From a virus (lineage: Duplodnaviria; Heunggongvirae; Uroviricota; Caudoviricetes): a DNA stretch of 64,000 bases. Under the pieces are notes generated by a model. It had not been told where the DNA came from. It worked only from the letters and a program-made list of their open reading frames with translations, and ran no database searches. Location of the stretch: the IMG/VR virus record IMGVR_UViG_2609460332_000008; one strand, given 5' to 3'. The position numbers were made by a program, and so were the translations under genes. Within the stretch, counting starts at the first letter, position 1, and each line of letters starts with the position of its first letter. Shown one piece after another: positions 1-64,000 of the stretch.

Positions 1-9829: not shown

Positions 9830-11694
9830 TACCCTTGCTCCACGCTGGTGACGCCAGCCTGCGCACTGAGTCTGACGCCGGGTTGATCCACTCTGACACT
9901 TTTCACGCGGGCGTCACCTTCCACCACCACACGGATTTCCCCCTGCAATTGCTGCGGAAGGAAAGGATAATTCTGTGTGCCCTGCATACCTGCCCACGGT
10001 CGCGGGTCAGCAATGTTCTTGTCACCCAGCGAACTGAACCAGTCCGTTACCTTACGCCAGACGGACTCGAGCGCTTTCTGGTTGTCCTGACTCTGTTGCG
10101 CGAACTCGCGCTCCCGCGGGCTGGCGCTGGCATCACCGGCAACGGATTTAGTGAGACTGTCAACCTCACCCGGCAGGGCGTATTGTGTGGTCAGAAAATC
10201 GTAAAACTCCAGAGCACCGGCAATGATGCCAGCGCCTTTACCTGCCTTTCCTCCACGGTTACCCGGCCCCCGAGGATTGCGGGGATTGCGCGATGAATCT
10301 GGTGTATCCGGCAGACCGCCGGTATTACCATTCATCCCGCCACTGCCCATATTAACCACATAAACCGGCATCACACCGGAGCCGAAAACATCTGTAATGC
10401 CACCGGGTATTCCTTTGCCTTTCCCTTTGGGATTCATGATGTCGTGGAGGGTTTTACCTAACTGGTACGTTTTTCGGATGGCGATAATGCCGCCCACAGC
10501 AATCGCCATATATTTACCGACCTGCAACCAGTTCTGGACGGTGTTCTGGTCCACGCTGTTGATGGCATCAGCCAGGTCCTGAACGGGTTTTGCCAGTTGA
10601 TGGTGGGAGAATTTTTTCCAGCTGGTTTCCAGTGCCTGCATGGCAGACGTAAAATCCTGTGCAGCATACGCGGCATCTTTCATGATGCCTTTACCATCAC
10701 CGACGACTTTCATATAACGTTGCAGGTTTTCTGCACCTTTGCCTGACGTTACGCTGCTTAAAAGCATGACTGAATCCTGGTTAAAACCGGCTTCAATCAG
10801 CCTTTTATTTTGTTCTTCTGCGCCCCGGTTCCCTGATTTTCTGGCAATCTCCTGAAGCAATATCGGAAGCGATCGCATCCGGCCATCTTTCCCGTAAACA
10901 TCAATGCCATTTGTCCGCAATGTTTTTACAACCTTCGGAAGCTGTAAATCACGGATCAGATTTTCAACAGCGGTTGCGGCGGTATCACGGTTCCCTGTTG
11001 CATCAACGGCAGATTCAAGTGCAACCCCTACGTCCTTGACACCCTGCACACCACGTCCGCCCGCGGCGGAATACAGCGACATCGCACGGGTTGCTTTTTC
11101 TGCGATGTCTTTCAGTTCATAGGCACCTTCTTTTCCCAGCAGGTTCAGGGTATCCATTGCCTTTAAGGCATCGTTTTCATCCTTAATCCCGAACTTCGTA
11201 AACTGAGAAAACAGCGAGCCGATGGCTTCCCCTGAACTTCCGGAAGCGGCGATGGATGCCGCCATCATCTCCTTGTTTTTGAAACCAAAATCAATCTCAC
11301 CCGTCACGGTGCCGACTTTTTCCACAGCGCTTATCAGTTCACTGTCATCAACCTTAAATTTGATGGCGGCGTCCTGAATACCATTCAGCATCTGTGCCAT
11401 TTCGTCGCGCGTCTTTTCTGCAGCAATACCAATGCGGGTCATCCGGCGATCCACCTGCGCAAACTCACGCATCATGGCGCTACCGGCAAACCCGGCAATC
11501 ATTGCCGTGTAGCGGTTACCCAGCACATCAAGGCCACGTGTGGCAGATTCCGTTGTGGCTTTGACCAGATTCATTGCCTTCTGATGATTACGCGCGAACT
11601 GCGACATATTTGCGCCGTACTGCCGGGCTTTGGCGGTCAGGTTCCCGGCAAGGTTGATCATGATTTCCGTGCTGAGACGGTTACCTGTTGCCAT
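9829..11694 (-). CDS. Tail tape measure protein
   Basis: 621-aa ORF with Gly-rich C-terminal region, downstream of tube and chaperone genes. Confidence 0.7.
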   Translation of the reverse strand: MATGNRLSTEIMINLAGNLTAKARQYGANMSQFARNHQKAMNLVKATTESATRGLDVLGNRYTAMIAGFAGSAMMREFAQVDRRMTRIGIAAEKTRDEMAQMLNGIQDAAIKFKVDDSELISAVEKVGTVTGEIDFGFKNKEMMAASIAASGSSGEAIGSLFSQFTKFGIKDENDALKAMDTLNLLGKEGAYELKDIAEKATRAMSLYSAAGGRGVQGVKDVGVALESAVDATGNRDTAATAVENLIRDLQLPKVVKTLRTNGIDVYGKDGRMRSLPILLQEIARKSGNRGAEEQNKRLIEAGFNQDSVMLLSSVTSGKGAENLQRYMKVVGDGKGIMKDAAYAAQDFTSAMQALETSWKKFSHHQLAKPVQDLADAINSVDQNTVQNWLQVGKYMAIAVGGIIAIRKTYQLGKTLHDIMNPKGKGKGIPGGITDVFGSGVMPVYVVNMGSGGMNGNTGGLPDTPDSSRNPRNPRGPGNRGGKAGKGAGIIAGALEFYDFLTTQYALPGEVDSLTKSVAGDASASPREREFAQQSQDNQKALESVWRKVTDWFSSLGDKNIADPRPWAGMQGTQNYPFLPQQLQGEIRVVVEGDARVKSVRVDQPGVRLSAQAGVTSVEQG

Positions 11695-11890
11695 GCTGTT
11701 TCTCCAGTTGCTTTATCAGGCGGAACAGCTGCCGCAGGGGCAGCTGTTCCAGGTACTGAATGCTGAATCGCGAAGACAGGTTAACCAGCAGGTTCATCAG
11801 TGCCGCCGCCAGCGGCATCAGTTCGCCCCCGCGTTGCCACCTCCTCAAGCATTTCATCCAGCGCGGCGGCTTTCGTGCTGATAAGCTCAA
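11681..11890 (-). CDS. Candidate frameshift extension of the tail assembly chaperone (alternate-frame ORF overlapping chaperone 3' end and the tape measure start)
   Basis: ORF in another register overlaps 11781..11890 and runs to the tape measure start; conserved chaperone frameshift position in tailed phages; no slippery site identified. Confidence 0.3.
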   Translation of the reverse strand: MSLSARKPPRWMKCLRRWQRGGELMPLAAALMNLLVNLSSRFSIQYLEQLPLRQLFRLIKQLEKQHGNR

Positions 11891-12176
11891 GGTCTGCCGG
11901 ATGGAGCATTCGCAGCTGTTTCATGTCCAGCGGGCCGGGAATGCTGCCGATGGCCGCAACCTGACGGCGCATCATCTCCAGCCCCATCAGCACTTCAGAG
12001 CAGTAGGCCACCGCCTTTCCATTCCCGCCCATGACGACGCGTTCTGCGGCCAGTTGTGCATCAATCACATCACTGGCGGTCAGTTCGCGCAGCTTCACGG
12101 TTTTATGCAGGGTTTCATCTGCCGTGCCTTTGCCGGTCAGAAGCCCGTGTTTCAGTTCAAATTCCATTTCAGCCAT
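11781..12176 (-). CDS. Tail assembly chaperone
   Basis: 131-aa acidic ORF between the tail tube and tape measure genes. Confidence 0.55.
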   Translation of the reverse strand: MAEMEFELKHGLLTGKGTADETLHKTVKLRELTASDVIDAQLAAERVVMGGNGKAVAYCSEVLMGLEMMRRQVAAIGSIPGPLDMKQLRMLHPADLELISTKAAALDEMLEEVATRGRTDAAGGGTDEPAG

Positions 12177-12177
12177 G

Positions 12178-12534
12178 TCACACCTTCACGCATTTTTCAC
12201 CGATAAAGTTCGCACTGATGGTGCCGGAATCCTCGTCCAGCTCCGCCGGGTTATCCGTGGCGGACCCCGTCATCATGTAGTTCAGGCCGTTGTCGCCGTA
12301 GAACATCACCGTGACGTCTTCCCAGCTGCTGATTTCAATCACGTCCATATCCGCTGCCGCCGCAATGGTCACCTTGATGGACGGCGAGGCCATCTTGCTG
12401 GAGATACCCCAGACCTTGCCGCCGCCCATATGCTGGGTGCGACTGAAGCCGCCCGGATTCAGCGTGGATTTCCCCTCGGTTTTAATTTCGCGGCCATTCA
12501 CGCGAATGGTCGCCATGCCAAGAATTTTTGCCAT
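12178..12534 (-). CDS. Tail tube protein (Mu M-like)
   Basis: 118-aa ORF directly downstream of the sheath gene. Confidence 0.65.
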   Translation of the reverse strand: MAKILGMATIRVNGREIKTEGKSTLNPGGFSRTQHMGGGKVWGISSKMASPSIKVTIAAAADMDVIEISSWEDVTVMFYGDNGLNYMMTGSATDNPAELDEDSGTISANFIGEKCVKV

Positions 12535-12543
12535 GCGGTCCCC

Positions 12544-14019
12544 TTAAAGTTTGAACTGAATCAGGCCTGCCAGCACACGCAGCTGGTTCACCAGATTCGG
12601 GTGGCAGATAAAGTTCAGGCGGTTTTTATCGCTGCTGTCGCGTGTCACCTGAAGCGTGTCCCTGTAATCGCTGAAGTTCTCCACAAGGCCTGCCGGGAGA
12701 AGTTCGGTCTGGCAGATATCCAGCAGCTCTGCGGTGCACAGCTTCGGCGTCATCACCGGCTGACCGGCATCCAGTGAGTCCAGCACGTCATCATCCGCCA
12801 GCTTGTGGCGCGGATAACGGTTCGTGAAACGGTTTTTGATGATGTAGCGGATACGGCCCAGCGTGGCGGGTGACTGCACATCCAGGTACGACACATCCGC
12901 ATCACCGTACTGATTAACCCGGTACATGGTGATTTCACGCTCGATGCAGACGTTATCCCCGGCGTCCACCATGTGCGTGGCAATGCCGTCATGCAGCAGC
13001 AGATTACGCTCCGGCATATCCCAGCGAACATTACGCGCAGGCGGCAGAATGCCGGTCAGAACCAGCGTCTGAAGCGGACGCGCCGGGTCAATGGCAAGGT
13101 GATACGCTGCCGTTGCGCCGTATGACGCGGCCCACATCCACGCCGGGTGCGGTGACAGGTTGGTGCCGATACAGCTAATCAGCCAGTCATTGCGGGTTTC
13201 ACCAAACGTGCCGGTTTCCCCGTGTGTGCCACGAAACGCCGTCCACAACTGCGCCTCCATCATTTTGAGCGGCCCCCAGCGATTCAGCAGTTCATCACGC
13301 AGGGTGTTCAGGCTTTTCGTGTCGGTAAACGGGGCGATGATATCGGTAAACCACTCCGGGCCGATGGCCGCAACGGCATCCGCCATTTCCGGTGTCCCGG
13401 TGCCGCCGGTAAACGCAGTAGCGGTCACCTTCACACCTGCCGGGAAGGCTTCACCGGTGTAGTAGTTCAGGCGAACGTCGGCACCGTTGCCGGTGACGCC
13501 GTGCCAGTTCACGGTCAGCTCCACGGTATCCGTGGCATCATCCTTCACCGCAGCGGCCACCTGCGTGGCAGGCTTTTTCGTCACCGCATCAGCAATGGCT
13601 TTTGCAATGTTTTCCTTCGTAGCCCCGGCGCTCACGCTCACCTGAACGGACACACCGTTAATCAGCAGTGCCACCGTTCCGGCTTCAGTCGCTGTACCCA
13701 GCACGGTCAGCGTGGCTTTTGCGGCAGCGCCTTCAGGCGCGGCAACCGGCATTGCCCAGGTTTCCGTGTACGTGTTGGCACGACGCAGCATTTTGAGCAT
13801 TTCAGCCAGCATCGACCCTTTGCCATAAAGCTGGTCTGCCTGGCTGTCACTGGTGATGCGGGTCAGTGACAGGGCGTCTGCGCTGCCGGACGATACCGCA
13901 TGGCCCATGACCAGAATTTTTCGGCTTTGCGCGGATGCACCCTCCAGCGCCTGTGAATTGTCGATATCGATCCAGACAAGCGGGACGCGGATATCATCAG
14001 GAATTGAACCCAGCGACAT
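12544..14019 (-). CDS. Contractile tail sheath protein (Mu L-like)
   Basis: 491-aa ORF, sheath-sized, followed by the tube gene. Confidence 0.7.
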   Translation of the reverse strand: MSLGSIPDDIRVPLVWIDIDNSQALEGASAQSRKILVMGHAVSSGSADALSLTRITSDSQADQLYGKGSMLAEMLKMLRRANTYTETWAMPVAAPEGAAAKATLTVLGTATEAGTVALLINGVSVQVSVSAGATKENIAKAIADAVTKKPATQVAAAVKDDATDTVELTVNWHGVTGNGADVRLNYYTGEAFPAGVKVTATAFTGGTGTPEMADAVAAIGPEWFTDIIAPFTDTKSLNTLRDELLNRWGPLKMMEAQLWTAFRGTHGETGTFGETRNDWLISCIGTNLSPHPAWMWAASYGATAAYHLAIDPARPLQTLVLTGILPPARNVRWDMPERNLLLHDGIATHMVDAGDNVCIEREITMYRVNQYGDADVSYLDVQSPATLGRIRYIIKNRFTNRYPRHKLADDDVLDSLDAGQPVMTPKLCTAELLDICQTELLPAGLVENFSDYRDTLQVTRDSSDKNRLNFICHPNLVNQLRVLAGLIQFKL

Positions 14020-14219
14020 TATTTTTTCCCTCTGGTTTTGTTGCTATTTTTCGGAAGCGCGGTTATTTCCACATCTCCTTCGGCTTCACGGCGCAGCCAG
14101 TAAGCGCAGACGTCGAGACGTTCCCCTTCCGGGGATAAATGCGCGCCATCCGGTTTACGGACACGGACGTTTTCCCGCGCTGGCTTAATCAGTTTCTGTT
14201 CCATCGTCACCCCGTACAT
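14019..14219 (-). CDS. Small hypothetical virion-module protein (66 aa)
   Basis: ORF start overlaps upstream gene end; conserved position upstream of the sheath gene. Confidence 0.4.
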   Translation of the reverse strand: MYGVTMEQKLIKPARENVRVRKPDGAHLSPEGERLDVCAYWLRREAEGDVEITALPKNSNKTRGKK

Positions 14220-14796
14220 GGATCACGTCGTTAATCTCAGTATGTTCACCGCTACGCAGCGTTGCCCCGAGGCGCAGGAAGTCCGGGAGCGCGGCGAGAT
14301 CAATCTCTTCATCCAGCTGAAATTCCTGCTCCCACGTCACCGCCCACATGGTGACGCCCAGCCCGTCGAGGCTGGCGGAGTAAATGTTGTCTGCCCGCAC
14401 ATCAGCAGCCATGCGTTCAGCCCCCATGCCCCCGGTGGCATCCGACGACAACAGGCGTTTGATCACCTTCCCGGCCAGCACTTCACAGCGCACGTCGCGG
14501 GAGTACCCCCACGAATCCGTCGCCATGATGTAAGCCACCCAGGTAACCAGACCGGACAGCCCGCCGCGCGGGTTGATATCCCGGACACGCAGGGCAGCTA
14601 CCCGGATACAGCCGGTGCGACCGGACAGATAGCGTTTGACTTCCTCCGGGCTGTTGAACTGGCCGATGTGACGCTCCACCACGTCAGCCCGGTCAGGGGT
14701 TTTCCCCTGAAGTGCTGTTTTCAGCCAGGCCACAATGCGCTCTGCGGCCGCAACGGTGCTCCCCGGTGTGCGCAGTTCAGGGCGTTGTTCTGTCAT
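14185..14796 (-). CDS. Hypothetical head-tail / neck module protein (203 aa)
   Basis: ORF in the structural operon between head and tail genes. Confidence 0.45.
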   Translation of the reverse strand: MTEQRPELRTPGSTVAAAERIVAWLKTALQGKTPDRADVVERHIGQFNSPEEVKRYLSGRTGCIRVAALRVRDINPRGGLSGLVTWVAYIMATDSWGYSRDVRCEVLAGKVIKRLLSSDATGGMGAERMAADVRADNIYSASLDGLGVTMWAVTWEQEFQLDEEIDLAALPDFLRLGATLRSGEHTEINDVIHVRGDDGTETD

Positions 14797-15338
14797 GGCA
14801 GAACCTCCTTCCAGAAATGACTGATAACCTGTTGCAGCTCCTGCTGGTTGGCAGAAGACAGCCCCAGAAATTCACGTTGCGGAATGTTCATCATGCGGTT
14901 ATGTGCGCCGACGGTCTGCCAGACCGGATATTTCAGCGCCCGCCCGAAACACTGCGAGATAAGCCGTTTGTGGGCGCTGACCGGCACACTGCCGGAAAAG
15001 CCGTCATTCATGATGCGGGCATAATCCAGCGGTGAACCGATACGCACCACGCGGTTTTCCACGATGTACTGGATACTCTCCAGCAGATGGCCTTCACCAC
15101 GCAGCAGACTCTGGTTGCCGTGGCGGGTCTTTTTGTACCCGTCAGACCAGTCCGGCCAGCGTTCGCCACCCGGACTGGTTTTCTCATCAATGATGCGGCG
15201 GCGGGTCTGTGATTCCACCACCGCACCGATGCTCTCCAGCAGCTCTGCCTGCAATGAACCATCTGCCAGCTTTTCAACGGCACGGCGGATATCCTCCAGC
15301 CGCTGGTCACCGCTGACCTGTACAGAAATCCCCATCAC
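14793..15338 (-). CDS. Putative virion morphogenesis / tail completion protein (181 aa)
   Basis: ORF in the structural operon; overlapping start and stop with neighbours. Confidence 0.45.
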   Translation of the reverse strand: MMGISVQVSGDQRLEDIRRAVEKLADGSLQAELLESIGAVVESQTRRRIIDEKTSPGGERWPDWSDGYKKTRHGNQSLLRGEGHLLESIQYIVENRVVRIGSPLDYARIMNDGFSGSVPVSAHKRLISQCFGRALKYPVWQTVGAHNRMMNIPQREFLGLSSANQQELQQVISHFWKEVLP

Positions 15339-15772
15339 AGCACCCCTTTCAGGTTGTTACGGGTGAACAGCCGGGCATTGGCACCCACCACAATGATCTT
15401 CCCGTGGTCGGTTTCTGCCGGGGTGGCATACGTCGGCAGACCCAGGTCACGGGTGCCGTTCGCCATCTCACGCAGGGTTTTAATGGCGTCGTCGTAGCGT
15501 TTCTGGATCAGCTCCGTGATTTGATTGTCACGCTCTGACAACCAGTAAAACGCCAGCGATACCGCCACGCGTTGCAGCGGGCGCGGGATTTCCGTCACCC
15601 CCAGCGGCAGCTGGTAGCGGCGGGACAGAAACGAATCAATTTCCGCTTCGGCATCACTGATGGCCTGACGGATTTTGTCTTCATCCAGTTCGTTGGTTTC
15701 CCGGTTAATCGCCATGTTCCAGACAAGATTGCCGTCCGCGCGTAACAGGTCTTCCTGCGTGATATACCCCAT
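15335..15772 (-). CDS. Hypothetical head-tail connector-like protein (145 aa, Mu gp36-like)
   Basis: ORF downstream of the major head gene in Mu order. Confidence 0.45.
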   Translation of the reverse strand: MGYITQEDLLRADGNLVWNMAINRETNELDEDKIRQAISDAEAEIDSFLSRRYQLPLGVTEIPRPLQRVAVSLAFYWLSERDNQITELIQKRYDDAIKTLREMANGTRDLGLPTYATPAETDHGKIIVVGANARLFTRNNLKGVL

Positions 15773-16083
15773 CAGCCTTTCTCCGCTTCCCGGACAATCA
15801 GATTCGGCTCTGCCATCAGGCGGGTGGCAACCGCAGCGCTCACCGCCACATCCTCACCGGCATGTGACCAGAAACGACCACAGCGCCAGAACCCGTTTTC
15901 AGACACGGCCCGGACGTTCAGCCGGACAGGGGCGTCCCCCTGTACAACAGCCGGGTCTTCAGCCGGACGTGGTTCATTCGCCTGACCGTCAGCCACAATA
16001 ACGTCTGCCAGCGGTGCCGGGTTTTCCTGTGCTGCGCTGTTCTTTGCGGCTTTCGCGCCTTTGGTTCCTGCTTTTTCACTCAT
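15772..16083 (-). CDS. Hypothetical head protein (103 aa)
   Basis: ORF immediately downstream of the major capsid gene. Confidence 0.4.
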   Translation of the reverse strand: MSEKAGTKGAKAAKNSAAQENPAPLADVIVADGQANEPRPAEDPAVVQGDAPVRLNVRAVSENGFWRCGRFWSHAGEDVAVSAAVATRLMAEPNLIVREAEKG

Positions 16084-16154
16084 GACTCTGCCTTTTGAAA
16101 GGCAGTTAAAAGGGCATTCACAACGCCTTTTAACTGCAATTTACGGATGACGGG

Positions 16155-17057
16155 TTATGCCGGGGTGGTGATGAACGGACTGACCACGATGTCCACATCC
16201 TTGTACCAGATGTTGGAATCGCCGCCGTTTACCAGCATGGCGTCAATGATGCGCTTCGCAGCCGCGCGATTTTTCGGTCCCACCACAAGGGTGGTCGGGC
16301 GGATGCCCAGCGGTTCACCGTTGGTGGCCTTCATACCCAGCAGCAGATTACTGGCGCTCTCGTAGTTCTCCGCTGTCAGTGCCGCACGGGAACCGACGGC
16401 GGTTTGCCAGAAGCCGAATCCTGCATTACAGCGACCGTCCACCCCGTACAGGAACTCGTTATTCTTGAAGGTGTGCTCGCTGTTCAGATCGTCCAGGGCT
16501 TCAAACTTAAAGGCGCGTCGCGTCTGCCAGATGATGGGTTTCAGTACCTGAGAATCATCAATCAGAAACCACGGTTCCCCCTGGTCTGATGCCGGGGTGC
16601 CGACAACGTTGCTGTATGTGCCGTCGCCCAGCGGGTGGTCTTCATCAAAGAAGTTCTGACCGTCAAAACACAGGGTGTTAAACCCGGCACACAGCAGGGG
16701 GTAACACAGCTTGTCCGGGAACTCTGACGTCTGGCGGCCATAGCGTTCAGCGATAATGCTGTACTGACCAATCTGATCGTCTTCAATGTGTTCGCGTTTA
16801 ACGCGGATCGAACTTTCCCAGGTTTTGTTCGCAAGGGTGTAACCATAACCGTCCAGCGTTGCCATCTGACGGGCGCTGACCCATTCTTTAATCTCCGGTA
16901 AATCTTTCATCCAGCCGTAGGTATTGGAAGCGGACGAACTCGGGATTTCAGAGGCGATGCGCTGCCACTGTGGGGTAACACCACTCAGACCACGGGTATA
17001 AGCGGCGCTCAGGCAGGTGGTCAGCGCGTGAAGGACTTCGGAAGTGACTGCTCCCAT
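16155..17057 (-). CDS. Major capsid protein (Mu T-like)
   Basis: 300-aa ORF following the protease/scaffold gene; conserved Mu-like head order. Confidence 0.7.
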   Translation of the reverse strand: MGAVTSEVLHALTTCLSAAYTRGLSGVTPQWQRIASEIPSSSASNTYGWMKDLPEIKEWVSARQMATLDGYGYTLANKTWESSIRVKREHIEDDQIGQYSIIAERYGRQTSEFPDKLCYPLLCAGFNTLCFDGQNFFDEDHPLGDGTYSNVVGTPASDQGEPWFLIDDSQVLKPIIWQTRRAFKFEALDDLNSEHTFKNNEFLYGVDGRCNAGFGFWQTAVGSRAALTAENYESASNLLLGMKATNGEPLGIRPTTLVVGPKNRAAAKRIIDAMLVNGGDSNIWYKDVDIVVSPFITTPA

Positions 17058-18019
17058 CAGTTATTCTCCTGTTTCGGTTTAGCGGCGAGGAACTCTTCCC
17101 CGGTAATACCCATGCTGCGGCACATCGCCAGTTCGGCGTCGGTCAGTGTCTGCGCGGGTTTATCCTTGCCCTGGCTGGGCTTGTCGTTGTTCACCAGCGG
17201 CTGTGCACCTCTGGTGTATTCCGCAAACTGTTTGCGGCCTTCTTCCGTGCGGCAGGTGGCAAGGAACATGTCACGGTTTGCCGGGGCCACTTTTCCGGCT
17301 TCGATGGCCGCATCCACAAGCGCTTCTGCTTCCTTAGCTTCCAGTTGCTGAAGGCGTTGTTCTGCGGTTTCTGCACGGTTCAGTGCCAGATTGTGGGTTT
17401 CCACCGGCACAAACTTCGTCAGGTCAGGTGTCTGTGCGCGGTTCAGCGCCACCTGTTCGCTCTCCTGAAGTTGTTTAATGGCGGCCACGGTATCGTCCAC
17501 CGTGGCGGATTCAGCCAGCCCAAGCAGGCCGGTGATTTGCACAGGTACTGTCATCGGGTTTTTCTCCGTATTCAGTGCAGGAAAATCCAGGTTAGGTTTG
17601 TTGGTCAGCCCGACGCTGGACAGGCGCGTCACCACACCCTCCGCGTCATGGAAAAACGCCGGGCTGTAATAGCGATAGCGGCGCTCGCTCAGCATCCACC
17701 TGGCGGATTCACTCCAGACAACACGCCCTTCAATGATGCCGTTGTCCGTCACCCGCAGTTCTTCCACCCAGCCATACGCCGGGGCTTCATCACCGCGTTG
17801 CCCTTTAATTTCGGTGGCGTGTTCAATGTCCACCGGAATTTTGATGTCGGACGAGCGGGTGACCACCTCATGCGGATTGCGGTTAATCCACGTCCGGCCA
17901 TCGCGCCCGGTGAACTCACCCGCAGGGACGAGTTCAAGCCATTCCGGCAGTTGAGCGGGTGTCAGCTCAGGGATGGGTTCTGGCAGGGAAAAACACAGCG
18001 CCAGCAGTTCCGGTTGCAT
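17057..18019 (-). CDS. Prohead protease / scaffold protein (Mu I-like)
   Basis: 320-aa ORF with Ala/Glu-rich coiled-coil C-terminal half (scaffold-like), upstream of the major capsid gene. Confidence 0.65.
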   Translation of the reverse strand: MQPELLALCFSLPEPIPELTPAQLPEWLELVPAGEFTGRDGRTWINRNPHEVVTRSSDIKIPVDIEHATEIKGQRGDEAPAYGWVEELRVTDNGIIEGRVVWSESARWMLSERRYRYYSPAFFHDAEGVVTRLSSVGLTNKPNLDFPALNTEKNPMTVPVQITGLLGLAESATVDDTVAAIKQLQESEQVALNRAQTPDLTKFVPVETHNLALNRAETAEQRLQQLEAKEAEALVDAAIEAGKVAPANRDMFLATCRTEEGRKQFAEYTRGAQPLVNNDKPSQGKDKPAQTLTDAELAMCRSMGITGEEFLAAKPKQENN

Positions 18020-18068
18020 GTCAGTCTCCGTCGTTTGGGGTTACCGACGGTCAGTATGCGGAAGGCAG

Positions 18069-18090
18069 AAAAAAAGCCGGATTTACCGGC
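18069..18090 (-). terminator. Rho-independent terminator between F-like and I-like genes
   Basis: Minus-strand hairpin GCCGG-TAAAT-CCGGC followed by a U7 run; 26-nt sequence identical to 25804..25829. Confidence 0.6.
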
Positions 18091-18232
18091 TTCACTGAAA
18101 ACGGGAAAATACCCCCTTCAAAACCCCTTCAAAAACGCCACAGCATCTTCAAAAACGTCAGAATGCACATTCACGCCATCAGAATAAAAAACGCGTTTCT
18201 GATGCGTTTCAGGGGGATTTGCGGCGGGAGGG

Positions 18233-18997
18233 TTACTCTCTGTCAAAACGGGCCTGTTTTGTCGCCAGCTGGCGCGCCAGCGCCTGCTCACGGTTTATGC
18301 CGGGATTGTAGTTCCAGCCCGGATCAATCCCTTCCGGCACCTCTTCCTCTTCGCCCGTGCGTTTGTTCACCCAGCGGACAGTTCTGATTTCCGGCGCTTC
18401 GGTGTGAATGGTGCCCTGTGCCGCCAGTTGCGCATATTCACCACGGCTGACCTGACGGATGGTGCATTTGCAGCCCCAGCCGTTAGGGGCGAAATGTGTC
18501 AGCCAGAACGGATGATCAACCGGCAGACACAGACGTGCCCATTTCACATGCTCCGCCCGGTGCTCGCGGGATGGTCCCAGCTCGTAAATCAGATACGGCA
18601 TGGCCCGCTTTGTCCGCTGGATGCGTTCCCACTGGCCCGCCGCGCGGGCGGTGCGCATGTTGGTATCAAAAATCGTGCGGAGGCGGCGGTCGCTGCCCAG
18701 TTGCACGGTGCGGGTTTCGCCCGTCAGCGGATCATCCATCTCCTGAACACCCCACCATCCGCGTTTTATCAGCAGCGGTTGCAGCGCCTCCCGGAACTCG
18801 CTGAACGTCTGTCCGCTTTGCAGGGCGTCTTCCACAAGGGCTTTCACATCCGACAACAAATCCAGTTGCAGCATTTTTGCCACGGTGAAGCTGTTCCGGT
18901 GTTCTTCCCGCCACACATCCCGGTAATCAAAACCGGGGCGCAGCTTCTTCGCCTTCAGCCACGCCAGCGCCTCTTTCGGGATGAGGGTTTCACGCAT
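18233..18997 (-). CDS. Head morphogenesis protein (Mu F-like)
   Basis: ORF directly downstream of the portal gene; start placed at ATG 18995-18997 after the portal stop. Confidence 0.6.
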   Translation of the reverse strand: MRETLIPKEALAWLKAKKLRPGFDYRDVWREEHRNSFTVAKMLQLDLLSDVKALVEDALQSGQTFSEFREALQPLLIKRGWWGVQEMDDPLTGETRTVQLGSDRRLRTIFDTNMRTARAAGQWERIQRTKRAMPYLIYELGPSREHRAEHVKWARLCLPVDHPFWLTHFAPNGWGCKCTIRQVSRGEYAQLAAQGTIHTEAPEIRTVRWVNKRTGEEEEVPEGIDPGWNYNPGINREQALARQLATKQARFDRE

Positions 18998-20561
18998 GGC
19001 CGGTGTCCCCCAGCGCACGCGCCTTAAAGCACACCTCCGCCAGTTGCAGGGCAAAGTCGTCCGCGTTCAGCGTTTCCTGAAGCTCAGGCAGACGTTTCAG
19101 AAAGTCATCAAAACTGTCGCATTCCTGCGCCAGTGTCAGCACCGGGTTCGTGAACACCTCGCCGGTTTTCTGCCAGTCACGCAGGGCATCATCCACCATC
19201 AGCGCCAGTTCGTCGGAGTGTTCACGGTTCAGGGCGACGCGCTCGCGGTTCATCGCCACATCACCTGACATTCCGGCAGACACCGGATGCAGAACATCAG
19301 CCCCGTCGTCCGGTTCAGCCAGGCCGAACCGGTCCCGCAGCTCCGATTCCTGAACCCGCATCCCCCGGTCAATCAGCGGCACCAGAGCATCTGTCAGCGC
19401 CTTCAGATCTTCCGCTTCACTGATACGCAGAACAACACGGGGGTAGTGCGCCTGTGGCCCGTAGTTGGCCTCGATGTAGGGCCGCACCAGATATTCATTC
19501 AGCGTGTTAGCCAGCTGCCGCGCGTCCCAGCGCACAATGTCCATGCGCACCTGATTGTGCACGTCCGCCTGTGAACGCGAACTGCCGTTATCCGTGGTCA
19601 TGGTCTGCCCCAGCACAGCCTTACTGATTTGCGCATCACACCATTCCGCCATTTCACGGAACAGTGCGCCGCCGTTATTCCGGCTGGCGGTTTCCTTCAT
19701 TTCCAGTTGCATGGACTGCGGAATGGCACACCCGGCATCCGAGGCAATGGAAGCAATCGCATCAATCAGCACGCGGATTTGCTCCTCCGTGGCGTTGGGG
19801 CCGTATTTCCCCACTGTAACCGGAATGCCGAACTTTTCCGCAAATGCCCACCAGTCGCGCACGGTAAAGGATTTCAGCATGTACATCACCGCCACCAGAC
19901 GGGCCAGACCGTTACGCAGCGGCAGACCGGATTTCAGGCGCGGCTGGTGAACAATGAATTTTCCCGGTGTCAGCGGTACGCCATCCACCGGTTCATCGTC
20001 AGTCAGCAGGCGGAACTGGCGCAGCGTGGTTTTTTCGGCTTTCAGAAAACGGGGATCAACCCACTCATAATCACGGGGCATCCAGTGGTTTTTGTGGGTA
20101 TTCCACAGGATTTCACAGACCGCCACGCCTTTTCCCAGCCCGTCGAGCAAATCAAACATCAGTTCGGGGATTTGCGGGGCTTCCATCAGTGCACGGATGG
20201 CGTCCGCCAGTTGCACGTCAGCATCGTCATCACTGGCGGCCACCACCACCGGTTCGATACCCGCCACCGTCAGCTTGCGGGTGCGCAGCACCGAGGCGTA
20301 ATGCAAATCACGTTCTTCCATCTCTTCGGCAAGGATAAAAAAATCACGCGTGATGCCGTCGGCGGCATTGCGCAGAATGCCTGCCAGCCTGCCGGGATTC
20401 AGCCCGGAAGCAATGCTGATGCCCGGCGAGGCCGAACGTACGCCAGCCTGACGCGGGCGGGCCTGTGCTTCATTGAGCGCCTCTTTTTTCAGGGTGTCGC
20501 CCTCGCCGGTTGTCGGGTTCAGCAAATGACGAACATCCCCGGTCTGTTGTTTCAGGTTCAC
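18990..20561 (-). CDS. Portal protein (Mu H / gp29-like)
   Basis: 523-aa ORF downstream of the terminase large subunit gene. Confidence 0.7.
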   Translation of the reverse strand: MNLKQQTGDVRHLLNPTTGEGDTLKKEALNEAQARPRQAGVRSASPGISIASGLNPGRLAGILRNAADGITRDFFILAEEMEERDLHYASVLRTRKLTVAGIEPVVVAASDDDADVQLADAIRALMEAPQIPELMFDLLDGLGKGVAVCEILWNTHKNHWMPRDYEWVDPRFLKAEKTTLRQFRLLTDDEPVDGVPLTPGKFIVHQPRLKSGLPLRNGLARLVAVMYMLKSFTVRDWWAFAEKFGIPVTVGKYGPNATEEQIRVLIDAIASIASDAGCAIPQSMQLEMKETASRNNGGALFREMAEWCDAQISKAVLGQTMTTDNGSSRSQADVHNQVRMDIVRWDARQLANTLNEYLVRPYIEANYGPQAHYPRVVLRISEAEDLKALTDALVPLIDRGMRVQESELRDRFGLAEPDDGADVLHPVSAGMSGDVAMNRERVALNREHSDELALMVDDALRDWQKTGEVFTNPVLTLAQECDSFDDFLKRLPELQETLNADDFALQLAEVCFKARALGDTGHA

Positions 20562-22093
20562 AGTAAACCTCCCTCATTTTTCAGGCCGCGTGTCAGCTTC
20601 ATCTGGCGGCGCGTGTTGCCTTCTTCCGGTTTCGCCGGGCGGTTCAGGCGGTGCAGCTCGTAACGGTGGCAGTCATCCTTGCTGGCAAGGAAGCCCAGGA
20701 AAATGGCCACAGCGGCGTCGCCGTGACGCTTGCGGCCATCACTACCTTTAGTACGGGCATCGTCAATGCCGGGAACACCACGCAGTAACTGAATGGCCCC
20801 GAGGTCATTGATCACGTCTTCATGCTTCGGAAGGATCAGCTCATCATCTTCAAACGCTGCACGGAAACGGGGCATGTTTTCGCGGTAGAACGCCACGGAC
20901 AGCATCACCTGTTCCACCTCATCGCCGTACCGCTCCGCCGCCTGTTCTGCCAGATACTGACCATTCCCCCGTGCATCCATTTTGATACCGTCACGACGGG
21001 GCAGACGATCGCAAAGCCAGAACAGCACCTGCTCCTGCTGTTTAAACGGCACATTGCCAAGCTCAACCAGGAACGGCACCTCGCGGGTGGTGTCATCGTT
21101 CACCGTCACCGGGGCCAGTACGGTCAGGTCACCCGAACGCGCAAAGTCTTCCCCCAGACAGTGGCGCAGGTTCTTCGGGAGTTTTTCCAGCTCGGGACGC
21201 ACCACTGTTTCCAGCCATTCCCGGATATCTGCCCGGCGCTGACTTTCCGTCAGTGCGTTAAATTCCGGTGTGCCGGTAAAGCGCAACACTTTTCCGGTGC
21301 CACGGGCCGCACGTTCACGCAGTGAGCGGGGGATATACGTGCCGCCGCCGTTTTTCGGGACGCAGTAATATTCCTCCAGGGCGTCTTCGCGGGTGGCGGT
21401 ATTTCGCAGCAGGCCTTCTTTCCATTCCGCTTCGGCTTCCGGTGACCACACCATGCCGCGCACCTGACAGATACGCCGGTACAGCCCGTCATTGCAGGCG
21501 TCATCCAGCGTGATGGTGTGAATGCGGTAATCCCGTTTTCCTGCGCGGCTTTCCAGAATCAGCTGGTTAAACAGGTTGTCCACGCCGTCATGGGTGGAAA
21601 TAAGGCGAATTTTTCCGCCCCATGTTTTCAGCGGCAGCACAGCCTTCAGCAGCTCGTCCAGTTTTTCATGGAACGCGGCCTCGTCGATGGTGACATTCCC
21701 CTGCATCCCGCGAATGTTGCTCGGGTTGCTGGACAGTGCCTTGACCTTAAAACCGCTGGCGAAGTACACGACGAACGTCAGAATGTCCTTGTCTTCGTCG
21801 GTGATCACTTCCTCGCAGATTTCTTCCGCTGCCGCATTAAACGCTTTCGCCCACATCGCCACGGCGTCGATAAATTCGCGGGCCATCTCCTTATTCGAAC
21901 CGATATAAAAGTGATCGCGCCCGCCGAATTCCTTCTTCAGTGATGCAGTCAGTGCCGCATCTGCCGCCTCCGCCCAGGTTAAACCGGTACGGCGGGATTT
22001 CTCGGCGATTTTCAGGTCGGCATCATCCGCCACCCAGCGTTTCTGATACGGCAGCAGAACATCGGATTCACTGAACGTGTTCATCTGTGTCAT
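20558..22093 (-). CDS. Terminase large subunit (Mu gp28-like)
   Basis: 511-aa ORF upstream of the portal gene. Confidence 0.7.
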   Translation of the reverse strand: MTQMNTFSESDVLLPYQKRWVADDADLKIAEKSRRTGLTWAEAADAALTASLKKEFGGRDHFYIGSNKEMAREFIDAVAMWAKAFNAAAEEICEEVITDEDKDILTFVVYFASGFKVKALSSNPSNIRGMQGNVTIDEAAFHEKLDELLKAVLPLKTWGGKIRLISTHDGVDNLFNQLILESRAGKRDYRIHTITLDDACNDGLYRRICQVRGMVWSPEAEAEWKEGLLRNTATREDALEEYYCVPKNGGGTYIPRSLRERAARGTGKVLRFTGTPEFNALTESQRRADIREWLETVVRPELEKLPKNLRHCLGEDFARSGDLTVLAPVTVNDDTTREVPFLVELGNVPFKQQEQVLFWLCDRLPRRDGIKMDARGNGQYLAEQAAERYGDEVEQVMLSVAFYRENMPRFRAAFEDDELILPKHEDVINDLGAIQLLRGVPGIDDARTKGSDGRKRHGDAAVAIFLGFLASKDDCHRYELHRLNRPAKPEEGNTRRQMKLTRGLKNEGGLL

Positions 22094-22692
22094 GCGCTAA
22101 TCCCCAGAAGTTCACGTTTGATGGTGTCAGCCGCACCGCCTGACAGACCGCCCGTTCTGACCAGTTCTTCGGTTTTCTCTGCCATCTCCTGCGCAAACGC
22201 ATCGCGGATCGCTTTCTCGCGTTTATGGCTGGTCATGGCTGCCGCTTCCAGACGTTGGGCAACCAGCGCCAGTTGGCCCAGCGCCTTCGGTGCAACAGGT
22301 TTGTCATCTTCTGCCATCGACATGGACGTTTCAAAGGCCAGCGTTTTTACAAACTCCATCAGCAGCTTGCCGACGTCTGACGTCGGCGCGGAACCCAGCT
22401 TTGCCGCCCAGACTTCGGCCATTTCGCGGGAGGCGCGGATTTTGGCCCCGACTTTTTCCATGCGGATGGCATAGCGGTTTAAGCCCGTCCGGCTTAACTG
22501 CATCTCTTCCGGCAGGTTATGTTCGTCAATCAGGGCGTTGATGGCTTCGCGGATTTCTTCCTGTGTGTGCCGCTTTTCCCGCAGCATCTGATGCAACTGC
22601 TCCCGGATGCTGTCCGGGAGTAAATCCACTTTGGAAAGACGGCCACGGGTGGGGCGTTGTTCATTTTCCATGTGTGCCCTCCTGTTGCTCAC
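22090..22692 (-). CDS. Terminase small subunit-like DNA-binding protein (Mu gp27-like)
   Basis: 200-aa basic/acidic ORF overlapping the terminase large subunit start. Confidence 0.55.
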   Translation of the reverse strand: MSNRRAHMENEQRPTRGRLSKVDLLPDSIREQLHQMLREKRHTQEEIREAINALIDEHNLPEEMQLSRTGLNRYAIRMEKVGAKIRASREMAEVWAAKLGSAPTSDVGKLLMEFVKTLAFETSMSMAEDDKPVAPKALGQLALVAQRLEAAAMTSHKREKAIRDAFAQEMAEKTEELVRTGGLSGGAADTIKRELLGISA

Positions 22693-22808
22693 TACGCTGT
22701 GAACTTTCGTATGCAGATTTCAGCGCGCCACTCTGGATTTCACGCCATGTCAGGTTGTGCGCCAGACGGCGGAGTTCATCACGGGACGCTTTACTTATCG
22801 GATTCTTT

Positions 22809-23108
22809 TTACGGTTCACGACGGCCCCCGTCTTCAGTTCCCGGTGTTTTCAGACCGGCGTATATTTCTTCGCGAACGGAGCGGATATCCTTACCCAGCA
22901 GCTTCCACAGCCGCGCACATGCCGGTGATGAACGCAGGGCACGTTTCATGGGGGTATCCGGTGCATCCGGGTTCCAGGGCTTTCCGGTCTGTTGTTCGTA
23001 TGCACGGACAATGGCGTTTTGCTCAATATCTGCCAGCACAAGGCAGTACGCCAGTTGCCGCACGACGGCCCGTTCTCCGCGACTTAACGGCTTCAGTTTT
23101 CGGGCCAT
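22809..23108 (-). CDS. Hypothetical protein (99 aa)
   Basis: ORF in the late region between lysis genes and terminase; no recognisable motif. Confidence 0.4.
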   Translation of the reverse strand: MARKLKPLSRGERAVVRQLAYCLVLADIEQNAIVRAYEQQTGKPWNPDAPDTPMKRALRSSPACARLWKLLGKDIRSVREEIYAGLKTPGTEDGGRREP

Positions 23109-23110
23109 GC

Positions 23111-23404
23111 TCAGTCCCTCGCACGGGGTTTTTTAACGCCCGGAACGCTGGACAGGCCGTTTGCCACATCCTCGCCGCTGCCGGTGATTTCAGCCACGTA
23201 ACAGCCGCCCACATCAGACAGACGAACCAGCCCCTGCTCGCGCAGCCATGCAAGCTGGGTGCGCACCACATCACGGGATACCTTATGACCGTAGGCCTGA
23301 AGGCAGGTCTGCAACACGGATTCATTCGCGCTGTCGCCACAGTCCAGCAGGGAACGCAGCAACACAAGACGACGGTCTTCAGTGAGGATCTCTTTCATCG
23401 CCAT
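23111..23404 (-). CDS. Hypothetical protein (97 aa)
   Basis: ORF tightly packed with neighbours. Confidence 0.4.
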   Translation of the reverse strand: MAMKEILTEDRRLVLLRSLLDCGDSANESVLQTCLQAYGHKVSRDVVRTQLAWLREQGLVRLSDVGGCYVAEITGSGEDVANGLSSVPGVKKPRARD

Positions 23405-23709
23405 TATTTTTTTTCCTTTAACTCGTTCTCTAATAACAAATCGCTGATGCGGGATACCTGGCGGATGGATGGCCCCAGCTCTTTGATTTCTCCCCGCAGG
23501 TTGCTGATATCCAGTTGCAGGCGGTGGAACTCATCACGGTCGGGTAAATGGTGTACCTGGCTTTCCATCACCGACATGCGGGAACGGAGTGAATCAAACT
23601 CTTCGCGTTTGACGTAGGTTTTCGCCAGAATCAGCTGAAGCAGGTTTATTCCTGTCATCAGCAATGCCCACAGAATGGGCCAGTTGGCTCTGATCATTTC
23701 CCAGGACAC
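23404..23709 (-). CDS. Membrane-anchored coiled-coil protein (101 aa), possible lysis accessory protein
   Basis: N-terminal hydrophobic segment WPILWALLMTGINLLQLILA followed by a charged coiled-coil region. Confidence 0.4.
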   Translation of the reverse strand: MSWEMIRANWPILWALLMTGINLLQLILAKTYVKREEFDSLRSRMSVMESQVHHLPDRDEFHRLQLDISNLRGEIKELGPSIRQVSRISDLLLENELKEKK

Positions 23710-23921
23710 GTTTTCCTCCTGCGTTCCCGCATCTGCTGACAGTCAATACAGGTCACCACATCCGGCAGCGCCGCAAGGCGCTGTGCCGGAATAACGTTCC
23801 CGCAGTCATTGCAGAAGCCCCGGCTGTGGGGCGCTTCTTTTGCCCGCGTCTGCCAGGCTTTAACGACGCTCTGACGCTCGTTCAGAACCACTTCACTGAT
23901 GCGGTCGATTTCGTCGGTCAT
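23694..23921 (-). CDS. TraR/DksA-family C4 zinc-finger protein (75 aa)
   Basis: CNDCGNVIP...CIDCQ four-cysteine motif in a small basic protein. Confidence 0.6.
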   Translation of the reverse strand: MTDEIDRISEVVLNERQSVVKAWQTRAKEAPHSRGFCNDCGNVIPAQRLAALPDVVTCIDCQQMRERRRKTCPGK

Positions 23922-24526
23922 TTCGGCCCCGCAGACATTTTGTGACGGCTCGATTTGCTGTAACGGGCAAAACCGTCAAGGGTTCTTACGCCGAGATAGC
24001 CCAGCGCCGGGGTAAGCAACATCAGCGTGATATCCCAGTCCGGTGACGGCATATGCAGCGAGATACCTCTGGCACAGGCAATGGCTCCGGCAATCTGGCC
24101 GCAGGAGAGCAACAGCACATAGGCCAGACTGCTGTAACAGGAAAGGCGGGCCAGCAGCGGGCGCGTCTGGCGCACATAGCTGTCCGTGGCGTTGTCACCA
24201 TTGCGGATGGTTTCCTGCTGTTCGTGGTGTGCGGCCTGCTGGTCAGCCAGCACCAGCTTCTGCCGTTCCACCTCCAGCTGTTGCAGCTGAATTTTCAGGG
24301 TTTCCAGTTGCACCAGTTGCTCCGGTGACAGCATCACCAGTTTTTGTTCCAGAATGCGTTGCTGTTCAGCAACGGGAAGGCTTTCCCGGACGCTTTCCAC
24401 CATACCGGCCACCGAGTCAGCGGCGGCAGATGTACTGCCACCAAACCAGCGCCCGACGGAACGAATCAGCCCCGGCCCGGCTTTCAGCAGAACAGAGGCG
24501 ATGCCTGAAAGGGTTAACGGATCCAC
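23918..24526 (-). CDS. Lysis-associated membrane protein with central coiled coil and C-terminal transmembrane segments (203 aa, GTG start)
   Basis: GTG at 24524-24526 preceded by GGAGG; coiled-coil LEQKLVMLSPEQLVQLETLKIQLQQLEVERQKL; two C-terminal hydrophobic segments. Confidence 0.45.
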   Translation of the reverse strand: MDPLTLSGIASVLLKAGPGLIRSVGRWFGGSTSAAADSVAGMVESVRESLPVAEQQRILEQKLVMLSPEQLVQLETLKIQLQQLEVERQKLVLADQQAAHHEQQETIRNGDNATDSYVRQTRPLLARLSCYSSLAYVLLLSCGQIAGAIACARGISLHMPSPDWDITLMLLTPALGYLGVRTLDGFARYSKSSRHKMSAGPK

Positions 24527-24939
24527 GGGAAACCTCCATACAGATAACGCTGAAGACAGAGCAGACCGCCGCAACTGCCACCACACAGCCAGAACACCGG
24601 ATGCACCGGTGACATCATCATCAGCGTGCTGAAGACGCAGCAGAAATATCCCAGCGCCCAGACCACCCATGACCACACGATGATGTGGCGACCAAAAGCC
24701 CGGTAACGGACCTCAGGCAGCAGGCGAAATGGCACATTCCCGAGGCTTGCGCTGTATGAAAACAACACCACCCCGGCAAAGGACAACAACATCAACACGA
24801 ACGATCGCCAGCCACATAACATGCTGATGATGAACATGCAGAGTGTCAGTCCGGCCAGCGGCCATGGGGTTCTCATCAGTCGGGAACAAAGCAGCCAGTC
24901 ACACAGTTTTAAAATTTTGTTCATTACCTTTTTCCACAT
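24514..24939 (-). CDS. Multi-pass membrane protein (start uncertain; may begin at a later Met near 24876)
   Basis: Strongly hydrophobic segments (LTLCMFIISMLCGW, VLMLLSFAGVVLFSY, VVWALGYFCCVFSTLMMM); N-terminal part of the long ORF is probably not coding. Confidence 0.45.
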   Translation of the reverse strand: MWKKVMNKILKLCDWLLCSRLMRTPWPLAGLTLCMFIISMLCGWRSFVLMLLSFAGVVLFSYSASLGNVPFRLLPEVRYRAFGRHIIVWSWVVWALGYFCCVFSTLMMMSPVHPVFWLCGGSCGGLLCLQRYLYGGFPWIR

Positions 24940-25150
24940 TGAATTTTTCCCTGTACTTCTGGCACTGCCAGAAAATGTCCCGTGTATCCACGGAGTTCCA
25001 GCCACGCATGTAGTAGCTGGCGTGTGTGCCGTCATGGCCGGTATAGTCCAGCGGTTTCGGGGGCGGACCTCCGGCCATGCGGTGCAGAACCTCCTGACGC
25101 AGGCGGTCACGCCGCCCGGCTTTCAGTGAGGCATCCCAGCCTTTGCCCAT
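24899..25150 (-). CDS. Hypothetical protein (83 aa) immediately downstream of the lysozyme-like gene
   Basis: ATG adjacent to the upstream stop; Trp/Tyr-containing soluble-type sequence. Confidence 0.4.
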   Translation of the reverse strand: MGKGWDASLKAGRRDRLRQEVLHRMAGGPPPKPLDYTGHDGTHASYYMRGWNSVDTRDIFWQCQKYREKFNVEKGNEQNFKTV

Positions 25151-25151
25151 A

Positions 25152-25748
25152 TCACCCCCGCGTGGCGGACATGATGCCCAGAGGGGTATCGATGATTTCC
25201 AGACAGGCGTCGGTCAGTTTTTCCATGCGGTTAAACCAGCCGTTCAGGTATTTACCCTGGGCGGGTTTTGACTTGATGATGTCGGCATAAAAGCGGGAAC
25301 GACGGACAATGCAGCGGGCCAGCAACCAGTCCGGGGTGAACAGACTCACGGCCTTACGGGTACGTGGGCCGATGATGCCGTCAGCATCCACATCAGCGGC
25401 TTCCTGCAAAATTTTGATGGCTTTTTTAACGCCATGCTGAACCGCTGCATCGAACACAAACATCGCCACGCCATCAGGCCACTGGTCACATCCGGCAGGC
25501 AGCCAGTAATCGCGCCAGTAAATCTGCGCGACCTGTTCGCGGGTTAAATCCTTAATGCGGGTATCCGGTTTGCCGTCGCCGTTGACATCGGTTTTGCCGT
25601 CAATCACACCGTCGCGGCGGTCAGAAATGCCGTATTTGGTTTCGCCGCCACGGTCAGTGGGGTCATTGACATAGACGCCTTCGATATCGGGACGCAGAAT
25701 GAAATTCAGCGCATGCTCAAAGGCCGGGGAGAATTTTTGATTTTCCAT
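25152..25748 (-). CDS. Peptidoglycan hydrolase, GH108-like lysozyme with peptidoglycan-binding C-terminus (putative endolysin)
   Basis: Motif EGVYVNDPTDRGGETKYGIS typical of the GH108 muramidase family; first gene after the early-operon terminator. Confidence 0.6.
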   Translation of the reverse strand: MENQKFSPAFEHALNFILRPDIEGVYVNDPTDRGGETKYGISDRRDGVIDGKTDVNGDGKPDTRIKDLTREQVAQIYWRDYWLPAGCDQWPDGVAMFVFDAAVQHGVKKAIKILQEAADVDADGIIGPRTRKAVSLFTPDWLLARCIVRRSRFYADIIKSKPAQGKYLNGWFNRMEKLTDACLEIIDTPLGIMSATRG

Positions 25749-25803
25749 AAAAGCACCTGTGAAGCAGATTTAAACGTGGTCTGCTTCATGGTGCCGGAGG
25801 CAT

Positions 25804-25825
25804 AAAAAAAGCCGGATTTACCGGC
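25804..25825 (-). terminator. Rho-independent terminator at the end of the early operon
   Basis: Minus-strand hairpin GCCGG-TAAAT-CCGGC followed by U7, directly after the Mor/C-like gene stop. Confidence 0.65.
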
Positions 25826-25833
25826 TTCATTGA

Positions 25834-26283
25834 TTAAGGGCGTCGTGGCGGACGACGAACGGGGTGAGGCAGGTTCGGGGAGGGGTAAAACAAATCCGGC
25901 TGGTATTTATTGCGCTCCAGACGTCGCATCCGTTTGATGGCCTTGTAGACGGTTTTATACGTCACCCCGTAACGCTGAACCAGTTCAGGAATATTATGGC
26001 CGTTAAAATCACGCCAGATACGCATATCCCGGACAAGATTCTCCAGAATATTCCCCCTCGGAACATAAACCTGCATCCCGCCGATATGGCGACAAATCGC
26101 CACAACCAGCTCAAGGGAATGGGCAGGGTCTGCACCAATCCGGGCCAGTTCTTTACGCAGCAGTGCGTTCAGTTCAGAAAGTAACGCCGGATAAGCGGTG
26201 TTTTCCTGGTAATCATGAAGATATTCCAGAACGCTGTCGTCCCGAAGGTCTTCGAATAAATCCTGCTCTTTCATCTGTTTCAT
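25834..26283 (-). CDS. Mor/C-family transcriptional activator (149 aa)
   Basis: C-terminal region IWRDFNGHNIPELVQRYGVTYKTVYKAIKRMRR resembles the Mor/C helix-turn-helix region; ATGA start/stop overlap with gemA. Confidence 0.65.
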   Translation of the reverse strand: MKQMKEQDLFEDLRDDSVLEYLHDYQENTAYPALLSELNALLRKELARIGADPAHSLELVVAICRHIGGMQVYVPRGNILENLVRDMRIWRDFNGHNIPELVQRYGVTYKTVYKAIKRMRRLERNKYQPDLFYPSPNLPHPVRRPPRRP

Positions 26284-26831
26284 ACAGCAATTCTCCCGCT
26301 GTTTCGTGCGCGGGCATACGCACTGGTCAGTGCATCATAGCCGCGCAGCTCCCGCCCGGTTTCGCTCACAGGTAAAGGCACACCATGTCGGGCAAAGGCT
26401 TCCCGGATGCAGCGCATATGCCACTGTTTGAGCGTTTCGAGCACAATCTGCAACGATTCCCCGTGACACCATGCCAGCGTGGAAACACCCTGACCGCCAT
26501 TACGTCTGGCCGTCAGGCGTTCAACGTATTTGTCCAGCGCGGCGTCGCTGATATCGGAAACGAAACCATCAAGGAACATCTGCTGCCAGATTTTGTAAAT
26601 CTTCTCGCGCGGTGTGACATGCCCCTTAAAGCGACGGCGGGGATGTTTTTTCTGCTTCTTAAAACCGCGCTCTTTCATGGCATCGAGCACCTGTTCCAGT
26701 TGTGCGACAGTCAGCTCGCGGCAACTGGTCTTGCCTGTGCACTGCACCAGAAAGGCGCGGTAAGTGTCATCGTCGAGTTGTAGATCACGACGGGCGACAT
26801 GAATTAATTTAATCAGGGATGTGCGATTCAT
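26280..26831 (-). CDS. gemA: GemA-like protein (Mu gp16 family)
   Basis: MNRTSLIKLIHVARRDLQLDDDTYRAFLVQCTGK... in the gemA position ahead of the Mor/C-family gene; identity assigned from recollection, so the symbol is tentative; start at ATG 26829-26831 with GGAGG upstream. Confidence 0.55.
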   Translation of the reverse strand: MNRTSLIKLIHVARRDLQLDDDTYRAFLVQCTGKTSCRELTVAQLEQVLDAMKERGFKKQKKHPRRRFKGHVTPREKIYKIWQQMFLDGFVSDISDAALDKYVERLTARRNGGQGVSTLAWCHGESLQIVLETLKQWHMRCIREAFARHGVPLPVSETGRELRGYDALTSAYARARNSGRIAV

Positions 26832-26904
26832 TATCGTACCTCCAGAAAAGGGGGCGGTGCGGCAACACCGCCAGAATCCACTCACTAAACAGAGGAAGCT
26901 TTTT

Positions 26905-27171
26905 ATGAAAAACAGTGAACAACCTTATGATGTTGCAGGGTATACCATTGCCTCAAGGTTGCTGATACTCCTTGTCAGAAAGGGGCTGATTACCGCAGAG
27001 GAAGGAAAAACAATCCTCAAATCCGCTGCAGTCGTAGCTGCAGAGGCTCCGGTATTGAGAACAACGAATGATTCCGCCCTGCAAATATCGCAGCTAATCA
27101 CTGAAACCATCAGTTTGTTAGACCAAGATCCTGATGAATATCAAAAGCCTCAGCCATCTGAGCATCCGTAA
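26905..27171 (+). CDS. Candidate opposite-strand small protein (88 aa) in a gap of the Mu early operon
   Basis: ATG at 26905 preceded by AGGAAG at 8-nt spacing; protein-like composition; competes with a 61-aa minus-strand ORF (26925..27110). Confidence 0.3.
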   Translation: MKNSEQPYDVAGYTIASRLLILLVRKGLITAEEGKTILKSAAVVAAEAPVLRTTNDSALQISQLITETISLLDQDPDEYQKPQPSEHP

Positions 27172-27424
27172 GAATATCTTTATTTGATAGCCCCAGCCTG
27201 CGACGAATGTATTCCTCGCGGGCTGCTTCATTTTGTAGCGCCACGGCAGCTTCCACCTGGTTCATTTCACGGTTAATAATGCTCCGGACTTCTCTGGCGG
27301 TGAGGTCATGCTCAATACCATATTTAACGATATCGTGCATACGTTCCAGCATCTTTAAATTAGCCATGACGCCATCAATATCAACTGGTGTGAATTTCAT
27401 TTCTTTATTCTCTGGTTTATTCAT
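27110..27424 (-). CDS. Hypothetical early-region protein (about 105 aa)
   Basis: ORF in the semi-essential early region; start placed at internal Met MNKPENKEMKF. Confidence 0.4.
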   Translation of the reverse strand: MNKPENKEMKFTPVDIDGVMANLKMLERMHDIVKYGIEHDLTAREVRSIINREMNQVEAAVALQNEAAREEYIRRRLGLSNKDILTDAQMAEAFDIHQDLGLTN

Positions 27425-27599
27425 TTCGTAATACCTCTTCGCAATAAAAGATTTCACTGGGATAACGTTTTTGTATGCGCTCCATCACCTGCATACATGC
27501 CTGTTCTGTGGGCCAGATTTTTTCCGTTACCGGAATGGCATCGCAGGCATCATTCCCACAGGTGCCAACCAGCAGGACAAAGCCAATTGACTTAATCAT
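27417..27599 (-). CDS. Small putative lipoprotein (about 60 aa)
   Basis: MIKSIGFVLLVGTCGNDAC signal peptide with a lipobox-like LVGTC. Confidence 0.4.
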   Translation of the reverse strand: MIKSIGFVLLVGTCGNDACDAIPVTEKIWPTEQACMQVMERIQKRYPSEIFYCEEVLRNE

Positions 27600-28131
27600 G
27601 CTCGCTGATTTCCTGTGTTTCCGCCGGAACCGGTGAATAATCAAGAATGAGATAGCGCAGGACGTGGTCGGTGATATTCCAGCCACTGGAACCACAAATA
27701 AAGCGCCCCAGCCGGATATCGATATACGCCATCACAAAACGGGGCATCCCCTGTTTGCACATCTCGTCATCCACTTCAGCAACGATGTAAACCGACTCGC
27801 AGGTCAGTACGCCTGTCGCAAATTCTTTTGCCAGTGCCGGAATTGCATTGCCTTCCAGCCAGGGCAAAGAGCGGCGGAACGCACACCATTGAGCATCATC
27901 AACAGCGGGGTGCTCCGTTGCGTTTCGTCTTACAGGAGGCGTCGGACGAGGGCGCGGAACATCATAAAATCCGTTGCATTCTGTCAGCATTCCGGCATCA
28001 ACCGCATCACGCAGGAAATACACCATTGACGAGGGAGGCATCTTCATTTTTTCAGCCAGAACGCCACAGGTCAGACGCCCGTAAGCCCGTAATAATGTGC
28101 TGACACCGTTCAGAACTTTTGCATCAACCAT
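27592..28131 (-). CDS. Hypothetical early-region protein (179 aa)
   Basis: ORF downstream of gam in the early operon. Confidence 0.45.
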   Translation of the reverse strand: MVDAKVLNGVSTLLRAYGRLTCGVLAEKMKMPPSSMVYFLRDAVDAGMLTECNGFYDVPRPRPTPPVRRNATEHPAVDDAQWCAFRRSLPWLEGNAIPALAKEFATGVLTCESVYIVAEVDDEMCKQGMPRFVMAYIDIRLGRFICGSSGWNITDHVLRYLILDYSPVPAETQEISEHD

Positions 28132-52526: not shown

Positions 52527-52949
52527 ATGTTCCTGAAAACCGAATCATTTGAATATAACGGCGTGACCGTCACGCTTTCTGAACTGTCAGCCCTGCAGCG
52601 TATTGAGCATCTTGCCCTGATGAAACGGCAGGCAGAACCGGCGGGATCCGACAGCAACCGGCAGGTTACTGTGGAAGACGTCATCAGAACCGGCGCGTTT
52701 CTGGTGGCGATGTCCCTGTGGCATAACCATCCGAAGAAGACGCAGATGCCGTCCATGAATGAAGCCGTTAAACAGATTGAGCAGGAAGTGCTTACCACCT
52801 GGCCCACAGAGGCAATTTCTCATGCTGAAAACGTGGTGTACCGGCTGTCCGGTATGTATGAGTTTGTGGTGAATAATGCCCCCGAACAGGCAGAGGACGC
52901 CGGGCCTGCAGAGCCTGTTTCTGCGGGAAAGTGTTCGACGGTGAGCTGA
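52527..52949 (+). CDS. G: Tail assembly chaperone G
   Basis: 140 aa MFLKTESFEYNGVTVTLSELSALQRIEHLALMKRQAEPAGSDSNRQ... Confidence 0.95.
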   Translation: MFLKTESFEYNGVTVTLSELSALQRIEHLALMKRQAEPAGSDSNRQVTVEDVIRTGAFLVAMSLWHNHPKKTQMPSMNEAVKQIEQEVLTTWPTEAISHAENVVYRLSGMYEFVVNNAPEQAEDAGPAEPVSAGKCSTVS

Positions 52950-53365
52950 GTTTTGCCCTGAAACTGGCGCGTGAGATGGGGCGACCCGACTGGCGTGCCA
53001 TGCTTGCCGGGATGTCATCCACGGAGTATGCCGACTGGCACCGCTTTTACAGTACCCATTATTTTCATGATGTTCTGCTGGATATGCACTTTTCCGGGCT
53101 GACGTACACCGTGCTCAGCCTGTTTTTCAGCGATCCGGATATGCATCCGCTGGATTTCAGTCTGCTGAACCGGCGCGAGGCTGACGAAGAGCCTGAAGAT
53201 GATGTGCTGATGCAGAAAGCGGCAGGGCTTGCCGGAGGTGTCCGCTTTGGCCCGGACGGGAATGAAGTTATCCCCGCTTCCCCGGATGTGGCGGACATGA
53301 CGGAGGATGACGTAATGCTGATGACAGTATCAGAAGGGATCGCAGGAGGAGTCCGGTATGGCTGA
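52527..53365 (+). CDS. T: Tail assembly chaperone G-T fusion product (made by -1 frameshift at 52925..52931)
   Basis: T frame open from 52931 to 53365 with no independent ribosome-binding context; lambda G-T architecture. Confidence 0.85.
52925..52931 (+). other. Programmed -1 ribosomal frameshift slippery heptamer G GGA AAG (G to G-T fusion)
   Basis: GGGAAAG in the G zero frame 18 nt before the G stop; the -1 frame continues as VFDGELSFALKLAREMGRPDW (T). Confidence 0.9.
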
Positions 53366-55919
53366 ACCGGTAGGCGATCTGGTCGTTGATTTGAGTCTGG
53401 ATGCGGCCAGATTTGACGAGCAGATGGCCAGAGTCAGGCGTCATTTTTCCGGTACGGAAAGTGATGCGAAAAAAACAGCGGCAGTCGTTGAACAGTCGCT
53501 GAGCCGACAGGCGCTGGCTGCACAGAAAGCGGGGATTTCCGTCGGGCAGTATAAAGCCGCCATGCGTATGCTGCCTGCACAGTTCACCGACGTGGCCACG
53601 CAGCTTGCAGGCGGGCAAAGTCCGTGGCTGATCCTGCTGCAACAGGGGGGGCAGGTGAAGGACTCCTTCGGCGGGATGATCCCCATGTTCAGGGGGCTTG
53701 CCGGTGCGATCACCCTGCCGATGGTGGGGGCCACCTCGCTGGCGGTGGCGACCGGTGCGCTGGCGTATGCCTGGTATCAGGGCAACTCAACCCTGTCCGA
53801 TTTCAACAAAACGCTGGTCCTTTCCGGCAATCAGGCGGGTCTGACGGCAGATCGTATGCTGGTCCTGTCCAGAGCCGGGCAGGCGGCAGGGCTGACGTTT
53901 AACCAGACCAGCGAGTCACTCAGCGCACTGGTTAAGGCGGGGGTAAGCGGTGAGGCTCAGATTGCGTCCATCAGCCAGAGTGTGGCGCGTTTCTCCTCTG
54001 CATCCGGCGTGGAGGTGGACAAGGTCGCTGAAGCCTTCGGGAAGCTGACCACAGACCCGACGTCGGGGCTGACGGCGATGGCACGCCAGTTCCATAACGT
54101 GACGGCGGAGCAGATTGCGTATGTTGCTCAGTTGCAGCGTTCCGGCGATGAAGCCGGGGCATTGCAGGCGGCGAACGAGGCCGCAACGAAAGGGTTTGAT
54201 GACCAGACCCGCCGCCTGAAAGAGAACATGGGCACGCTGGAGACCTGGGCAGACAGGACTGCGCGGGCATTCAAATCCATGTGGGATGCGGTGCTGGATA
54301 TTGGTCGTCCTGATACCGCGCAGGAGATGCTGATTAAGGCAGAGGCTGCGTTTAAGAAAGCAGACGACATCTGGAATCTGCGCAAGGATGATTATTTTGT
54401 TAACGATGAAGCGCGGGCGCGTTACTGGGATGATCGTGAAAAGGCCCGTCTTGCGCTTGAAGCCGCCCGAAAGAAGGCTGAACAGCAGAGTCAACAGGAC
54501 AAAAATGCGCAGCAGCAGAGCGATACCGAAGCGTCACGGCTGAAATATACCGAAGAGGCGCAGAAGGCTTACGAACGGCTGCAGACGCCGCTGGAGAAAT
54601 ATGCCGCCCGTCAGGAAGAACTGAATAAGGCCCTGAAAGACGGAAAAATCCTGCAGGCAGATTACAACACGCTGATGGCGGCAGCGAAAAAGGACTATGA
54701 AACGACACTGAAAAAGCCGAAGCAGTCCGGCGTGAAGGTGTCTGCGGGCGATCGTCAGGAAGACAGTGCTCATGCTGCCCTGCTGACGCTTCAGGCTGAA
54801 CTCCGGACGCTGGAGAAGCATGCCGGAGCAAATGAGAAAATCAGCCAGCAGCGCCGGGATTTGTGGAAGGCGGAGAGTCAGTTCGCGGTACTGGAGGAGG
54901 CGGCGCAACGTCGCCAGCTGTCTGTACAGGAGAAATCCCTGCTGGCGCATAAAGATGAGACGCTGGAGTACAAACGCCAGCTGGCTGCACTTGGCGACAA
55001 GGTTACGTATCAGGAGCGCCTGAACGCGCTGGCGCAGCAGGCGGATAAATTCGCACAGCAGCAACGGGCAAAACGGGCCGCCATTGATGCGAAAAGCCGG
55101 GGGCTGACTGACCGGCAGGCAGAACGGGAAGCCACGGAACAGCGCCTGAAGGAACAGTATGGCGATAATCCGCTGGCGCTGAATAACGTCATGTCAGAGC
55201 AGAAAAAGACCTGGGCGGCTGAAGACCAGCTTCGCGGGAACTGGATGGCAGGCCTGAAGTCCGGCTGGAGTGAGTGGGAAGAGAGCGCCACGGACAGTAT
55301 GTCGCAGGTAAAAAGTGCAGCCACGCAGACCTTTGATGGTATTGCACAGAATATGGCGGCGATGCTGACCGGCAGTGAGCAGAACTGGCGCAGCTTCACC
55401 CGTTCCGTGCTGTCCATGATGACAGAAATTCTGCTTAAGCAGGCAATGGTGGGGATTGTCGGGAGTATCGGCAGCGCCATTGGCGGGGCTGTTGGTGGCG
55501 GCGCATCCGCGTCAGGCGGTACAGCCATTCAGGCCGCTGCGGCGAAATTCCATTTTGCAACCGGAGGATTTACGGGAACCGGCGGCAAATATGAGCCAGC
55601 GGGGATTGTTCACCGTGGTGAGTTTGTCTTCACGAAGGAGGCAACCAGCCGGATTGGCGTGGGGAATCTTTACCGGCTGATGCGCGGCTATGCCACCGGC
55701 GGTTATGTCGGTACACCGGGCAGCATGGCAGACAGCCGGTCGCAGGCGTCCGGGACGTTTGAGCAGAATAACCATGTGGTGATTAACAACGACGGCACGA
55801 ACGGGCAGATAGGTCCGGCTGCTCTGAAGGCGGTGTATGACATGGCCCGCAAGGGTGCCCGTGATGAAATTCAGACACAGATGCGTGATGGTGGCCTGTT
55901 CTCCGGAGGTGGACGATGA
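53358..55919 (+). CDS. H: Tail tape measure protein H
   Basis: 853 aa, same length as lambda gpH; MAEPVGDLVVDLSLDAARFDEQMARVRRHFSGTESDAKK... Confidence 0.95.
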   Translation: MAEPVGDLVVDLSLDAARFDEQMARVRRHFSGTESDAKKTAAVVEQSLSRQALAAQKAGISVGQYKAAMRMLPAQFTDVATQLAGGQSPWLILLQQGGQVKDSFGGMIPMFRGLAGAITLPMVGATSLAVATGALAYAWYQGNSTLSDFNKTLVLSGNQAGLTADRMLVLSRAGQAAGLTFNQTSESLSALVKAGVSGEAQIASISQSVARFSSASGVEVDKVAEAFGKLTTDPTSGLTAMARQFHNVTAEQIAYVAQLQRSGDEAGALQAANEAATKGFDDQTRRLKENMGTLETWADRTARAFKSMWDAVLDIGRPDTAQEMLIKAEAAFKKADDIWNLRKDDYFVNDEARARYWDDREKARLALEAARKKAEQQSQQDKNAQQQSDTEASRLKYTEEAQKAYERLQTPLEKYAARQEELNKALKDGKILQADYNTLMAAAKKDYETTLKKPKQSGVKVSAGDRQEDSAHAALLTLQAELRTLEKHAGANEKISQQRRDLWKAESQFAVLEEAAQRRQLSVQEKSLLAHKDETLEYKRQLAALGDKVTYQERLNALAQQADKFAQQQRAKRAAIDAKSRGLTDRQAEREATEQRLKEQYGDNPLALNNVMSEQKKTWAAEDQLRGNWMAGLKSGWSEWEESATDSMSQVKSAATQTFDGIAQNMAAMLTGSEQNWRSFTRSVLSMMTEILLKQAMVGIVGSIGSAIGGAVGGGASASGGTAIQAAAAKFHFATGGFTGTGGKYEPAGIVHRGEFVFTKEATSRIGVGNLYRLMRGYATGGYVGTPGSMADSRSQASGTFEQNNHVVINNDGTNGQIGPAALKAVYDMARKGARDEIQTQMRDGGLFSGGGR

Positions 55920-56245
55920 AGACCTTCCGCTGGAAAGTGAAACCCGGTATGGATGTGGCTTCGGTCCCTTCTGTAAGAAAGGTGCGCTTTGGTGATGGCT
56001 ATTCTCAGCGAGCGCCTGCCGGGCTGAATGCCAACCTGAAAACGTACAGCGTGACGCTTTCTGTCCCCCGTGAGGAGGCCACGGTACTGGAGTCGTTTCT
56101 GGAAGAGCACGGGGGCTGGAAATCCTTTCTGTGGACGCCGCCTTATGAGTGGCAGCAGATAAAGGTGACCTGCGCAAAATGGTCGTCGCGGGTCAGTATG
56201 CTGCGTGTTGAGTTCAGCGCAGAGTTTGAACAGGTGGTGAACTGA
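55916..56245 (+). CDS. M: Tail tip protein M
   Basis: 109 aa MKTFRWKVKPGMDVASVPSVRKVRFGDGYSQRAPAGLNANLKTYSV... Confidence 0.95.
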   Translation: MKTFRWKVKPGMDVASVPSVRKVRFGDGYSQRAPAGLNANLKTYSVTLSVPREEATVLESFLEEHGGWKSFLWTPPYEWQQIKVTCAKWSSRVSMLRVEFSAEFEQVVN

Positions 56246-56942
56246 TGCAGGATATCCGGCAGGAAACACTGAATGAATGCACCCGTGCGGAGCAGTCGGC
56301 CAGCGTGGTGCTCTGGGAAATCGACCTGACAGAGGTCGGTGGAGAACGTTATTTTTTCTGTAATGAGCAGAACGAAAAAGGTGAGCCGGTCACCTGGCAG
56401 GGGCGACAGTATCAGCCGTATCCCATTCAGGGGAGCGGTTTTGAACTGAATGGCAAAGGCACCAGTACGCGCCCCACGCTGACGGTTTCTAACCTGTACG
56501 GTATGGTCACCGGGATGGCGGAAGATCTGCAGAGTCTGGTCGGCGGAACGGTGGTCCGGCGTAAGGTTTACGCCCGTTTTCTGGATGCGGTGAACTTCGT
56601 CAACGGAAACAGTTATGCCGATCCGGAGCAGGAGGTGATCAGCGCTGGCGCATTGAGCAGTGCAGCGAACTGAGCGCGGTGAGTGCCTCCTTTGTACTGT
56701 CCACGCCGACGGAAACGGATGGCGCTGTTTTTCCGGGACGTATCATGCTGGCCAACACCTGCACCTGGACCTATCGCGGTGACGAGTGCGGTTATAGCGG
56801 TCCGGCTGTCGCGGATGAATATGACCAGCCAACGTCCGATATCACGAAGGATAAATGCAGCAAATGCCTGAGCGGTTGTAAGTTCCGCAATAACGTCGGC
56901 AACTTTGGCGGCTTCCTTTCCATTAACAAACTTTCGCAGTAA
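56245..56942 (+). pseudogene. L: Tail tip protein L, disrupted by an apparent 1-bp deletion (frameshift near 56641)
   Basis: ORF 56245..56673 (142 aa) stops early; the remainder continues in another frame from GTG 56679 to 56942; the two parts together span the length of lambda L minus 1 bp. Confidence 0.7.
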
Positions 56943-56946
56943 TCCC

Positions 56947-57690
56947 ATGACACAGACAGAATCAGCGATTCTGGCGCACGCCCGGCGATGTGCGCCAGCG
57001 GAGTCGTGTGGCTTCGTGGTGAGAACGCCGAAGGGGGAAAGATATTTTCCCTGCGTGAATATCTCCGGTGAGCCGGAGGCGTATTTCCGGATGTCGCCGG
57101 AGGACTGGCTGCGGGCAGAGATGCAGGGTGAGATTGTGGCGCTGGTCCACAGCCACCCCGGTGGTCTGCCCTGGCTGAGTGAGGCTGACAGGCGGCTGCA
57201 GGTGCAGAGCGATTTGCCGTGGTGGCTGGTCTGCCGGGGTGAGATTCATAAATTCCGCTGTGTGCCGCATCTTACCGGGCGGTGCTTTGAGCACGGGGTG
57301 ACGGACTGTTACACGCTGTTCCGGGATGCTTATCATCTGGCGGGGATTGAGATGCCGGATTTTCATCGCGGGGATGACTGGTGGCGTCACGGTCAGAATC
57401 TCTATCTGGATAATCTGGAGGCCACAGGGCTGTATCAGGTGCCGTTGTCATCAGCACAACCGGGCGATGTGCTGCTGTGCTGTTTTGGTTCATCGGTGCC
57501 GAATCATGCCGCCATTTACTGTGGTGATGGCGAGCTGCTGCACCATATTCCTGAACAACTGAGCAAACGAGAGAGGTATACCGACAAATGGCAGCGACGC
57601 ACACACTCCCTCTGGCGTCACCGGGCATGGCGCGCATCTGCCTTTACGGGGATTTACAACGATTTGGCCGCCGCATCGACCTTCGTGTGA
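56947..57690 (+). CDS. K: Tail tip assembly protein K (MPN/JAB plus NlpC/P60-like); the canonical lambda annotation starts at the internal ATG 57091
   Basis: MTQTESAILAHARRCAPAESCGFVV...; HSHPGG (JAB-like) and VTDCYTLF / HAAIY (NlpC/P60-like Cys/His) motifs. Confidence 0.85.
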   Translation: MTQTESAILAHARRCAPAESCGFVVRTPKGERYFPCVNISGEPEAYFRMSPEDWLRAEMQGEIVALVHSHPGGLPWLSEADRRLQVQSDLPWWLVCRGEIHKFRCVPHLTGRCFEHGVTDCYTLFRDAYHLAGIEMPDFHRGDDWWRHGQNLYLDNLEATGLYQVPLSSAQPGDVLLCCFGSSVPNHAAIYCGDGELLHHIPEQLSKRERYTDKWQRRTHSLWRHRAWRASAFTGIYNDLAAASTFV

Positions 57691-58229
57691 AAACGGGGGC
57701 TGAAGCCATCCGGGCGCTGGCCACACAGCTCCCGGCGTTTCGTCAGAAACTGAGCGACGGCTGGTATCAGGTACGGATTGCCGGGCGTGATACAGGTGAA
57801 ACGGAATTATCAGCCCGTCTTAATGAACCGCTGGCAAATGGTGCTGTGATCCATATCGTGCCGCGTCTGGCAGGAGCCAAAAGTGGCGGTGTGTTTCAGG
57901 CTGTGCTGGGGGCGGCTGTTATGGCGGTTGCTATATGGATGCCGGGGGTAGGAATTATGGCGAGTAATCTGCTGTTTTCTCTCGGTGCCAGTATGACGCT
58001 TGGCGGTGTTGCACAGATGCTGGCCCCTAAACCCAGAACCCCCCGCACACAGACAACGGATAACGGCAAACAGAACACCTATTTTTCTTCACTGGATAAT
58101 ATGGTTGCCCAGGGCAATGTTCTGCCCGTTCTGTACGGTGAAATGCGCGTGGGATCACGTGTGGTATCTCAGGAGATCAGCACAGCAGATGAAGGTGATG
58201 GTGGTCAGGTTGTGGTGATTGGTCGCTGA
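57588..58229 (+). CDS. I: Tail tip assembly protein I (30-bp in-frame deletion relative to lambda)
   Basis: 213 aa MAATHTLPLASPGMARICLYGDLQRFGRRIDLRVKTGAEAIRALATQLPAF...; lambda I is 223 aa. Confidence 0.9.
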   Translation: MAATHTLPLASPGMARICLYGDLQRFGRRIDLRVKTGAEAIRALATQLPAFRQKLSDGWYQVRIAGRDTGETELSARLNEPLANGAVIHIVPRLAGAKSGGVFQAVLGAAVMAVAIWMPGVGIMASNLLFSLGASMTLGGVAQMLAPKPRTPRTQTTDNGKQNTYFSSLDNMVAQGNVLPVLYGEMRVGSRVVSQEISTADEGDGGQVVVIGR

Positions 58230-58289
58230 TGAAAAACGTTTTATGTGAAACCGCCTCCGGGCGGTTTTATCGTTTATGGAGCATGACGA

Positions 58290-61200
58290 ATGGGTAAAGG
58301 CAGCAGTAAGGGGCATACCCCGCGCGAAGCGAAGGACAACCTGAAGTCCACGCAGCTGCTGAGTGTGATCGATGCCATCAGCGAAGGGCCGGTTGAAGGT
58401 CCGGTGGATGGATTAAAAAGCGTGCTGCTGAACAGTACGCCGGTGCTGGACAGTGAGGGGAATACCAATATATCCGGCGTCACGGTGGTGTTCCGGGCCG
58501 GTGAGCAGGAGCAGTCACCGCCGGAGGGATTTGAATCCTCCGGCTCCGAGACGGTGCTGGGTACGGAAGTGAAATATGACACGCCGATCACCCGGACCAT
58601 CACGTCGGCAAACATCGACCGTCTGCGCTTTACCTTCGGTGTACAGGCACTGGTGGAAACCACCTCAAAGGGAGACAGGAATCCGTCGGAAGTTCGCCTG
58701 CTGGTTCAGATACAGCGTAACGGTGGCTGGGTGACGGAAAAAGACATCACCATTAAGGGCAAAACCACCTCGCAGTATCTGGCCTCGGTGGTGGTGGATA
58801 ACCTGCCGCCGCGCCCGTTTAATATCCGGATGCGCAGGATGACGCCGGACAGCACCACAGACCAGCTGCTGAACAAAACGCTCTGGTCGTCATACACCGA
58901 AATCATCGATGTGAAACAGTGCTACCCGAACACGGCACTGGTTGGCGTGCAGGTGGACTCGGAGCAGTTCGGCAGCCAGCAGGTGAGCCGTAATTATCAT
59001 CTTCGCGGGCGCATTCTGCAGGTGCCGTCGAACTATAACCCGCAGACGCGGCAATACAGCGGTATCTGGGACGGAACGTTAAAACCGGCATACAGCAACA
59101 ACATGGCCTGGTGTCTGTGGGATATGCTGACCCATCCGCGCTACGGCATGGGGAAACGTCTTGGTGCGGCGGATGTGGATAAATGGGCGCTGTATGTCAT
59201 CGGCCAGTACTGCGACCAGTCGGTGCCGGACGGCTTTGGCGGCACGGAGCCGCGCATTACCTGTAATGCGTACCTGACCACACAGCGCAAGGCGTGGGAT
59301 GTGCTCAGTGATTTCTGCTCGGCGATGCGCTGTATGCCGGTATGGAACGGGCAGACGCTGACGTTCGTGCAGGACCGACCATCAGATAAGGTGTGGACCT
59401 ATAACCGCAGTAATGTGGTGATGCCGGATGATGGCGCGCCGTTCCGCTACAGCTTCAGCGCCCTGAAGGACCGCCATAATGCCGTTGAGGTGAACTGGAT
59501 TGACCCGGATAACGGCTGGGAGACGGCGACAGAGCTCGTGGAGGATACGCAGGCCATTGCCCGTTACGGCCGTAACGTCACGAAGATGGATGCCTTTGGC
59601 TGTACCAGCCGGGGGCAGGCACACCGCGCCGGGCTGTGGCTGATTAAAACGGAGCTGCTGGAAACGCAGACCGTGGACTTCAGCGTGGGTGCTGAAGGGC
59701 TTCGCCATGTACCGGGGGATGTCATTGAAATCTGCGATGATGACTATGCCGGTATCAGCACCGGTGGTCGTGTGCTGGCGGTGAACAGCCAGACCCGGAC
59801 GCTGACGCTCGACCGTGAAATCACGCTGCCATCCTCCGGTACCACGCTGATAAGCCTGGTTGACGGAAGTGGCAATCCGGTCAGCGTGGAGGTTCAGTCC
59901 GTCACCGACGGCGTGAAGGTGAAAGTGAGCCGTGTTCCTGACGGTGTTGCTGAATACAGCGTATGGGGGCTGAAGCTGCCGACGCTGCGCCAGCGACTGT
60001 TCCGCTGCGTGAGTATCCGTGAAAACGACGACGGCACGTATGCCATCACCGCCGTGCAGCATGTGCCGGAAAAAGAGACCATCGTGGATAACGGGGCGCA
60101 CTTTGACGGCGAACAGAGTGGCACGGTGAATGGTGTCACGCCGCCCGCGGTGCAGCACCTGACCGCAGAAGTCACCGCAGACAGCGGGGAATATCAGGTG
60201 CTGGCGCGATGGGACACACCGAAGGTGGTGAAGGGGGTGAGCTTTATGCTTCGCCTGACCGTGGCAGCGGATGACGGCAGTGAGCGGCTGGTCAGCACGG
60301 CCAGGACGACGGAAACCACATACCGCTTCAGGCAACTGGCGCTGGGGAACTACAGGCTGACAGTCCGGGCGGTAAATGCGTGGGGGCAGCAGGGGGATCC
60401 GGCGTCGGTATCGTTCCGGATTGCCGCACCGGCAGCGCCATCGCGGATTGAGCTGACGCCGGGCTATTTTCAGATAACCGCAACGCCGCATCTTGCCGTT
60501 TATGATCCGACGGTACAGTTTGAGTTCTGGTTCTCGGAAAAGCGGATTGCGGATATCAGGCAGGTTGAAGCCAGCGCGCGTTATCTTGGTACGGCGCTGT
60601 ACTGGATAGCCGCCAGTATCAATATCAAACCGGGCCATGATTATTATTTTTACATTCGCAGTGTGAACACCGTTGGCAAATCGGCATTTGTGGAGGCTGT
60701 TGGCCAGCCGAGTGATGATGCATCCGGCTATCTGGATTTTTTCAAAGGAGAGATAGGGAAAACCCATCTGGCTCAGGAGTTGTGGACGCAGATTGATAAC
60801 GGTCAGCTTGCGCCTGACCTGGCTGAAATCAGGACGTCCATTACGGATGTCAGCAATGAAATCACGCAGACCGTCAATAAGAAACTGGAAGACCAGAGTG
60901 CAGCGATCCAGCAGATACAGAAGGTTCAGGTTGATACAAATAATAACCTGAACAGCATGTGGGCTGTGAAGCTGCAGCAGATGCAGGACGGACGCCTTTA
61001 TATCGCGGGTATTGGTGCCGGTATTGAGAATACCCCTGACGGTATGCAGAGTCAGGTGCTGCTGGCGGCGGACAGGATTGCGATGATTAATCCTGCGAAT
61101 GGCAATACAAAGCCGATGTTTGTTGGGCAGGGCGATCAGATATTCATGAACGAAGTGTTCCTGAAATATCTGACGGCTCCCACCATTACCAGCGGTGGCA

Positions 61201-61772
61201 ATCCCCCAACGTTTTCACTGACACCTGATGGTCGACTTTCTGCGAGAAATGCGGATATCAGCGGTAACGTGAATGCGAACTCCGGGACGCTCAATAATGT
61301 CACGATTAACCAGAACTGTCGGATTCTGGGAAAACTGTCAGCTAACCAGATTGAAGGTGATATTGTCAAAACGGTGGGAAAAGCCTTTCCGAGAAATGGC
61401 AGTTATGCCAGCGGTACAATAACGGTCACTGTGTACGATGACCAGGCTTTTGACCGTCAGATAGTCGTCCCCCCCGTTCTGTTTCGCGGTGGTAAGCATG
61501 AAAACTTCAACAGCAACAACCAACAGTCATACTGGTATTCAACCTGTAAGCTGCAGGTGCTGAAGAACGGACAGGAAATCTTTCAGCAACCCGCGACGGA
61601 TGTCAGCAGGGTATTTTCATCAGTCATTGATATGCCTGCCGGACACGGCCATGTCACCCTGACTTTCAATGTTTCTTCATATGGTGCAAATAACTGGACG
61701 CCAACGACCAGTATCAGCGACCTTCTTGTTGTCGTGATGAAGAAATCAACAGCCGGCATCAGTATCAGTTGA
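58290..61772 (+). CDS. J: Central tail fibre / host specificity protein J, with divergent longer C-terminus
   Basis: 1160 aa starting [42 protein letters not shown]...; lambda J is 1132 aa. Confidence 0.9.
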
Positions 61773-61824
61773 ATTTTAAAACCCAAATTCGGGCACCAGA
61801 AATGGTGCCTTTTTTATTTGTGGA

Positions 61825-64000: not shown

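Follow-up and report, generated by a model that had tools for sequence, protein, structure and literature searches.

Xu, Hendrix and Duda reportedly described a -2 programmed ribosomal frameshift in gp41 of phage Mu in 2004. That phage Mu uses -2 frameshifting is also stated in PMC5009743, and tandem -2 slippage on GG GGG CGA has been given for Mu (PMC3458567). The GenBank note on the Mu fusion (Mu_41/Mu_56) reads 'verified -2 translational frameshift in PMID 15469818', and the 188-aa Mu FS-gp41 protein (UniProt P0DJY4 / UIW09302.1) is an exact match to the conceptual -2 join. In a purified in-vitro system, 14% shifting was obtained with a 10-mer Mu site alone (bioRxiv 10.1101/2025.10.02.679949); the 2025 reporter assay, per its authors, cannot separate -2 from +1 (same source). 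In phage lambda, the ratio of the two products is critical for tail assembly, and neither gpG nor gpGT is present in the virion (PMC5009743).

The locus described here belongs to a Mu-like transposable prophage of E. coli and was analysed within a 64-kb window, which is the whole stretch of DNA under analysis. The contractile-tail chaperone gene of this prophage is predicted to use a Mu-type programmed -2 ribosomal frameshift, a known mechanism that is unannotated here, with a probability of roughly 0.88. The analysis shows the site, its frame, a -2 coding region that is conserved, and a homologous relation to Mu, where the shift is experimentally verified. For this prophage, the occurrence of the shift, its -2 direction, its efficiency and the roles of the two products are what we infer.

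The chaperone locus and its overlapping frame

On the minus strand, the genes are arranged in the order tube (12534..12178), chaperone (12176..11781), overlapping ORF and tape measure (11694..9829) (Table 1). In the E. coli KFu019 locus, which is 99.9% identical, RefSeq lists the tail tube gene as 'phage tail tube protein'; for the tape measure gene, the RefSeq name is 'phage tail tape measure protein'. The chaperone matches the Pfam family Gp41_Mu (PF23746, E=4.6e-37) over the full profile (positions 1-107 of 107), scoring 126.8 bits where the cut-off is 27; it also matches Phage_TAC_7 (PF10109, E=1.6e-7) and belongs to PHROG 508, 'tail assembly chaperone'. In a tblastn comparison, it exhibits 48% identity to the Mu sequence over 72% of its length (E=1e-15). 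The exact 131-aa protein is found on 196 contigs, where it is named 'phage tail assembly protein'.

Table 1. Features of the predicted frameshift locus (positions in the 64-kb window).
Feature	Position	Strand	Description
Tail tube gene	12178..12534	-	Directly 5' of chaperone; Pfam Tail_tube PF10618, E=4e-38
Tail assembly chaperone ORF, frame 0, gp41-like	11781..12176	-	131 aa, ATG start, stop TAA 11783..11781
Overlapping ORF	11681..11890	-	69 aa, TTG start, from ORF listing
Shine-Dalgarno-like AGGAGGTG, candidate 5' stimulator	11838..11845	-	Inside chaperone ORF, 9 nt 5' of P-site GGG codon
Predicted shift site GG GGG CGA, octamer GGGGGCGA	11830..11823	-	Frame 0 cgG GGG CGA; codons 116-118 Arg-Gly-Arg
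-2-frame extension	11681..11827	-	48 codons (GELMPLAAALMNLLVNLSSRFSIQYLEQLPLRQLFRLIKQLEKQHGNR) + stop TAA 11683..11681
Predicted fusion CDS	complement(join(11681..11827, 11826..12176))	-	165 aa; architecture as in Mu FS-gp41
Tape measure gene	9829..11694	-	ATG at 11694; Pfam PhageMin_Tail PF10145, E=2.2e-16

The initial annotation had described the chaperone ORF and a second ORF as overlapping by 110 nt in a register that implies a +1 or -2 shift. Both sets of coordinates were reproduced, on the minus strand, with the overlap at 11781..11890, and the register was borne out by the relation (12176-11890) mod 3 = 1. A -1 frameshift was considered and rejected: the -1 frame is closed by stops, and it is the frame of the tape measure gene. 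The second ORF does reach the tape measure start, as had been claimed, with its stop at 11681 located 14 nt inside that gene. The claim needs refinement at the other end, where the recoded part begins at 11827 and not at the TTG at 11890, which is merely a mechanical ORF boundary. Since 101 ORFs with a length of 30 aa or more were listed in 9 kb of this DNA, and many of these lie within real genes, an overlapping alternative-frame ORF alone is no more than chance would provide. The overlap observed here goes beyond chance because it contains an in-phase octamer, and because motif, phase and -2 ORF are conserved in 88/90 loci.

The predicted shift site and its conservation

Strictly, the earlier statement that a slippery heptamer is not obvious was right, as no X XXY YYZ sequence is present, but the Mu-type octamer had been missed. 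A search for a shift-prone site finds GG GGG CGA at 11830..11823, identical in sequence and phase to the site in phage Mu gp41 (L001 1850-1857). With both strands counted, the 64-kb window contains a single copy of the octamer GGGGGCGA, where 2.85 copies are expected anywhere, and the chance of finding it inside the 110-nt overlap in the Mu phase is ~8e-4, as derived from the window count. The tentative proposal of a programmed +1 or -2 frameshift in a Mu-like chaperone thus gains support from the conserved ORF, the shift site and the homology to Mu. A full-text literature search with the octamer string returned unrelated papers only. GGTGGTCGT represents a synonymous mutant form of the octamer.

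For comparison, 90 related loci were gathered via N-terminal chaperone peptides, not via the motif, and a four-sequence alignment scan of the collection was performed. The sequence [C/A]GGGGGCGA is present in the same phase in 88/90 loci, which correspond to 76 distinct sequences; these comparators are related to one another, and counts based on them overstate independence. They derive from Escherichia, Klebsiella, Serratia, Brenneria, Vibrio, Shewanella, Aeromonas, Rheinheimera, Pasteurellaceae and others, and they form five clades, with chaperone protein identity down to about 35-48%. The third-base entropy at the motif is 0, compared with 0.99-1.93 bits at 14 conserved fourfold-degenerate control columns. 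Ahead of GGG, the Arg codon ends in G in 75/75 sequences, though its third base is coding-neutral in both frames. Similarly, the C6 -> A change is synonymous in both frames (CGA->AGA, GGC->GGA), yet it is never seen in relatives. The invariance of these synonymous positions, compared with freely varying control sites, argues for nucleotide-level selection on the motif. In the sequences compared, GG GGG CGA is therefore not peculiar to Mu and is invariant across gammaproteobacterial Mu-like myophages with chaperones that are ~35-48% identical.

The limits of the two frames also point to this position. Across relatives, a stop in the -2 frame lies as close as 6 nt 5' of the G run, and frame 0 ends as close as 14 nt after the first G, which confines the shift to ~20 nt centred on the octamer. 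Rare assemblies with G4 in place of G5 carry one fused ORF that is read straight through, indicating that the two frames join at this G run. The whole fusion is covered in only 2/65 homologue clusters, both of which are single Logan contigs; one is a G4 variant and the other has an upstream indel. Natural in-frame fusions were rejected as proof of function, since homopolymer errors are as probable a source of them as true variation.

In the proposed -2 mechanism, most ribosomes would translate the gp41-like ORF to its stop and produce the 131-aa chaperone, and a minority would shift with GGG (11828..11826) in the P site and CGA (11825..11823) in the A site. A two-base backward slip on GG GGG CGA would place these ribosomes in the -2 frame for 48 codons, and the resulting fusion of 165 aa would terminate shortly after the start of the tape measure gene. 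If lambda gpG/gpGT and Mu gp41/FS-gp41 are a guide, both forms would bind the tape measure protein via their common N-domain. The rarer extension may recruit the tail tube protein, again by analogy with lambda and Mu, and the shift efficiency would determine the proportion of the two forms that tail assembly requires. The 165-aa fusion is probably required for this assembly.

The same site could also serve a +1 shift, in which the P-site tRNA-Gly moves from GGG to GGC in front of a slow A-site CGA; the fusion would then have 164 aa and lack one Gly (…TRGELM…). The codon CGA is decoded poorly, a situation known from hungry-codon +1 shifts, and its position in the A site fits such an event; the register is equally reachable, the G4 variants encode exactly the 164-aa product, and reporter assays do not tell +1 from -2. 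A +1 shift nevertheless appears unlikely. The annotated and reviewed direction at the homologous site in Mu is -2, and an anticodon CCC on GGC would produce a third-position C·C mismatch. In addition, the base two positions 5' of GGG, which is needed only for -2 re-pairing and is coding-neutral, is the one that is G in 75/75 sequences. The -2 direction is taken from the homology to Mu, as the sequence alone does not settle between it and +1.

The -2-frame extension and the predicted fusion

The extension is assigned to PHROG 38797 (E=2.8e-34); a Pfam search with it gave no significant match, the hit to Telomere_reg-2 at E=0.07 being noise. The initial annotation had named an unconserved overlapping ORF as the outcome that would speak against a frameshift. 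Instead, the length, the end point and a coding-type substitution pattern in the -2 frame are conserved. The extension comprises 40-52 codons in relatives, and in 74/76 distinct sequences its end is located -23..+14 nt from the tape measure start. In the window clade (12 equal-length sequences, non-overlapped part), the variable sites at -2-frame codon positions 1/2/3 number 17/9/27. Four of the five clades show the order third > first > second codon position in the -2 frame; the Mu clade has a tie of 16 each at the first and second positions and 26 at the third, so that the third position is the most variable in all five clades. An hhalign comparison of the extension profile of the window clade with the Mu/Pasteurella/B23 extensions returned 85% probability and E=6e-6 over 44 columns, a weak similarity that indicates remote homology of the window-clade extension to the Mu extension.

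Residue 118 of the predicted fusion would be Gly if the P-site tRNA slips alone and Arg in the case of tandem slippage. The predicted junction peptides are GGELMPLAAALMNLLVNLSSR for a -2 shift with P-site slip only, ELMPLAAALMNLLVNLSSR (after ...TRGR) for a tandem -2 shift and GELMPLAAALMNLLVNLSSR for a +1 shift.

The extension could alternatively be expressed without recoding, as a separate 45-aa protein (MPLAAAL…) initiated at an internal ATG (11818..11816), with the G run acting as the ribosome binding site. In the window, this ATG lies 12 nt after the first G, which places the G run at Shine-Dalgarno distance, and an ATG or GTG is found 12 nt after the first G in 34/76 distinct relatives. 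The 45-aa protein also has a database entry as 'hypothetical protein', with more than 1000 contigs carrying it, and E. coli RM9088 has it annotated. However, the start codon is unconserved: most relatives have none at that place, the Mu clade lacks it, and three relatives are devoid of any ATG, GTG or TTG in the extension. The verified product in Mu is a fusion, and independent initiation leaves unexplained both the invariance of the whole octamer, including its synonymous positions, and its fixed phase to frame 0. We consider this explanation very unlikely.

RNA polymerase slippage on the G5 run would introduce +2 G or -1 G into some transcripts, and standard translation of these would produce a fusion. 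The site does contain a homopolymer, a GG insertion would encode the same protein as the -2 P-site slip, and G4 assemblies exist. Known transcriptional slippage in bacteria, however, needs longer A or T runs, and a run of five G is short. Neither the invariant CGA that follows nor the complete avoidance of the synonymous AGA is explained by such slippage, and the bare 10-mer works in a purified translation system, in which T7 transcription is not formally excluded. Its contribution here is thus judged highly improbable. A further idea, that the overlapping frame is open by chance in GC-rich DNA and yields no product, has a negligible probability. Alternative-frame ORFs of similar size are frequent in the window, but conservation across five clades extends to the length, end point, motif and codon-position substitution pattern of this ORF, and the greater part of the extension lies outside both the frame-0 chaperone and the tape measure coding regions.

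The main consequence of a programmed -2 frameshift at this locus concerns annotation. RefSeq contains the chaperone alone or the chaperone plus the 45-aa 'hypothetical protein', and the sequence of the 165-aa fusion is absent from the protein databases searched; these carry the 131-aa chaperone and, inconsistently, the 45-aa protein. The Mu-like prophage lineage of E. coli, Shigella and Salmonella is widespread, with the chaperone on hundreds of contigs, and annotation pipelines could use the invariant GG GGG CGA as a simple rule. These results do not alter how frameshifting or tail assembly is currently understood.

Flanking elements and relation to known systems

The sequence AGGAGGTG, located upstream of the site, is a perfect 8-nt Shine-Dalgarno (SD)-like element and is one of only two copies in the 64-kb window. 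At this offset, the potential for anti-SD pairing reaches its peak in 42-58% of the 76 distinct relatives, compared with at most 0.11 at the other offsets sampled outside the G run. An SD-like element occupies the conserved position in four of five clades and is absent in the Mu clade. The four clades maintain it by using only synonymous codons that end in G, as at codon -5. These features tentatively suggest that an SD-like element at a fixed distance 5' of GG GGG CGA might act as an rRNA-pairing stimulator of the -2 shift, a role to which we give somewhat less than an even chance. If so, most Mu-like phages would tune the chaperone-to-fusion stoichiometry by a 5' element, and the Mu site, working without stimulation, would be the exception. 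The preprint bioRxiv 10.1101/2025.10.02.679949 mentions SD-like 5' stimulators, and no description of such an element for a natural -2 frameshift was found in the literature. The upstream element provides a cheap, testable lead on how -2 efficiency is set.

A downstream structure, which had been proposed as a point to check, did not emerge: no supported stimulatory RNA structure was found 3' of the site. Folding of window positions 11850..11760 gave z=-0.02. For 60-nt segments 3' of the site in the 76 relatives, the mean z was ~0 in the window clade and -1.7 in the Vibrio/Shewanella clade. Alignment folding revealed no compensatory pairs in the window clade; in the Vibrio/Shewanella clade it gave no more than a long-range helix that was weak and had poor support. 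A hairpin of 7 bp at 11817..11801, formed locally, was rejected as a stimulator, as it is accounted for by conserved coding (MPLAAA) and is unsupported.

In E. coli dnaX, an SD-like element is located several to ~10 nt 5' of the shift site, and the rRNA-mRNA pairing favours backward slippage. The dnaX shift is -1 on A AAA AAG and additionally involves a 3' hairpin. The present locus resembles dnaX in having an internal SD-like element 5' of the site, with a stimulatory role that is proposed for the locus; unlike dnaX, the predicted shift is -2, and no 3' structure is supported. Compared with prfB-type +1 frameshifting, the register and the slow CGA would fit, whereas the distance between the SD-like element and the P-site codon is 9 nt here and ~3 nt in prfB.

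The position before the tape measure gene and the two predicted products with a common N-terminus are shared with lambda gpG/gpGT. In contrast, lambda shifts -1 at G GGA AAG (X XXY YYZ) and has a non-contractile tail; there is no detectable sequence similarity to lambda, and no X XXY YYZ heptamer is present in the overlap. Phage P2 gpE/gpE+E' is similar in its contractile tail, its Phage_TAC_7 family ('E, or 41 or 14') and its short frameshifted C-terminal extension before the tape measure, but the direction in P2 is -1 (Mu_41 annotation note; PMC2628397) and its slippery sequence is different.

Mu gp41/FS-gp41 differs in several respects. The extension belongs to PHROG 38797 here and to PHROG 12783 in Mu, the frame-0 tail after the site comprises 14 codons here and 7 in Mu, and the 8-nt SD-like element 9 nt upstream has no counterpart in the Mu clade. 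Furthermore, the frameshift in this prophage is predicted from sequence, whereas that in Mu is experimentally verified. The two systems nevertheless agree in the place of the gene between the tube (M) and tape measure genes, the Gp41_Mu family and the +1/-2 register. They also share the octamer GG GGG CGA in the same phase, where it encodes Arg-Gly-Arg, and an extension that ends at the tape measure start, with 48 codons here and 51 in Mu.

Overlapping frames and the shift site

The initial annotation proposed that a second ORF overlaps the chaperone ORF in another register, and the ORF coordinates agree with this layout. The two ORFs have 110 nt in common, and their starts lie 286 nt apart (1 mod 3), which places the 69-codon ORF in the +1/−2 register. 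As claimed, this ORF also reaches the tape measure start, and its stop lies 14 nt within the 621-aa ORF. Alternative-frame overlap is unremarkable here, since 9 kb of this GC-rich window DNA lists 101 ORFs of 30 aa or more, so the case rests on the shift site and the comparative evidence.

Features of the chaperone locus and the surrounding prophage
Feature	Coordinates	Strand	Basis or remark
Tail tube ORF	12534..12178	minus	ORF listing; Pfam Tail_tube, E=4e-38
Tail assembly chaperone ORF, 131 aa	12176..11781	minus	Pfam Gp41_Mu, E=4.6e-37; also Phage_TAC_7
Overlapping 69-codon ORF	11890..11681	minus	ORF listing
Shine-Dalgarno-like AGGAGGTG	11845..11838	minus	inside chaperone ORF, 9 nt before P-site GGG
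Octamer GGGGGCGA	11830..11823	minus	GGG and CGA are frame-0 codons 117 and 118 of the chaperone
Tape measure ORF, 621 aa	11694..9829	minus	Pfam PhageMin_Tail, E=2.2e-16
Predicted fusion, 165 aa	complement(join(11681..11827, 11826..12176))	minus	if shifting occurs
Complete Mu-like transposable prophage	640..34209		flanks 635..639, 34210..34214

The earlier statement that no obvious slippery heptamer is present holds for heptamers of the X XXY YYZ form, but a shift site is present and is the Mu octamer GGGGGCGA. This octamer occurs as a single copy in 64 kb, with both strands searched. The chaperone-frame sequence at the site is …GAG GAG GTG GCA ACG CGG GGG CGA ACT GAT….

Conservation of the octamer and the −2 frame

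Related loci were gathered through homology with the N-terminal region of the chaperone, and the motif was never used for collection. The sample comprises nine annotated phages, two E. coli chromosomes, 43 viral contigs found with Mu, Pasteurella and Alteromonadaceae proteins as seeds, and 36 loci from one-genome-per-species bacterial contigs scanned with the N-domain patterns D[VY]IDAQL[AE]A and [AC]Y[CT]S[ED]V[LM][MY]G. The motif is kept in phase in 88 of the 90 related loci (76 distinct sequences, five clades), whose chaperones diverge from that of the window to as little as about 35–48% identity. There are two exceptions. One locus (L023) carries an upstream indel in a fragmented assembly, with the octamer still there; the other (L044) has a run of four G, one short of the usual five, and thus one continuous fused ORF.

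In an anchored alignment, conservation is at least 90% at each of the eight motif positions and 30–70% at most flanking positions. The first Arg codon ends in G in 75/75 sequences, although this third base is unconstrained in frame 0 and is not translated in the fusion. Motif position 6 is always C; A would be synonymous in both frames and was never seen. Elsewhere in this alignment, 14 fourfold-degenerate columns with a conserved amino acid have third-base entropies of 0.99–1.93 bits. Selection acts on the motif nucleotides as well as on the encoded Arg-Gly-Arg. In the tightest relatives, a stop closes the −2 frame 6 nt 5´ of the G run, and frame 0 terminates 14 nt past the first G, which confines the shift to approximately 20 nt centred on the octamer.

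The overlapping ORF proved to be conserved as well. Past the octamer, the −2 frame is open for 40–52 codons in all relatives (48 in the window), and this extension closes −23 to +14 nt from the tape measure start in 74/76 sequences. Variable sites were counted by −2-frame codon position (1/2/3) in the part of the extension without frame-0 overlap: 17/9/27 in the window's clade, 14/6/26 in Pasteurellaceae, 16/16/26 in Mu, 37/27/42 in Vibrio/Shewanella and 26/20/31 in B23. In 5/5 clades, variability peaks at the third position, the pattern expected of translated sequence. Two extension profiles, one built from the window and Vibrio and the other from Mu, Pasteurella and B23, align over 44 columns (hhalign probability 85%, E=6e-6), with a common LPLR-x-L motif at the centre. 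No Pfam family covering the extension was found, and in PHROGs it falls in a family of unknown function.

Independent initiation at the ATG at 11818..11816 is possible in the window sequence, but this start codon is missing in most clades, and the motif and its phase would be left unexplained. A +1 slip at the same site, yielding a 164-aa fusion, is ranked low because the Mu precedent is −2 and the G upstream of the GGG codon is invariant. This G, two bases 5´ of the codon, is a requirement of −2 re-pairing by tRNA-Gly, and a +1 slip has no need of it. Transcriptional slippage on the five G is unlikely and leaves the invariant CGA unexplained; a chance ORF is excluded by the comparative data.

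Candidate stimulatory elements

All 8 nt of the SD-like AGGAGGTG are complementary to the 16S 3´ end; with two copies in the window, the element is not significant by itself. In 42–58% of the 76 distinct relatives, anti-SD pairing reaches −6 kcal/mol or stronger in 8-nt windows that begin 17–14 nt 5´ of the G run; the fraction at the remaining sampled offsets (−120 to +57, G run excepted) is at most 0.11. The element has the same offset in four clades and is absent from the Mu clade. In raw counts that ignore kinship, Glu at codon −5 is GAG 36 times and GAA 0 times, against a pooled background of 246:210 in the three clades supplying it (Pasteurellaceae 40:97), and Lys at codon −5 in Pasteurellaceae is AAG 7 times and AAA 0 times, against 9:44. 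The element is kept via exclusively G-ending synonymous codons. Its placement is comparable to that of the dnaX SD-like element, and it may stimulate the −2 shift from the 5´ side, as a candidate rather than an established component of the signal.

No downstream RNA structure was supported in the window or its relatives by folding against shuffles or by alignment folding. In the Vibrio/Shewanella/Aeromonas clade (L003, L004, L028–L047), the 60 nt located 11–70 nt past the octamer are stabler than shuffles (mean z −1.7, minimum −3.9), an excess seen in this clade only; alignment folding recovered no more than a weak long-range helix, in which a few pairs are compensatory. A 3´ element particular to this clade is possible.

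Predicted products, annotation and the Mu precedent

Standard decoding would yield the 131-aa chaperone, and shifting the predicted fusion. Residue 118 of the fusion would be Gly if the P-site tRNA slips alone before CGA is read, or Arg if the P- and A-site tRNAs slip jointly, as cited for Mu; the length would be the same. The predicted 165-aa fusion was not found in a collection of 15 billion proteins, which holds the chaperone as 'phage tail assembly protein' and the 45-aa piece from the internal ATG as 'hypothetical protein' on more than 1000 contigs from E. coli, Shigella and Salmonella. Only 2/65 homologue clusters cover the full fusion, each a single raw-read assembly with an indel. RefSeq handling of the −2 ORF is inconsistent between strains. 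At the 99.9%-identical locus of E. coli KFu019, no frameshift is annotated and the ORF is absent; in E. coli RM9088, it is the 45-aa 'hypothetical protein' WP_001127483.1 (window 11681..11818, minus; L011 1683..1820).

Chaperone and extension form one in-frame ORF in four-G assemblies (L044 1832..1835; proteins P0040, P0002 and P0008), namely a Marinomonas rhodophyticola prophage, an E. coli-type protein of 164 aa and two Mu-type proteins of 187 aa from raw-read assemblies. Either the homopolymer was misread in sequencing, or these are natural variants making only the fusion.

The window prophage is 99.4% identical to that of KFu019, whose annotation includes transposase, AAA ATPase, Gam, Mor, Com and Mom. 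It has Mu-type termini (TGAAGCGGCGCACGAAAAACGCGAAA… at 640, …GTGAATCAATACA at 34209) and a perfect 5-bp direct repeat, CCAGC, on each side; a 5-bp target-site duplication is a hallmark of Mu transposition. The flanks differ from those of KFu019, so the two prophages occupy different insertion sites. One assembly of Klebsiella sp. WOUb02 has the related prophage tail module in at least six copies (L013, L015, L017, L023, L027, L029), spread over several 'plasmid' records and the two ends of the chromosome record, which suggests either that the assembly broke at a Mu-like element present in multiple copies or that the DNA was sampled while replicative transposition was under way.

Phage Mu gp41 and the window chaperone share an identical octamer (Mu, own frame: …ACA CAA GAA CGG GGG CGA GTG GCT…). 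The Mu GenBank record contains a joined CDS, Mu_56, described as 'verified -2 translational frameshift in PMID 15469818; tail assembly chaperone frameshift product', and the conceptual −2 join matches UniProt P0DJY4 ('Probable tail assembly protein FS-gp41') and GenBank UIW09302.1 letter for letter. Mu is listed among users of −2 frameshifting (Atkins et al. review, PMC5009743), and its shift on GG GGG CGA is described as P- and A-site tRNAs slipping together (PMC3458567). The bare 10-mer Mu site gave 14% shifting in a purified system, with a reporter unable to separate −2 from +1, according to its authors (bioRxiv 10.1101/2025.10.02.679949, 2025 preprint). The programmed frameshift first proposed is upheld by the Mu octamer at the site and by the conserved motif and extension in relatives. 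The window locus is a new, unannotated member of the mechanism described in 2004. The finding is of value chiefly for annotation and also gives a modest lead on a 5´ stimulator.

Follow-up and report, generated by a model that had tools for sequence, protein, structure and literature searches.

A gene-free gap upstream of the protease gene in a Mu-like prophage: a probable gyrase-site homologue next to a terminator hairpin and a predicted Mor-type promoter

What does a Mu-like prophage keep in a gap between two head genes where no gene is to be found? In the prophage studied here an interval of 213 bp (18020..18232) is bounded upstream by an F-like gene, whose product is named 'phage minor head protein' in RefSeq, and downstream by an I-like protease gene. 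All positions are those of the window, that is, the whole stretch of 64,000 nucleotides that was analysed, and the features discussed are collected in Table 1. Our answer, which we regard as probable when taken as a whole, is that the gap is the counterpart of the G–I intergenic region of phage Mu, a gene-free stack of cis-acting sites: its best explanation is that a gyrase-site homologue, a terminator hairpin and an overlapping Mor-type promoter lie there side by side.

Table 1. Features of the F–I gap, of the second 26-mer locus and of the prophage that carries them
Feature	Coordinates	Strand	Details
Mu-like prophage	640..34209 (33,570 bp)	minus	5-bp target duplication CCAGC flanks both ends
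F-like minor head protein gene	18233..18997 (RefSeq start); mechanical ORF to 19054	minus	Pfam PF04233 (Phage_Mu_F), E 8e-14
I-like head maturation protease gene	17057..18019	minus	Pfam PF10123 (Mu-like_Pro), E 1e-44
Mor/C-family activator gene, orthologue of Mu Mor	25834..26283	minus	Pfam PF08765, E 4e-30
GH108 endolysin gene	25152..25748		Downstream neighbour of the second 26-mer copy
Inverted repeat CATCAGAA-N12-TTCTGATG	18177..18204 (arms 18204–18197, 18184–18177)	minus	Just after the F stop codon
Putative homologue of the Mu strong gyrase site	18100..18172	minus	Right arm with three TTTT(T)GAAG repeats, 18157–18110
Small hairpin GGGGGTATTTTCCC, then GTTTTC	18103..18116	minus	From the terminator scan
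Predicted 16-bp Mor-binding element, gene-I promoter	18081..18096	minus	AGTGA-AGCCGG-TAAAT; 14/16 identical to AGTAA-AGCCGG-TTAAT of Mu Pm
Hairpin of intrinsic-terminator form, with T7	18069..18093	minus	Stem 18093–18086/18080–18073, loop TAAAT, T7 18075–18069; overlaps the Mor element
-10-like hexamer CATACT, gene-I promoter	18053..18058	minus	22 nt after the Mor element
Inverted repeat CCGTCG-N11-CGACGG	18028..18050	minus	Between the -10 hexamer and the gene-I ribosome-binding site; −9.7 kcal/mol
Second copy: predicted Mor element with overlapping hairpin and T7	25804..25831	minus	Mor element AATGAAGCCGGTAAAT, 25831–25816; hairpin and T7, 25828–25804
-10-like hexamer CACCAT, lysis-operon promoter	25788..25793	minus	22 nt after the Mor element

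The prophage and its gene-free junction

The ends of the prophage read TGTATTGATTCAC… and …CGCCGCTTCA, and the two copies of the target duplication are located at 635–639 and 34210–34214. The left end is 90% identical to that of phage Mu over 340 bp, and despite this the head genes are far from those of Mu. The genome is strongly mosaic in other respects as well, with an I protein 25% identical to that of the Mu-type prophage in E. coli PEC422 and an activator 63% identical to Mu Mor. Positions 17900–18350 are 100% identical to the corresponding region of E. coli KFu019, and the prophage family is found in 46–49 of 5,426 complete E. coli genomes (around 1%). The list of open reading frames (ORFs) also points to a second, lambdoid-looking prophage on the plus strand (around 35790–64000), within approximately 1.6 kb of the Mu-like one; it includes an integrase-sized ORF at 35793–36836 on the minus strand and long plus-strand ORFs, up to 63852, that resemble terminase, portal and tail genes.

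The relatives compared comprise 19 viral contigs of the E. coli type, the Klebsiella phage Kp4866-3, a Brenneria prophage and a clade numbered L025–L033, and the I proteins of those outside the E. coli type are approximately 60% identical to that of the window. Scanning a genome collection with the I protein detected one locus only, in Brenneria. Alignment of six lineages, including Mu, reveals a common architecture of the gap, in which TTTT(T)RAAS repeats are followed by an activator site, an ACTG-containing -10 region, an inverted repeat and the start codon.

The original prediction held the gap to be gene-free, and this is indeed the case: no sense-strand ORF of at least 20 aa was found in 18020..18232, and in all of the E. 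coli genomes carrying the gap (46/46) RefSeq annotates nothing there. Among relatives the length of the gap is constant.

A parallel had also been drawn with the anti-CRISPR loci of Mu-like phages of Pseudomonas. Phage JBD30 carries AcrF1 and aca1 between G and I, directly before gene I, at the same junction of morphogenesis genes and I protease; in the present prophage, in contrast, nothing is inserted there. No insertion of the anti-CRISPR type (small acr/aca genes before the protease gene) was recognized in this gap, nor was inserted cargo found at the F–I junction in the approximately 30 relatives examined; cis-acting sites fill the junction. The parallel is thus right as to place, but with neither this gap nor those of the relatives holding an insert it has no bearing on the present case. 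In Kp4866-3 a low-G+C ORF of 110 codons, resembling a small membrane protein, is located between mor and the lysis-operon promoter (L003 7958–8290), and the hairpin and Mor site follow this extra ORF rather than mor itself. That junction, and not the F–I gap, is therefore the place where this family takes up cargo.

The duplicated 26-mer and its promoters

The 26-mer AAAAAAAGCCGGATTTACCGGCTTCA, which reads tGAAGCCGGtaaatCCGGCTTTtttt on the minus strand, occurs exactly twice in the window even when three mismatches are allowed (18069–18094 and 25804–25829), and none would be expected by chance. Its second copy is situated between the Mor-family gene and the GH108 endolysin gene, and the identity with a copy after the Mor-family gene, as noted originally, is exact. 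Both copies form a hairpin with an 8-bp stem, of which five pairs are G–C, and a 5-nt loop, with a fold of −12.6 kcal/mol (z −3.7 in the gap, −3.9 after the Mor-family gene), followed immediately by seven T residues. A G+C-rich hairpin and an adjoining U-run are thus present on the transcribed strand, in the form of an intrinsic terminator, and the terminator scan flags both copies. This much had been foreseen, although the hairpin was placed slightly too short, at 18069..18090, and its stem runs to 18093. By its position, the hairpin in the gap would end the transcript of the lysis, terminase, portal and F genes.

The 26-mer is, however, more than a terminator in form. When the Pm region of Mu (the mor–gp18 intergenic region) was compared by BLAST with the 64-kb window, the two best matches were the two 26-mer copies (27/29 identities at 18097–18069 and 24/25 at 25827–25803, both with E 9e-7). 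The Mor-binding site of Mu spans 16 bp, from -51 to -36 with its centre at -43.5, and replaces the -35 hexamer; it is made up of two 5-bp inverted repeats around a G/C-rich hexanucleotide (PMC4390567, PMC4287176). In Mu the region after mor reads AGTAAAGCCGGTTAATCCGGCTTTTTTT, then 10 nt, then TATCCT. Within Mu Pm a single sequence, AGTAA-AGCCGG-TTAAT, has the 5-6-5 form with a spacer rich in G/C, and we take it to be the Mor element on the basis of that verbal description. The positions of the Mu -10 hexamers and C sites used below likewise come from our own parse of the Mu sequence.

Compared with Mu Pm (Mu 9173–9215), both loci of the window have the CCGGC that follows the element, the T7 tract and no -35 hexamer, TCCGGC occupying the -35 position. 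The lysis-operon copy of the element (AATGA-AGCCGG-TAAAT) comes directly after the activator gene, as the element of Mu comes directly after mor. The distance from element to -10 hexamer is 22 nt in Mu Pm, as in both promoters of the window, and 22–23 nt in Kp4866-3, Brenneria and L025. The two -10 hexamers are poor, although both have A as their second base and T as their sixth; they differ from the TATCCT of Mu. CATACT stands opposite CAAACT in the alignment with the PI region of Mu, and opposite CACACT or GACACT in relatives, and would place the start of gene-I transcription around 18046–18045, while at the lysis promoter relatives have CAAAAT, CACTAT or CATGAT at equal spacing.

The prophage encodes a single Mor/C-family protein, of 149 aa, which matches Mu Mor with an E value of 9e-63 and is only 32% identical to Mu C. 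Its helix-turn-helix is nearly identical to that of Mu Mor (TVYKAI+RMRR) and its gene directly follows the GemA homologue, as mor does in Mu. RefSeq annotates no other Mor-family product in the prophage, which lacks a C gene. The two 26-mer copies stand at similar distances before the endolysin gene and gene I, in the places of Plys and PI of Mu. [quoted passage not shown] We conclude that it has two roles, as the predicted Mor-binding site of a Pm-type promoter and as an intrinsic terminator, likewise predicted, that overlaps it. The reading of the 26-mer as a terminator was therefore incomplete, in that it missed the Mor element. At the second copy the early operon would end and the activator of the lysis-operon promoter would bind, and each copy would belong to one Mor-type late promoter, the pair corresponding to Plys and PI.

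This arrangement is different from that of Mu in several respects. Pm occurs once in Mu and drives the C operon, whereas in the window the predicted equivalent occurs twice and would drive the lysis and head operons directly. The C-dependent Plys and PI of Mu are alike in place, the former after the last regulatory gene before lys and the latter directly upstream of gene I, and the -10 region of PI is alignable (CCGCAAACTGAC in Mu, CCGCATACTGAC here), with an inverted repeat after the hexamer in both. In contrast, the activator site is of the Mor type here (AGCCGG core) and of the C type in Mu (…ATAACCCC…), and cross-activation between Mor and C is reported not to occur (PMC4287176).

No more than two Mor-type sites were found, which leaves the expression of the tail genes (approximately 17 kb) and of mom unaccounted for. 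A candidate third promoter of this type, in the baseplate V-like gene (around 7120–7105; in Kp4866-3, L003 27153), was rejected as coding conservation, with the conserved peptide GKTVN. At 7105–7124 on the minus strand this gene contains the motif-like AGGGAAAACGGTAAATCT, with TATTAT 18 nt further on, and the hexamer is lost in other lineages. At the com/mom promoter (1590–1750) no Mor site was found. This control region (minus strand) has a GATC cluster like that of Mu Pmom (GACGATCGA…ATCGATCG), which is its only likeness to Pmom, and it also includes a stretch resembling a Mu C site, TTAAATACCCCCAG, in a prophage that has no C gene.

The original prediction expected the 26-mer to be conserved in related phages. 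The motif GAAGCCGGTWAATCC has exactly two strong matches per lineage in four of four lineages, at the lysis gene and at gene I, and in each case on the upstream side. At the lysis operon the full hairpin with T7–8 is kept in all four, while the terminator has decayed at some gene-I copies. In L025–L033 the right arm and the T-run are gone (−5.1 kcal/mol, z −0.5), in Kp4866-3 the stem is broken and the right arm and T-run are degraded, and in Brenneria a compensated stem is followed by a weak T-run. Yet in every one of these relatives the left arm and loop of the gene-I copy persist, as does the AGTGA before them (in Kp4866-3, AGGGA), and the -10-like hexamer stays at its distance; the 16-bp element is retained there in 16 of 16 positions in L025–L033 and 14 of 16 in Kp4866-3, with a spacing of 23 nt. 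Within the E. coli lineage (20 sequences) only 3% of the columns at 18069–18099 are variable (1/31), as against 16–19% in the coding flanks and 25–28% in the rest of the gap.

These data bear on the simplest alternative, namely that the 26-mer is only a duplicated intrinsic terminator with no role in transcription initiation. It accounts well for the classic form of the hairpin described above and for the location of both copies at the ends of gene blocks. It does not account for the gene-I copies of L025–L033 and Kp4866-3, which keep Mor element and spacing after the hairpin has been lost, so that a terminator alone would not explain the conservation. Moreover, compensatory changes in the stem would be expected, and Brenneria alone has one, and the 26-mer is nearly identical to Mu Pm, where Mor binding was established by experiment. 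We therefore assign this alternative a low probability, and prefer the reading as terminator and Mor-type promoter in one. The exact identity over 26 nt has a further aspect, namely a likeness between the spacers of the two copies (TGCCT.C.GCA) that is seen in the E. coli lineage and not in the others. There, it would seem, the gene-I copy has recently been overwritten by the lysis-operon copy; identity and spacer similarity together are best explained by shared binding constraints and recent homogenisation.

An inverted repeat lies in the leader of gene I, and repeats of differing sequence are found at the equivalent place in Kp4866-3, Brenneria, L025, PEC422 and Mu. In fact every Mor-type promoter examined, including Mu Pm, has an inverted repeat that extends from, or from just after, the -10 hexamer to near the ribosome-binding site (18050–18028; 25788–25760; Mu Pm, L081 1219–1248; L003 16030–16055; L025 around 9960–9985), and the stems vary by lineage, for example GTCCGT/ACGGAC and GTCCGG/CCGGAC. 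RNAalifold gave no consensus structure for the leader repeat, since its stems do not line up between the aligned sequences. As the 5' arm is upstream of the predicted start, the repeat could be folded in read-through transcripts only.

The repeat block and the gyrase site

Upstream of the Mor element the gap contains the direct repeats CTTCAAAA, which were absent from the original prediction and are the part that appears to match the right arm of the strong gyrase site of Mu. In Mu this right arm is the essential part of the site, with repeat motifs that induce DNA bending (PMC10052514, a review). The repeats align with Mu sequence 33–72 bp to the right of the annotated cut site, 17879/17880. 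An ungapped alignment to that cut site would put cleavage around 18169/18168, which is a positional guess only; the aligned cleavage region (18156–18170) is variable within the lineage, and the cleavage-site sequence of Mu is not conserved.

The direct similarity to Mu is weak: a local alignment of the window with Mu over the right arm gave z 4.3, with one of 500 shuffles reaching the score, and BLAST of the G–I region of Mu against the whole window produced no significant match at 18.1 kb. The homology of the gap to Mu was traced instead by position-restricted alignment and through intermediates, with local alignments of z 11 for Kp4866-3 with Mu, z 10 for L025 with Mu and z 16 for the window with L025. 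Furthermore, a stretch of 46 bp (18110–18155) is 95.7% identical to the G–I gap that E. coli PEC422, TUM9757 and SE11 carry in Mu-type prophages, although the I protein of that prophage (PEC422) is only 25% identical to that of the window. Either the arm has been swapped between lineages, or it is under a very strong host constraint. In the PEC422 prophage (L034 2985–3075), as in those of TUM9757 and SE11, the F, G and I genes have the lengths that they have in Mu. The core of the block (18117–18141) has a single variable column in 25 among 20 relatives.

A homology to the gyrase-site region of Mu had been proposed, as had a place near the centre of the genome. The central place is upheld; the homology, weak in the direct comparison, becomes clear through the intermediates and the 46-bp block. 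The repeat block lies at 47.9% of the length of the prophage, the Mu cut site at 48.7%, and the block of Kp4866-3 at approximately 48.1% of the deposited record. The putative site of the window and that of Mu are also alike in their gene-free gap right upstream of gene I, in their alignable right arm with TTTTTRAAS units, and in the common CCCGTTTT. They differ in the gene upstream, which is F in the present prophage since the G homologue (14793–15338) is further downstream than the gap, and in the cleavage sequence. From these alignments we consider a gyrase-site homologue in the gap likely. Among the alternative gyrase sites tested in place of that of Mu, only one could replace it, and this came from a Mu-like prophage in E. 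coli O157:H7 Sakai (PMC10052514). Resemblance is no guarantee of activity. A dinucleotide periodogram of the gap gave no clear peak at 10–11 bp, and the spacings of the T-tracts, 20 and 11.5 bp, match the helical repeat only roughly.

Within the gyrase-site arm the 11-mer CGTTTTTGAAG occurs on the minus strand at 18127–18137 and 18147–18157. A third exact copy, inverted, is found at 33996–34006 on the plus strand, around 210 bp from the left end of the prophage, within a double CTTCAAA(A) motif; Mu too has this motif there, CAGCTTCAAAAAACGTTCAAAACCG.

The second inverted repeat noted originally (catcaga...tctgatg, at 18177..18204) does exist, but it is weak, at −11.5 kcal/mol and z −2.0, no T-run follows it, and nothing about it points to a function. 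It is limited to the E. coli lineage, being absent from the aligned place in Kp4866-3, Brenneria, L025 and Mu. Its place corresponds to the left arm of the gyrase site, which is reported to be dispensable in Mu. The small hairpin at 18103..18116 could be a weak first terminator; its CCCGTTTT part is shared with Mu, and the hairpin itself is variable and prone to indels within the lineage.

Could the repeat block TTTTTGAAG be something other than a gyrase site, such as a bend, a contact for the alpha-CTD, an IHF/HU site or another protein-binding or promoter-accessory element? It lies only 15–75 bp upstream of the Mor element, and Mu Pm has a proximal UP-element subsite (PMC4390567); the weak similarity of the window to Mu and the variable cleavage region would also be in keeping with such a role. 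The lysis-operon promoter, however, has no such repeats upstream of its copy, and the block aligns with the mapped essential right arm of Mu, beside the annotated cut site, and keeps its central position in three genomes. A block identity of 96% with I proteins of only 25% identity likewise fits a host constraint better than a phage-specific regulator. We thus judge an accessory element unlikely. Far less credible is a gap that encodes a product, either a small RNA of approximately 90 nt ending at the hairpin or a small protein, and we rate this as very improbable. Its basis is a weak match to sroD (18068–18156, minus strand, 22 bits, E 0.09), the only Rfam match, and an antisense ORF of 142 codons (17959–18387) that spans the gap. 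The sroD score is far under the gathering score of 50, and a promoter scan of 14000–28000 placed no sigma-70 site in the gap; the frame of the antisense ORF is shifted in close relatives by indels at 18108, 18116, 18214 and 18230, and the sense strand is closed, as described above.

A predicted transcription scheme and its meaning

Taken with the gyrase-site homologue and the Mor-type promoter, which remain our preferred reading of the gap, the homologies, spacings, conservation pattern and fold energies observed suggest a scheme in which Mor binding, transcription starts, termination and gyrase cleavage would be ordered as follows. Early transcription would pass through mor and stop at the hairpin 25828–25804. 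As Mor builds up, it would bind the 16-bp elements and bring the sigma-70 RNA polymerase of the host to the lysis-operon and gene-I promoters, neither of which has a -35 hexamer. The copy after mor would thus end the early transcript and switch on the lysis operon. The transcript of the lysis, terminase, portal and F genes would in turn stop at 18093–18069, inside the gene-I promoter, from which transcription would restart and drive gene I and the head genes downstream. By analogy with Mu, the TTTT(T)GAAG repeats would wrap around gyrase, the centre of the prophage would thereby become supercoiled, and its two ends could come together for replicative transposition.

A further possibility is that hairpin and Mor site form one fused stop-and-restart module, in which Mor, or the supercoiling set by gyrase, decides what stops and what starts. 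The inverted repeat of the Mor-type promoters is a possible companion, which might silence the translation of lysis and head genes from RNA that did not begin at the Mor-activated promoter. We consider this reading improbable; if true, the module would tie the timing of the late genes to the replication state of the prophage.

Mu offers a well-studied equivalent for every element recognized here, in Pm with Mor, in Plys and PI and in its strong gyrase site, so that the gap is a region of a known kind, and none of these results overturns current understanding. What is specific to this family is the predicted set of Mor-type late promoters without a C gene, and a gyrase-site arm that is strikingly conserved across distant prophages. 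An apparently empty gap thus becomes a readable control region, with coordinates for a probable gyrase site, a terminator and, counting the lysis-operon copy, two predicted Mor-type late promoters. An arm that is 96% conserved between prophages whose I proteins are 25% identical amounts to a natural experiment on what the gyrase of E. coli needs in a site. Finally, the late genes of this prophage appear to be driven straight from Mor-dependent promoters of the Pm type, with no tier of their own for C as in Mu, which suggests that some relatives of Mu may use a two-step cascade, early and then Mor-driven late, in contrast to the three steps of Mu itself.

Follow-up and report, generated by a model that had tools for sequence, protein, structure and literature searches.

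Which gene products of this locus could lyse the host cell, and can roles be given to the membrane proteins that are encoded next to its muramidase? The locus belongs to a 64,000-nucleotide stretch of DNA (IMG/VR record IMGVR_UViG_2609460332_000008), which is referred to here as the window. The initial annotation described a lysis cassette that is headed by a GH108-type muramidase and also encodes several membrane proteins and a TraR-like protein. This description is upheld by Pfam and hydropathy analyses. The same annotation regarded holin, antiholin and spanin roles as impossible to assign from the sequence. That view appears too pessimistic: the family of the 202-aa protein of the cassette is related to GTA_holin_3TM and accompanies endolysins of four classes.

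The reading that we prefer, with a probability of roughly 0.6, is that the cassette serves a Mu-like (transposable) E. coli prophage as its lysis module and combines a soluble muramidase with a candidate holin. To judge by its sequence, the cassette is an ordinary, widely conserved variant with no recognisable genes for breaking the outer membrane.

Gene content and conservation of the cassette

Six tightly packed genes run on the (-) strand from position 25748 to position 23404, directly after the gene of a Mor-family activator (Table 1). All six open reading frames of the initial annotation are present, with one correction: the coiled-coil protein is 202 aa long rather than 203 aa, counted from a GTG start codon with GGAGG before it. 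Domains were called with Pfam, and all calls (Glyco_hydro_108, PG_binding_3, zf-dskA_traR and DUF2730) are above the cut-offs. A hydropathy scan revealed about four hydrophobic segments in the 136-aa protein, two C-terminal segments in the 202-aa protein and one N-terminal segment in the DUF2730 protein; it revealed none in the GH108 enzyme, the 83-aa protein and the TraR-like protein. The scan agrees with the earlier picture of a multi-pass 136-aa protein, a soluble 83-aa protein, C-terminal segments in the 202-aa protein and an anchored 101-aa protein.

Table 1. Features of the predicted lysis cassette and its borders in the window
Feature	Position	Strand	Basis or remark
Mor/C-family transcription activator, 149 aa	25834..26283	-	Pfam Mor 104.6 bits; phrog_532 'late transcriptional activator'
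Intergenic control region	25749..25833	-	Dyad and T-run; 8-bp inverted repeat
Predicted soluble endolysin, GH108 N-acetylmuramidase with PG_binding_3, 198 aa	25152..25748	-	Pfam; phrog_315 endolysin
Asp/Gly-rich loop RDGVIDGKTDVNGDGKPD, residues 45-62, DxNxDG-type motif	25563..25616	-	Lineage-specific insertion
Mu gp18 homologue, 83 aa, soluble, basic, helical	24899..25150	-	Similarity to Mu gp18
Hypervariable membrane protein, 136 aa, about 4 hydrophobic segments	24514..24924	-	Positional counterpart of Mu gp19
Best holin candidate, 202 aa	23918..24526	-	GTA_holin_3TM-related family, endolysin linkage, topology
TraR-family C4 zinc finger, 75 aa	23694..23921	-	PF01258, TIGR02419
DUF2730 protein, 101 aa, Mu gp25 releasin family	23404..23709	-	PF10805
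Mu gp26 homologue, winged-helix	23111..23404	-	Downstream boundary of the cassette

The order gp16-Mor-GH108-gp18-(membrane slot)-202-aa protein-TraR-DUF2730-gp26 recurs in about 80 IMG/VR contigs, and the same gene order occurs in 58 of the 5426 complete E. coli genomes. Over its 3 kb, the cassette matches that of E. coli KFu019 with 100% identity, while the flanks differ between the two. When the window is compared with strain RM9088, dN/dS is 0.08-0.27 across the six genes. All six are under purifying selection and are not chance frames.

The same values bear on the suggestion that decay in a cryptic prophage has left only a remnant of the cluster, which no longer lyses the host. The cassette is seen here as a prophage only, and pseudogenes occur in some related loci, e.g., gp16 of RM9088 with an internal stop. 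Nevertheless, we regard decay as highly improbable. All six genes are intact, and the window holds a full prophage, from the repressor gene through to the end of the tail genes. The same cassette is found in deposited phage records, namely that of Klebsiella Kp4866-3, which is unverified, and that of Shewanella MuM16-2, which is a prophage of Shewanella sp. M16. Furthermore, plaques were the source of the sequenced Vibrio Nahant phages, which have GH108, a 40%-identical homologue of the 202-aa protein and DUF2730.

The muramidase

The enzyme carries a Glyco_hydro_108 domain (84.0 bits, threshold 21.2) and a PG_binding_3 domain (61.1 bits, threshold 24.6). Its solved homologues are 2ikb (NMB1012), 7dnp and 6v3z, with which the glutamate of the EGxY motif is aligned by HMMER. 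E23 in IEGVY aligns with hEGGY of 2ikb, and D29-I41 of the DPxDxGGxTxxGI block are conserved. We take the glutamate of the N-terminal EGGY motif to be the catalytic residue. Neither a signal nor a SAR segment was found in the protein: no stretch of 19 residues meets the hydropathy threshold, and the N-terminus, MENQKFSPAFEH, is polar. By prediction, the muramidase is a canonical soluble endolysin of the holin-dependent type and not a SAR endolysin. GH108 homologues were detected with tblastn in 264 phage records, many of them labelled endolysin; Mu is not among the homologue matches listed.

The Asp/Gly-rich insertion that had been noticed in this enzyme is genuine. About 14 residues (45-58) are inserted relative to the 50%-identical enzyme of Shewanella MuM16-2, which lacks the loop, and about 10 gap positions fall in the loop when the enzyme is aligned by HMMER to the NMB1012 structure. 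The loop is kept in the homologues of Klebsiella Kp4866-3 and Yersinia vB_YpM_5. To judge by its motif, it may plausibly bind calcium.

The activator and the control region

A tblastn search with the Mor protein detected no second Mor/C copy in the window. This sole activator of its kind in the prophage is presumed to activate the cassette. The control region contains a terminator-like match, the dyad AAGCCGGTAAATCCGGCTT with a T-run at 25808-25828, and an 8-bp inverted repeat (25761-25787) that flanks TTTAAAT. It shares 35 of 41 bases with the Mu middle promoter Pm, compared with a match of only 7 bases to Mu Plys. The Mu record annotates Pm with a predicted terminator inside. In Kp4866-3 and RM9088 the dyad is still directly upstream of the GH108 gene, though an extra gene parts it from mor. 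The muramidase gene had been called the first late gene. It does head the cassette, but "late" needs qualifying, the upstream region being homologous to Pm and not to Plys.

The 202-aa protein and its family

The 202-aa protein is laid out as an N-terminal amphipathic helix, a long acidic coiled coil, a conserved TRPxxAR motif and a two-helix membrane hairpin; its AlphaFold2 model is all helical (pLDDT 91). The family comprises 133 representative clusters. Among 70 relatives defined by phmmer, 29 match PF11351 (GTA_holin_3TM) at E <= 0.01 (best E 8.4e-9). The window protein itself scores 19.1 bits (E 0.002), which is below the gathering threshold of 24.8, and we therefore file it as a related subfamily and not as a Pfam member. 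The top Foldseek match in BFVD is "Holin of 3TMs" (E 2.4e-7, 30% identity, 195 columns). With ICP1 ORF137, the profile of the 202-aa family gives an hhalign probability of 83% (E 9e-6) for the N-terminal 50 residues only. ORF137 is equated here with TeaA on the basis of its numbering and location; a local Pfam scan did not call PF11351 in ORF137 either.

PF11351 includes ICP1 TeaA, the holin activity of which was shown experimentally (PMC7182436), and rcc00556 of RcGTA, which is needed for lysis (PMC5026251). The window protein resembles these holins in its similar size, helical N-terminal part and C-terminal membrane helices, as well as in the location of the gene near an endolysin gene and the lack of a known spanin partner. 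It differs from them in its subthreshold Pfam score and in the restriction of the ORF137 match to the N-terminus. The matches of the cassette proteins pointed to no equivalent of ArrA, the antiholin of ICP1.

In five phage types, a gene of the family follows an endolysin gene at a distance of one to three genes. The endolysins are of four enzyme classes: GH108 (E. coli, Klebsiella, Shewanella and Vibrio LP.1), DUF5675 (Vibrio Martha and ZX4290), amidase (Vibrio 1.232.O) and M15 peptidase (Janthinobacterium phage Donnerlittchen). Apart from DUF2730, no multi-helix membrane protein other than the 202-aa homologue is annotated or predicted in the Mu-like cassettes of Vibrio and Shewanella. Across the 70 relatives, K+R is 4.9 in the 20 residues before the first helix, 0.2 in the 8-residue loop and 4.8 in the tail; this distribution fits a predicted N-in/C-in topology. 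Due to the family relationship, the topology and the conserved linkage to endolysins, the 202-aa protein is the best holin candidate in the cassette. The Donnerlittchen homologue coexists with a LydA-type holin and occupies the usual spanin site, and therefore the family may not always provide the primary holin.

The hypervariable membrane slot

The length of 136 aa corresponds to the RefSeq start of the four-segment protein; an alternative ATG at 24939 would add MWKKV. Just 4 clusters among 5.8 billion proteins represent this protein. It is 28% identical to the slot protein of Kp4866-3 (E 3e-10) and 39% identical to the STEC383 allele, while the flanking genes of the latter are 97-98% identical. 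Both flanking genes could be located in 78 viral contigs; in 77 of these, a slot of about 300-390 bases is filled by several mutually unalignable variants with three to four segments. Mu gp19 likewise comes after gp18 and agrees with the 136-aa protein in the number of hydrophobic segments. Its pairwise similarity to the 136-aa protein covers 22 residues only (E 0.011), and the Kp4866-3 slot variant has no similarity to it.

One could argue that the four-segment protein is the real holin and that the 202-aa protein is an antiholin, a timing regulator or a new outer-membrane disruptor that replaces a spanin. The size of the 136-aa protein would suit a holin, it has several membrane segments, and its two close in-frame starts, parted by Lys-Lys (MWKKVM), are reminiscent of dual-start holins. 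A spanin is missing from every related cassette, and in Donnerlittchen the gene of the 202-aa homologue, coming after those of the LydA-type holin and the endolysin, stands where a spanin gene usually does. Still, this distribution of roles seems to us quite unlikely. The four-segment gene is hypervariable and occurs in enterobacterial prophages only; it is missing from the cassettes of Shewanella and Vibrio, which nevertheless keep the 202-aa homologue. In Vibrio LP.1 and 1.232.O this homologue directly follows the endolysin gene, and there is no annotated holin in the inspected flanks. By the positive-inside pattern, the 202-aa protein would have its coiled coil in the cytoplasm, a location unfit for a periplasm-spanning role. 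Finally, lysis by Mu does not require the counterpart gp19 (PMC9239132). Dinitrophenol triggering tests were run earlier on TeaA (PMC7182436) and on Mu gp19, gp20 and gp25 (PMC9239132).

Search for spanins

Strict and relaxed lipobox scans revealed no conserved o-spanin lipoprotein in the cassette or in five related cassettes. The positive controls, a lambda-type Rz1 elsewhere in the window (40681-40863) and Mu gp23.1, were recovered. An embedded o-spanin-like frame had been suggested earlier as worth a check; the lone candidate, a lipoprotein-like alternative frame at 24022-24201, is not conserved and has three stop codons in the Klebsiella Kp4866-3 homologue. The 202-aa and DUF2730 proteins, the only coiled-coil membrane proteins, were considered as i-spanins and rejected, as their charges place the helical domains, by prediction, in the cytoplasm. 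No counterparts of Mu gp22, gp23 and gp23.1 were found in the window.

The gp18, TraR, DUF2730 and gp26 homologues

The 83-aa protein, correctly described before as soluble, can now be identified as a homologue of Mu gp18 (69% identity over the full length, E 5e-38), and its relatives carry PF26867 (the Mu gp18 family). A fold search with this protein gave no informative match. The genes of gp18 homologues are consistently flanked by the endolysin gene and a membrane-protein gene, from E. coli through to Vibrio, with overlapping stop and start codons.

The 101-aa protein had been listed as a membrane-anchored coiled-coil protein. The anchor is retained, and the protein now belongs to the DUF2730 family of the Mu releasin gp25: PF10805 matches residues 4-98 (106.2 bits, threshold 24.9), and the protein is collinear with gp25 (27% identity, BLASTP E 5e-12). 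The hydrophobic segment 10-31 is followed by KTYVKRE, which suggests an N-out/C-in topology with the helical domain in the cytoplasm. The six genes are thus not all orthologous to characterised Mu lysis proteins: this one alone has a counterpart among them. Its gene is the fifth after the endolysin gene. Chamblee et al. 2022 (PMC9239132) analysed 34 phages, and in every one of them DUF2730 and the endolysin are at most five genes apart; for Mu gp25, the releasin, a function in lysis is proven. Their list includes Mu-like Vibrio phages in which DUF2730 is paired with GH108 + PG_binding_3 endolysins, and DUF2730 + GH108 pairs are given there as an open case. The releasin mechanism as described, in which a SAR endolysin is freed from its membrane tether, cannot apply to the DUF2730 protein of the window because its partner endolysin has no SAR domain.

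The TraR-like protein passes both PF01258 (42.3 bits, threshold 24.9) and TIGR02419 (61.5 bits, cut-off 59.7) and matches in sequence the chains of the solved structures of TraR (5w1s, E 3e-6) and DksA (1tjl, E 5e-6). The four cysteines of its CxxC-17-CxxC motif are C37, C40, C58 and C61, as read from the sequence. The protein shares with F-plasmid TraR and phage TraR-like proteins the length class, the zinc ribbon and the acidic N-terminus (MTDEID). It differs from them in being encoded within a phage lysis and packaging operon, and its RNA polymerase binding is a prediction. It has no similarity to Mu gp24 and is unrelated to it. Probably it is a binder of the RNA polymerase secondary channel and not a lysis protein.

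The gp26 homologue is 61% identical to Mu gp26 (E 2e-42) and matches NCBIfam VpaChn25_0724 with 122 bits; the gp27, small terminase and large terminase genes follow it.

A smaller cassette, consisting of the muramidase and one membrane protein only, would leave the gp18-like, TraR, DUF2730 and gp26-like proteins to regulation or morphogenesis. RNA polymerase binding by TraR-family proteins is known from solved TraR-RNAP complexes, gp26 is a winged-helix protein, gp18 has neither a membrane segment nor an informative fold match, and no role in lysis has been demonstrated for DUF2730 proteins that accompany non-SAR endolysins (PMC9239132). We find this arrangement unlikely, given the stable place of the gp18 homologues from E. 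coli to Vibrio, the proximity of DUF2730 to endolysins in 34 of 34 phages and the proven function of gp25 (PMC9239132). As to TraR and gp26, it overlaps with the lysis-module reading that we prefer.

Comparison with Mu and Mu-like phages

The window shares with Mu the neighbourhood of gp16/GemA, a Mor-family activator, lysis genes, gp26, gp27 and terminase, the homologies given above for gp18, gp25 and gp26, and the upstream dyad that matches Pm. The lysis set of Mu consists of the SAR endolysin gp22, the spanin gp23/gp23.1 and the releasin gp25 (PMC9239132). Mu thus has a SAR T4-type lysozyme, whereas the window has a soluble GH108 muramidase. The window has no spanin pair and no gp24 counterpart; it has a protein related to holins and a TraR protein, neither of which is present in Mu. 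Its gp18-like and gp19-like genes share a transcription unit with the endolysin gene, unlike in Mu, and it has one Mor/C activator versus two in Mu.

A core gene order (endolysin, gp18-like, 202-aa protein, TraR/DksA, DUF2730, gp26-like, small terminase) is shared with Vibrio Nahant myophages (e.g., 1.028.O; Table S1 in PMC9239132) and Shewanella vB_SspM_MuM16-2, with identities to the window of 23-50%. These Vibrio and Shewanella cassettes differ in having no hypervariable four-segment gene. The Asp/Gly-rich insertion is missing from the Shewanella muramidase, and in Martha and ZX4290 DUF5675 replaces GH108.

Proposed mechanism

A Mor-dependent Pm-like promoter would drive the cassette as the start of one long operon running into the packaging genes. 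The muramidase would gather in the cytoplasm as a soluble, active enzyme. The 202-aa holin would insert as a helical hairpin of N-in/C-in topology, with its coiled-coil domain of about 125 residues left in the cytoplasm, and, at a set time, would make lesions big enough for the folded muramidase to reach the wall. The positions of their genes suggest that the gp18-like and four-segment proteins may be accessory factors that tune the holin, perhaps as antiholin or in timing, and that the DUF2730 protein may be a releasin-family accessory factor, probably at the membrane or holin step. The TraR-like protein would be an operon passenger that acts on the host RNA polymerase and not on the envelope. 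No spanin is encoded, and therefore the outer membrane would rupture either unassisted or by means of an uncharacterised cassette protein; a host function or an unrecognised one may disrupt it. Taken as a whole, this model, a cassette driven from a Pm-like promoter with a GH108 endolysin, a 202-aa holin, accessory proteins and no spanin, appears reasonably probable. The order of the cassette genes looks like a fuller form of the remnant middle-operon genes gp18 and gp19 of Mu. In Mu, the block C-Plys-gp22-gp23-gp23.1-gp24 stands at the place of the holin and TraR genes.

A bolder proposal, which we consider rather doubtful, is that the whole clade lyses without spanins by a three-part inner-membrane machine that consists of a TeaA/GTA-type holin whose large coiled coil is cytoplasmic, a cytoplasmic partner of the gp18 family and DUF2730, with one of these uncharacterised proteins disrupting the outer membrane. 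If this were true, the role of the releasin family would be general (triggering or shaping holin lesions) and not specific to SAR endolysins, and the "holin-less" system of Mu with its orphan gp18 and gp19 would be the remains of an ancestral arrangement. The order of the cassette genes looks like a fuller form of the remnant middle-operon genes gp18 and gp19 of Mu. In Mu, the block C-Plys-gp22-gp23-gp23.1-gp24 stands at the place of the holin and TraR genes.

Setting and conservation of the lysis cassette

The initial annotation described a lysis cassette of six ORFs built around a GH108-type muramidase. Every one of these ORFs was found, and they are packed tightly: their stop and start codons overlap or lie one base apart. 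Pfam calls for Glyco_hydro_108 and PG_binding_3, zf-dskA_traR, and DUF2730 are above threshold, and the proposed split of the products into soluble proteins and proteins with membrane segments was borne out by a hydropathy scan.

The cassette belongs to a minus-strand Mu-like prophage that extends over approximately 2-34 kb of the window and keeps the Mu gene order: transposase genes A and B, gam, gp16/GemA, a Mor-family gene, the cassette, gp26, gp27, terminase, and portal. A 3-kb query comprising the cassette and mor matches the sequence of E. coli KFu019 at 100% identity; 58 of 5426 complete E. coli genomes contain a match. The flanks in the window are unlike those of KFu019; thus the same prophage sits at another insertion site in the window genome. 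The dN/dS values between the window and E. coli strain RM9088 are 0.08-0.27 across the six genes. The order gp16-Mor-GH108-gp18-(membrane slot)-202aa-TraR-DUF2730-gp26 was found again in 80 IMG/VR contigs. We regard the cassette as a genuine, conserved lysis module whose general type is already known.

The best-supported model, to which we assign a probability of roughly 60%, combines a soluble muramidase with a TeaA/GTA-related holin. The gp18 homologue, a hypervariable membrane protein, and a releasin-family protein would be accessory, the TraR-like protein would act as a regulator, and a spanin would be absent.

The Mu-like prophage ends near 34.2 kb, where it adjoins an IS66-family transposase gene. 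Next along is a lambdoid prophage with canonical lysis genes of its own (Q antiterminator, GH24 lysozyme, Rz1, and Bor), so the window carries two different lysis systems.

Features of the window and of compared loci
Feature	Location	Strand	Remarks
Lysis cassette	23404-25748	minus	six ORFs
202-aa protein	23918-24526	minus	holin candidate
Frame within the 202-aa gene	24022-24201		rejected as o-spanin
136-aa protein (slot ORF)	24514-24924	minus	between gp18 and 202-aa genes
Two in-frame ATG codons, 136-aa gene	24924-24939		MWKKVM
8-bp inverted repeat	25761-25787	minus	around TTTAAAT
60-aa ORF, early/semi-essential region of Mu-like prophage	27417-27599	minus	RefSeq: hypothetical
IS66-family transposase gene	34197-35756
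Lambdoid lysis genes	40681-41247
Rz1 lipoprotein, lambdoid prophage	40681-40863
Bor, lambdoid prophage	40954-41247
GH108 gene upstream of gp18 and SAR lysozyme gene downstream of C, Yersinia phage vB_YpM_5 (L008)	2948-3749 and 4361-4876		GH108 gene in middle operon
Extra gene between mor and dyad, locus L009	878-1210
Extra gene between mor and dyad, locus L012	625-1122
Slot ORF, locus L011	1562-1972
Slot ORFs, loci L067, L079, L083
Alternative-frame ORF, large-terminase region, L036, L037, L049, L057, L073, and others	~7700-7900		Klebsiella-type viral contigs

The muramidase

Alignment of the 198-aa protein to solved structures of the GH108 type (2ikb, 7dnp, and 6v3z) extends to the EGxY glutamate. 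Its homologues occur in 264 phage records, many of which are labelled endolysin. The hydropathy scan revealed neither a signal nor a SAR segment; therefore, the enzyme is expected to build up in the cytoplasm and to need a large-hole holin.

Compared with the Shewanella enzyme (50% identical), the Asp/Gly-rich stretch is a genuine insertion that adds about 14 residues (45-58); when the protein is aligned to 2ikb, about 10 gap positions fall in this loop. Homologues from Klebsiella and Yersinia retain the stretch. The core of the loop, DVNGDG, resembles the DxDxDG calcium loops, and a calcium-binding role is predicted from this motif alone.

The 202-aa protein as a holin candidate

An exhaustive phmmer search yielded 133 representative clusters of the 202-aa protein family. 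An alignment of 70 of them displays an N-terminal amphipathic helix, an acidic coiled coil, and two hydrophobic helices, with an almost invariant TRPxxARxS motif. The Pfam family GTA_holin_3TM, which includes the RcGTA protein rcc00556 needed for lysis (PMC5026251), is matched by 29 of these 70 relatives (best E 8.4e-9). The window protein itself scores 19.1 bits, below the threshold of 24.8, and a Pfam search of ten distant relatives gave nothing above threshold. The AlphaFold2 model is confident (pLDDT 91) and all-helical; its top match among viral models is annotated as "Holin of 3TMs" (E 2.4e-7). The family profile matches ICP1 ORF137 only partially.

Independent support for the holin assignment comes from linkage to endolysins. 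The 202-aa homologues lie one to three genes 3' of endolysin genes of four enzyme classes: GH108 muramidase (E. coli, Klebsiella, Shewanella, Vibrio LP.1), DUF5675 protein (Vibrio Martha, ZX4290), amidase (Vibrio 1.232.O), and M15 peptidase (Janthinobacterium Donnerlittchen). As a caveat, Donnerlittchen also encodes a LydA-type holin upstream.

Across the family, the flanks of the hairpin carry on average 4.9 and 4.8 Lys and Arg residues and the loop 0.2, which points to an N-in/C-in topology with a cytoplasmic coiled coil. Such a topology fits a holin and speaks against an i-spanin.

The hypervariable membrane slot and the gp18 homologue

For the 136-aa protein, a word-indexed protein search yielded only four clusters, all near-identical; its wider family is visible through synteny only. 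By synteny, nearly every enterobacterial cassette has a membrane protein of about 125-136 residues in this slot, with at least five variants that cannot be aligned with one another. The slot allele of E. coli STEC383 is 39% identical to that of the window, whereas the neighbouring genes are 97-98% identical. This variability between conserved flanks points to an exchange of cassettes or to diversifying selection. Every variant has WIR or WIQ at its C-terminus because the slot gene overlaps the start of the 202-aa gene by 13 bases. Since the slot is hypervariable and is empty in Shewanella and Vibrio cassettes, we regard the 136-aa protein as an accessory factor rather than the core holin. Homology between this protein and the membrane part of the 202-aa protein was considered and rejected, as no alignment was found.

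In the 136-aa gene, a second in-frame ATG follows the first at a distance of five codons, with Trp-Lys-Lys-Val between them; the STEC383 allele starts with MHRM. The MWKKVM sequence resembles the dual-start motif of holin/antiholin pairs, an analogy that the predicted N-in topology leaves uncertain.

In gp18, residues H23, H/C39, H43, and C63 are conserved among enterobacterial homologues. A zinc-binding role was rejected, as H23, H43, and C63 are not kept in the Shewanella and Vibrio homologues. The profile layout of PHROG 2121 hinted at natural gp18-holin fusions; none were found among 20 gp18 relatives.

Search for spanin genes

Across the whole window, a strict lipobox scan recovered Rz1 and Bor, both from the neighbouring lambdoid prophage; the Mu-like prophage gave no hit. 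A separate, stricter scan missed the control, Mu gp23.1, owing to a proline in its hydrophobic region, and so relaxed scans were taken as the basis of the negative result. These recovered gp23.1 and gave no conserved candidate in the cassette or in five related ones.

One frame within the 202-aa gene combines a basic N-terminus with a cluster of Cys residues and a tail rich in Pro, as an embedded o-spanin might. It is unbroken only in close E. coli relatives and is interrupted by three stop codons in the Klebsiella gene (71% identical); we therefore reject it as an o-spanin and regard it as a by-product of GC-rich sequence.

Two further small ORFs were observed. The 60-aa ORF in the early/semi-essential region begins with MIKSIGFVLLVGTCGND, i.e., a signal-peptide-like N-terminus and a non-canonical lipobox followed by several Cys residues, and its product could be a small exported or lipid-anchored protein. 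An alternative-frame ORF of 60-68 aa recurs inside the large-terminase region of Klebsiella-type viral contigs and is absent from E. coli-type loci. Its hydrophobic stretch ends in [AVI][AVS]SC at residue 37, and it is probably spurious.

The TraR-like and DUF2730 proteins

The 75-aa protein is above the cut-off of the TIGR02419 TraR model, and its matches include solved chains of TraR and DksA. The TraR/DksA family has an established role on RNA polymerase; in the model, the cassette protein would be a co-transcribed regulator.

The 101-aa protein firmly belongs to DUF2730, the family of the Mu releasin. The Mu releasin mechanism needs a SAR endolysin, whereas the cassette is without one. Vibrio Mu-like phages that pair DUF2730 with GH108 + PG_binding_3 endolysins were listed by Chamblee et al. 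(PMC9239132), who left the role of DUF2730 in Mu-like phages with soluble endolysins as an explicit question (Chamblee et al. 2022). In the cassette, which lacks a spanin, a releasin homologue accompanies a soluble muramidase and a holin-family protein; it is an example of this case from E. coli, a genetically tractable host. RefSeq already annotates the genes, most of them as hypothetical proteins, and the architecture has been noted in the literature; the novelty is thus limited. The practical value is modest and current lysis models are uncontradicted; the interest lies in the evolution of Mu lysis and the function of DUF2730.

Relation to phage Mu

The cassette was compared with the re-annotated Mu record. 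Its 83-aa protein is 69% identical to Mu gp18, the DUF2730 protein aligns collinearly with gp25, the releasin of Mu (27% identity, E 5e-12), and the product of the gene after DUF2730 is 61% identical to gp26. The 136-aa protein and Mu gp19 have equal positions and about four hydrophobic segments each, with marginal similarity (E 0.011). Expression of Mu gp19, gp20, or gp25 left cells viable. No counterparts of the Mu SAR endolysin gp22 or of the spanins gp23 and gp23.1 were found in the cassette. Mu gp24 was rejected as the TraR counterpart, being without similarity to the TraR-like protein.

These matches, together with homology to the Mu middle promoter Pm and the presence of a single Mor/C-type gene in the prophage, indicate that the cassette is the counterpart of the Mu middle operon fused to late genes. 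In Mu, gp18 and gp19 are orphan genes and appear to be remnants of a cassette-type arrangement. This is supported by the Yersinia Muvirus vB_YpM_5, in which a GH108 gene 75% identical to that of the window lies directly upstream of gp18 in the middle operon, and a Mu-type SAR lysozyme is also encoded, downstream of C. The phage seems to represent a stage between the two cassette types. The cassette also offers a possible origin for the unexplained Mu middle-operon genes gp18 and gp19 and for Pm.

The control region upstream of the muramidase gene

The intergenic region 5' of the GH108 gene (25749-25833) shares 35 of 41 bases with Pm. The matching block includes the dyad AAGCCGGT(T/A)AATCCGGCTT and a T-run; at the position of this block, the Mu record has a predicted terminator that lies within the annotated Pm. 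No comparable match to Plys was found in the region upstream of GH108.

In Klebsiella phage Kp4866-3 and E. coli RM9088, mor and GH108 are separated by an additional gene, and the dyad remains on the GH108 side of it. The gene encodes a 110-aa membrane protein in Kp4866-3 (also in 21 of the 80 viral contigs) and a 165-aa protein in RM9088. Moron-type insertion at the end of the early operon probably accounts for such genes.

Between the Pm-like dyad and the GH108 start codon lies a perfect inverted repeat of 8 bp, GAAGCAGA-N11-TCTGCTTC. It is only partly conserved in Kp4866-3 and could be an operator, an RNA hairpin, or a chance occurrence.

Follow-up and report, generated by a model that had tools for sequence, protein, structure and literature searches.

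Single Mor-family activator and a duplicated Pm-like element before the late operons of a Mu-type Escherichia coli prophage

The analysed window is a stretch of 64,000 nucleotides from a virus of the Caudoviricetes (IMG/VR record IMGVR_UViG_2609460332_000008), in which positions 640-34209 are occupied by a prophage on the minus strand. Both of its ends match the left and right ends of Mu exactly (34209 / 640), and a 5-bp target duplication, CCAGC, flanks the prophage at 635-639 and 34210-34214. The insertion splits an invasin/intimin-like inverse autotransporter gene, with Big_1 and Invasin_D3 repeats on both sides (97-639 and 34215-35756); other E. coli genomes contain the same flank without interruption. 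From c to mom all prophage ORFs are uninterrupted. Comparison with all Mu proteins by tblastn revealed a mosaic composition. The early proteins are close to those of Mu (c 94%, ner 99%, A 98%, B 90%, gam 92% and gemA 81% identity), and Mom and Com reach 96% and 73% amino acid identity, respectively. The packaging, head and tail proteins show just 23-61%, mostly 30-50%. The prophage is a natural hybrid of a Mu-type transposition and immunity region plus mom, joined to a different late region.

A prophage with 100% identity across the queried 3.6 kb (22700-26300) was found in E. coli KFu019, where it lies between ygbI and ltnD instead of inside the invasin-like gene. The module defined by this query is carried by 58 out of 5426 complete E. 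coli genomes, and at least 80% of the query length is covered in 45 of the 5426. Further downstream, at ~43500-63900, the window contains a separate lambda-like prophage segment on the plus strand with a gpA-type terminase, a lambda-family portal, a lambda-type tape measure, a J tip attachment protein and a tail-fibre N-terminal domain. The genes and sequence elements of the Mu-type prophage that are discussed below are as follows.

26280-26885, minus strand: gemA-like gene, penultimate gene of the early operon (PF06252, E 8e-33; 81% amino acid identity to Mu GemA)
25834-26283, minus strand: Mor/C-family activator gene, 149 aa (PF08765, E 3.6e-30)
25816-25831, minus strand: predicted Mor operator, copy A, AATGAAGCCGGTAAAT, identical at 14 of 16 positions to the Mu Pm Mor site AGTAAAGCCGGTTAAT
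25804-25828, minus strand: hairpin and T7 of element A, GAAGCCGG-TAAAT-CCGGCTTT and then a T run totalling 7 T
25788-25793, minus strand: predicted -10 of promoter A, CACCAT, 10 nt after the T run, as for Mu TATCCT
25152-25748, minus strand: GH108 / PG_binding_3 endolysin gene, first gene after predicted promoter A (PF05838, E 1e-23; PF09374, E 1e-16; phrog_315 endolysin)
24899-25150, minus strand: homologue of Mu E18/gp18 (69% identity to Mu E18; PF26867 on the L021-L024 orthologue)
23404-24924, minus strand: remaining lysis-region genes, including those for a 136-aa protein and a 202-aa membrane/holin-like protein
23694-23921, minus strand: TraR/DksA C4 zinc-finger gene, within the first late operon
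23404-23709, minus strand: gene for a DUF2730 protein of the releasin family
18081-18096, minus strand: predicted Mor operator, copy B, AGTGAAGCCGGTAAAT, identical at 14 of 16 positions to the Mu Pm Mor site
18069-18093, minus strand: hairpin and T7 of element B, an exact copy of the 25-nt element A in the gap between the F-like and I-like genes
18053-18058, minus strand: predicted -10 of promoter B, CATACT, at the same spacing as in promoter A and without a -35
17057-18019, minus strand: I-like head protease/scaffold gene, first gene after predicted promoter B; head and tail genes follow to ~1751
1404-1589, minus strand: com (73% amino acid identity to Mu Com)
758-1480, minus strand: mom (96% amino acid identity to Mu Mom)

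The start codon of the activator gene overlaps the stop codon of gemA (ATGA), as in Mu. The PF08765 match of the encoded protein (104.6 bits, cutoff 24.9) covers profile positions 3-107 of 107, and phrog_532, 'late transcriptional activator', is matched with E 5e-41. [quoted passage not shown] Residues 1-66 of the protein contain 13 acidic and 7 basic residues and residues 67-149 contain 17 basic and 6 acidic ones; weak HTH profile matches lie at residues 94-121. In the alignment, the protein is of the Mor type in its beta-strand linker and in its recognition helix. The linker GGMQVYVPRG aligns to GGGQVYIPRG of Mor and GGRQFYIPCG of C, with G68, G69, Q71, Y73 and P75 invariant. With 63% identity to Mu Mor compared to 32% to Mu C (tblastn), a position adjacent to gemA, gemA-mor DNA that is 74% identical to that of Mu, and the Mor-like linker and helix, the protein is a Mor orthologue rather than a C orthologue. 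Two short motifs are present, N-terminal EQDLF and C-terminal QPDLF. The latter is shared with MuC, whereas Mu Mor has QPSLL there. QPDLF was described as a C-terminal clamp-binding motif which is needed for MuC-dependent transcription and which Mu Mor does not possess (PMC12867686).

The protein ends in a 17-aa Pro/Arg-rich tail, YPSPNLPHPVRRPPRRP, encoded by ~72 nt of unrelated sequence, and the same tail was observed in many E. coli and Salmonella copies. In the closest relatives (L021, 10408-10990; L023, 10399-10980) mor and the terminator are separated by a 159-aa ORF that carries a signal peptide. This secreted ORF is missing in the window (25834-25890), and the Mor proteins of relatives carrying it are 76-83% identical.

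A second Mor/C paralogue was searched for in the whole window. The 149-aa protein has 1070 relatives at E <= 0.001, and from the best 150 an HMM of 125 proteins was drawn (122 single-domain relatives together with Mu Mor, Mu C and the window protein). Against all stop-to-stop ORFs of at least 20 aa in the six frames of the 64 kb, this HMM gave a single match, E 3e-43, identical with the gene at 25834-26283. No second Mor/C gene was detected in these frames, the runner-up having E 0.16 and lying within the terminase gene, and tblastn with Mu Mor and Mu C over the window revealed no further locus. In the controls, Mor and C were both recovered from Mu and from Yersinia phage vB_YpM_5 with E <= 1e-36, and an HMM rebuilt without the Mu and window sequences led to the same recovery. 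A single Mor-family gene is also found in the PGAP annotation of the KFu019 prophage. The window does not show the three-tier arrangement of Muvirus, i.e. two Mor/C paralogues with C on a middle transcript, which the two control phages with their two paralogues exhibit. The initial annotation had proposed a single Mor/C-family gene after gemA, and this stands: the hidden second paralogue that could have contradicted it was not found by the six-frame search, and the comparison with both Mu proteins places the gene on the Mor side.

Between mor and the endolysin gene there are 85 nt, and element A lies in this gap. As RNA, its hairpin has a folding energy of -12.6 kcal/mol (z = -3.6). Elements A and B each consist of an 8-bp stem with 5 G-C pairs, a 5-nt loop and T7, and they were the top intergenic minus-strand matches of the terminator scan. 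Element A is a predicted intrinsic terminator of the early operon that overlaps an operator. In the Mu record AF083977, a terminator at 9179-9200 is annotated within the Mor-activated middle promoter Pm (9163-9233). When Pm is numbered with the primer coordinates of Ma and Howe (PMC4390567), the Mu Mor site AGTAAAGCCGGTTAAT is located at -51..-36 and comprises the 5' arm and loop of the hairpin; the -10 hexamer TATCCT is located at -13..-8. Element A is the homologue of this Mu hairpin inside Pm that overlaps the Mor operator. Because of this homology the lysis gene would sit behind a Pm-type promoter and not merely next to a stop signal. A strong terminator at 25804..25825 and a lysozyme-like gene about 55 bp further on had been described at this place before. 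The gene is the GH108 endolysin gene, whose ATG (25748) follows 55 nt past the last T, and the hairpin with its T7 (25804-25828) is retained as a terminator prediction. Since it is a Pm homologue as well, it should not be described as a terminator only.

The window contains the layout of a Pm-type promoter at element A, with a Mor operator, a T-rich spacer and a -10 at the Mu spacing, and with neither a -35 nor an extended -10. The predicted -10, CACCAT, is weak. No -35 was found for promoter A, where the windows 16-18 bp upstream read CCGGCT/TCCGGC/ATCCGG, and the promoter scan called no consensus sigma-70 promoter at either promoter A or promoter B. Transcription from promoter A is predicted, by analogy, to start near 25780. 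From these sequence correlates we infer binding of a dyad centred near -43.5 and activation of a sigma-70 promoter devoid of a -35.

Among the genes behind promoter A, the DUF2730 protein belongs to a family known as releasin in Mu (PMC9239132), and small proteins of no known function match phrog_2121, 12596, 1544 and 8988. E18/gp18 is the first gene of the Mu middle operon, and its homologue is here part of the lysis/packaging operon. The Mu-type middle operon is hence not simply absent; it is fused into this first late operon. The initial annotation had seen no room for a second activator or a separate middle operon; the first part of this statement holds, while the second has to be modified in favour of fusion.

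The 25-nt string GAAGCCGGTAAATCCGGCTTTTTTT occurs twice in the window, on the same strand and with 0 mismatches, with 0 occurrences expected from 100 shuffles. Its second occurrence is element B. The repeat extends to 49 nt with 86% identity (18057-18105 compared to 25792-25840), and the hairpin of element B has a folding energy of -12.8 kcal/mol. A position weight matrix (PWM) derived from related elements, without the window's own boxes, assigned scores of 45.0 and 44.4 to the two sites, and 14.2 to the next-best site in the window. The start of promoter B is likewise predicted by analogy, near 18045, and the -10 hexamers of both promoters conform to xAxxxT. No additional Mor box was found in the head and tail genes from 17057-18019 down to ~1751, and no minus-strand intergenic terminator of comparable strength was found beyond element B down to the tail-fibre genes.

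Short direct repeats, GTTTTTGAAG... and GGGGTTTTGAAGGGGG, lie upstream of element B (18100-18232). This region corresponds by position to the Mu G-I gap, the site of the annotated strong gyrase site, and part of it resembles Mu and Kp4866-3 by eye (AAACGCGCCACGG..TTTTT.AAC). Inverted repeats at 25761-25787 and 18028-18050 extend from just past the predicted -10 to before the ribosome-binding site and span the predicted start sites of both promoters, a feature that our model does not account for. An inverted repeat is present in all relatives too (L005, L008-L017; Mu 9216-9248 as L003), with constant position and varying sequence. The transcription start of Mu is mapped, and there the 5' arm is located upstream of +1, so that the hairpin could form only in read-through RNA or in DNA. 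RNAalifold found no consensus downstream of the -10 for copy A, where the sequences are too divergent to align, and only a weak consensus for copy B, hairpins being seen when each sequence was folded alone.

Com and mom represent Mu-like genes whose activator in Mu, C, is absent within the window. Within the com/mom region (758-1700), the upstream part (1590-1700) is a decayed Mu Pmom. The Mu C box TTATGCCCCAATAA aligns to TTGTGATTAAATAC (1634-1647), the Mu -10 region is deleted, and two of the three Mu GATC sites are retained (1662-1687). An extended -10-like string, TGaTTAAAT (1636-1644), is found at the former C box position. Neither at the P-like gene nor at com/mom was a Mor box above background detected, with a 16-mer search allowing 3 mismatches or with PWM scans, and the promoter comparison suggested earlier for the lysis, I-like, P-like and mom genes accordingly yields a Mor box at the first two and none at the others. 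Tail genes and mom would then require either a ~16-kb transcript or unrecognised promoters. MuC-type TTAT-N5-6-ATAA was not found in the late region, and chance-level matches occur inside early genes only; this absence is weak evidence, as the consensus was not validated on all four Mu late promoters. Weak Mor-box matches at 23082 and 7108 were rejected, being inside genes. A PWM match at 709-738 was rejected as the terminator after mom, ACAGCGG-TTAAT-GCCGCTGT, whose TTAAT loop is the same as that of the Mu Pm hairpin. Among the PWM matches in the window it ranks fourth (9.3; 11.9 with the leave-out matrix), probably by coincidence.

Ten loci with lengths of 17.8-20.4 kb were obtained by means of a Mor alignment; they belong to other Enterobacterales (Pluralibacter, Raoultella, Klebsiella, Serratia, Kluyvera and Brenneria). 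These ten loci, which cover ~20 kb around mor, and Klebsiella phage Kp4866-3 (33 kb) contain exactly one Mor-family gene each. In ten of these eleven relatives the box was found at two positions on the coding strand, before the lysis gene and, 6.8-8.7 kb past the first, before the I-like gene; from locus L016 only the copy before the lysis gene was seen. The same pair of boxes is present in the closer E. coli / E. albertii relatives L021 and L023. In Mu, which has C, the PWM located one strong Mor box, at Pm. The comparison suggests that the box pair accompanies the single-activator state. No box was found by PWM scan in Vibrio martha 12B12 and Shewanella MuM16-2, for which a different box is expected because their Mor is only ~34% identical.

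Within 17 distinct versions of the box the core CGGT(T/A)AATC is invariant. Two stem positions covary, with 8 cells in which both sides are changed, a number reached in 0 of 500 shuffles, and 97% of the cells are paired. In several versions of copy B the T run has decayed, e.g. CTTTCTTCTC in Kp4866-3, with core and -10-like hexamer kept; the copy B hexamers of the relatives read CATACT, GACACT or CACACT at the same spacing (plus or minus 1). The pattern agrees with selection acting on operator and hairpin alike; the stem covariation taken by itself would also be compatible with an element under selection as a terminator alone.

To place the single activator among known phages, the 149-aa protein was compared by tblastn with 50,697 phage records, 50 of which contained a match. 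Two matches were obtained in 14 of the 50 records, and all of these belong to Muvirus (Mu, D108, SfMu, Mu_3F6, PhiR68_1 and the Yersinia vB_YpM phages). A single match was seen in the remaining 36, among them phages of Vibrio, Burkholderia (BcepMu-type), Pasteurella, Shewanella, Pseudomonas, Klebsiella and others. One Mor, next to late genes, is also listed in the genome papers of KS10 and SuMu. Outside the genus Muvirus, Mu-like phages as a rule have a single activator. The layout reported initially is real, but the arrangement is not unusual and therefore less of a surprise than suggested there. In the literature we found no paper on the promoters of single-activator Mu-like phages, and the pair of Mor boxes is apparently new, if hardly surprising.

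Gene content, the lack of a second Mor/C gene, the homology to Pm, the duplication of the element and its conservation in relatives are established here. A two-step cascade is the likely and best-supported reading, based on the missing second Mor/C gene, the exact second element before the I-like gene and the box pair in single-activator relatives. The simpler cascade offered in the initial annotation as one of two options is thereby favoured, and its other option, a regulator located elsewhere, received no support inside the 64-kb window. Such a second-tier regulator would be no Mor/C homologue or lie outside the window: the TraR/DksA protein, small proteins of the first late operon, or a C provided in trans by another Mu-like prophage in the same host. 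The TraR/DksA gene is conserved at the same position in the single-activator lineage (Kp4866-3, martha, MuM16-2, L021-L024) and has no tblastn match in any Muvirus record. The function of the four small phrog-matched proteins is unassigned, and the P-like gene and mom are without a detected activator box, which also speaks for a further regulator. TraR/DksA proteins, however, act via the secondary channel of RNA polymerase and do not read promoter DNA; they could tune, but not replace, a site-specific activator. The I-like gene with its perfect Mor box needs no other factor, and C in trans would have nothing to bind, with no MuC-type boxes in the late region and the related mom site decayed. 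We consider a regulator of this kind unlikely.

It is similarly improbable that the repeated element is nothing but a duplicated intrinsic terminator, with the late genes being transcribed by read-through or antitermination from the early promoter. The canonical hairpin with U run and the compensatory stem changes, as expected for an RNA structure, would agree with this. The homologous Mu element is, however, an experimentally mapped Mor-dependent promoter, and the loop and flank bases of the Mu Mor site are invariant. Decay of the T run in several copies B, where core box and -10-like hexamer stay, is not in line with a terminator function alone, and two strong terminators without restart would block the lysis and structural genes. 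That the prophage is a defective remnant which recently lost C and the middle operon, its single activator being without functional meaning, is very improbable. Ends are intact with the 5-bp target duplication, the ORFs are uninterrupted from c to mom, and the same gene order occurs in many species and phage records (the Kp4866-3 record is flagged UNVERIFIED), the module covering at least 80% of the query in the 45 E. coli genomes mentioned above. A late region with 30-50% identity to Mu points to a different lineage and not to Mu with a deletion, even if its early genes and mom (A 98%, mom 96%) are very near those of Mu, the promoter region of mom seems decayed and the 159-aa ORF after mor is missing relative to the closest relatives. 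As a whole, the data are best explained by an intact Mu-type transposable prophage with a two-tier lytic cascade and one activator, and we hold this explanation with good, though not full, confidence.

For this two-tier cascade the following course can be proposed, in which we infer the binding of Mor, the activity and start sites of the promoters, termination and the coupling to the clamp. In this course, the early operon (ner, A, B ... gam ... gemA, mor) would end at the hairpin and T7 of element A. The Mor orthologue made from the early transcript would bind operator A before the endolysin gene and also operator B before the I-like protease gene, and recruit sigma-70 RNA polymerase to the two sites. 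From promoter A, transcription would cover the genes for the endolysin, the gp18-like protein, two membrane proteins, the TraR/DksA-like protein and the DUF2730 releasin-like protein, and the operon would continue with the gp26- and gp27-like proteins, terminase, portal and F. At element B this transcript would be stopped and transcription restarted for the protease, capsid and tail genes, each cassette thus also halting the transcript that arrives from upstream. As the activator has the QPDLF clamp-binding motif of MuC, which is absent in Mu Mor, late transcription is probably coupled to replication in a single step. This coupling may provide the delay that Mu gets from its extra tier.

A more far-reaching reading, taken jointly, is tentative and in our view rather doubtful. 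It regards the element as a portable 'stop and restart' cassette, a copy of which before the head operon would let one clamp-binding Mor-type activator run the whole late programme. The three-tier cascade of Mu would be derived, C and C-type promoters having been inserted into an ancestral Mor-driven lysis operon. The inverted repeat, formed only in read-through RNA, could silence the translation of the next operon from escaped transcripts, and the Mu-derived mom may, without C, have gained a C-independent extended -10 promoter at TGaTTAAAT.

With regard to transposable phages in general, the textbook Mu cascade (early, Mor, C, late) is the exception. The prophage offers a simple E. coli-hosted system for the question whether Mor alone runs late development. 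It could reveal in which way the specificity of the activator and the promoter boxes were exchanged as C came into being, and whether the replication-clamp coupling demonstrated recently for MuC applies to single-activator phages. For annotation, the case shows that a 'terminator' behind mor in a Mu-like prophage has to be taken for an activator-dependent promoter as well.

Compared to the Mor/Pm system of Mu, the prophage shares the position of mor after gemA at the end of the early operon, a nearly identical hairpin with T7, a Mor site with 14 of 16 identical positions and the same spacing from box to -10 without a -35. In contrast to Mu, where one Pm-type promoter drives E18-E19-gp20-C, two predicted Pm-type promoters directly precede the endolysin/packaging and the head-tail genes. 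The protein differs from Mu Mor in having QPDLF and the Pro/Arg tail instead of QPSLL. With Mu C it has in common the QPDLF motif, the likely role of switching on lysis and morphogenesis genes and a promoter before the I-like gene. It differs from C in its sequence (32% identity), and the late region is without an exact TTAT-N5-6-ATAA; in addition, the P-like gene is without a recognisable promoter and the homologue of Pmom has decayed.

Kp4866-3, martha 12B12, MuM16-2, BcepMu/KS10 and Haemophilus SuMu resemble the prophage in having one Mor-family gene after gemA, followed by lysis genes. The gene order in martha 12B12 and MuM16-2 is gemA, mor, small ORF, lysozyme, membrane protein, DksA/TraR and DUF2730. 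The order TraR/DksA, DUF2730, gp26, gp27 and terminase is shared with martha, MuM16-2 and Kp4866-3, and the paired boxes are shared with Kp4866-3 and the enterobacterial prophages. Unlike these single-activator phages, the prophage has a c/ner/A/B region nearly identical to that of Mu together with a Mu-type com-mom, and it is without the small ORF for a secreted protein that usually precedes the terminator behind mor. The Muvirus phages vB_YpM_5 and vB_YpM_6 of Yersinia carry a GH108 gene of ~75% DNA identity immediately behind mor and Pm, and a short ORF comes next at the E18 position. They differ from the prophage in keeping C, a lysozyme gene of the Mu type (annotated rrrD) and the late region of Mu. 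As C and the Mu late region are kept, the GH108 gene lies in a true middle operon in these phages. In vB_YpM_5 (L002) it is located at 2985-3545, between mor/Pm and C, and the arrangement points to recombination between both lineages at the Pm cassette.

Follow-up and report, generated by a model that had tools for sequence, protein, structure and literature searches.

Morons, as defined for HK97 and lambda, are independent transcription units inserted between two genes of an operon, and HK97 gp15 and lambda bor and lom are examples. The closest described counterpart of the gene analyzed here lies in phage Mu, where the RefSeq record NC_000929 annotates an antisense gene as gp15 (Mup15, NP_050619.1). 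The same gene appears in the 1991 record M64097 as the putative ORF 'F-134' (UniProt Q38493). The two Mu reference records conflict at this point: NC_000929 shows antisense gp15, whereas the current curated record, AF083977.1, shows the 55-aa Mu_54 on the early strand, to which it gives a 3-nt ribosome-binding site. The change from gp15 to Mu_54 is not discussed in the paper accompanying the AF083977.1 update. In the Mu locus used for comparison (L001), gp15 spans 2802..3068 (+), the complement of Mu 7896..8162, and Mu_54 spans 2837..3004 (−), corresponding to 7960..8127. Phage SfMu carries a homolog annotated as SfMu_16, likewise antisense to the early operon. The literature searched yielded no paper on gp15 and no expression data.

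The window, which is the whole 64,000-nucleotide stretch analyzed here, contains a homolog of this gene. Its 88-aa plus-strand ORF is very probably a genuine protein-coding gene of the Mu gp15 type, antisense to the early operon and placed in a variable slot, with the 61-aa minus-strand ORF as its shadow. Annotations of such a gene already exist in Mu and in RefSeq genomes of E. coli; the finding is real and ordinary. The features of the locus are collected in Table 1.

Table 1. Features of the gp14-gemA region and of the prophage that carries it, in window coordinates
Feature	Position	Strand	Remarks
Mu-like prophage, complete	640..34209	minus	Contains the gp15-like gene, gemA and the gp14 homolog; early operon on the minus strand
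mor	25834..26283	minus	Early operon
gemA (gp16 family)	26280..26831	minus	Pfam GemA E 6e-33; PGAP "gp16 family protein"
Conserved inverted repeat GGCGGTG-CGGCAA-CACCGCC	26853..26872	minus	Followed by CCCTTTTCT, then the gemA Shine-Dalgarno
Shine-Dalgarno-like GAGGAAG	26892..26898	plus	Ends 6 nt before the plus ATG
gp15-like protein-coding gene, 88 aa, ATG	26905..27171	plus	Homolog of Mu gp15 (Mup15), PHROG 8747
Shadow ORF, 61 aa, ATG	26925..27110	minus	Counterpart of Mu_54 (AF083977.1); judged non-coding
Convergent overlap, 62 nt	27110..27171		Plus-ORF 3' end (last 20 codons and stop) with gp14-homolog 3' end
Mu gp14 (E15) homolog, PHROG 6075	27110..27424	minus	phrog_6075 E 3e-42; PGAP WP_042856716.1; aligned with Mu gp14
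Stem-loop followed by CUUCAUUUUGU, candidate plus-strand terminator	27194..27225	plus	Inside the gp14-homolog coding sequence
gam	28230..28754	minus	Early operon

The prophage in the window matches a prophage of E. coli KFu019, annotated from the repressor to mom, at 99.4% identity across 33,573 bp. Its ends are of the Mu type and are bordered by a 5-bp target duplication, CCAGC, at window 635..639 and 34210..34214. The flanks differ from those of the KFu019 copy, as expected for a Mu-like phage, which is transposable. The early operon is ordered repressor, ner-like gene, transposase, B ATPase, small genes, gam, gp14 homolog, gemA and mor on the minus strand. The gp14 homolog is the early gene upstream of the gap before gemA. 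Both ORFs exist with the lengths and positions that the earlier note had described, and each starts with ATG; the gap, which it had put at 280 bp, measures 278 bp from the gp14-homolog stop (27110..27112) to the gemA start. The plus ORF and gemA are divergent, with start codons 73 nt apart. Alignment of phage Mu with window 26601..27411 gives 78% identity, and both ORFs recur in Mu at corresponding positions.

A tblastn comparison of the two candidate peptides with Mu recovers the plus protein over 87/88 residues at 53% identity (E 1e-21) and gives no match for the minus protein at E<0.01. The plus protein also matches phrog_8747 through residues 1-86 (E 6e-26) and the Mu-type cluster P0003 by phmmer (E 7e-18), and an exhaustive HMMER search found five related clusters with lengths of 76-90 aa. 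Mu gp15 resembles the window protein in its 88 residues, with the same start and stop, in its placement between gp14 and gemA, in its antisense orientation and in its 62-nt convergent overlap with gp14; the two sequences differ mostly after residue 38. A convergent overlap is likewise present in SfMu, D108 and the loci L015, L037, L011 and L038. The match names the gene without explaining its function, because gp15 is uncharacterised. PGAP annotates the plus ORF in every examined E. coli prophage that holds it (WP_079916120.1 in KFu019), and among 5,426 complete E. coli genomes 27 have a cassette of the window type. A scan of genome contigs found no relatives, and profile searches brought in no members from outside the Mu-like prophages of enterobacteria.

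Immediately upstream of gemA lies a variable slot, which in related phages holds nothing, a remote homolog or an unrelated gene, and any gene that it holds is always antisense. An antisense gene within the early operon had been taken to be unusual for Mu-like phages. This view is not supported, since Mu, SfMu and E. coli prophages carry the homolog in the same way and at least three further gene families occupy the antisense slot in other Mu-like phages. The lineage L015-L019 has its homolog in the same slot and on the same strand. All antisense genes in the slot run convergently into the 3' end of the early gene upstream and overlap it. In Yersinia phage vB_YpM_3 the cassette is missing, precisely from the gp14 stop to the hairpin that precedes gemA, and two synonymous changes in its gp14 place a TAA in what would be the plus frame. 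No antisense gene was found at the junction in L010, L012, L034, L036 and L039. A clean mosaic boundary at the RRRLG motif of gp14 was also considered and dropped, as the gp14 tails are diverged yet homologous.

Several occupants of the slot illustrate its range. Phage D108 has an unannotated 119-aa antisense ORF (L013 1801..2160 (+), the complement of GQ357916.1 7853..8212). It lies between gene 14 and gemA, in an 'empty' gap of 376 bp; its ribosome-binding site is good, and it matches PHROG 38610 (E 8e-83). E. coli DETEC-S792 has a 79-aa antisense gene, WP_001280088.1, that matches phrog_32893 (E 1e-45). This profile is also matched by gp15 residues 4-43 (E 1e-7) and by residues 34-77 of the D108 ORF (E 5e-7), both in one consistent register. 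Compared directly, gp15 and the D108 ORF give a weak hhalign match (E 0.003), whose register agrees with the phrog_32893 profile matches, and a BLASTP comparison that is not significant (E 0.29). The link between them comes from the PHROG profile matches together with the weak hhalign match. PHROG 32893 and the D108 ORF share with gp15 the slot, the orientation and the convergent overlap with a gp14-like gene, along with an N-terminal core of about 40 residues, [YF]-[DG]-[VI]-[AT]-[GA]-[YF] ... L ... L ... G-[LIV]-I. They differ from it in that the similarity is at the profile level only, the C-terminal halves are unrelated and the DNA is unalignable. Recognition of the unannotated D108 ORF as a remote gp15 homolog is a useful by-product of the comparison. 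The antisense genes that occupy the slot in STEC383 (131 aa) and JE86-ST02 (136 aa) are members of PHROG 585, an unrelated family; the JE86-ST02 gene has a weak DUF2513 match as well.

Two copies of the gene depart from the usual form. In one assembly, L019, an insertion sequence with a Transposase_mut (IS256-family) gene lies at 3236..4444 in the 3' end of the gp15 homolog and replaces the tail of the protein (P0005, 90 aa). P0006 (76 aa) looks like a frameshifted copy of the Mu type. Both altered sequences suggest that the gene is dispensable.

The ambiguity between the two strands was real. The two ORFs share third-codon positions, so that synonymous-site arguments cannot separate the frames, and the comparison was made by amino-acid scoring and ORF integrity. 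Reasoning of the dN/dS kind was dropped, as the shared positions make synonymous changes alike in both frames. The openness of either ORF was rejected as evidence: synonymous resampling shows each to be readily open given the other. When the plus ORF is recoded synonymously, 21% of trials for the window and 86% for Mu leave an open minus frame no shorter than the one observed; when the minus ORF is recoded in this way, the plus ORF remains open in 15% of trials for the window and 55% for Mu. With wobble positions shared, an open minus frame is therefore to be expected.

Asking which ORF the orthologous regions keep, the right test and one that the earlier note had named, gives an answer in favor of the plus strand. 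Each of the 27 loci that have the family (11 nucleotide haplotypes) keeps an intact plus ORF. In comparisons with diverged lineages, which draw on only three or four independent lineages, the plus frame is the best of the six, with 31-37 of 66 residues identical and BLOSUM62 scores of 162-178, against 27-32 of 65 and 101-132 for the wobble-sharing minus frame and scores of 7-113 for the remaining frames. Variable columns number 36, 28 and 54 at plus-frame codon positions 1, 2 and 3, respectively. The most diverged lineage is L015-L019, with a protein 47% identical; it is absent among the 5,426 complete E. coli genomes. In this lineage the plus ORF, with its Shine-Dalgarno, is intact and is the sole substantial ORF, and stops interrupt the minus frame, which also has no start codon. 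Beyond these lineages, the N-terminal core is common to proteins whose DNA no longer aligns, which is hard to explain without plus-strand translation. The coding strand in the window is settled by this comparison, and the answer agrees with RefSeq.

The opposite assignment makes the minus ORF (Mu_54) the real gene, translated within the early operon by coupling to the stop of the gp14 homolog, with the plus ORF as its shadow, and has several points to recommend it. The minus ORF sits on the strand of the early operon and is annotated in the current curated Mu record. It is open in the window, Mu and SfMu lineages, starting in each beside the gp14 stop, to which its translation may be coupled; in the window, stop and ATG form TGATG (27112..27108) with one base in common, rather than the ATGA arrangement first described. 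With the minus protein fixed, the plus ORF stays open in the resampled fractions given above. Examined as an early-operon gene, however, it lacks sequence conservation across related phages. Its amino-acid conservation falls below that of the plus frame in every diverged pair, it is broken in L015-L019, where the plus ORF is intact, and it escapes detection in Mu by tblastn at E<0.01. Even between the window and Mu its product changes, from 61 to 55 aa and from pI 4.8 to 10.0, with a shifted start position. It has no good Shine-Dalgarno, and the alternative cassettes of D108, L037, L011 and L038 have a long ORF only on the antisense strand. This assignment is highly unlikely, and the minus ORF is most likely a by-product of the plus gene. 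A compromise is that the Mu, SfMu and window lineages translate both ORFs as an antisense dual-coding pair. In its favor, both frames are open in these three lineages, each with a plausible initiation context, and dual coding costs comparatively little when wobble positions are shared. This too is improbable, given that openness of the minus frame is at chance level once the plus protein is fixed, that no minus-frame conservation beyond the chance expectation was found and that the L015 lineage has lost the minus frame.

A third possibility is that neither ORF is translated and that the segment is regulatory DNA or RNA for gemA-mor, comprising a semi-early promoter, an attenuator hairpin and an antisense RNA. 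It draws attention to the conserved hairpin beside the gemA ribosome-binding site. The presence of this hairpin had been recognized correctly, with slightly wider coordinates (26851..26873) than the actual ones in Table 1. Its predicted RNA fold has an energy of −16 kcal/mol (z −1.55), and on the early strand it is terminator-like, matching the pattern of an intrinsic terminator, a G+C-rich stem with a U tract, with the tail CCCTTTTCTG; stronger tails follow it in L037 (CATTTTTTAT) and L015 (TCTTTTTCGG). It is found in nine lineages (window, L001, L003, L011, L013, L014, L015, L037 and L038), with one compensatory change from T-A to C-G in L038, and Rfam has no match in the region of the hairpin and the gp15-like gene. 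In Mu the hairpin lies within the annotated 'semi-early promoter', and for the gem operon constitutive expression in lysogens is reported (reference 71 of PMC3820752). The hairpin resembles an attenuator, or a stabilising 5' hairpin, of gemA-mor. Against a regulatory segment without translation stand the conservation of the start, Shine-Dalgarno and length of the plus ORF, the retention of the plus protein across lineages with DNA down to about 60% identity and the remote homologs with unalignable DNA. Moreover, the hairpin of vB_YpM_3 persists in the absence of the cassette and so does not depend on it. From this retention and its position beside the gemA Shine-Dalgarno, the hairpin belongs to gemA expression rather than to the gp15-like gene. 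A purely regulatory segment is hence very improbable. The comparative evidence favors gp15 over Mu_54 where the Mu annotations conflict, as judged from the sequences compared; identifying this disagreement between the reference records is one modest by-product of the analysis.

Candidate expression signals accompany the plus gene. The ribosome-binding site AGGAAG proposed for it is present (26893..26898), at a spacing of 6 nt rather than 8. A purine-rich AGG or AAGG stands at the equivalent place in Mu, L015, L037, D108, L038 and L011, and a Shine-Dalgarno is found in all lineages. A crude consensus scan, of a kind that misses activator-dependent promoters, found no sigma-70-like promoter upstream on the plus strand in the window, Mu or L015; in L037 it gave one plus-strand match (9/12) about 130 nt before the ATG, which equals the expectation from shuffled sequence. 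Downstream, the candidate terminator begins 23 nt past the plus-ORF stop, with an RNA fold of −21.1 kcal/mol (z −2.8). The equivalent stem in L015 is called as a plus-strand terminator with 12 pairs and the tail TTTGGTT, and a TransTermHP terminator prediction falls at the corresponding site of Mu. This stem-loop also encodes the conserved gp14 motif AREEYIRRRLG, which makes its conservation ambiguous.

The protein encoded by the plus gene is small (9.6 kDa) and acidic (pI 4.8). Its AlphaFold (AF2) model has a mean pLDDT of 75 and contains helices at residues 10-25, 31-47 and 61-73. The C-terminal tail is of low confidence (pLDDT 50-67) and corresponds to the part read from the antisense of gp14. 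Fold and family searches with the plus protein gave no informative match, and PADLOC gave none. Residues 23-39 (VRKGLITAEEGKTILKS) resemble the motif of the SHOCT-like domain PF22746, but the 16.0 bits that they score (E 0.009) fall short of the gathering score of 27, and by the Pfam criterion the protein is not a member; the motif also lies in the N-terminal half here and not at the C-terminus.

This locus can be compared with morons. At one fixed point, with conserved genes on either side, some phages have the cassette and others do not, and different cargo is found there: among close relatives vB_YpM_3 lacks it, and D108, STEC383, DETEC-S792 and JE86-ST02 have other cargo. The gp15 cassette is also oriented against the operon around it, and a stem-loop with a U tract follows it. 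It differs from morons in that no promoter was identified for the gp15-like gene and that its expression in the lysogen is a proposal. It differs further in that the candidate terminator is inside the neighboring gene, with the last 20 codons of the cargo being antisense to the gp14 homolog. The recurrence of antisense cargo beside gemA across the Mu-like phages of enterobacteria makes gp15 a reasonable candidate for an accessory function expressed in the lysogen, in a phage that has been studied very thoroughly.

We tentatively propose that the gene is an independent accessory, moron-like unit, expressed mainly under early repression and damped by convergent early transcription. The ribosome-binding site and the stem-loop terminator embedded in the gp14 homolog would both serve the gp15-like gene, which, like the co-oriented repressor gene, would be expressed mainly in the lysogen, where the early operon is repressed. 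After induction, convergent early transcription would damp it. The product is predicted to be cytoplasmic, small and acidic, with three helices and a tail that is probably disordered, and would most likely act by binding another protein. Candidate roles are exclusion or defence, or the control of leaky early transcription into gemA-mor. A broader and more doubtful extension is that the slot is a conserved site for antisense cargo in enterobacterial Mu-like phages and that the superfamily formed by gp15, PHROG 32893 and the D108 ORF provides a prophage-phase factor, either for exclusion or defence or as a brake on gemA-mor. As a brake, the protein and the convergent transcript might together stop leaky early transcription short of gemA-mor in the lysogen. 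If the prophage-phase reading were true, the 2022 re-annotation of Mu would have removed a real gene in favor of a shadow ORF.

Two further observations concern relatives of this locus. L015 and L016 contain a second gene oriented against the early operon, at 2052..2387 (+), between mor and gemA. It encodes 111 aa, adjoins a 63-aa gene on the early strand and has no PHROG match. E. coli STEC388 (L041, NZ_CP041425.1 2846855..2886854) contains a closely related Mu-like remnant inserted in fliH. This copy includes a 761-bp match at 100% and is collinear with the window only over 24802..29050. The remnant ends after the lysozyme region, where it is cut by an IS66-family element (ISCro1), and it abuts a second prophage with a TIR-domain gene between the Q antiterminator and holin genes.

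Follow-up and report, generated by a model that had tools for sequence, protein, structure and literature searches.

The tail-tip protein gpL of phage lambda is composed of an N-terminal HDI beta-sandwich, given as residues 1-166, and a C-terminal iron-binding domain of residues 154-232, in which Cys173, Cys182, Cys205 and Cys212 are the ligands of a [4Fe-4S] cluster (PMC10721106). Three known situations are relevant to a lambda-like tail gene with a broken reading frame. The stf gene of laboratory lambda PaPa carries a frameshift (PMC10721106), a case of prophage decay. In lambda G/GT the frames are joined by a programmed -1 ribosomal frameshift. Draft assemblies retain residual indel errors, among them single-base losses in mononucleotide runs.

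The locus described here was analysed in a window of 64,000 nucleotides, the whole stretch of DNA in IMG/VR virus record IMGVR_UViG_2609460332_000008. In the 2013-era draft GCA_000529615.1 the window is contig CBWJ010000074.1, and window positions equal contig positions minus 2. Its lambda-like tail gene L lacks a single base and is split into two open reading frames. The split is probably a systematic sequencing artefact and not biological.

Gene L and the position of the missing base

Gene order in the window was H-M-L-K-I-J, as in lambda, with L lying between M and K (taken from the ORF list and from the identical region as annotated by PGAP in E. coli 4/1-1). The deposited L measured 698 bp, whereas lambda L (J02459 13429..14127) and every close relative measure 699 bp, in agreement with the initial annotation, which had found L to be 1 bp shorter than its lambda counterpart. 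In place of the single frame of about 232 codons that encodes lambda gpL, the record holds, through a 1-bp deletion, a 142-aa and an 87-aa ORF, and the two ORFs into which L had been reported to be split were both located there (Table 1).

The earlier proposal that L has one C fewer than its lambda counterpart was borne out by an alignment of eight sequences. The missing base lies at ...GTGATCAG[C]CGCTGG..., L nt 399/400 (lambda 13827/13828), and is flanked by the codons Ser133 (AGC) and Arg134 (CGC). Addition of a C after window position 56643 gave a 699-nt ORF of 232 aa. This C was the sole difference between the window L and the L allele of E. coli 4/1-1. The intact 4/1-1 allele was identical to lambda gpL (PDB 8IYK chain L) at 231 of 232 residues (E = 4.6e-160), the single substitution being M95L, and it matched the lambda gpL chains of PDB 8IYK, 8IYL, 8K35, 8XCG and 9E7M. 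The lesion belongs to the class of single-base losses within a mononucleotide run (CC to C), and the run is short.

Most of the HDI beta-sandwich falls in ORF1. ORF2 carries the whole iron-sulfur domain with all four cluster cysteines, and precomputed matches to PF05100 (Phage_tail_L) were present on both ORFs. Residues 134-145 of gpL (RWRIEQCSELSA) are coded in neither. With the domain limits of PMC10721106, the break is therefore placed inside the HDI domain, which it separates from the iron-sulfur domain. The TGA of ORF1 and the GTG of ORF2 are 5 nt apart, and no convincing ribosome-binding site was seen in the sequence 5' of the GTG.

A functional split, either by programmed -1 ribosomal frameshifting as in lambda G/GT or by assembly of the two halves into a working gpL, is extremely improbable. 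The shift needed to rejoin the L frames is -1, as in G/GT; both fragments keep their Phage_tail_L matches, and the stop codon of ORF1 closely precedes the start codon of ORF2. However, unlike in G/GT, no slippery heptamer of the form X XXY YYZ was found in 56565..56673 (+), the sole stretch in which a -1 slip rejoins the frames, and none of the complete-genome relatives searched shared the frameshift, the relatives having a single 699-bp frame. Programmed frameshifting was rejected on these two grounds. A functional two-piece gpL is judged very unlikely from the sequence, since it would lack 12 residues of the HDI beta-sandwich (134-145) and no recognisable ribosome-binding site precedes the GTG.

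Table 1. Positions of the L reading frames and of the other prophage features discussed in the text
Feature	Window position	Strand	4/1-1 locus	Description
Gene L	56245..56942	+		698 bp
L ORF1	56245..56673	+		142 aa, ATG start; gpL residues 1-133 and 9 out-of-frame residues (AGALSSAAN), then TGA
L ORF2	56679..56942	+		87 aa, GTG start, frame -1 relative to ORF1; gpL residues 146-232 from Val146
Missing-base site	56643..56644	+		CAGCCGCTG in relatives, CAGCGCTG in the window; one C of CC absent
Mu-like prophage	640..34209	inverted		33,570 bp; insertion relative to 4/1-1
Target duplication (CCAGC)	635..639 and 34210..34214			5 bp, flanking the Mu-like prophage
MuB	29914..30852	-		Mu-like prophage
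MuA	30890..32947	-		Mu-like prophage
c repressor	33279..33869	+		Mu-like prophage
Interrupted inverse-autotransporter gene	1..639 and 34210..35756		3492..7757	cargo gene of the lambdoid prophage
iss	about 40954..41247		12955..13248	bor homologue
Side-tail-fibre gene	61831..about 63850		33833..35854	downstream of J
sitABCD	past window end		36527..39976	flanked by the tail-fibre region and the duplicated icd fragment

The lambdoid prophage and the nested Mu-like prophage

The alignment of window 34210..64000 with E. coli 4/1-1 (NZ_CP023844) covered 29,792 columns and was free of mismatches; its one gap was the L deletion. In 4/1-1 the lambdoid prophage is integrated at icd, carries sitABCD and iss, and extends over ~48 kb from icd to a duplicated icd fragment. 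This prophage is the one common among ST131/LF82-type strains. The head and tail genes of 4/1-1 are all intact according to PGAP, except the side-tail-fibre gene. This gene was annotated by PGAP as two partial pseudogene pieces, comprising an N-terminal tail-fibre domain and a head-spike-fibre domain, and by another gene caller as a single ORF of 673 aa; it seems to be a fibre gene that arose by fusion or rearrangement.

A Mu-like prophage is nested in the lambdoid one in inverted orientation (Table 1). Its ends are of Mu type (TGAAGCGGCGCACGAAAAACGCG... at 640, ...CGTACTTCTCGTGAATCAATACA at 34209), and a 5-bp target duplication flanks it. The insertion lies in a cargo gene that the lambdoid prophage carries for an inverse autotransporter (IAT_beta/Big_1). 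The interrupted gene has 357-bp tandem repeats (Big_1/Invasin_D3 units), and intact versions in other strains encode 1183, 1302 or 1421 aa, lengths that differ in steps of one repeat.

From end to end, the Mu-like prophage shared 99.4% identity with one in E. coli KFu019, and no gap in the alignment shifted a reading frame. Being complete and free of frameshifts, it may be active, as judged from sequence. Its likeness to phage Mu at the DNA level was confined to the com/mom/right-end segment (about 89%).

Lambda-size heads have an established upper limit on the length of DNA that can be packaged. The ~48-kb element together with the Mu-like insertion amounts to ~81.5 kb, which from the lambda packaging limits would be beyond the capacity of such a head. 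In the window strain the lambdoid prophage would thus already be unpackageable through the Mu-like insertion. The initial annotation had regarded every other head and tail gene as intact in an otherwise functional module. The first part held at the sequence level (0 mismatches to 4/1-1, in which PGAP gives all but the side-tail-fibre gene as intact), but 'otherwise functional' had to be given up in view of the nested 33,570-bp Mu-like prophage.

The window assembly and a sister draft

The exact 142-aa ORF1 product was on record in two contigs only, that of the window (GCA_000529615.1) and CBWR010000058.1 (GCA_000529555.1). The names attached to the two products are E. coli ISC41 and IS35, and their adjacent accessions point to drafts from one project. 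Compared with 4/1-1, the sister contig CBWR010000058.1 contained six 1-bp indels, the L deletion included, and 0 substitutions over 20.4 kb. Four of its five private indels were homopolymer length changes (T3>T4, A7>A6, T5>T6, A5>A6), and the private indels split genes Z, H and I. Indels of this homopolymer type indicate that the sequencing of the project makes indel errors. It is advisable to regard frameshifted genes in the GCA_000529555.1 assembly as probable errors.

No second indel error was found in the window assembly over ~63 kb, made up of the 29.8 kb compared with 4/1-1, with 0 further differences, and the 33.6-kb Mu-like part compared with KFu019, with no frameshifting gap. A single leftover consensus indel in about 63 kb is unremarkable in a draft of this kind.

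The ORF across the Mu-insertion junction, taken from its first start codon, was not on record; its 501-aa form, the alpha/beta hydrolase and MuB are widespread, and the matches listed for them were to longer contigs. A 145-aa and a 43-aa gene call at the Mu ends were on record for the window assembly only and not for the sister draft, which suggests that the sister strain may be without the Mu insertion.

These observations bear on whether the deletion is a real and very recent -1 frameshift that inactivated gpL in a prophage lineage common to ISC41 and IS35, a reading that is possible but doubtful. If real, the lesion would leave an ORF1 product that lacks the whole [4Fe-4S] domain as well as the last part of HDI; the gpJ/gpL hub would remain unassembled, and on induction heads but no functional tails would be formed. 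The deletion is common to two separately assembled genomes, as an inherited mutation would give, and one of these is free of other indel errors over about 63 kb. The run at the L site is two bases of C and the lesion thus differs in class from the errors of the sister draft, which fall chiefly in A/T runs at least 3 bases long. In the window strain the prophage would already be disabled by the Mu-like insertion, hence selection on L would be relaxed. The two Mu-end gene calls absent from the sister record hint at different strains with a common deletion.

Against a real mutation stands the scant time available: 0 substitutions in 29.8 kb imply very little evolutionary time, so that a real indel is unlikely a priori. 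The sequencing of the project, as the sister contig shows, makes indel errors. The frameshifted L product was not found in the Logan assemblies of public reads, a weak point since the reads were perhaps never deposited.

The stf lesion of lambda PaPa offers a parallel to a real mutation: in both cases a morphogenetic module that is otherwise lambda-like has a tail gene thrown out of frame by one base. The difference is that experiments have established the stf lesion, in the gene for a fibre that the phage can do without, whereas tail-tip assembly requires L and the L lesion is putative.

Distribution of the deleted and intact forms

Among 5,426 complete E. coli genomes the intact form (exact 65-mer) was present in 1,631 records and the deleted form (exact 64-mer) in 0. 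The deleted form had 0 matches in the GTDB species representatives. With the 698-bp L as query, no record of the phage collection matched at 100%, and the best matches listed all spanned 699 bp.

Further cases were sought by a look-up of the 87-aa ORF2 product and by a scan of metagenome and IMG/VR collections with the deleted 24-mer. The same C deletion was found in five other contigs, namely ENA human-gut NODE contigs (L035; L038, which equals L045; L044; L046) and IMG/VR UViG_3300003862_000001 (L043). Since the deleted form itself served to retrieve the metagenome contigs, their count may in part be ascertainment from large noisy data and alone is no proof of a hotspot.

The k-mer coverage of the ENA NODE contigs was 0.46-2.9. 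Divergence was 2-13%, both between the five contigs and the window and among the contigs, and the L deletion must therefore have arisen repeatedly and not by descent. An inherited allele spreading among phages was considered for the metagenome cases and rejected, because the backgrounds are 2-13% apart and the contigs are full of frameshifts.

All five contigs contained many more uncompensated 1-bp deletions, which broke H, M, L, K and J. The extra deletions were mostly in C/G runs, often a C run followed by G (CCG contexts), like the L site. Their density in the low-coverage contigs was roughly one per 0.4-1.7 kb, and L035 had eight such indels in 3.3 kb when compared with its closest complete genome (98.9% identical). 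Besides L, identical deletion sites were common to contigs at 4/1-1 locus 27526, 28283, 30198 and 31699; at least 4 identical sites would arise by random placement on C/G runs with P about 1e-4. Data of this kind can thus be taken to hold site-specific systematic deletion artefacts. Across samples and phage backgrounds, deletions recurred at these four sites and at 28644.

The 9-mer CAGCCGCTG occurs elsewhere in the window in two lambdoid and two Mu-part copies, and all four are intact. A simple 9-mer rule for the error consequently fails, and the local context alone does not force an error. The same intact copies count in favour of a real mutation at L. The distribution counts against one: the deletion is found in 0 of the 5,426 complete genomes, and the identical deletion is seen on at least five unrelated backgrounds in error-laden data only, as expected of a site prone to artefactual loss.

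Repeated occurrence could also reflect a biological -1 hotspot: without its central C, the interrupted inverted repeat CAGC-C-GCTG becomes the perfect palindrome CAGCGCTG, and the same frameshift would recur in different lambdoid prophages in nature. This is very improbable. The deletion is seen on six or more different L backgrounds, and the perfect 8-bp palindrome that it yields can be read directly from the sequence. However, complete genomes gave 0 exact deleted matches against 1,631 intact, and every recurrent case lies in a contig where essential genes are broken by many further homopolymer deletions. Quasi-palindrome correction needs the formation of a hairpin, and arms of 4 bases with a 1-base spacer would, from the known mechanism, be unable to form one. 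Only if this improbable reading held would the CAGC-C-GCTG site be a real and predictable route by which gut E. coli domesticates lambda-like prophages with useful cargo, here sitABCD and iss.

Interpretation of the L deletion

The initial annotation had left two readings, a recent inactivating mutation or a sequencing error. Both survive, with the evidence leaning to error. Its description of the error as of homopolymer type stood in part: an error is favoured, but the run is merely a CC dinucleotide and no long homopolymer.

The preferred reading, a systematic sequencing artefact, would consist of a site-specific undercall in which CC was read as C and which persisted in the consensus of both drafts (GCA_000529615.1 and GCA_000529555.1). 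In that case the real prophage would encode an intact 232-aa gpL identical to the ST131/LF82-type allele, and the base would presumably be present in the actual DNA. On comparison of the sequences at hand, the case leans towards such an artefact through the absence of the deletion from all complete genomes searched and its recurrence on unrelated backgrounds in error-laden data only, together with the lack of substitutions in 29.8 kb and the indel errors of the project.

The L deletion resembles the residual indel errors of draft assemblies in being a single-base loss in a mononucleotide run that is confined to the drafts of one project and to noisy metagenome contigs. Many such errors, some of them at identical sites, occur in the sister draft and the metagenome contigs. 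The L deletion differs from them in the two-base length of its run and in the absence of a second error in the window assembly over about 63 kb, and these two points, with the sharing of the deletion by separately assembled genomes, stand against an artefact.

No evidence found supports programmed frameshifting of L. If the deletion is an artefact, it would be a caution that single-base frameshifts in old drafts can recur at one site across data sets. Frameshifts of this kind that are without read-level support should not be counted as prophage decay, and systematic base-calling deletions in low-coverage metagenome contigs could inflate counts of pseudogenes. If the deletion is real, it would be one more private inactivating mutation, without new biology, in a prophage already incapacitated by a nested Mu-like element. 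Under both leading readings, a sequencing artefact, which is the likelier, or routine prophage decay, the split of L is ordinary.

Follow-up and report, generated by a model that had tools for sequence, protein, structure and literature searches.

Tail tip genes I and J of a lambdoid Escherichia coli prophage at icd: a very probable natural mosaic with LamB as the predicted receptor

The DNA analysed here, referred to below as the window, is a 64,000-nucleotide stretch of a Caudoviricetes record (IMGVR_UViG_2609460332_000008), and the genes and features described all lie on its + strand. Gene L (56245..56942), a tail tip gene included for context, has lost 1 bp near position 56642, which breaks its reading frame in two. 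It is followed by gene K (56947..57690), which encodes a 247-aa tail tip assembly protein that carries PF14464 (JAB) and PF00877 (NlpC/P60) domains and is 96.5% identical to lambda K. Gene I (57588..58229) encodes a 213-aa protein matching PF06805 (E=1.4e-24) and, over its full length, PDB 8iyk_I (E=3e-109). Gene J (58290..61772) encodes the central tail fibre, or tip attachment protein, of 1160 aa, so that positions 57588 and 61772 are exactly where I starts and J stops. Beyond J lie a terminator-like hairpin (61791..61810) and the side tail fibre gene stf (61831..63852; 673 aa; PF08400, PHROG 1419).

The J protein, assigned to PHROG 31, contains six Pfam domains that run from FNIII-A through Ig_GpJ_C (PF24801, PF13550, PF24421, PF24489, PF09327 and PF12421), all above cut-offs, and along the distal fibre it matches the solved gpJ structures 8xcj (E=1.6e-95), 8iyk_J (E=1.4e-94) and 9wca (E=2.3e-145). 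An ORF map and tblastn of lambda virion proteins place the gene after M-L-K-I and before stf. By domain series, structure matches and gene position, J is a central tail fibre protein of the lambda gpJ kind. The stretch up to about residue 820 (58290..60750), made up of the hub and two FNIII/Ig domains, is approximately 96-98% identical to both lambda and phage 21, with a pS of 0.116 and a dN/dS of 0.10. Past window position ~60750 the identity to lambda falls from ~97% to 20-78%, and the remainder of the gene (60750..61772) is a distal fibre module of the phage 21 type, consisting of an alpha-helical shaft, a central straight fibre and the receptor-binding domain, that has 97-100% sliding nucleotide identity to phage 21.

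A sequence-only reading of this DNA had described J as 28 residues longer than its lambda counterpart, with a different C-terminus, and both points were confirmed. The protein has 1160 aa vs 1132 aa in lambda, and the 28 additional residues come from three insertions (36+27+21 nt in the MAFFT indel list; 60783..60892), all of them in the alpha-helical shaft and none in the receptor-binding domain, with indels further downstream cancelling out. The same reading had raised the alternative of a C-terminus that aligns fully to lambda J and owes its length to a repeat-count error. The distal module does not align in this way, and a search for tandem repeats as the source of the J length found none. 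An error of repeat count or assembly was also excluded by the presence of the identical sequence in independent genomes and phage records.

The region of the receptor-binding domain (aa 1002-1160; 61293..61772), in which PF12421 spans aa 1038-1160, retains the wild-type residue I1025. The comparison of the J C-terminus with J proteins of known receptor, which the sequence-only reading had proposed as a check, placed this domain at 100% identity to LamB-using phage 21, 46.6% to lambda and 44-46% to 434 (tblastn), and at 82% to OmpC-using A8; among the matches listed at E<=1e-3 there were no FhuA-using lambdoids. Across the whole protein, 21 of the 1160 residues differ from the phage 21 J (CPT_21_21 of OL657228, likewise 1160 aa); only D853G, I912V and R986K fall in the distal module, all three before the receptor-binding domain, and aa 987-1160 are identical. 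Judged from this shared length, the nucleotide identity of at least 97% in the distal module, the identical receptor-binding domain and the conserved I1025, J carries the phage 21 allele beyond approximately residue 820. Published data on phage 21 identify LamB, the receptor of lambda, as its native receptor. Identity to phage 21 predicts LamB as the receptor of this prophage too, and the virion tip would bind it through the phage 21-type domain exactly as phage 21 does. The differences from lambda do not imply a receptor other than lambda's.

The closest solved structure, A8 (PDB 9wca), is a member of the same Ig-like gpJ C-terminal family as the receptor-binding domain and, in the last 159 aa, shares 82% identity with it. 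A8 is a gpJ chimera that uses OmpC and delivers DNA into lamB deletion cells (Brodel et al., 2024; PMC11338833); we found no paper for the entries 9wca/9wcb, and the identity of A8 is taken from Brodel et al. Because a protein 82% identical to this domain is OmpC-using, specificity within the clade can shift with few changes, and the published phage 21 data show that the single substitution I1025T is sufficient for phage 21 to gain OmpC use. Both observations would be compatible with a domain that binds OmpC, alone or besides LamB, as A8 does. We nevertheless regard OmpC binding as distinctly improbable, since the domain in the window is entirely that of wild-type, LamB-dependent phage 21, I1025 included, and in the published work ancestral phage 21 failed to lyse lamB deletion cells until it was evolved.

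The second divergent segment lies in gene I, whose product is laid out as a ubiquitin-like N-terminal domain, a hydrophobic H1-H2 hairpin, a plug and C-terminal strands. The protein has 213 aa vs 223 aa in lambda, and the net difference is indeed the 30 bp that had been reported, but the reported in-frame deletion resolves into three indels (window 57927-57971; -27, +6 and -9 nt) that lie within a larger patch of substitutions. This replaced patch (approximately codons 66-140; 57783..58010) takes in the last part of the N-terminal domain together with H1 and an H1-H2 loop that is shortened, and is 39-66% identical to lambda and phage 21 alike, whereas lambda and phage 21 agree with one another at 99-100% here; pS within the patch is 0.77. 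A simple 30-bp deletion was ruled out in favour of allelic replacement by the identity patch, the indels, the lengths found across the family and the saturated pS. Most members of the family have the short form, and the family as a whole shows hardly any variation in its C-terminal 70 aa. Among 5426 complete E. coli genomes, 1447 match the allele over at least 80% of the query length. Nor is the allele tied to one form of J: PhiR47_2 and phage 21 combine a phage 21-type J with a lambda-type I.

A Kyte-Doolittle profile shows that the continuous hydrophobic stretch at aa 99-146 of gpI is kept, and only the loop between the helices is shorter, by 10 residues relative to lambda. Sequence comparison places this gpI among the Lambda_tail_I tail tip plug proteins, with two hydrophobic helices that are predicted to be transmembrane. 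Cryo-EM papers describe gpI as a plug inside the tail tip that carries a predicted membrane hairpin and makes no contact with the receptor. The present protein would act as in lambda, plugging the lumen and releasing its hydrophobic hairpin toward the outer membrane upon receptor binding, and the length of its H1-H2 loop may be weakly constrained. The description of I as a receptor-contacting protein therefore failed, given this internal position, and a short form that is common in the family likewise lends no support to selection for a new receptor specificity.

Between J and stf the spacer is only 58 bp long, and the hairpin stands where lambda has lom, as the equivalent of an annotated terminator in phage 21. 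A tblastn search of the whole 64-kb window for lambda Lom gave a best E of 2.2, in agreement with the earlier statement that lom is absent between J and stf. That reading had also placed the loss of lom among receptor-contacting changes, which does not follow. Lom is an outer-membrane protein expressed from the prophage, a moron and not a virion protein, and phage 21 likewise has no lom at this position, with the order J-terminator-stf. The N-terminal ~330 aa of Stf are of the phage 21 type and nearly identical to those of phage 21. Another allele, only distantly related to that of phage 21, makes up the C-terminal ~340 aa, a half for which we found no solved structure. Since the Stf C-terminus is unlike that of phage 21, overall host range may differ from both lambda and phage 21.

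When the 19-kb virion module is compared with lambda in 200-bp sliding segments, nucleotide identity drops below 92% in just two places, the central part of I and the 3' end of J, and the other lambda virion proteins align without gaps at 94-100% amino acid identity. The claim that the rest of the virion module is near-identical to lambda is thus borne out, with one exception that it missed, the split gene L. By tblastn, lambda L matches the window in two separate frames (aa 1-133 and aa 134-232), and when the window is aligned to lambda, phage 21, PhiR47_2 and E. coli 4/1-1, it alone reads CAGCGCT at the site CAGCCGCT. The deletion was carried by none of 2641 matching E. coli records. The frameshift is private to this genome, and hence either recent or a sequencing error; with L frameshifted, the prophage in the window may be unable to form any virions.

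Alignments along the window reveal how these segments are joined. Lambda 1-18002 corresponds to window 42818-60786 at 97% identity, and phage 21 8025-20243 to window 50653-62840 at 95%. The head genes are lambda-type, at ~97% nucleotide identity to lambda and ~66% to phage 21, while the tail genes from Z to about codon 820 of J form a block common to both phages. From about codon 820 onward the order is that of phage 21: the distal J module, no lom, a terminator and the phage 21-type stf N-terminus. Compared with lambda (NC_001416), the prophage shares the gene order, the conserved head and tail proteins, the N- and C-terminal parts of gpI, J hub and FNIII domains that are ~98% identical, and LamB as the predicted receptor; it differs in the distal J module, with its longer shaft and 46.6%-identical receptor-binding domain, in the shorter H1-H2 loop of gpI and in lacking lom. 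Compared with phage 21, it differs in the head genes, in the Stf C-terminus and in gene I, where phage 21 has the 223-aa lambda-type form.

Two other records match the window closely. PhiR47_2 (PV340567) matches window 56500-64000 at 99.2%, with a J that differs by 1 aa but a lambda-type I allele. The prophage of E. coli 4/1-1 (NZ_CP023844) matches window 48781-64000 at 99.993%, I, J and stf included, but its L is intact and it lacks the Mu-like insertion. The latter prophage lies between icd and a duplicated icd 3' fragment, and two small ORFs and sitABCD come after stf, as in phage 21; the prophage in the window sits at icd, like phage 21. Full-text searches of the literature for the four closest phage records (Lambda_ev087, 1H12, mEp460_4F5 and PhiR47_2) yielded nothing relevant, and a candidate Genome Research paper mentions none of the four. 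As a separate observation, one of the moron genes of the prophage in the window is disrupted by a Mu-like prophage, whose junction was found in none of the records of the complete-genome collection.

In both divergent patches, those of I and J, pS is 0.62-0.77 vs 0.04-0.12 in the flanks, and dN/dS within the patches is ~0.2. Saturated synonymous sites together with a dN/dS of ~0.2 therefore indicate recombination between anciently diverged alleles, not recent adaptive change. The sequence shows that whole modules were exchanged by homologous recombination at conserved flanks, and the middle of gene I was replaced separately by another common natural allele. The divergence from lambda consists of inherited allelic modules and not of adaptations that arose within the lineage. 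This is ordinary phage mosaicism with no new host-range adaptation; it is already documented that distal J modules are exchanged in mosaic fashion, that lom may be present or missing, and that prophages resembling phage 21 carry sitABCD at icd. We are highly confident that this lambdoid E. coli prophage at icd is a natural mosaic that inherited its modules, with LamB as the predicted receptor as in phage 21.

The sequence-only reading had instead explained the differences in I, J and lom as coordinated adaptive change, selected for a receptor specificity unlike lambda's. It was correct that divergence is limited to I and the J C-terminus, and that the latter is a known host-range determinant, a module in which this prophage differs from lambda. 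The selection for an altered receptor is unsupported: the receptor-binding domain is that of a LamB-using phage, gpI sits inside the tip away from the receptor, the I and J alleles occur independently in other phages, synonymous sites are saturated at low dN/dS, and the missing lom, a non-virion gene, is simply the phage 21 arrangement. Coordinated adaptation is already largely refuted and in our view very improbable. Decay of a defective prophage under relaxed constraint, to which the frameshift in L and the Mu-like prophage inside a moron gene might point, is an extremely improbable source of these differences, as the ORFs of I and J are intact and match those of strain 4/1-1 exactly, with no inactivating changes found relative to functional phages, J is one residue away from that of PhiR47_2, a phage record listing E. 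coli C as its host, dN/dS is well below 1, and the private L frameshift is recent or a sequencing error.

The exact alleles described here, as inherited modules, recur in E. coli genomes by the hundreds to thousands and carry small weight as a discovery. Their main value is practical and lies in the annotation of J and I alleles: the label phage 21-type fits this J, its predicted receptor is LamB, and a single known mutation (I1025T) separates it from OmpC use. Divergence of a receptor-binding domain to 47% identity need not mean another receptor, and where the length of gpI is concerned it is the lambda reference that is the unusual one.

Several natural alleles of the gpI H1-H2 segment exist, with loops that differ by 10-14 residues between nearly invariant flanks, and this variation is independent of the J allele. 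It is conceivable, although we consider it unlikely, that the hairpin is a separately exchangeable cassette forming a second, receptor-independent layer of host-range determination; if so, hairpin variants might tune tip opening or insertion into the outer membranes of different hosts. The simpler reading of this variation is weak constraint on a segment that needs only to be hydrophobic.

Window 42818-60786 aligned to lambda (NC_001416) 1-18002 at 97.0% identity, indicating a lambda-like virion module that begins at cos, with head genes of the lambda type (about 66% identical to those of phage 21, OL657228). The head and tail proteins from Nu1 to K are 94-100% identical to lambda in amino acids and gap-free, with the exception of the tail tip plug gpI (81.6%, with 10 gaps), the central tail fibre gpJ (83.2%), and the tail tip protein L, which is split over two reading frames. 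When the 19-kb module was aligned in full, identity to lambda fell below 92% in 200-bp windows only at 57615-58278 in I and 60579-61772 at the end of J, so the sequence-only reading was numerically right that the module is near-identical to lambda elsewhere. In the ORF map, the region studied opens with the start codon of I at 57588 and closes with the J stop codon at 61772. Its differences from lambda in I, J and lom are real, and are known natural modules joined by recombination.

The J protein is 28 residues longer than that of lambda (1160 and 1132 amino acids) and has a different C-terminus, as had been claimed; past window ~60750 (residue ~820) identity to lambda drops to 20-78%. Three insertions at 60783-60892, within the alpha-helical shaft, account for the extra residues, and indels further downstream cancel; no tandem repeats were found in J, so the added length is not a repeat-count error. 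A Pfam map, with domain names taken from published nomenclature, places the start of the exchanged unit where the second FNIII/Ig domain meets the shaft, the unit comprising shaft, straight fibre, and receptor-binding domain. The distal J DNA is 97-100% identical to phage 21, the J protein of which is also 1160 amino acids long; the two proteins differ at 21 positions, only three of them (D853G, I912V, and R986K) in the C-terminal 340 residues and none from 987 to 1160.

For the region of the receptor-binding domain, the C-terminal 159 residues were compared with proteins of known or studied receptor, in a variant of the check that the sequence-only reading had proposed for the C-terminal 250 residues of J. 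The best match was phage 21 J (receptor LamB; 100%), followed by several long-tailed Stx phages (81-89%), the A8 domain (PDB 9wca, receptor OmpC; 82%), lambda J (LamB; 46.6%), and phage 434 J (OmpC; 44-46%). Phage 21 uses LamB natively, and a single change, I1025T, adds use of OmpC; the window keeps I1025. The A8 gpJ chimera (PDB 9wca/9wcb) delivers DNA via OmpC into lamB deletion cells (Brodel et al., 2024; PMC11338833), suggesting that porin specificity in this clade of receptor-binding domains can shift with few substitutions. The window domain itself is the wild-type LamB-dependent sequence, and from this identity we infer that the receptor would be LamB, the same as lambda's.

Selection for altered receptor specificity, which had been proposed to explain these differences, was not borne out. 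Nei-Gojobori counts against lambda gave pS values of 0.04 for I codons 1-65 (dN/dS not meaningful, as pN = 0) and 0.12 for J codons 1-815 (dN/dS 0.10), rising to 0.77 for I codons 66-140 (dN/dS not computable, dS being saturated), 0.62 for J codons 816-1001, and 0.70 for J codons 1002-1160 (dN/dS about 0.2 in both). Saturated silent sites with sharp boundaries indicate anciently diverged alleles swapped in by recombination, and do not point to recent adaptive substitutions in this lineage. The proposal is further opposed by a receptor-binding domain that is phage 21's and by gpI, which makes no receptor contact. [quoted passage not shown]

At 213 amino acids, compared with 223 in lambda, gpI does fall a net 30 bp short in its hydrophobic Gly/Ala-rich segment, but the single in-frame deletion first described is three indels (-27, +6, and -9 nt) within a replaced patch (57783-58010) that is 39-66% identical to lambda. 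Across this patch lambda matches phage 21 at 99-100% and the window is unlike either, so it carries a third allele; lambda's form is common to phages 21 and 434. Of 5426 complete E. coli genomes, 1447 match the patch over at least 80% of a 301-bp query, and protein clusters with the window's form have thousands of member sequences. When 13 diverse gpI proteins were aligned, a variable segment stood between an N-terminal domain and a C-terminal stretch of ~85 residues that hardly change; forms of 211-216 amino acids are the majority, and the loop is 10-14 residues longer in lambda and two sampled cluster representatives. The alignment thus indicates an extension in lambda relative to the family, and no deletion in the window, where gpI retains an uninterrupted hydrophobic stretch (residues 99-146). 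The I and J alleles are unlinked, PhiR47_2 (PV340567) and phage 21 having lambda-type I with window-type J, and strain 4/1-1 (NZ_CP023844) both window alleles. The 3' third of I (57978-58280) is 86-92% identical to lambda in nucleotides with an almost unchanged protein (pS 0.37, pN 0.012), so the recombined patch reaches beyond the visible amino acid differences and purifying selection on gpI is strong there.

As had been noted, lom is missing between J and the side tail fibre gene stf: no match was found in the whole window (best tblastn E-value 2.2), and the 58-bp spacer holds a terminator-like hairpin (61791-61810). In phage 21, J is likewise followed directly by a terminator and stf, and lom is missing there too. 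The prophage of E. coli 4/1-1, which matches window 48781-64000 at 99.993%, adjoins icd, also the phage 21 integration site, and downstream of stf has two small genes, sitABCD, and a duplicated icd fragment, an arrangement shared with phage 21. The N-terminal ~330 residues of Stf are near-identical to the phage 21 type, and the C-terminal ~340 (62820-63852) are a different allele, strongly divergent from phage 21 Stf, that had no match among solved structures; of the host-range elements here, this one alone lacks a characterised counterpart, and it is the least characterised in the prophage. It ends in a conserved motif common to phage 21, RFGGQT...RHLFGHIRNFR.W.KELNDRQ.KE. In 4/1-1, PhiR47_2, and phage 21, two small ORFs follow stf, with no annotated tail fibre assembly gene.

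Gene L (56245-56942) has a 1-bp deletion at ~56642 (CAGCCGCT to CAGCGCT) that causes a frameshift at codon ~133 and leaves an ORF of 142 amino acids. The gene is intact in lambda, phage 21, PhiR47_2, and 4/1-1, and none of the 2641 E. coli records with a match has the deletion. Either the mutation is private and inactivating, which would leave the prophage tail-defective, or the base was lost to a sequencing error.

Virulence-type morons of the prophage are iss, a bor-like serum-survival lipoprotein, and a large inverse autotransporter (window 40953-41246 and 31490-35755 equivalents, coordinates from the 4/1-1 annotation), to which the near-identical copy in 4/1-1 adds sitABCD, beyond the window end; the positions of lom and bor in lambda are thus filled differently. 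The 4.3-kb inverse-autotransporter (intimin/invasin-like) gene, uninterrupted in 4/1-1, is the target here of an inverted 33,569-bp Mu-like prophage (641-34209) lying within the lambdoid one. Its junction was in none of the searched complete E. coli genomes of the collection. The element has a mom gene at its left junction, Mu-type ends (TGAAGCGGCGCACGAAAAACGCGAAA... and ...CGTGAATCAATACA), and a flanking 5-bp target duplication, CCAGC, at 636-640 and 34210-34214.
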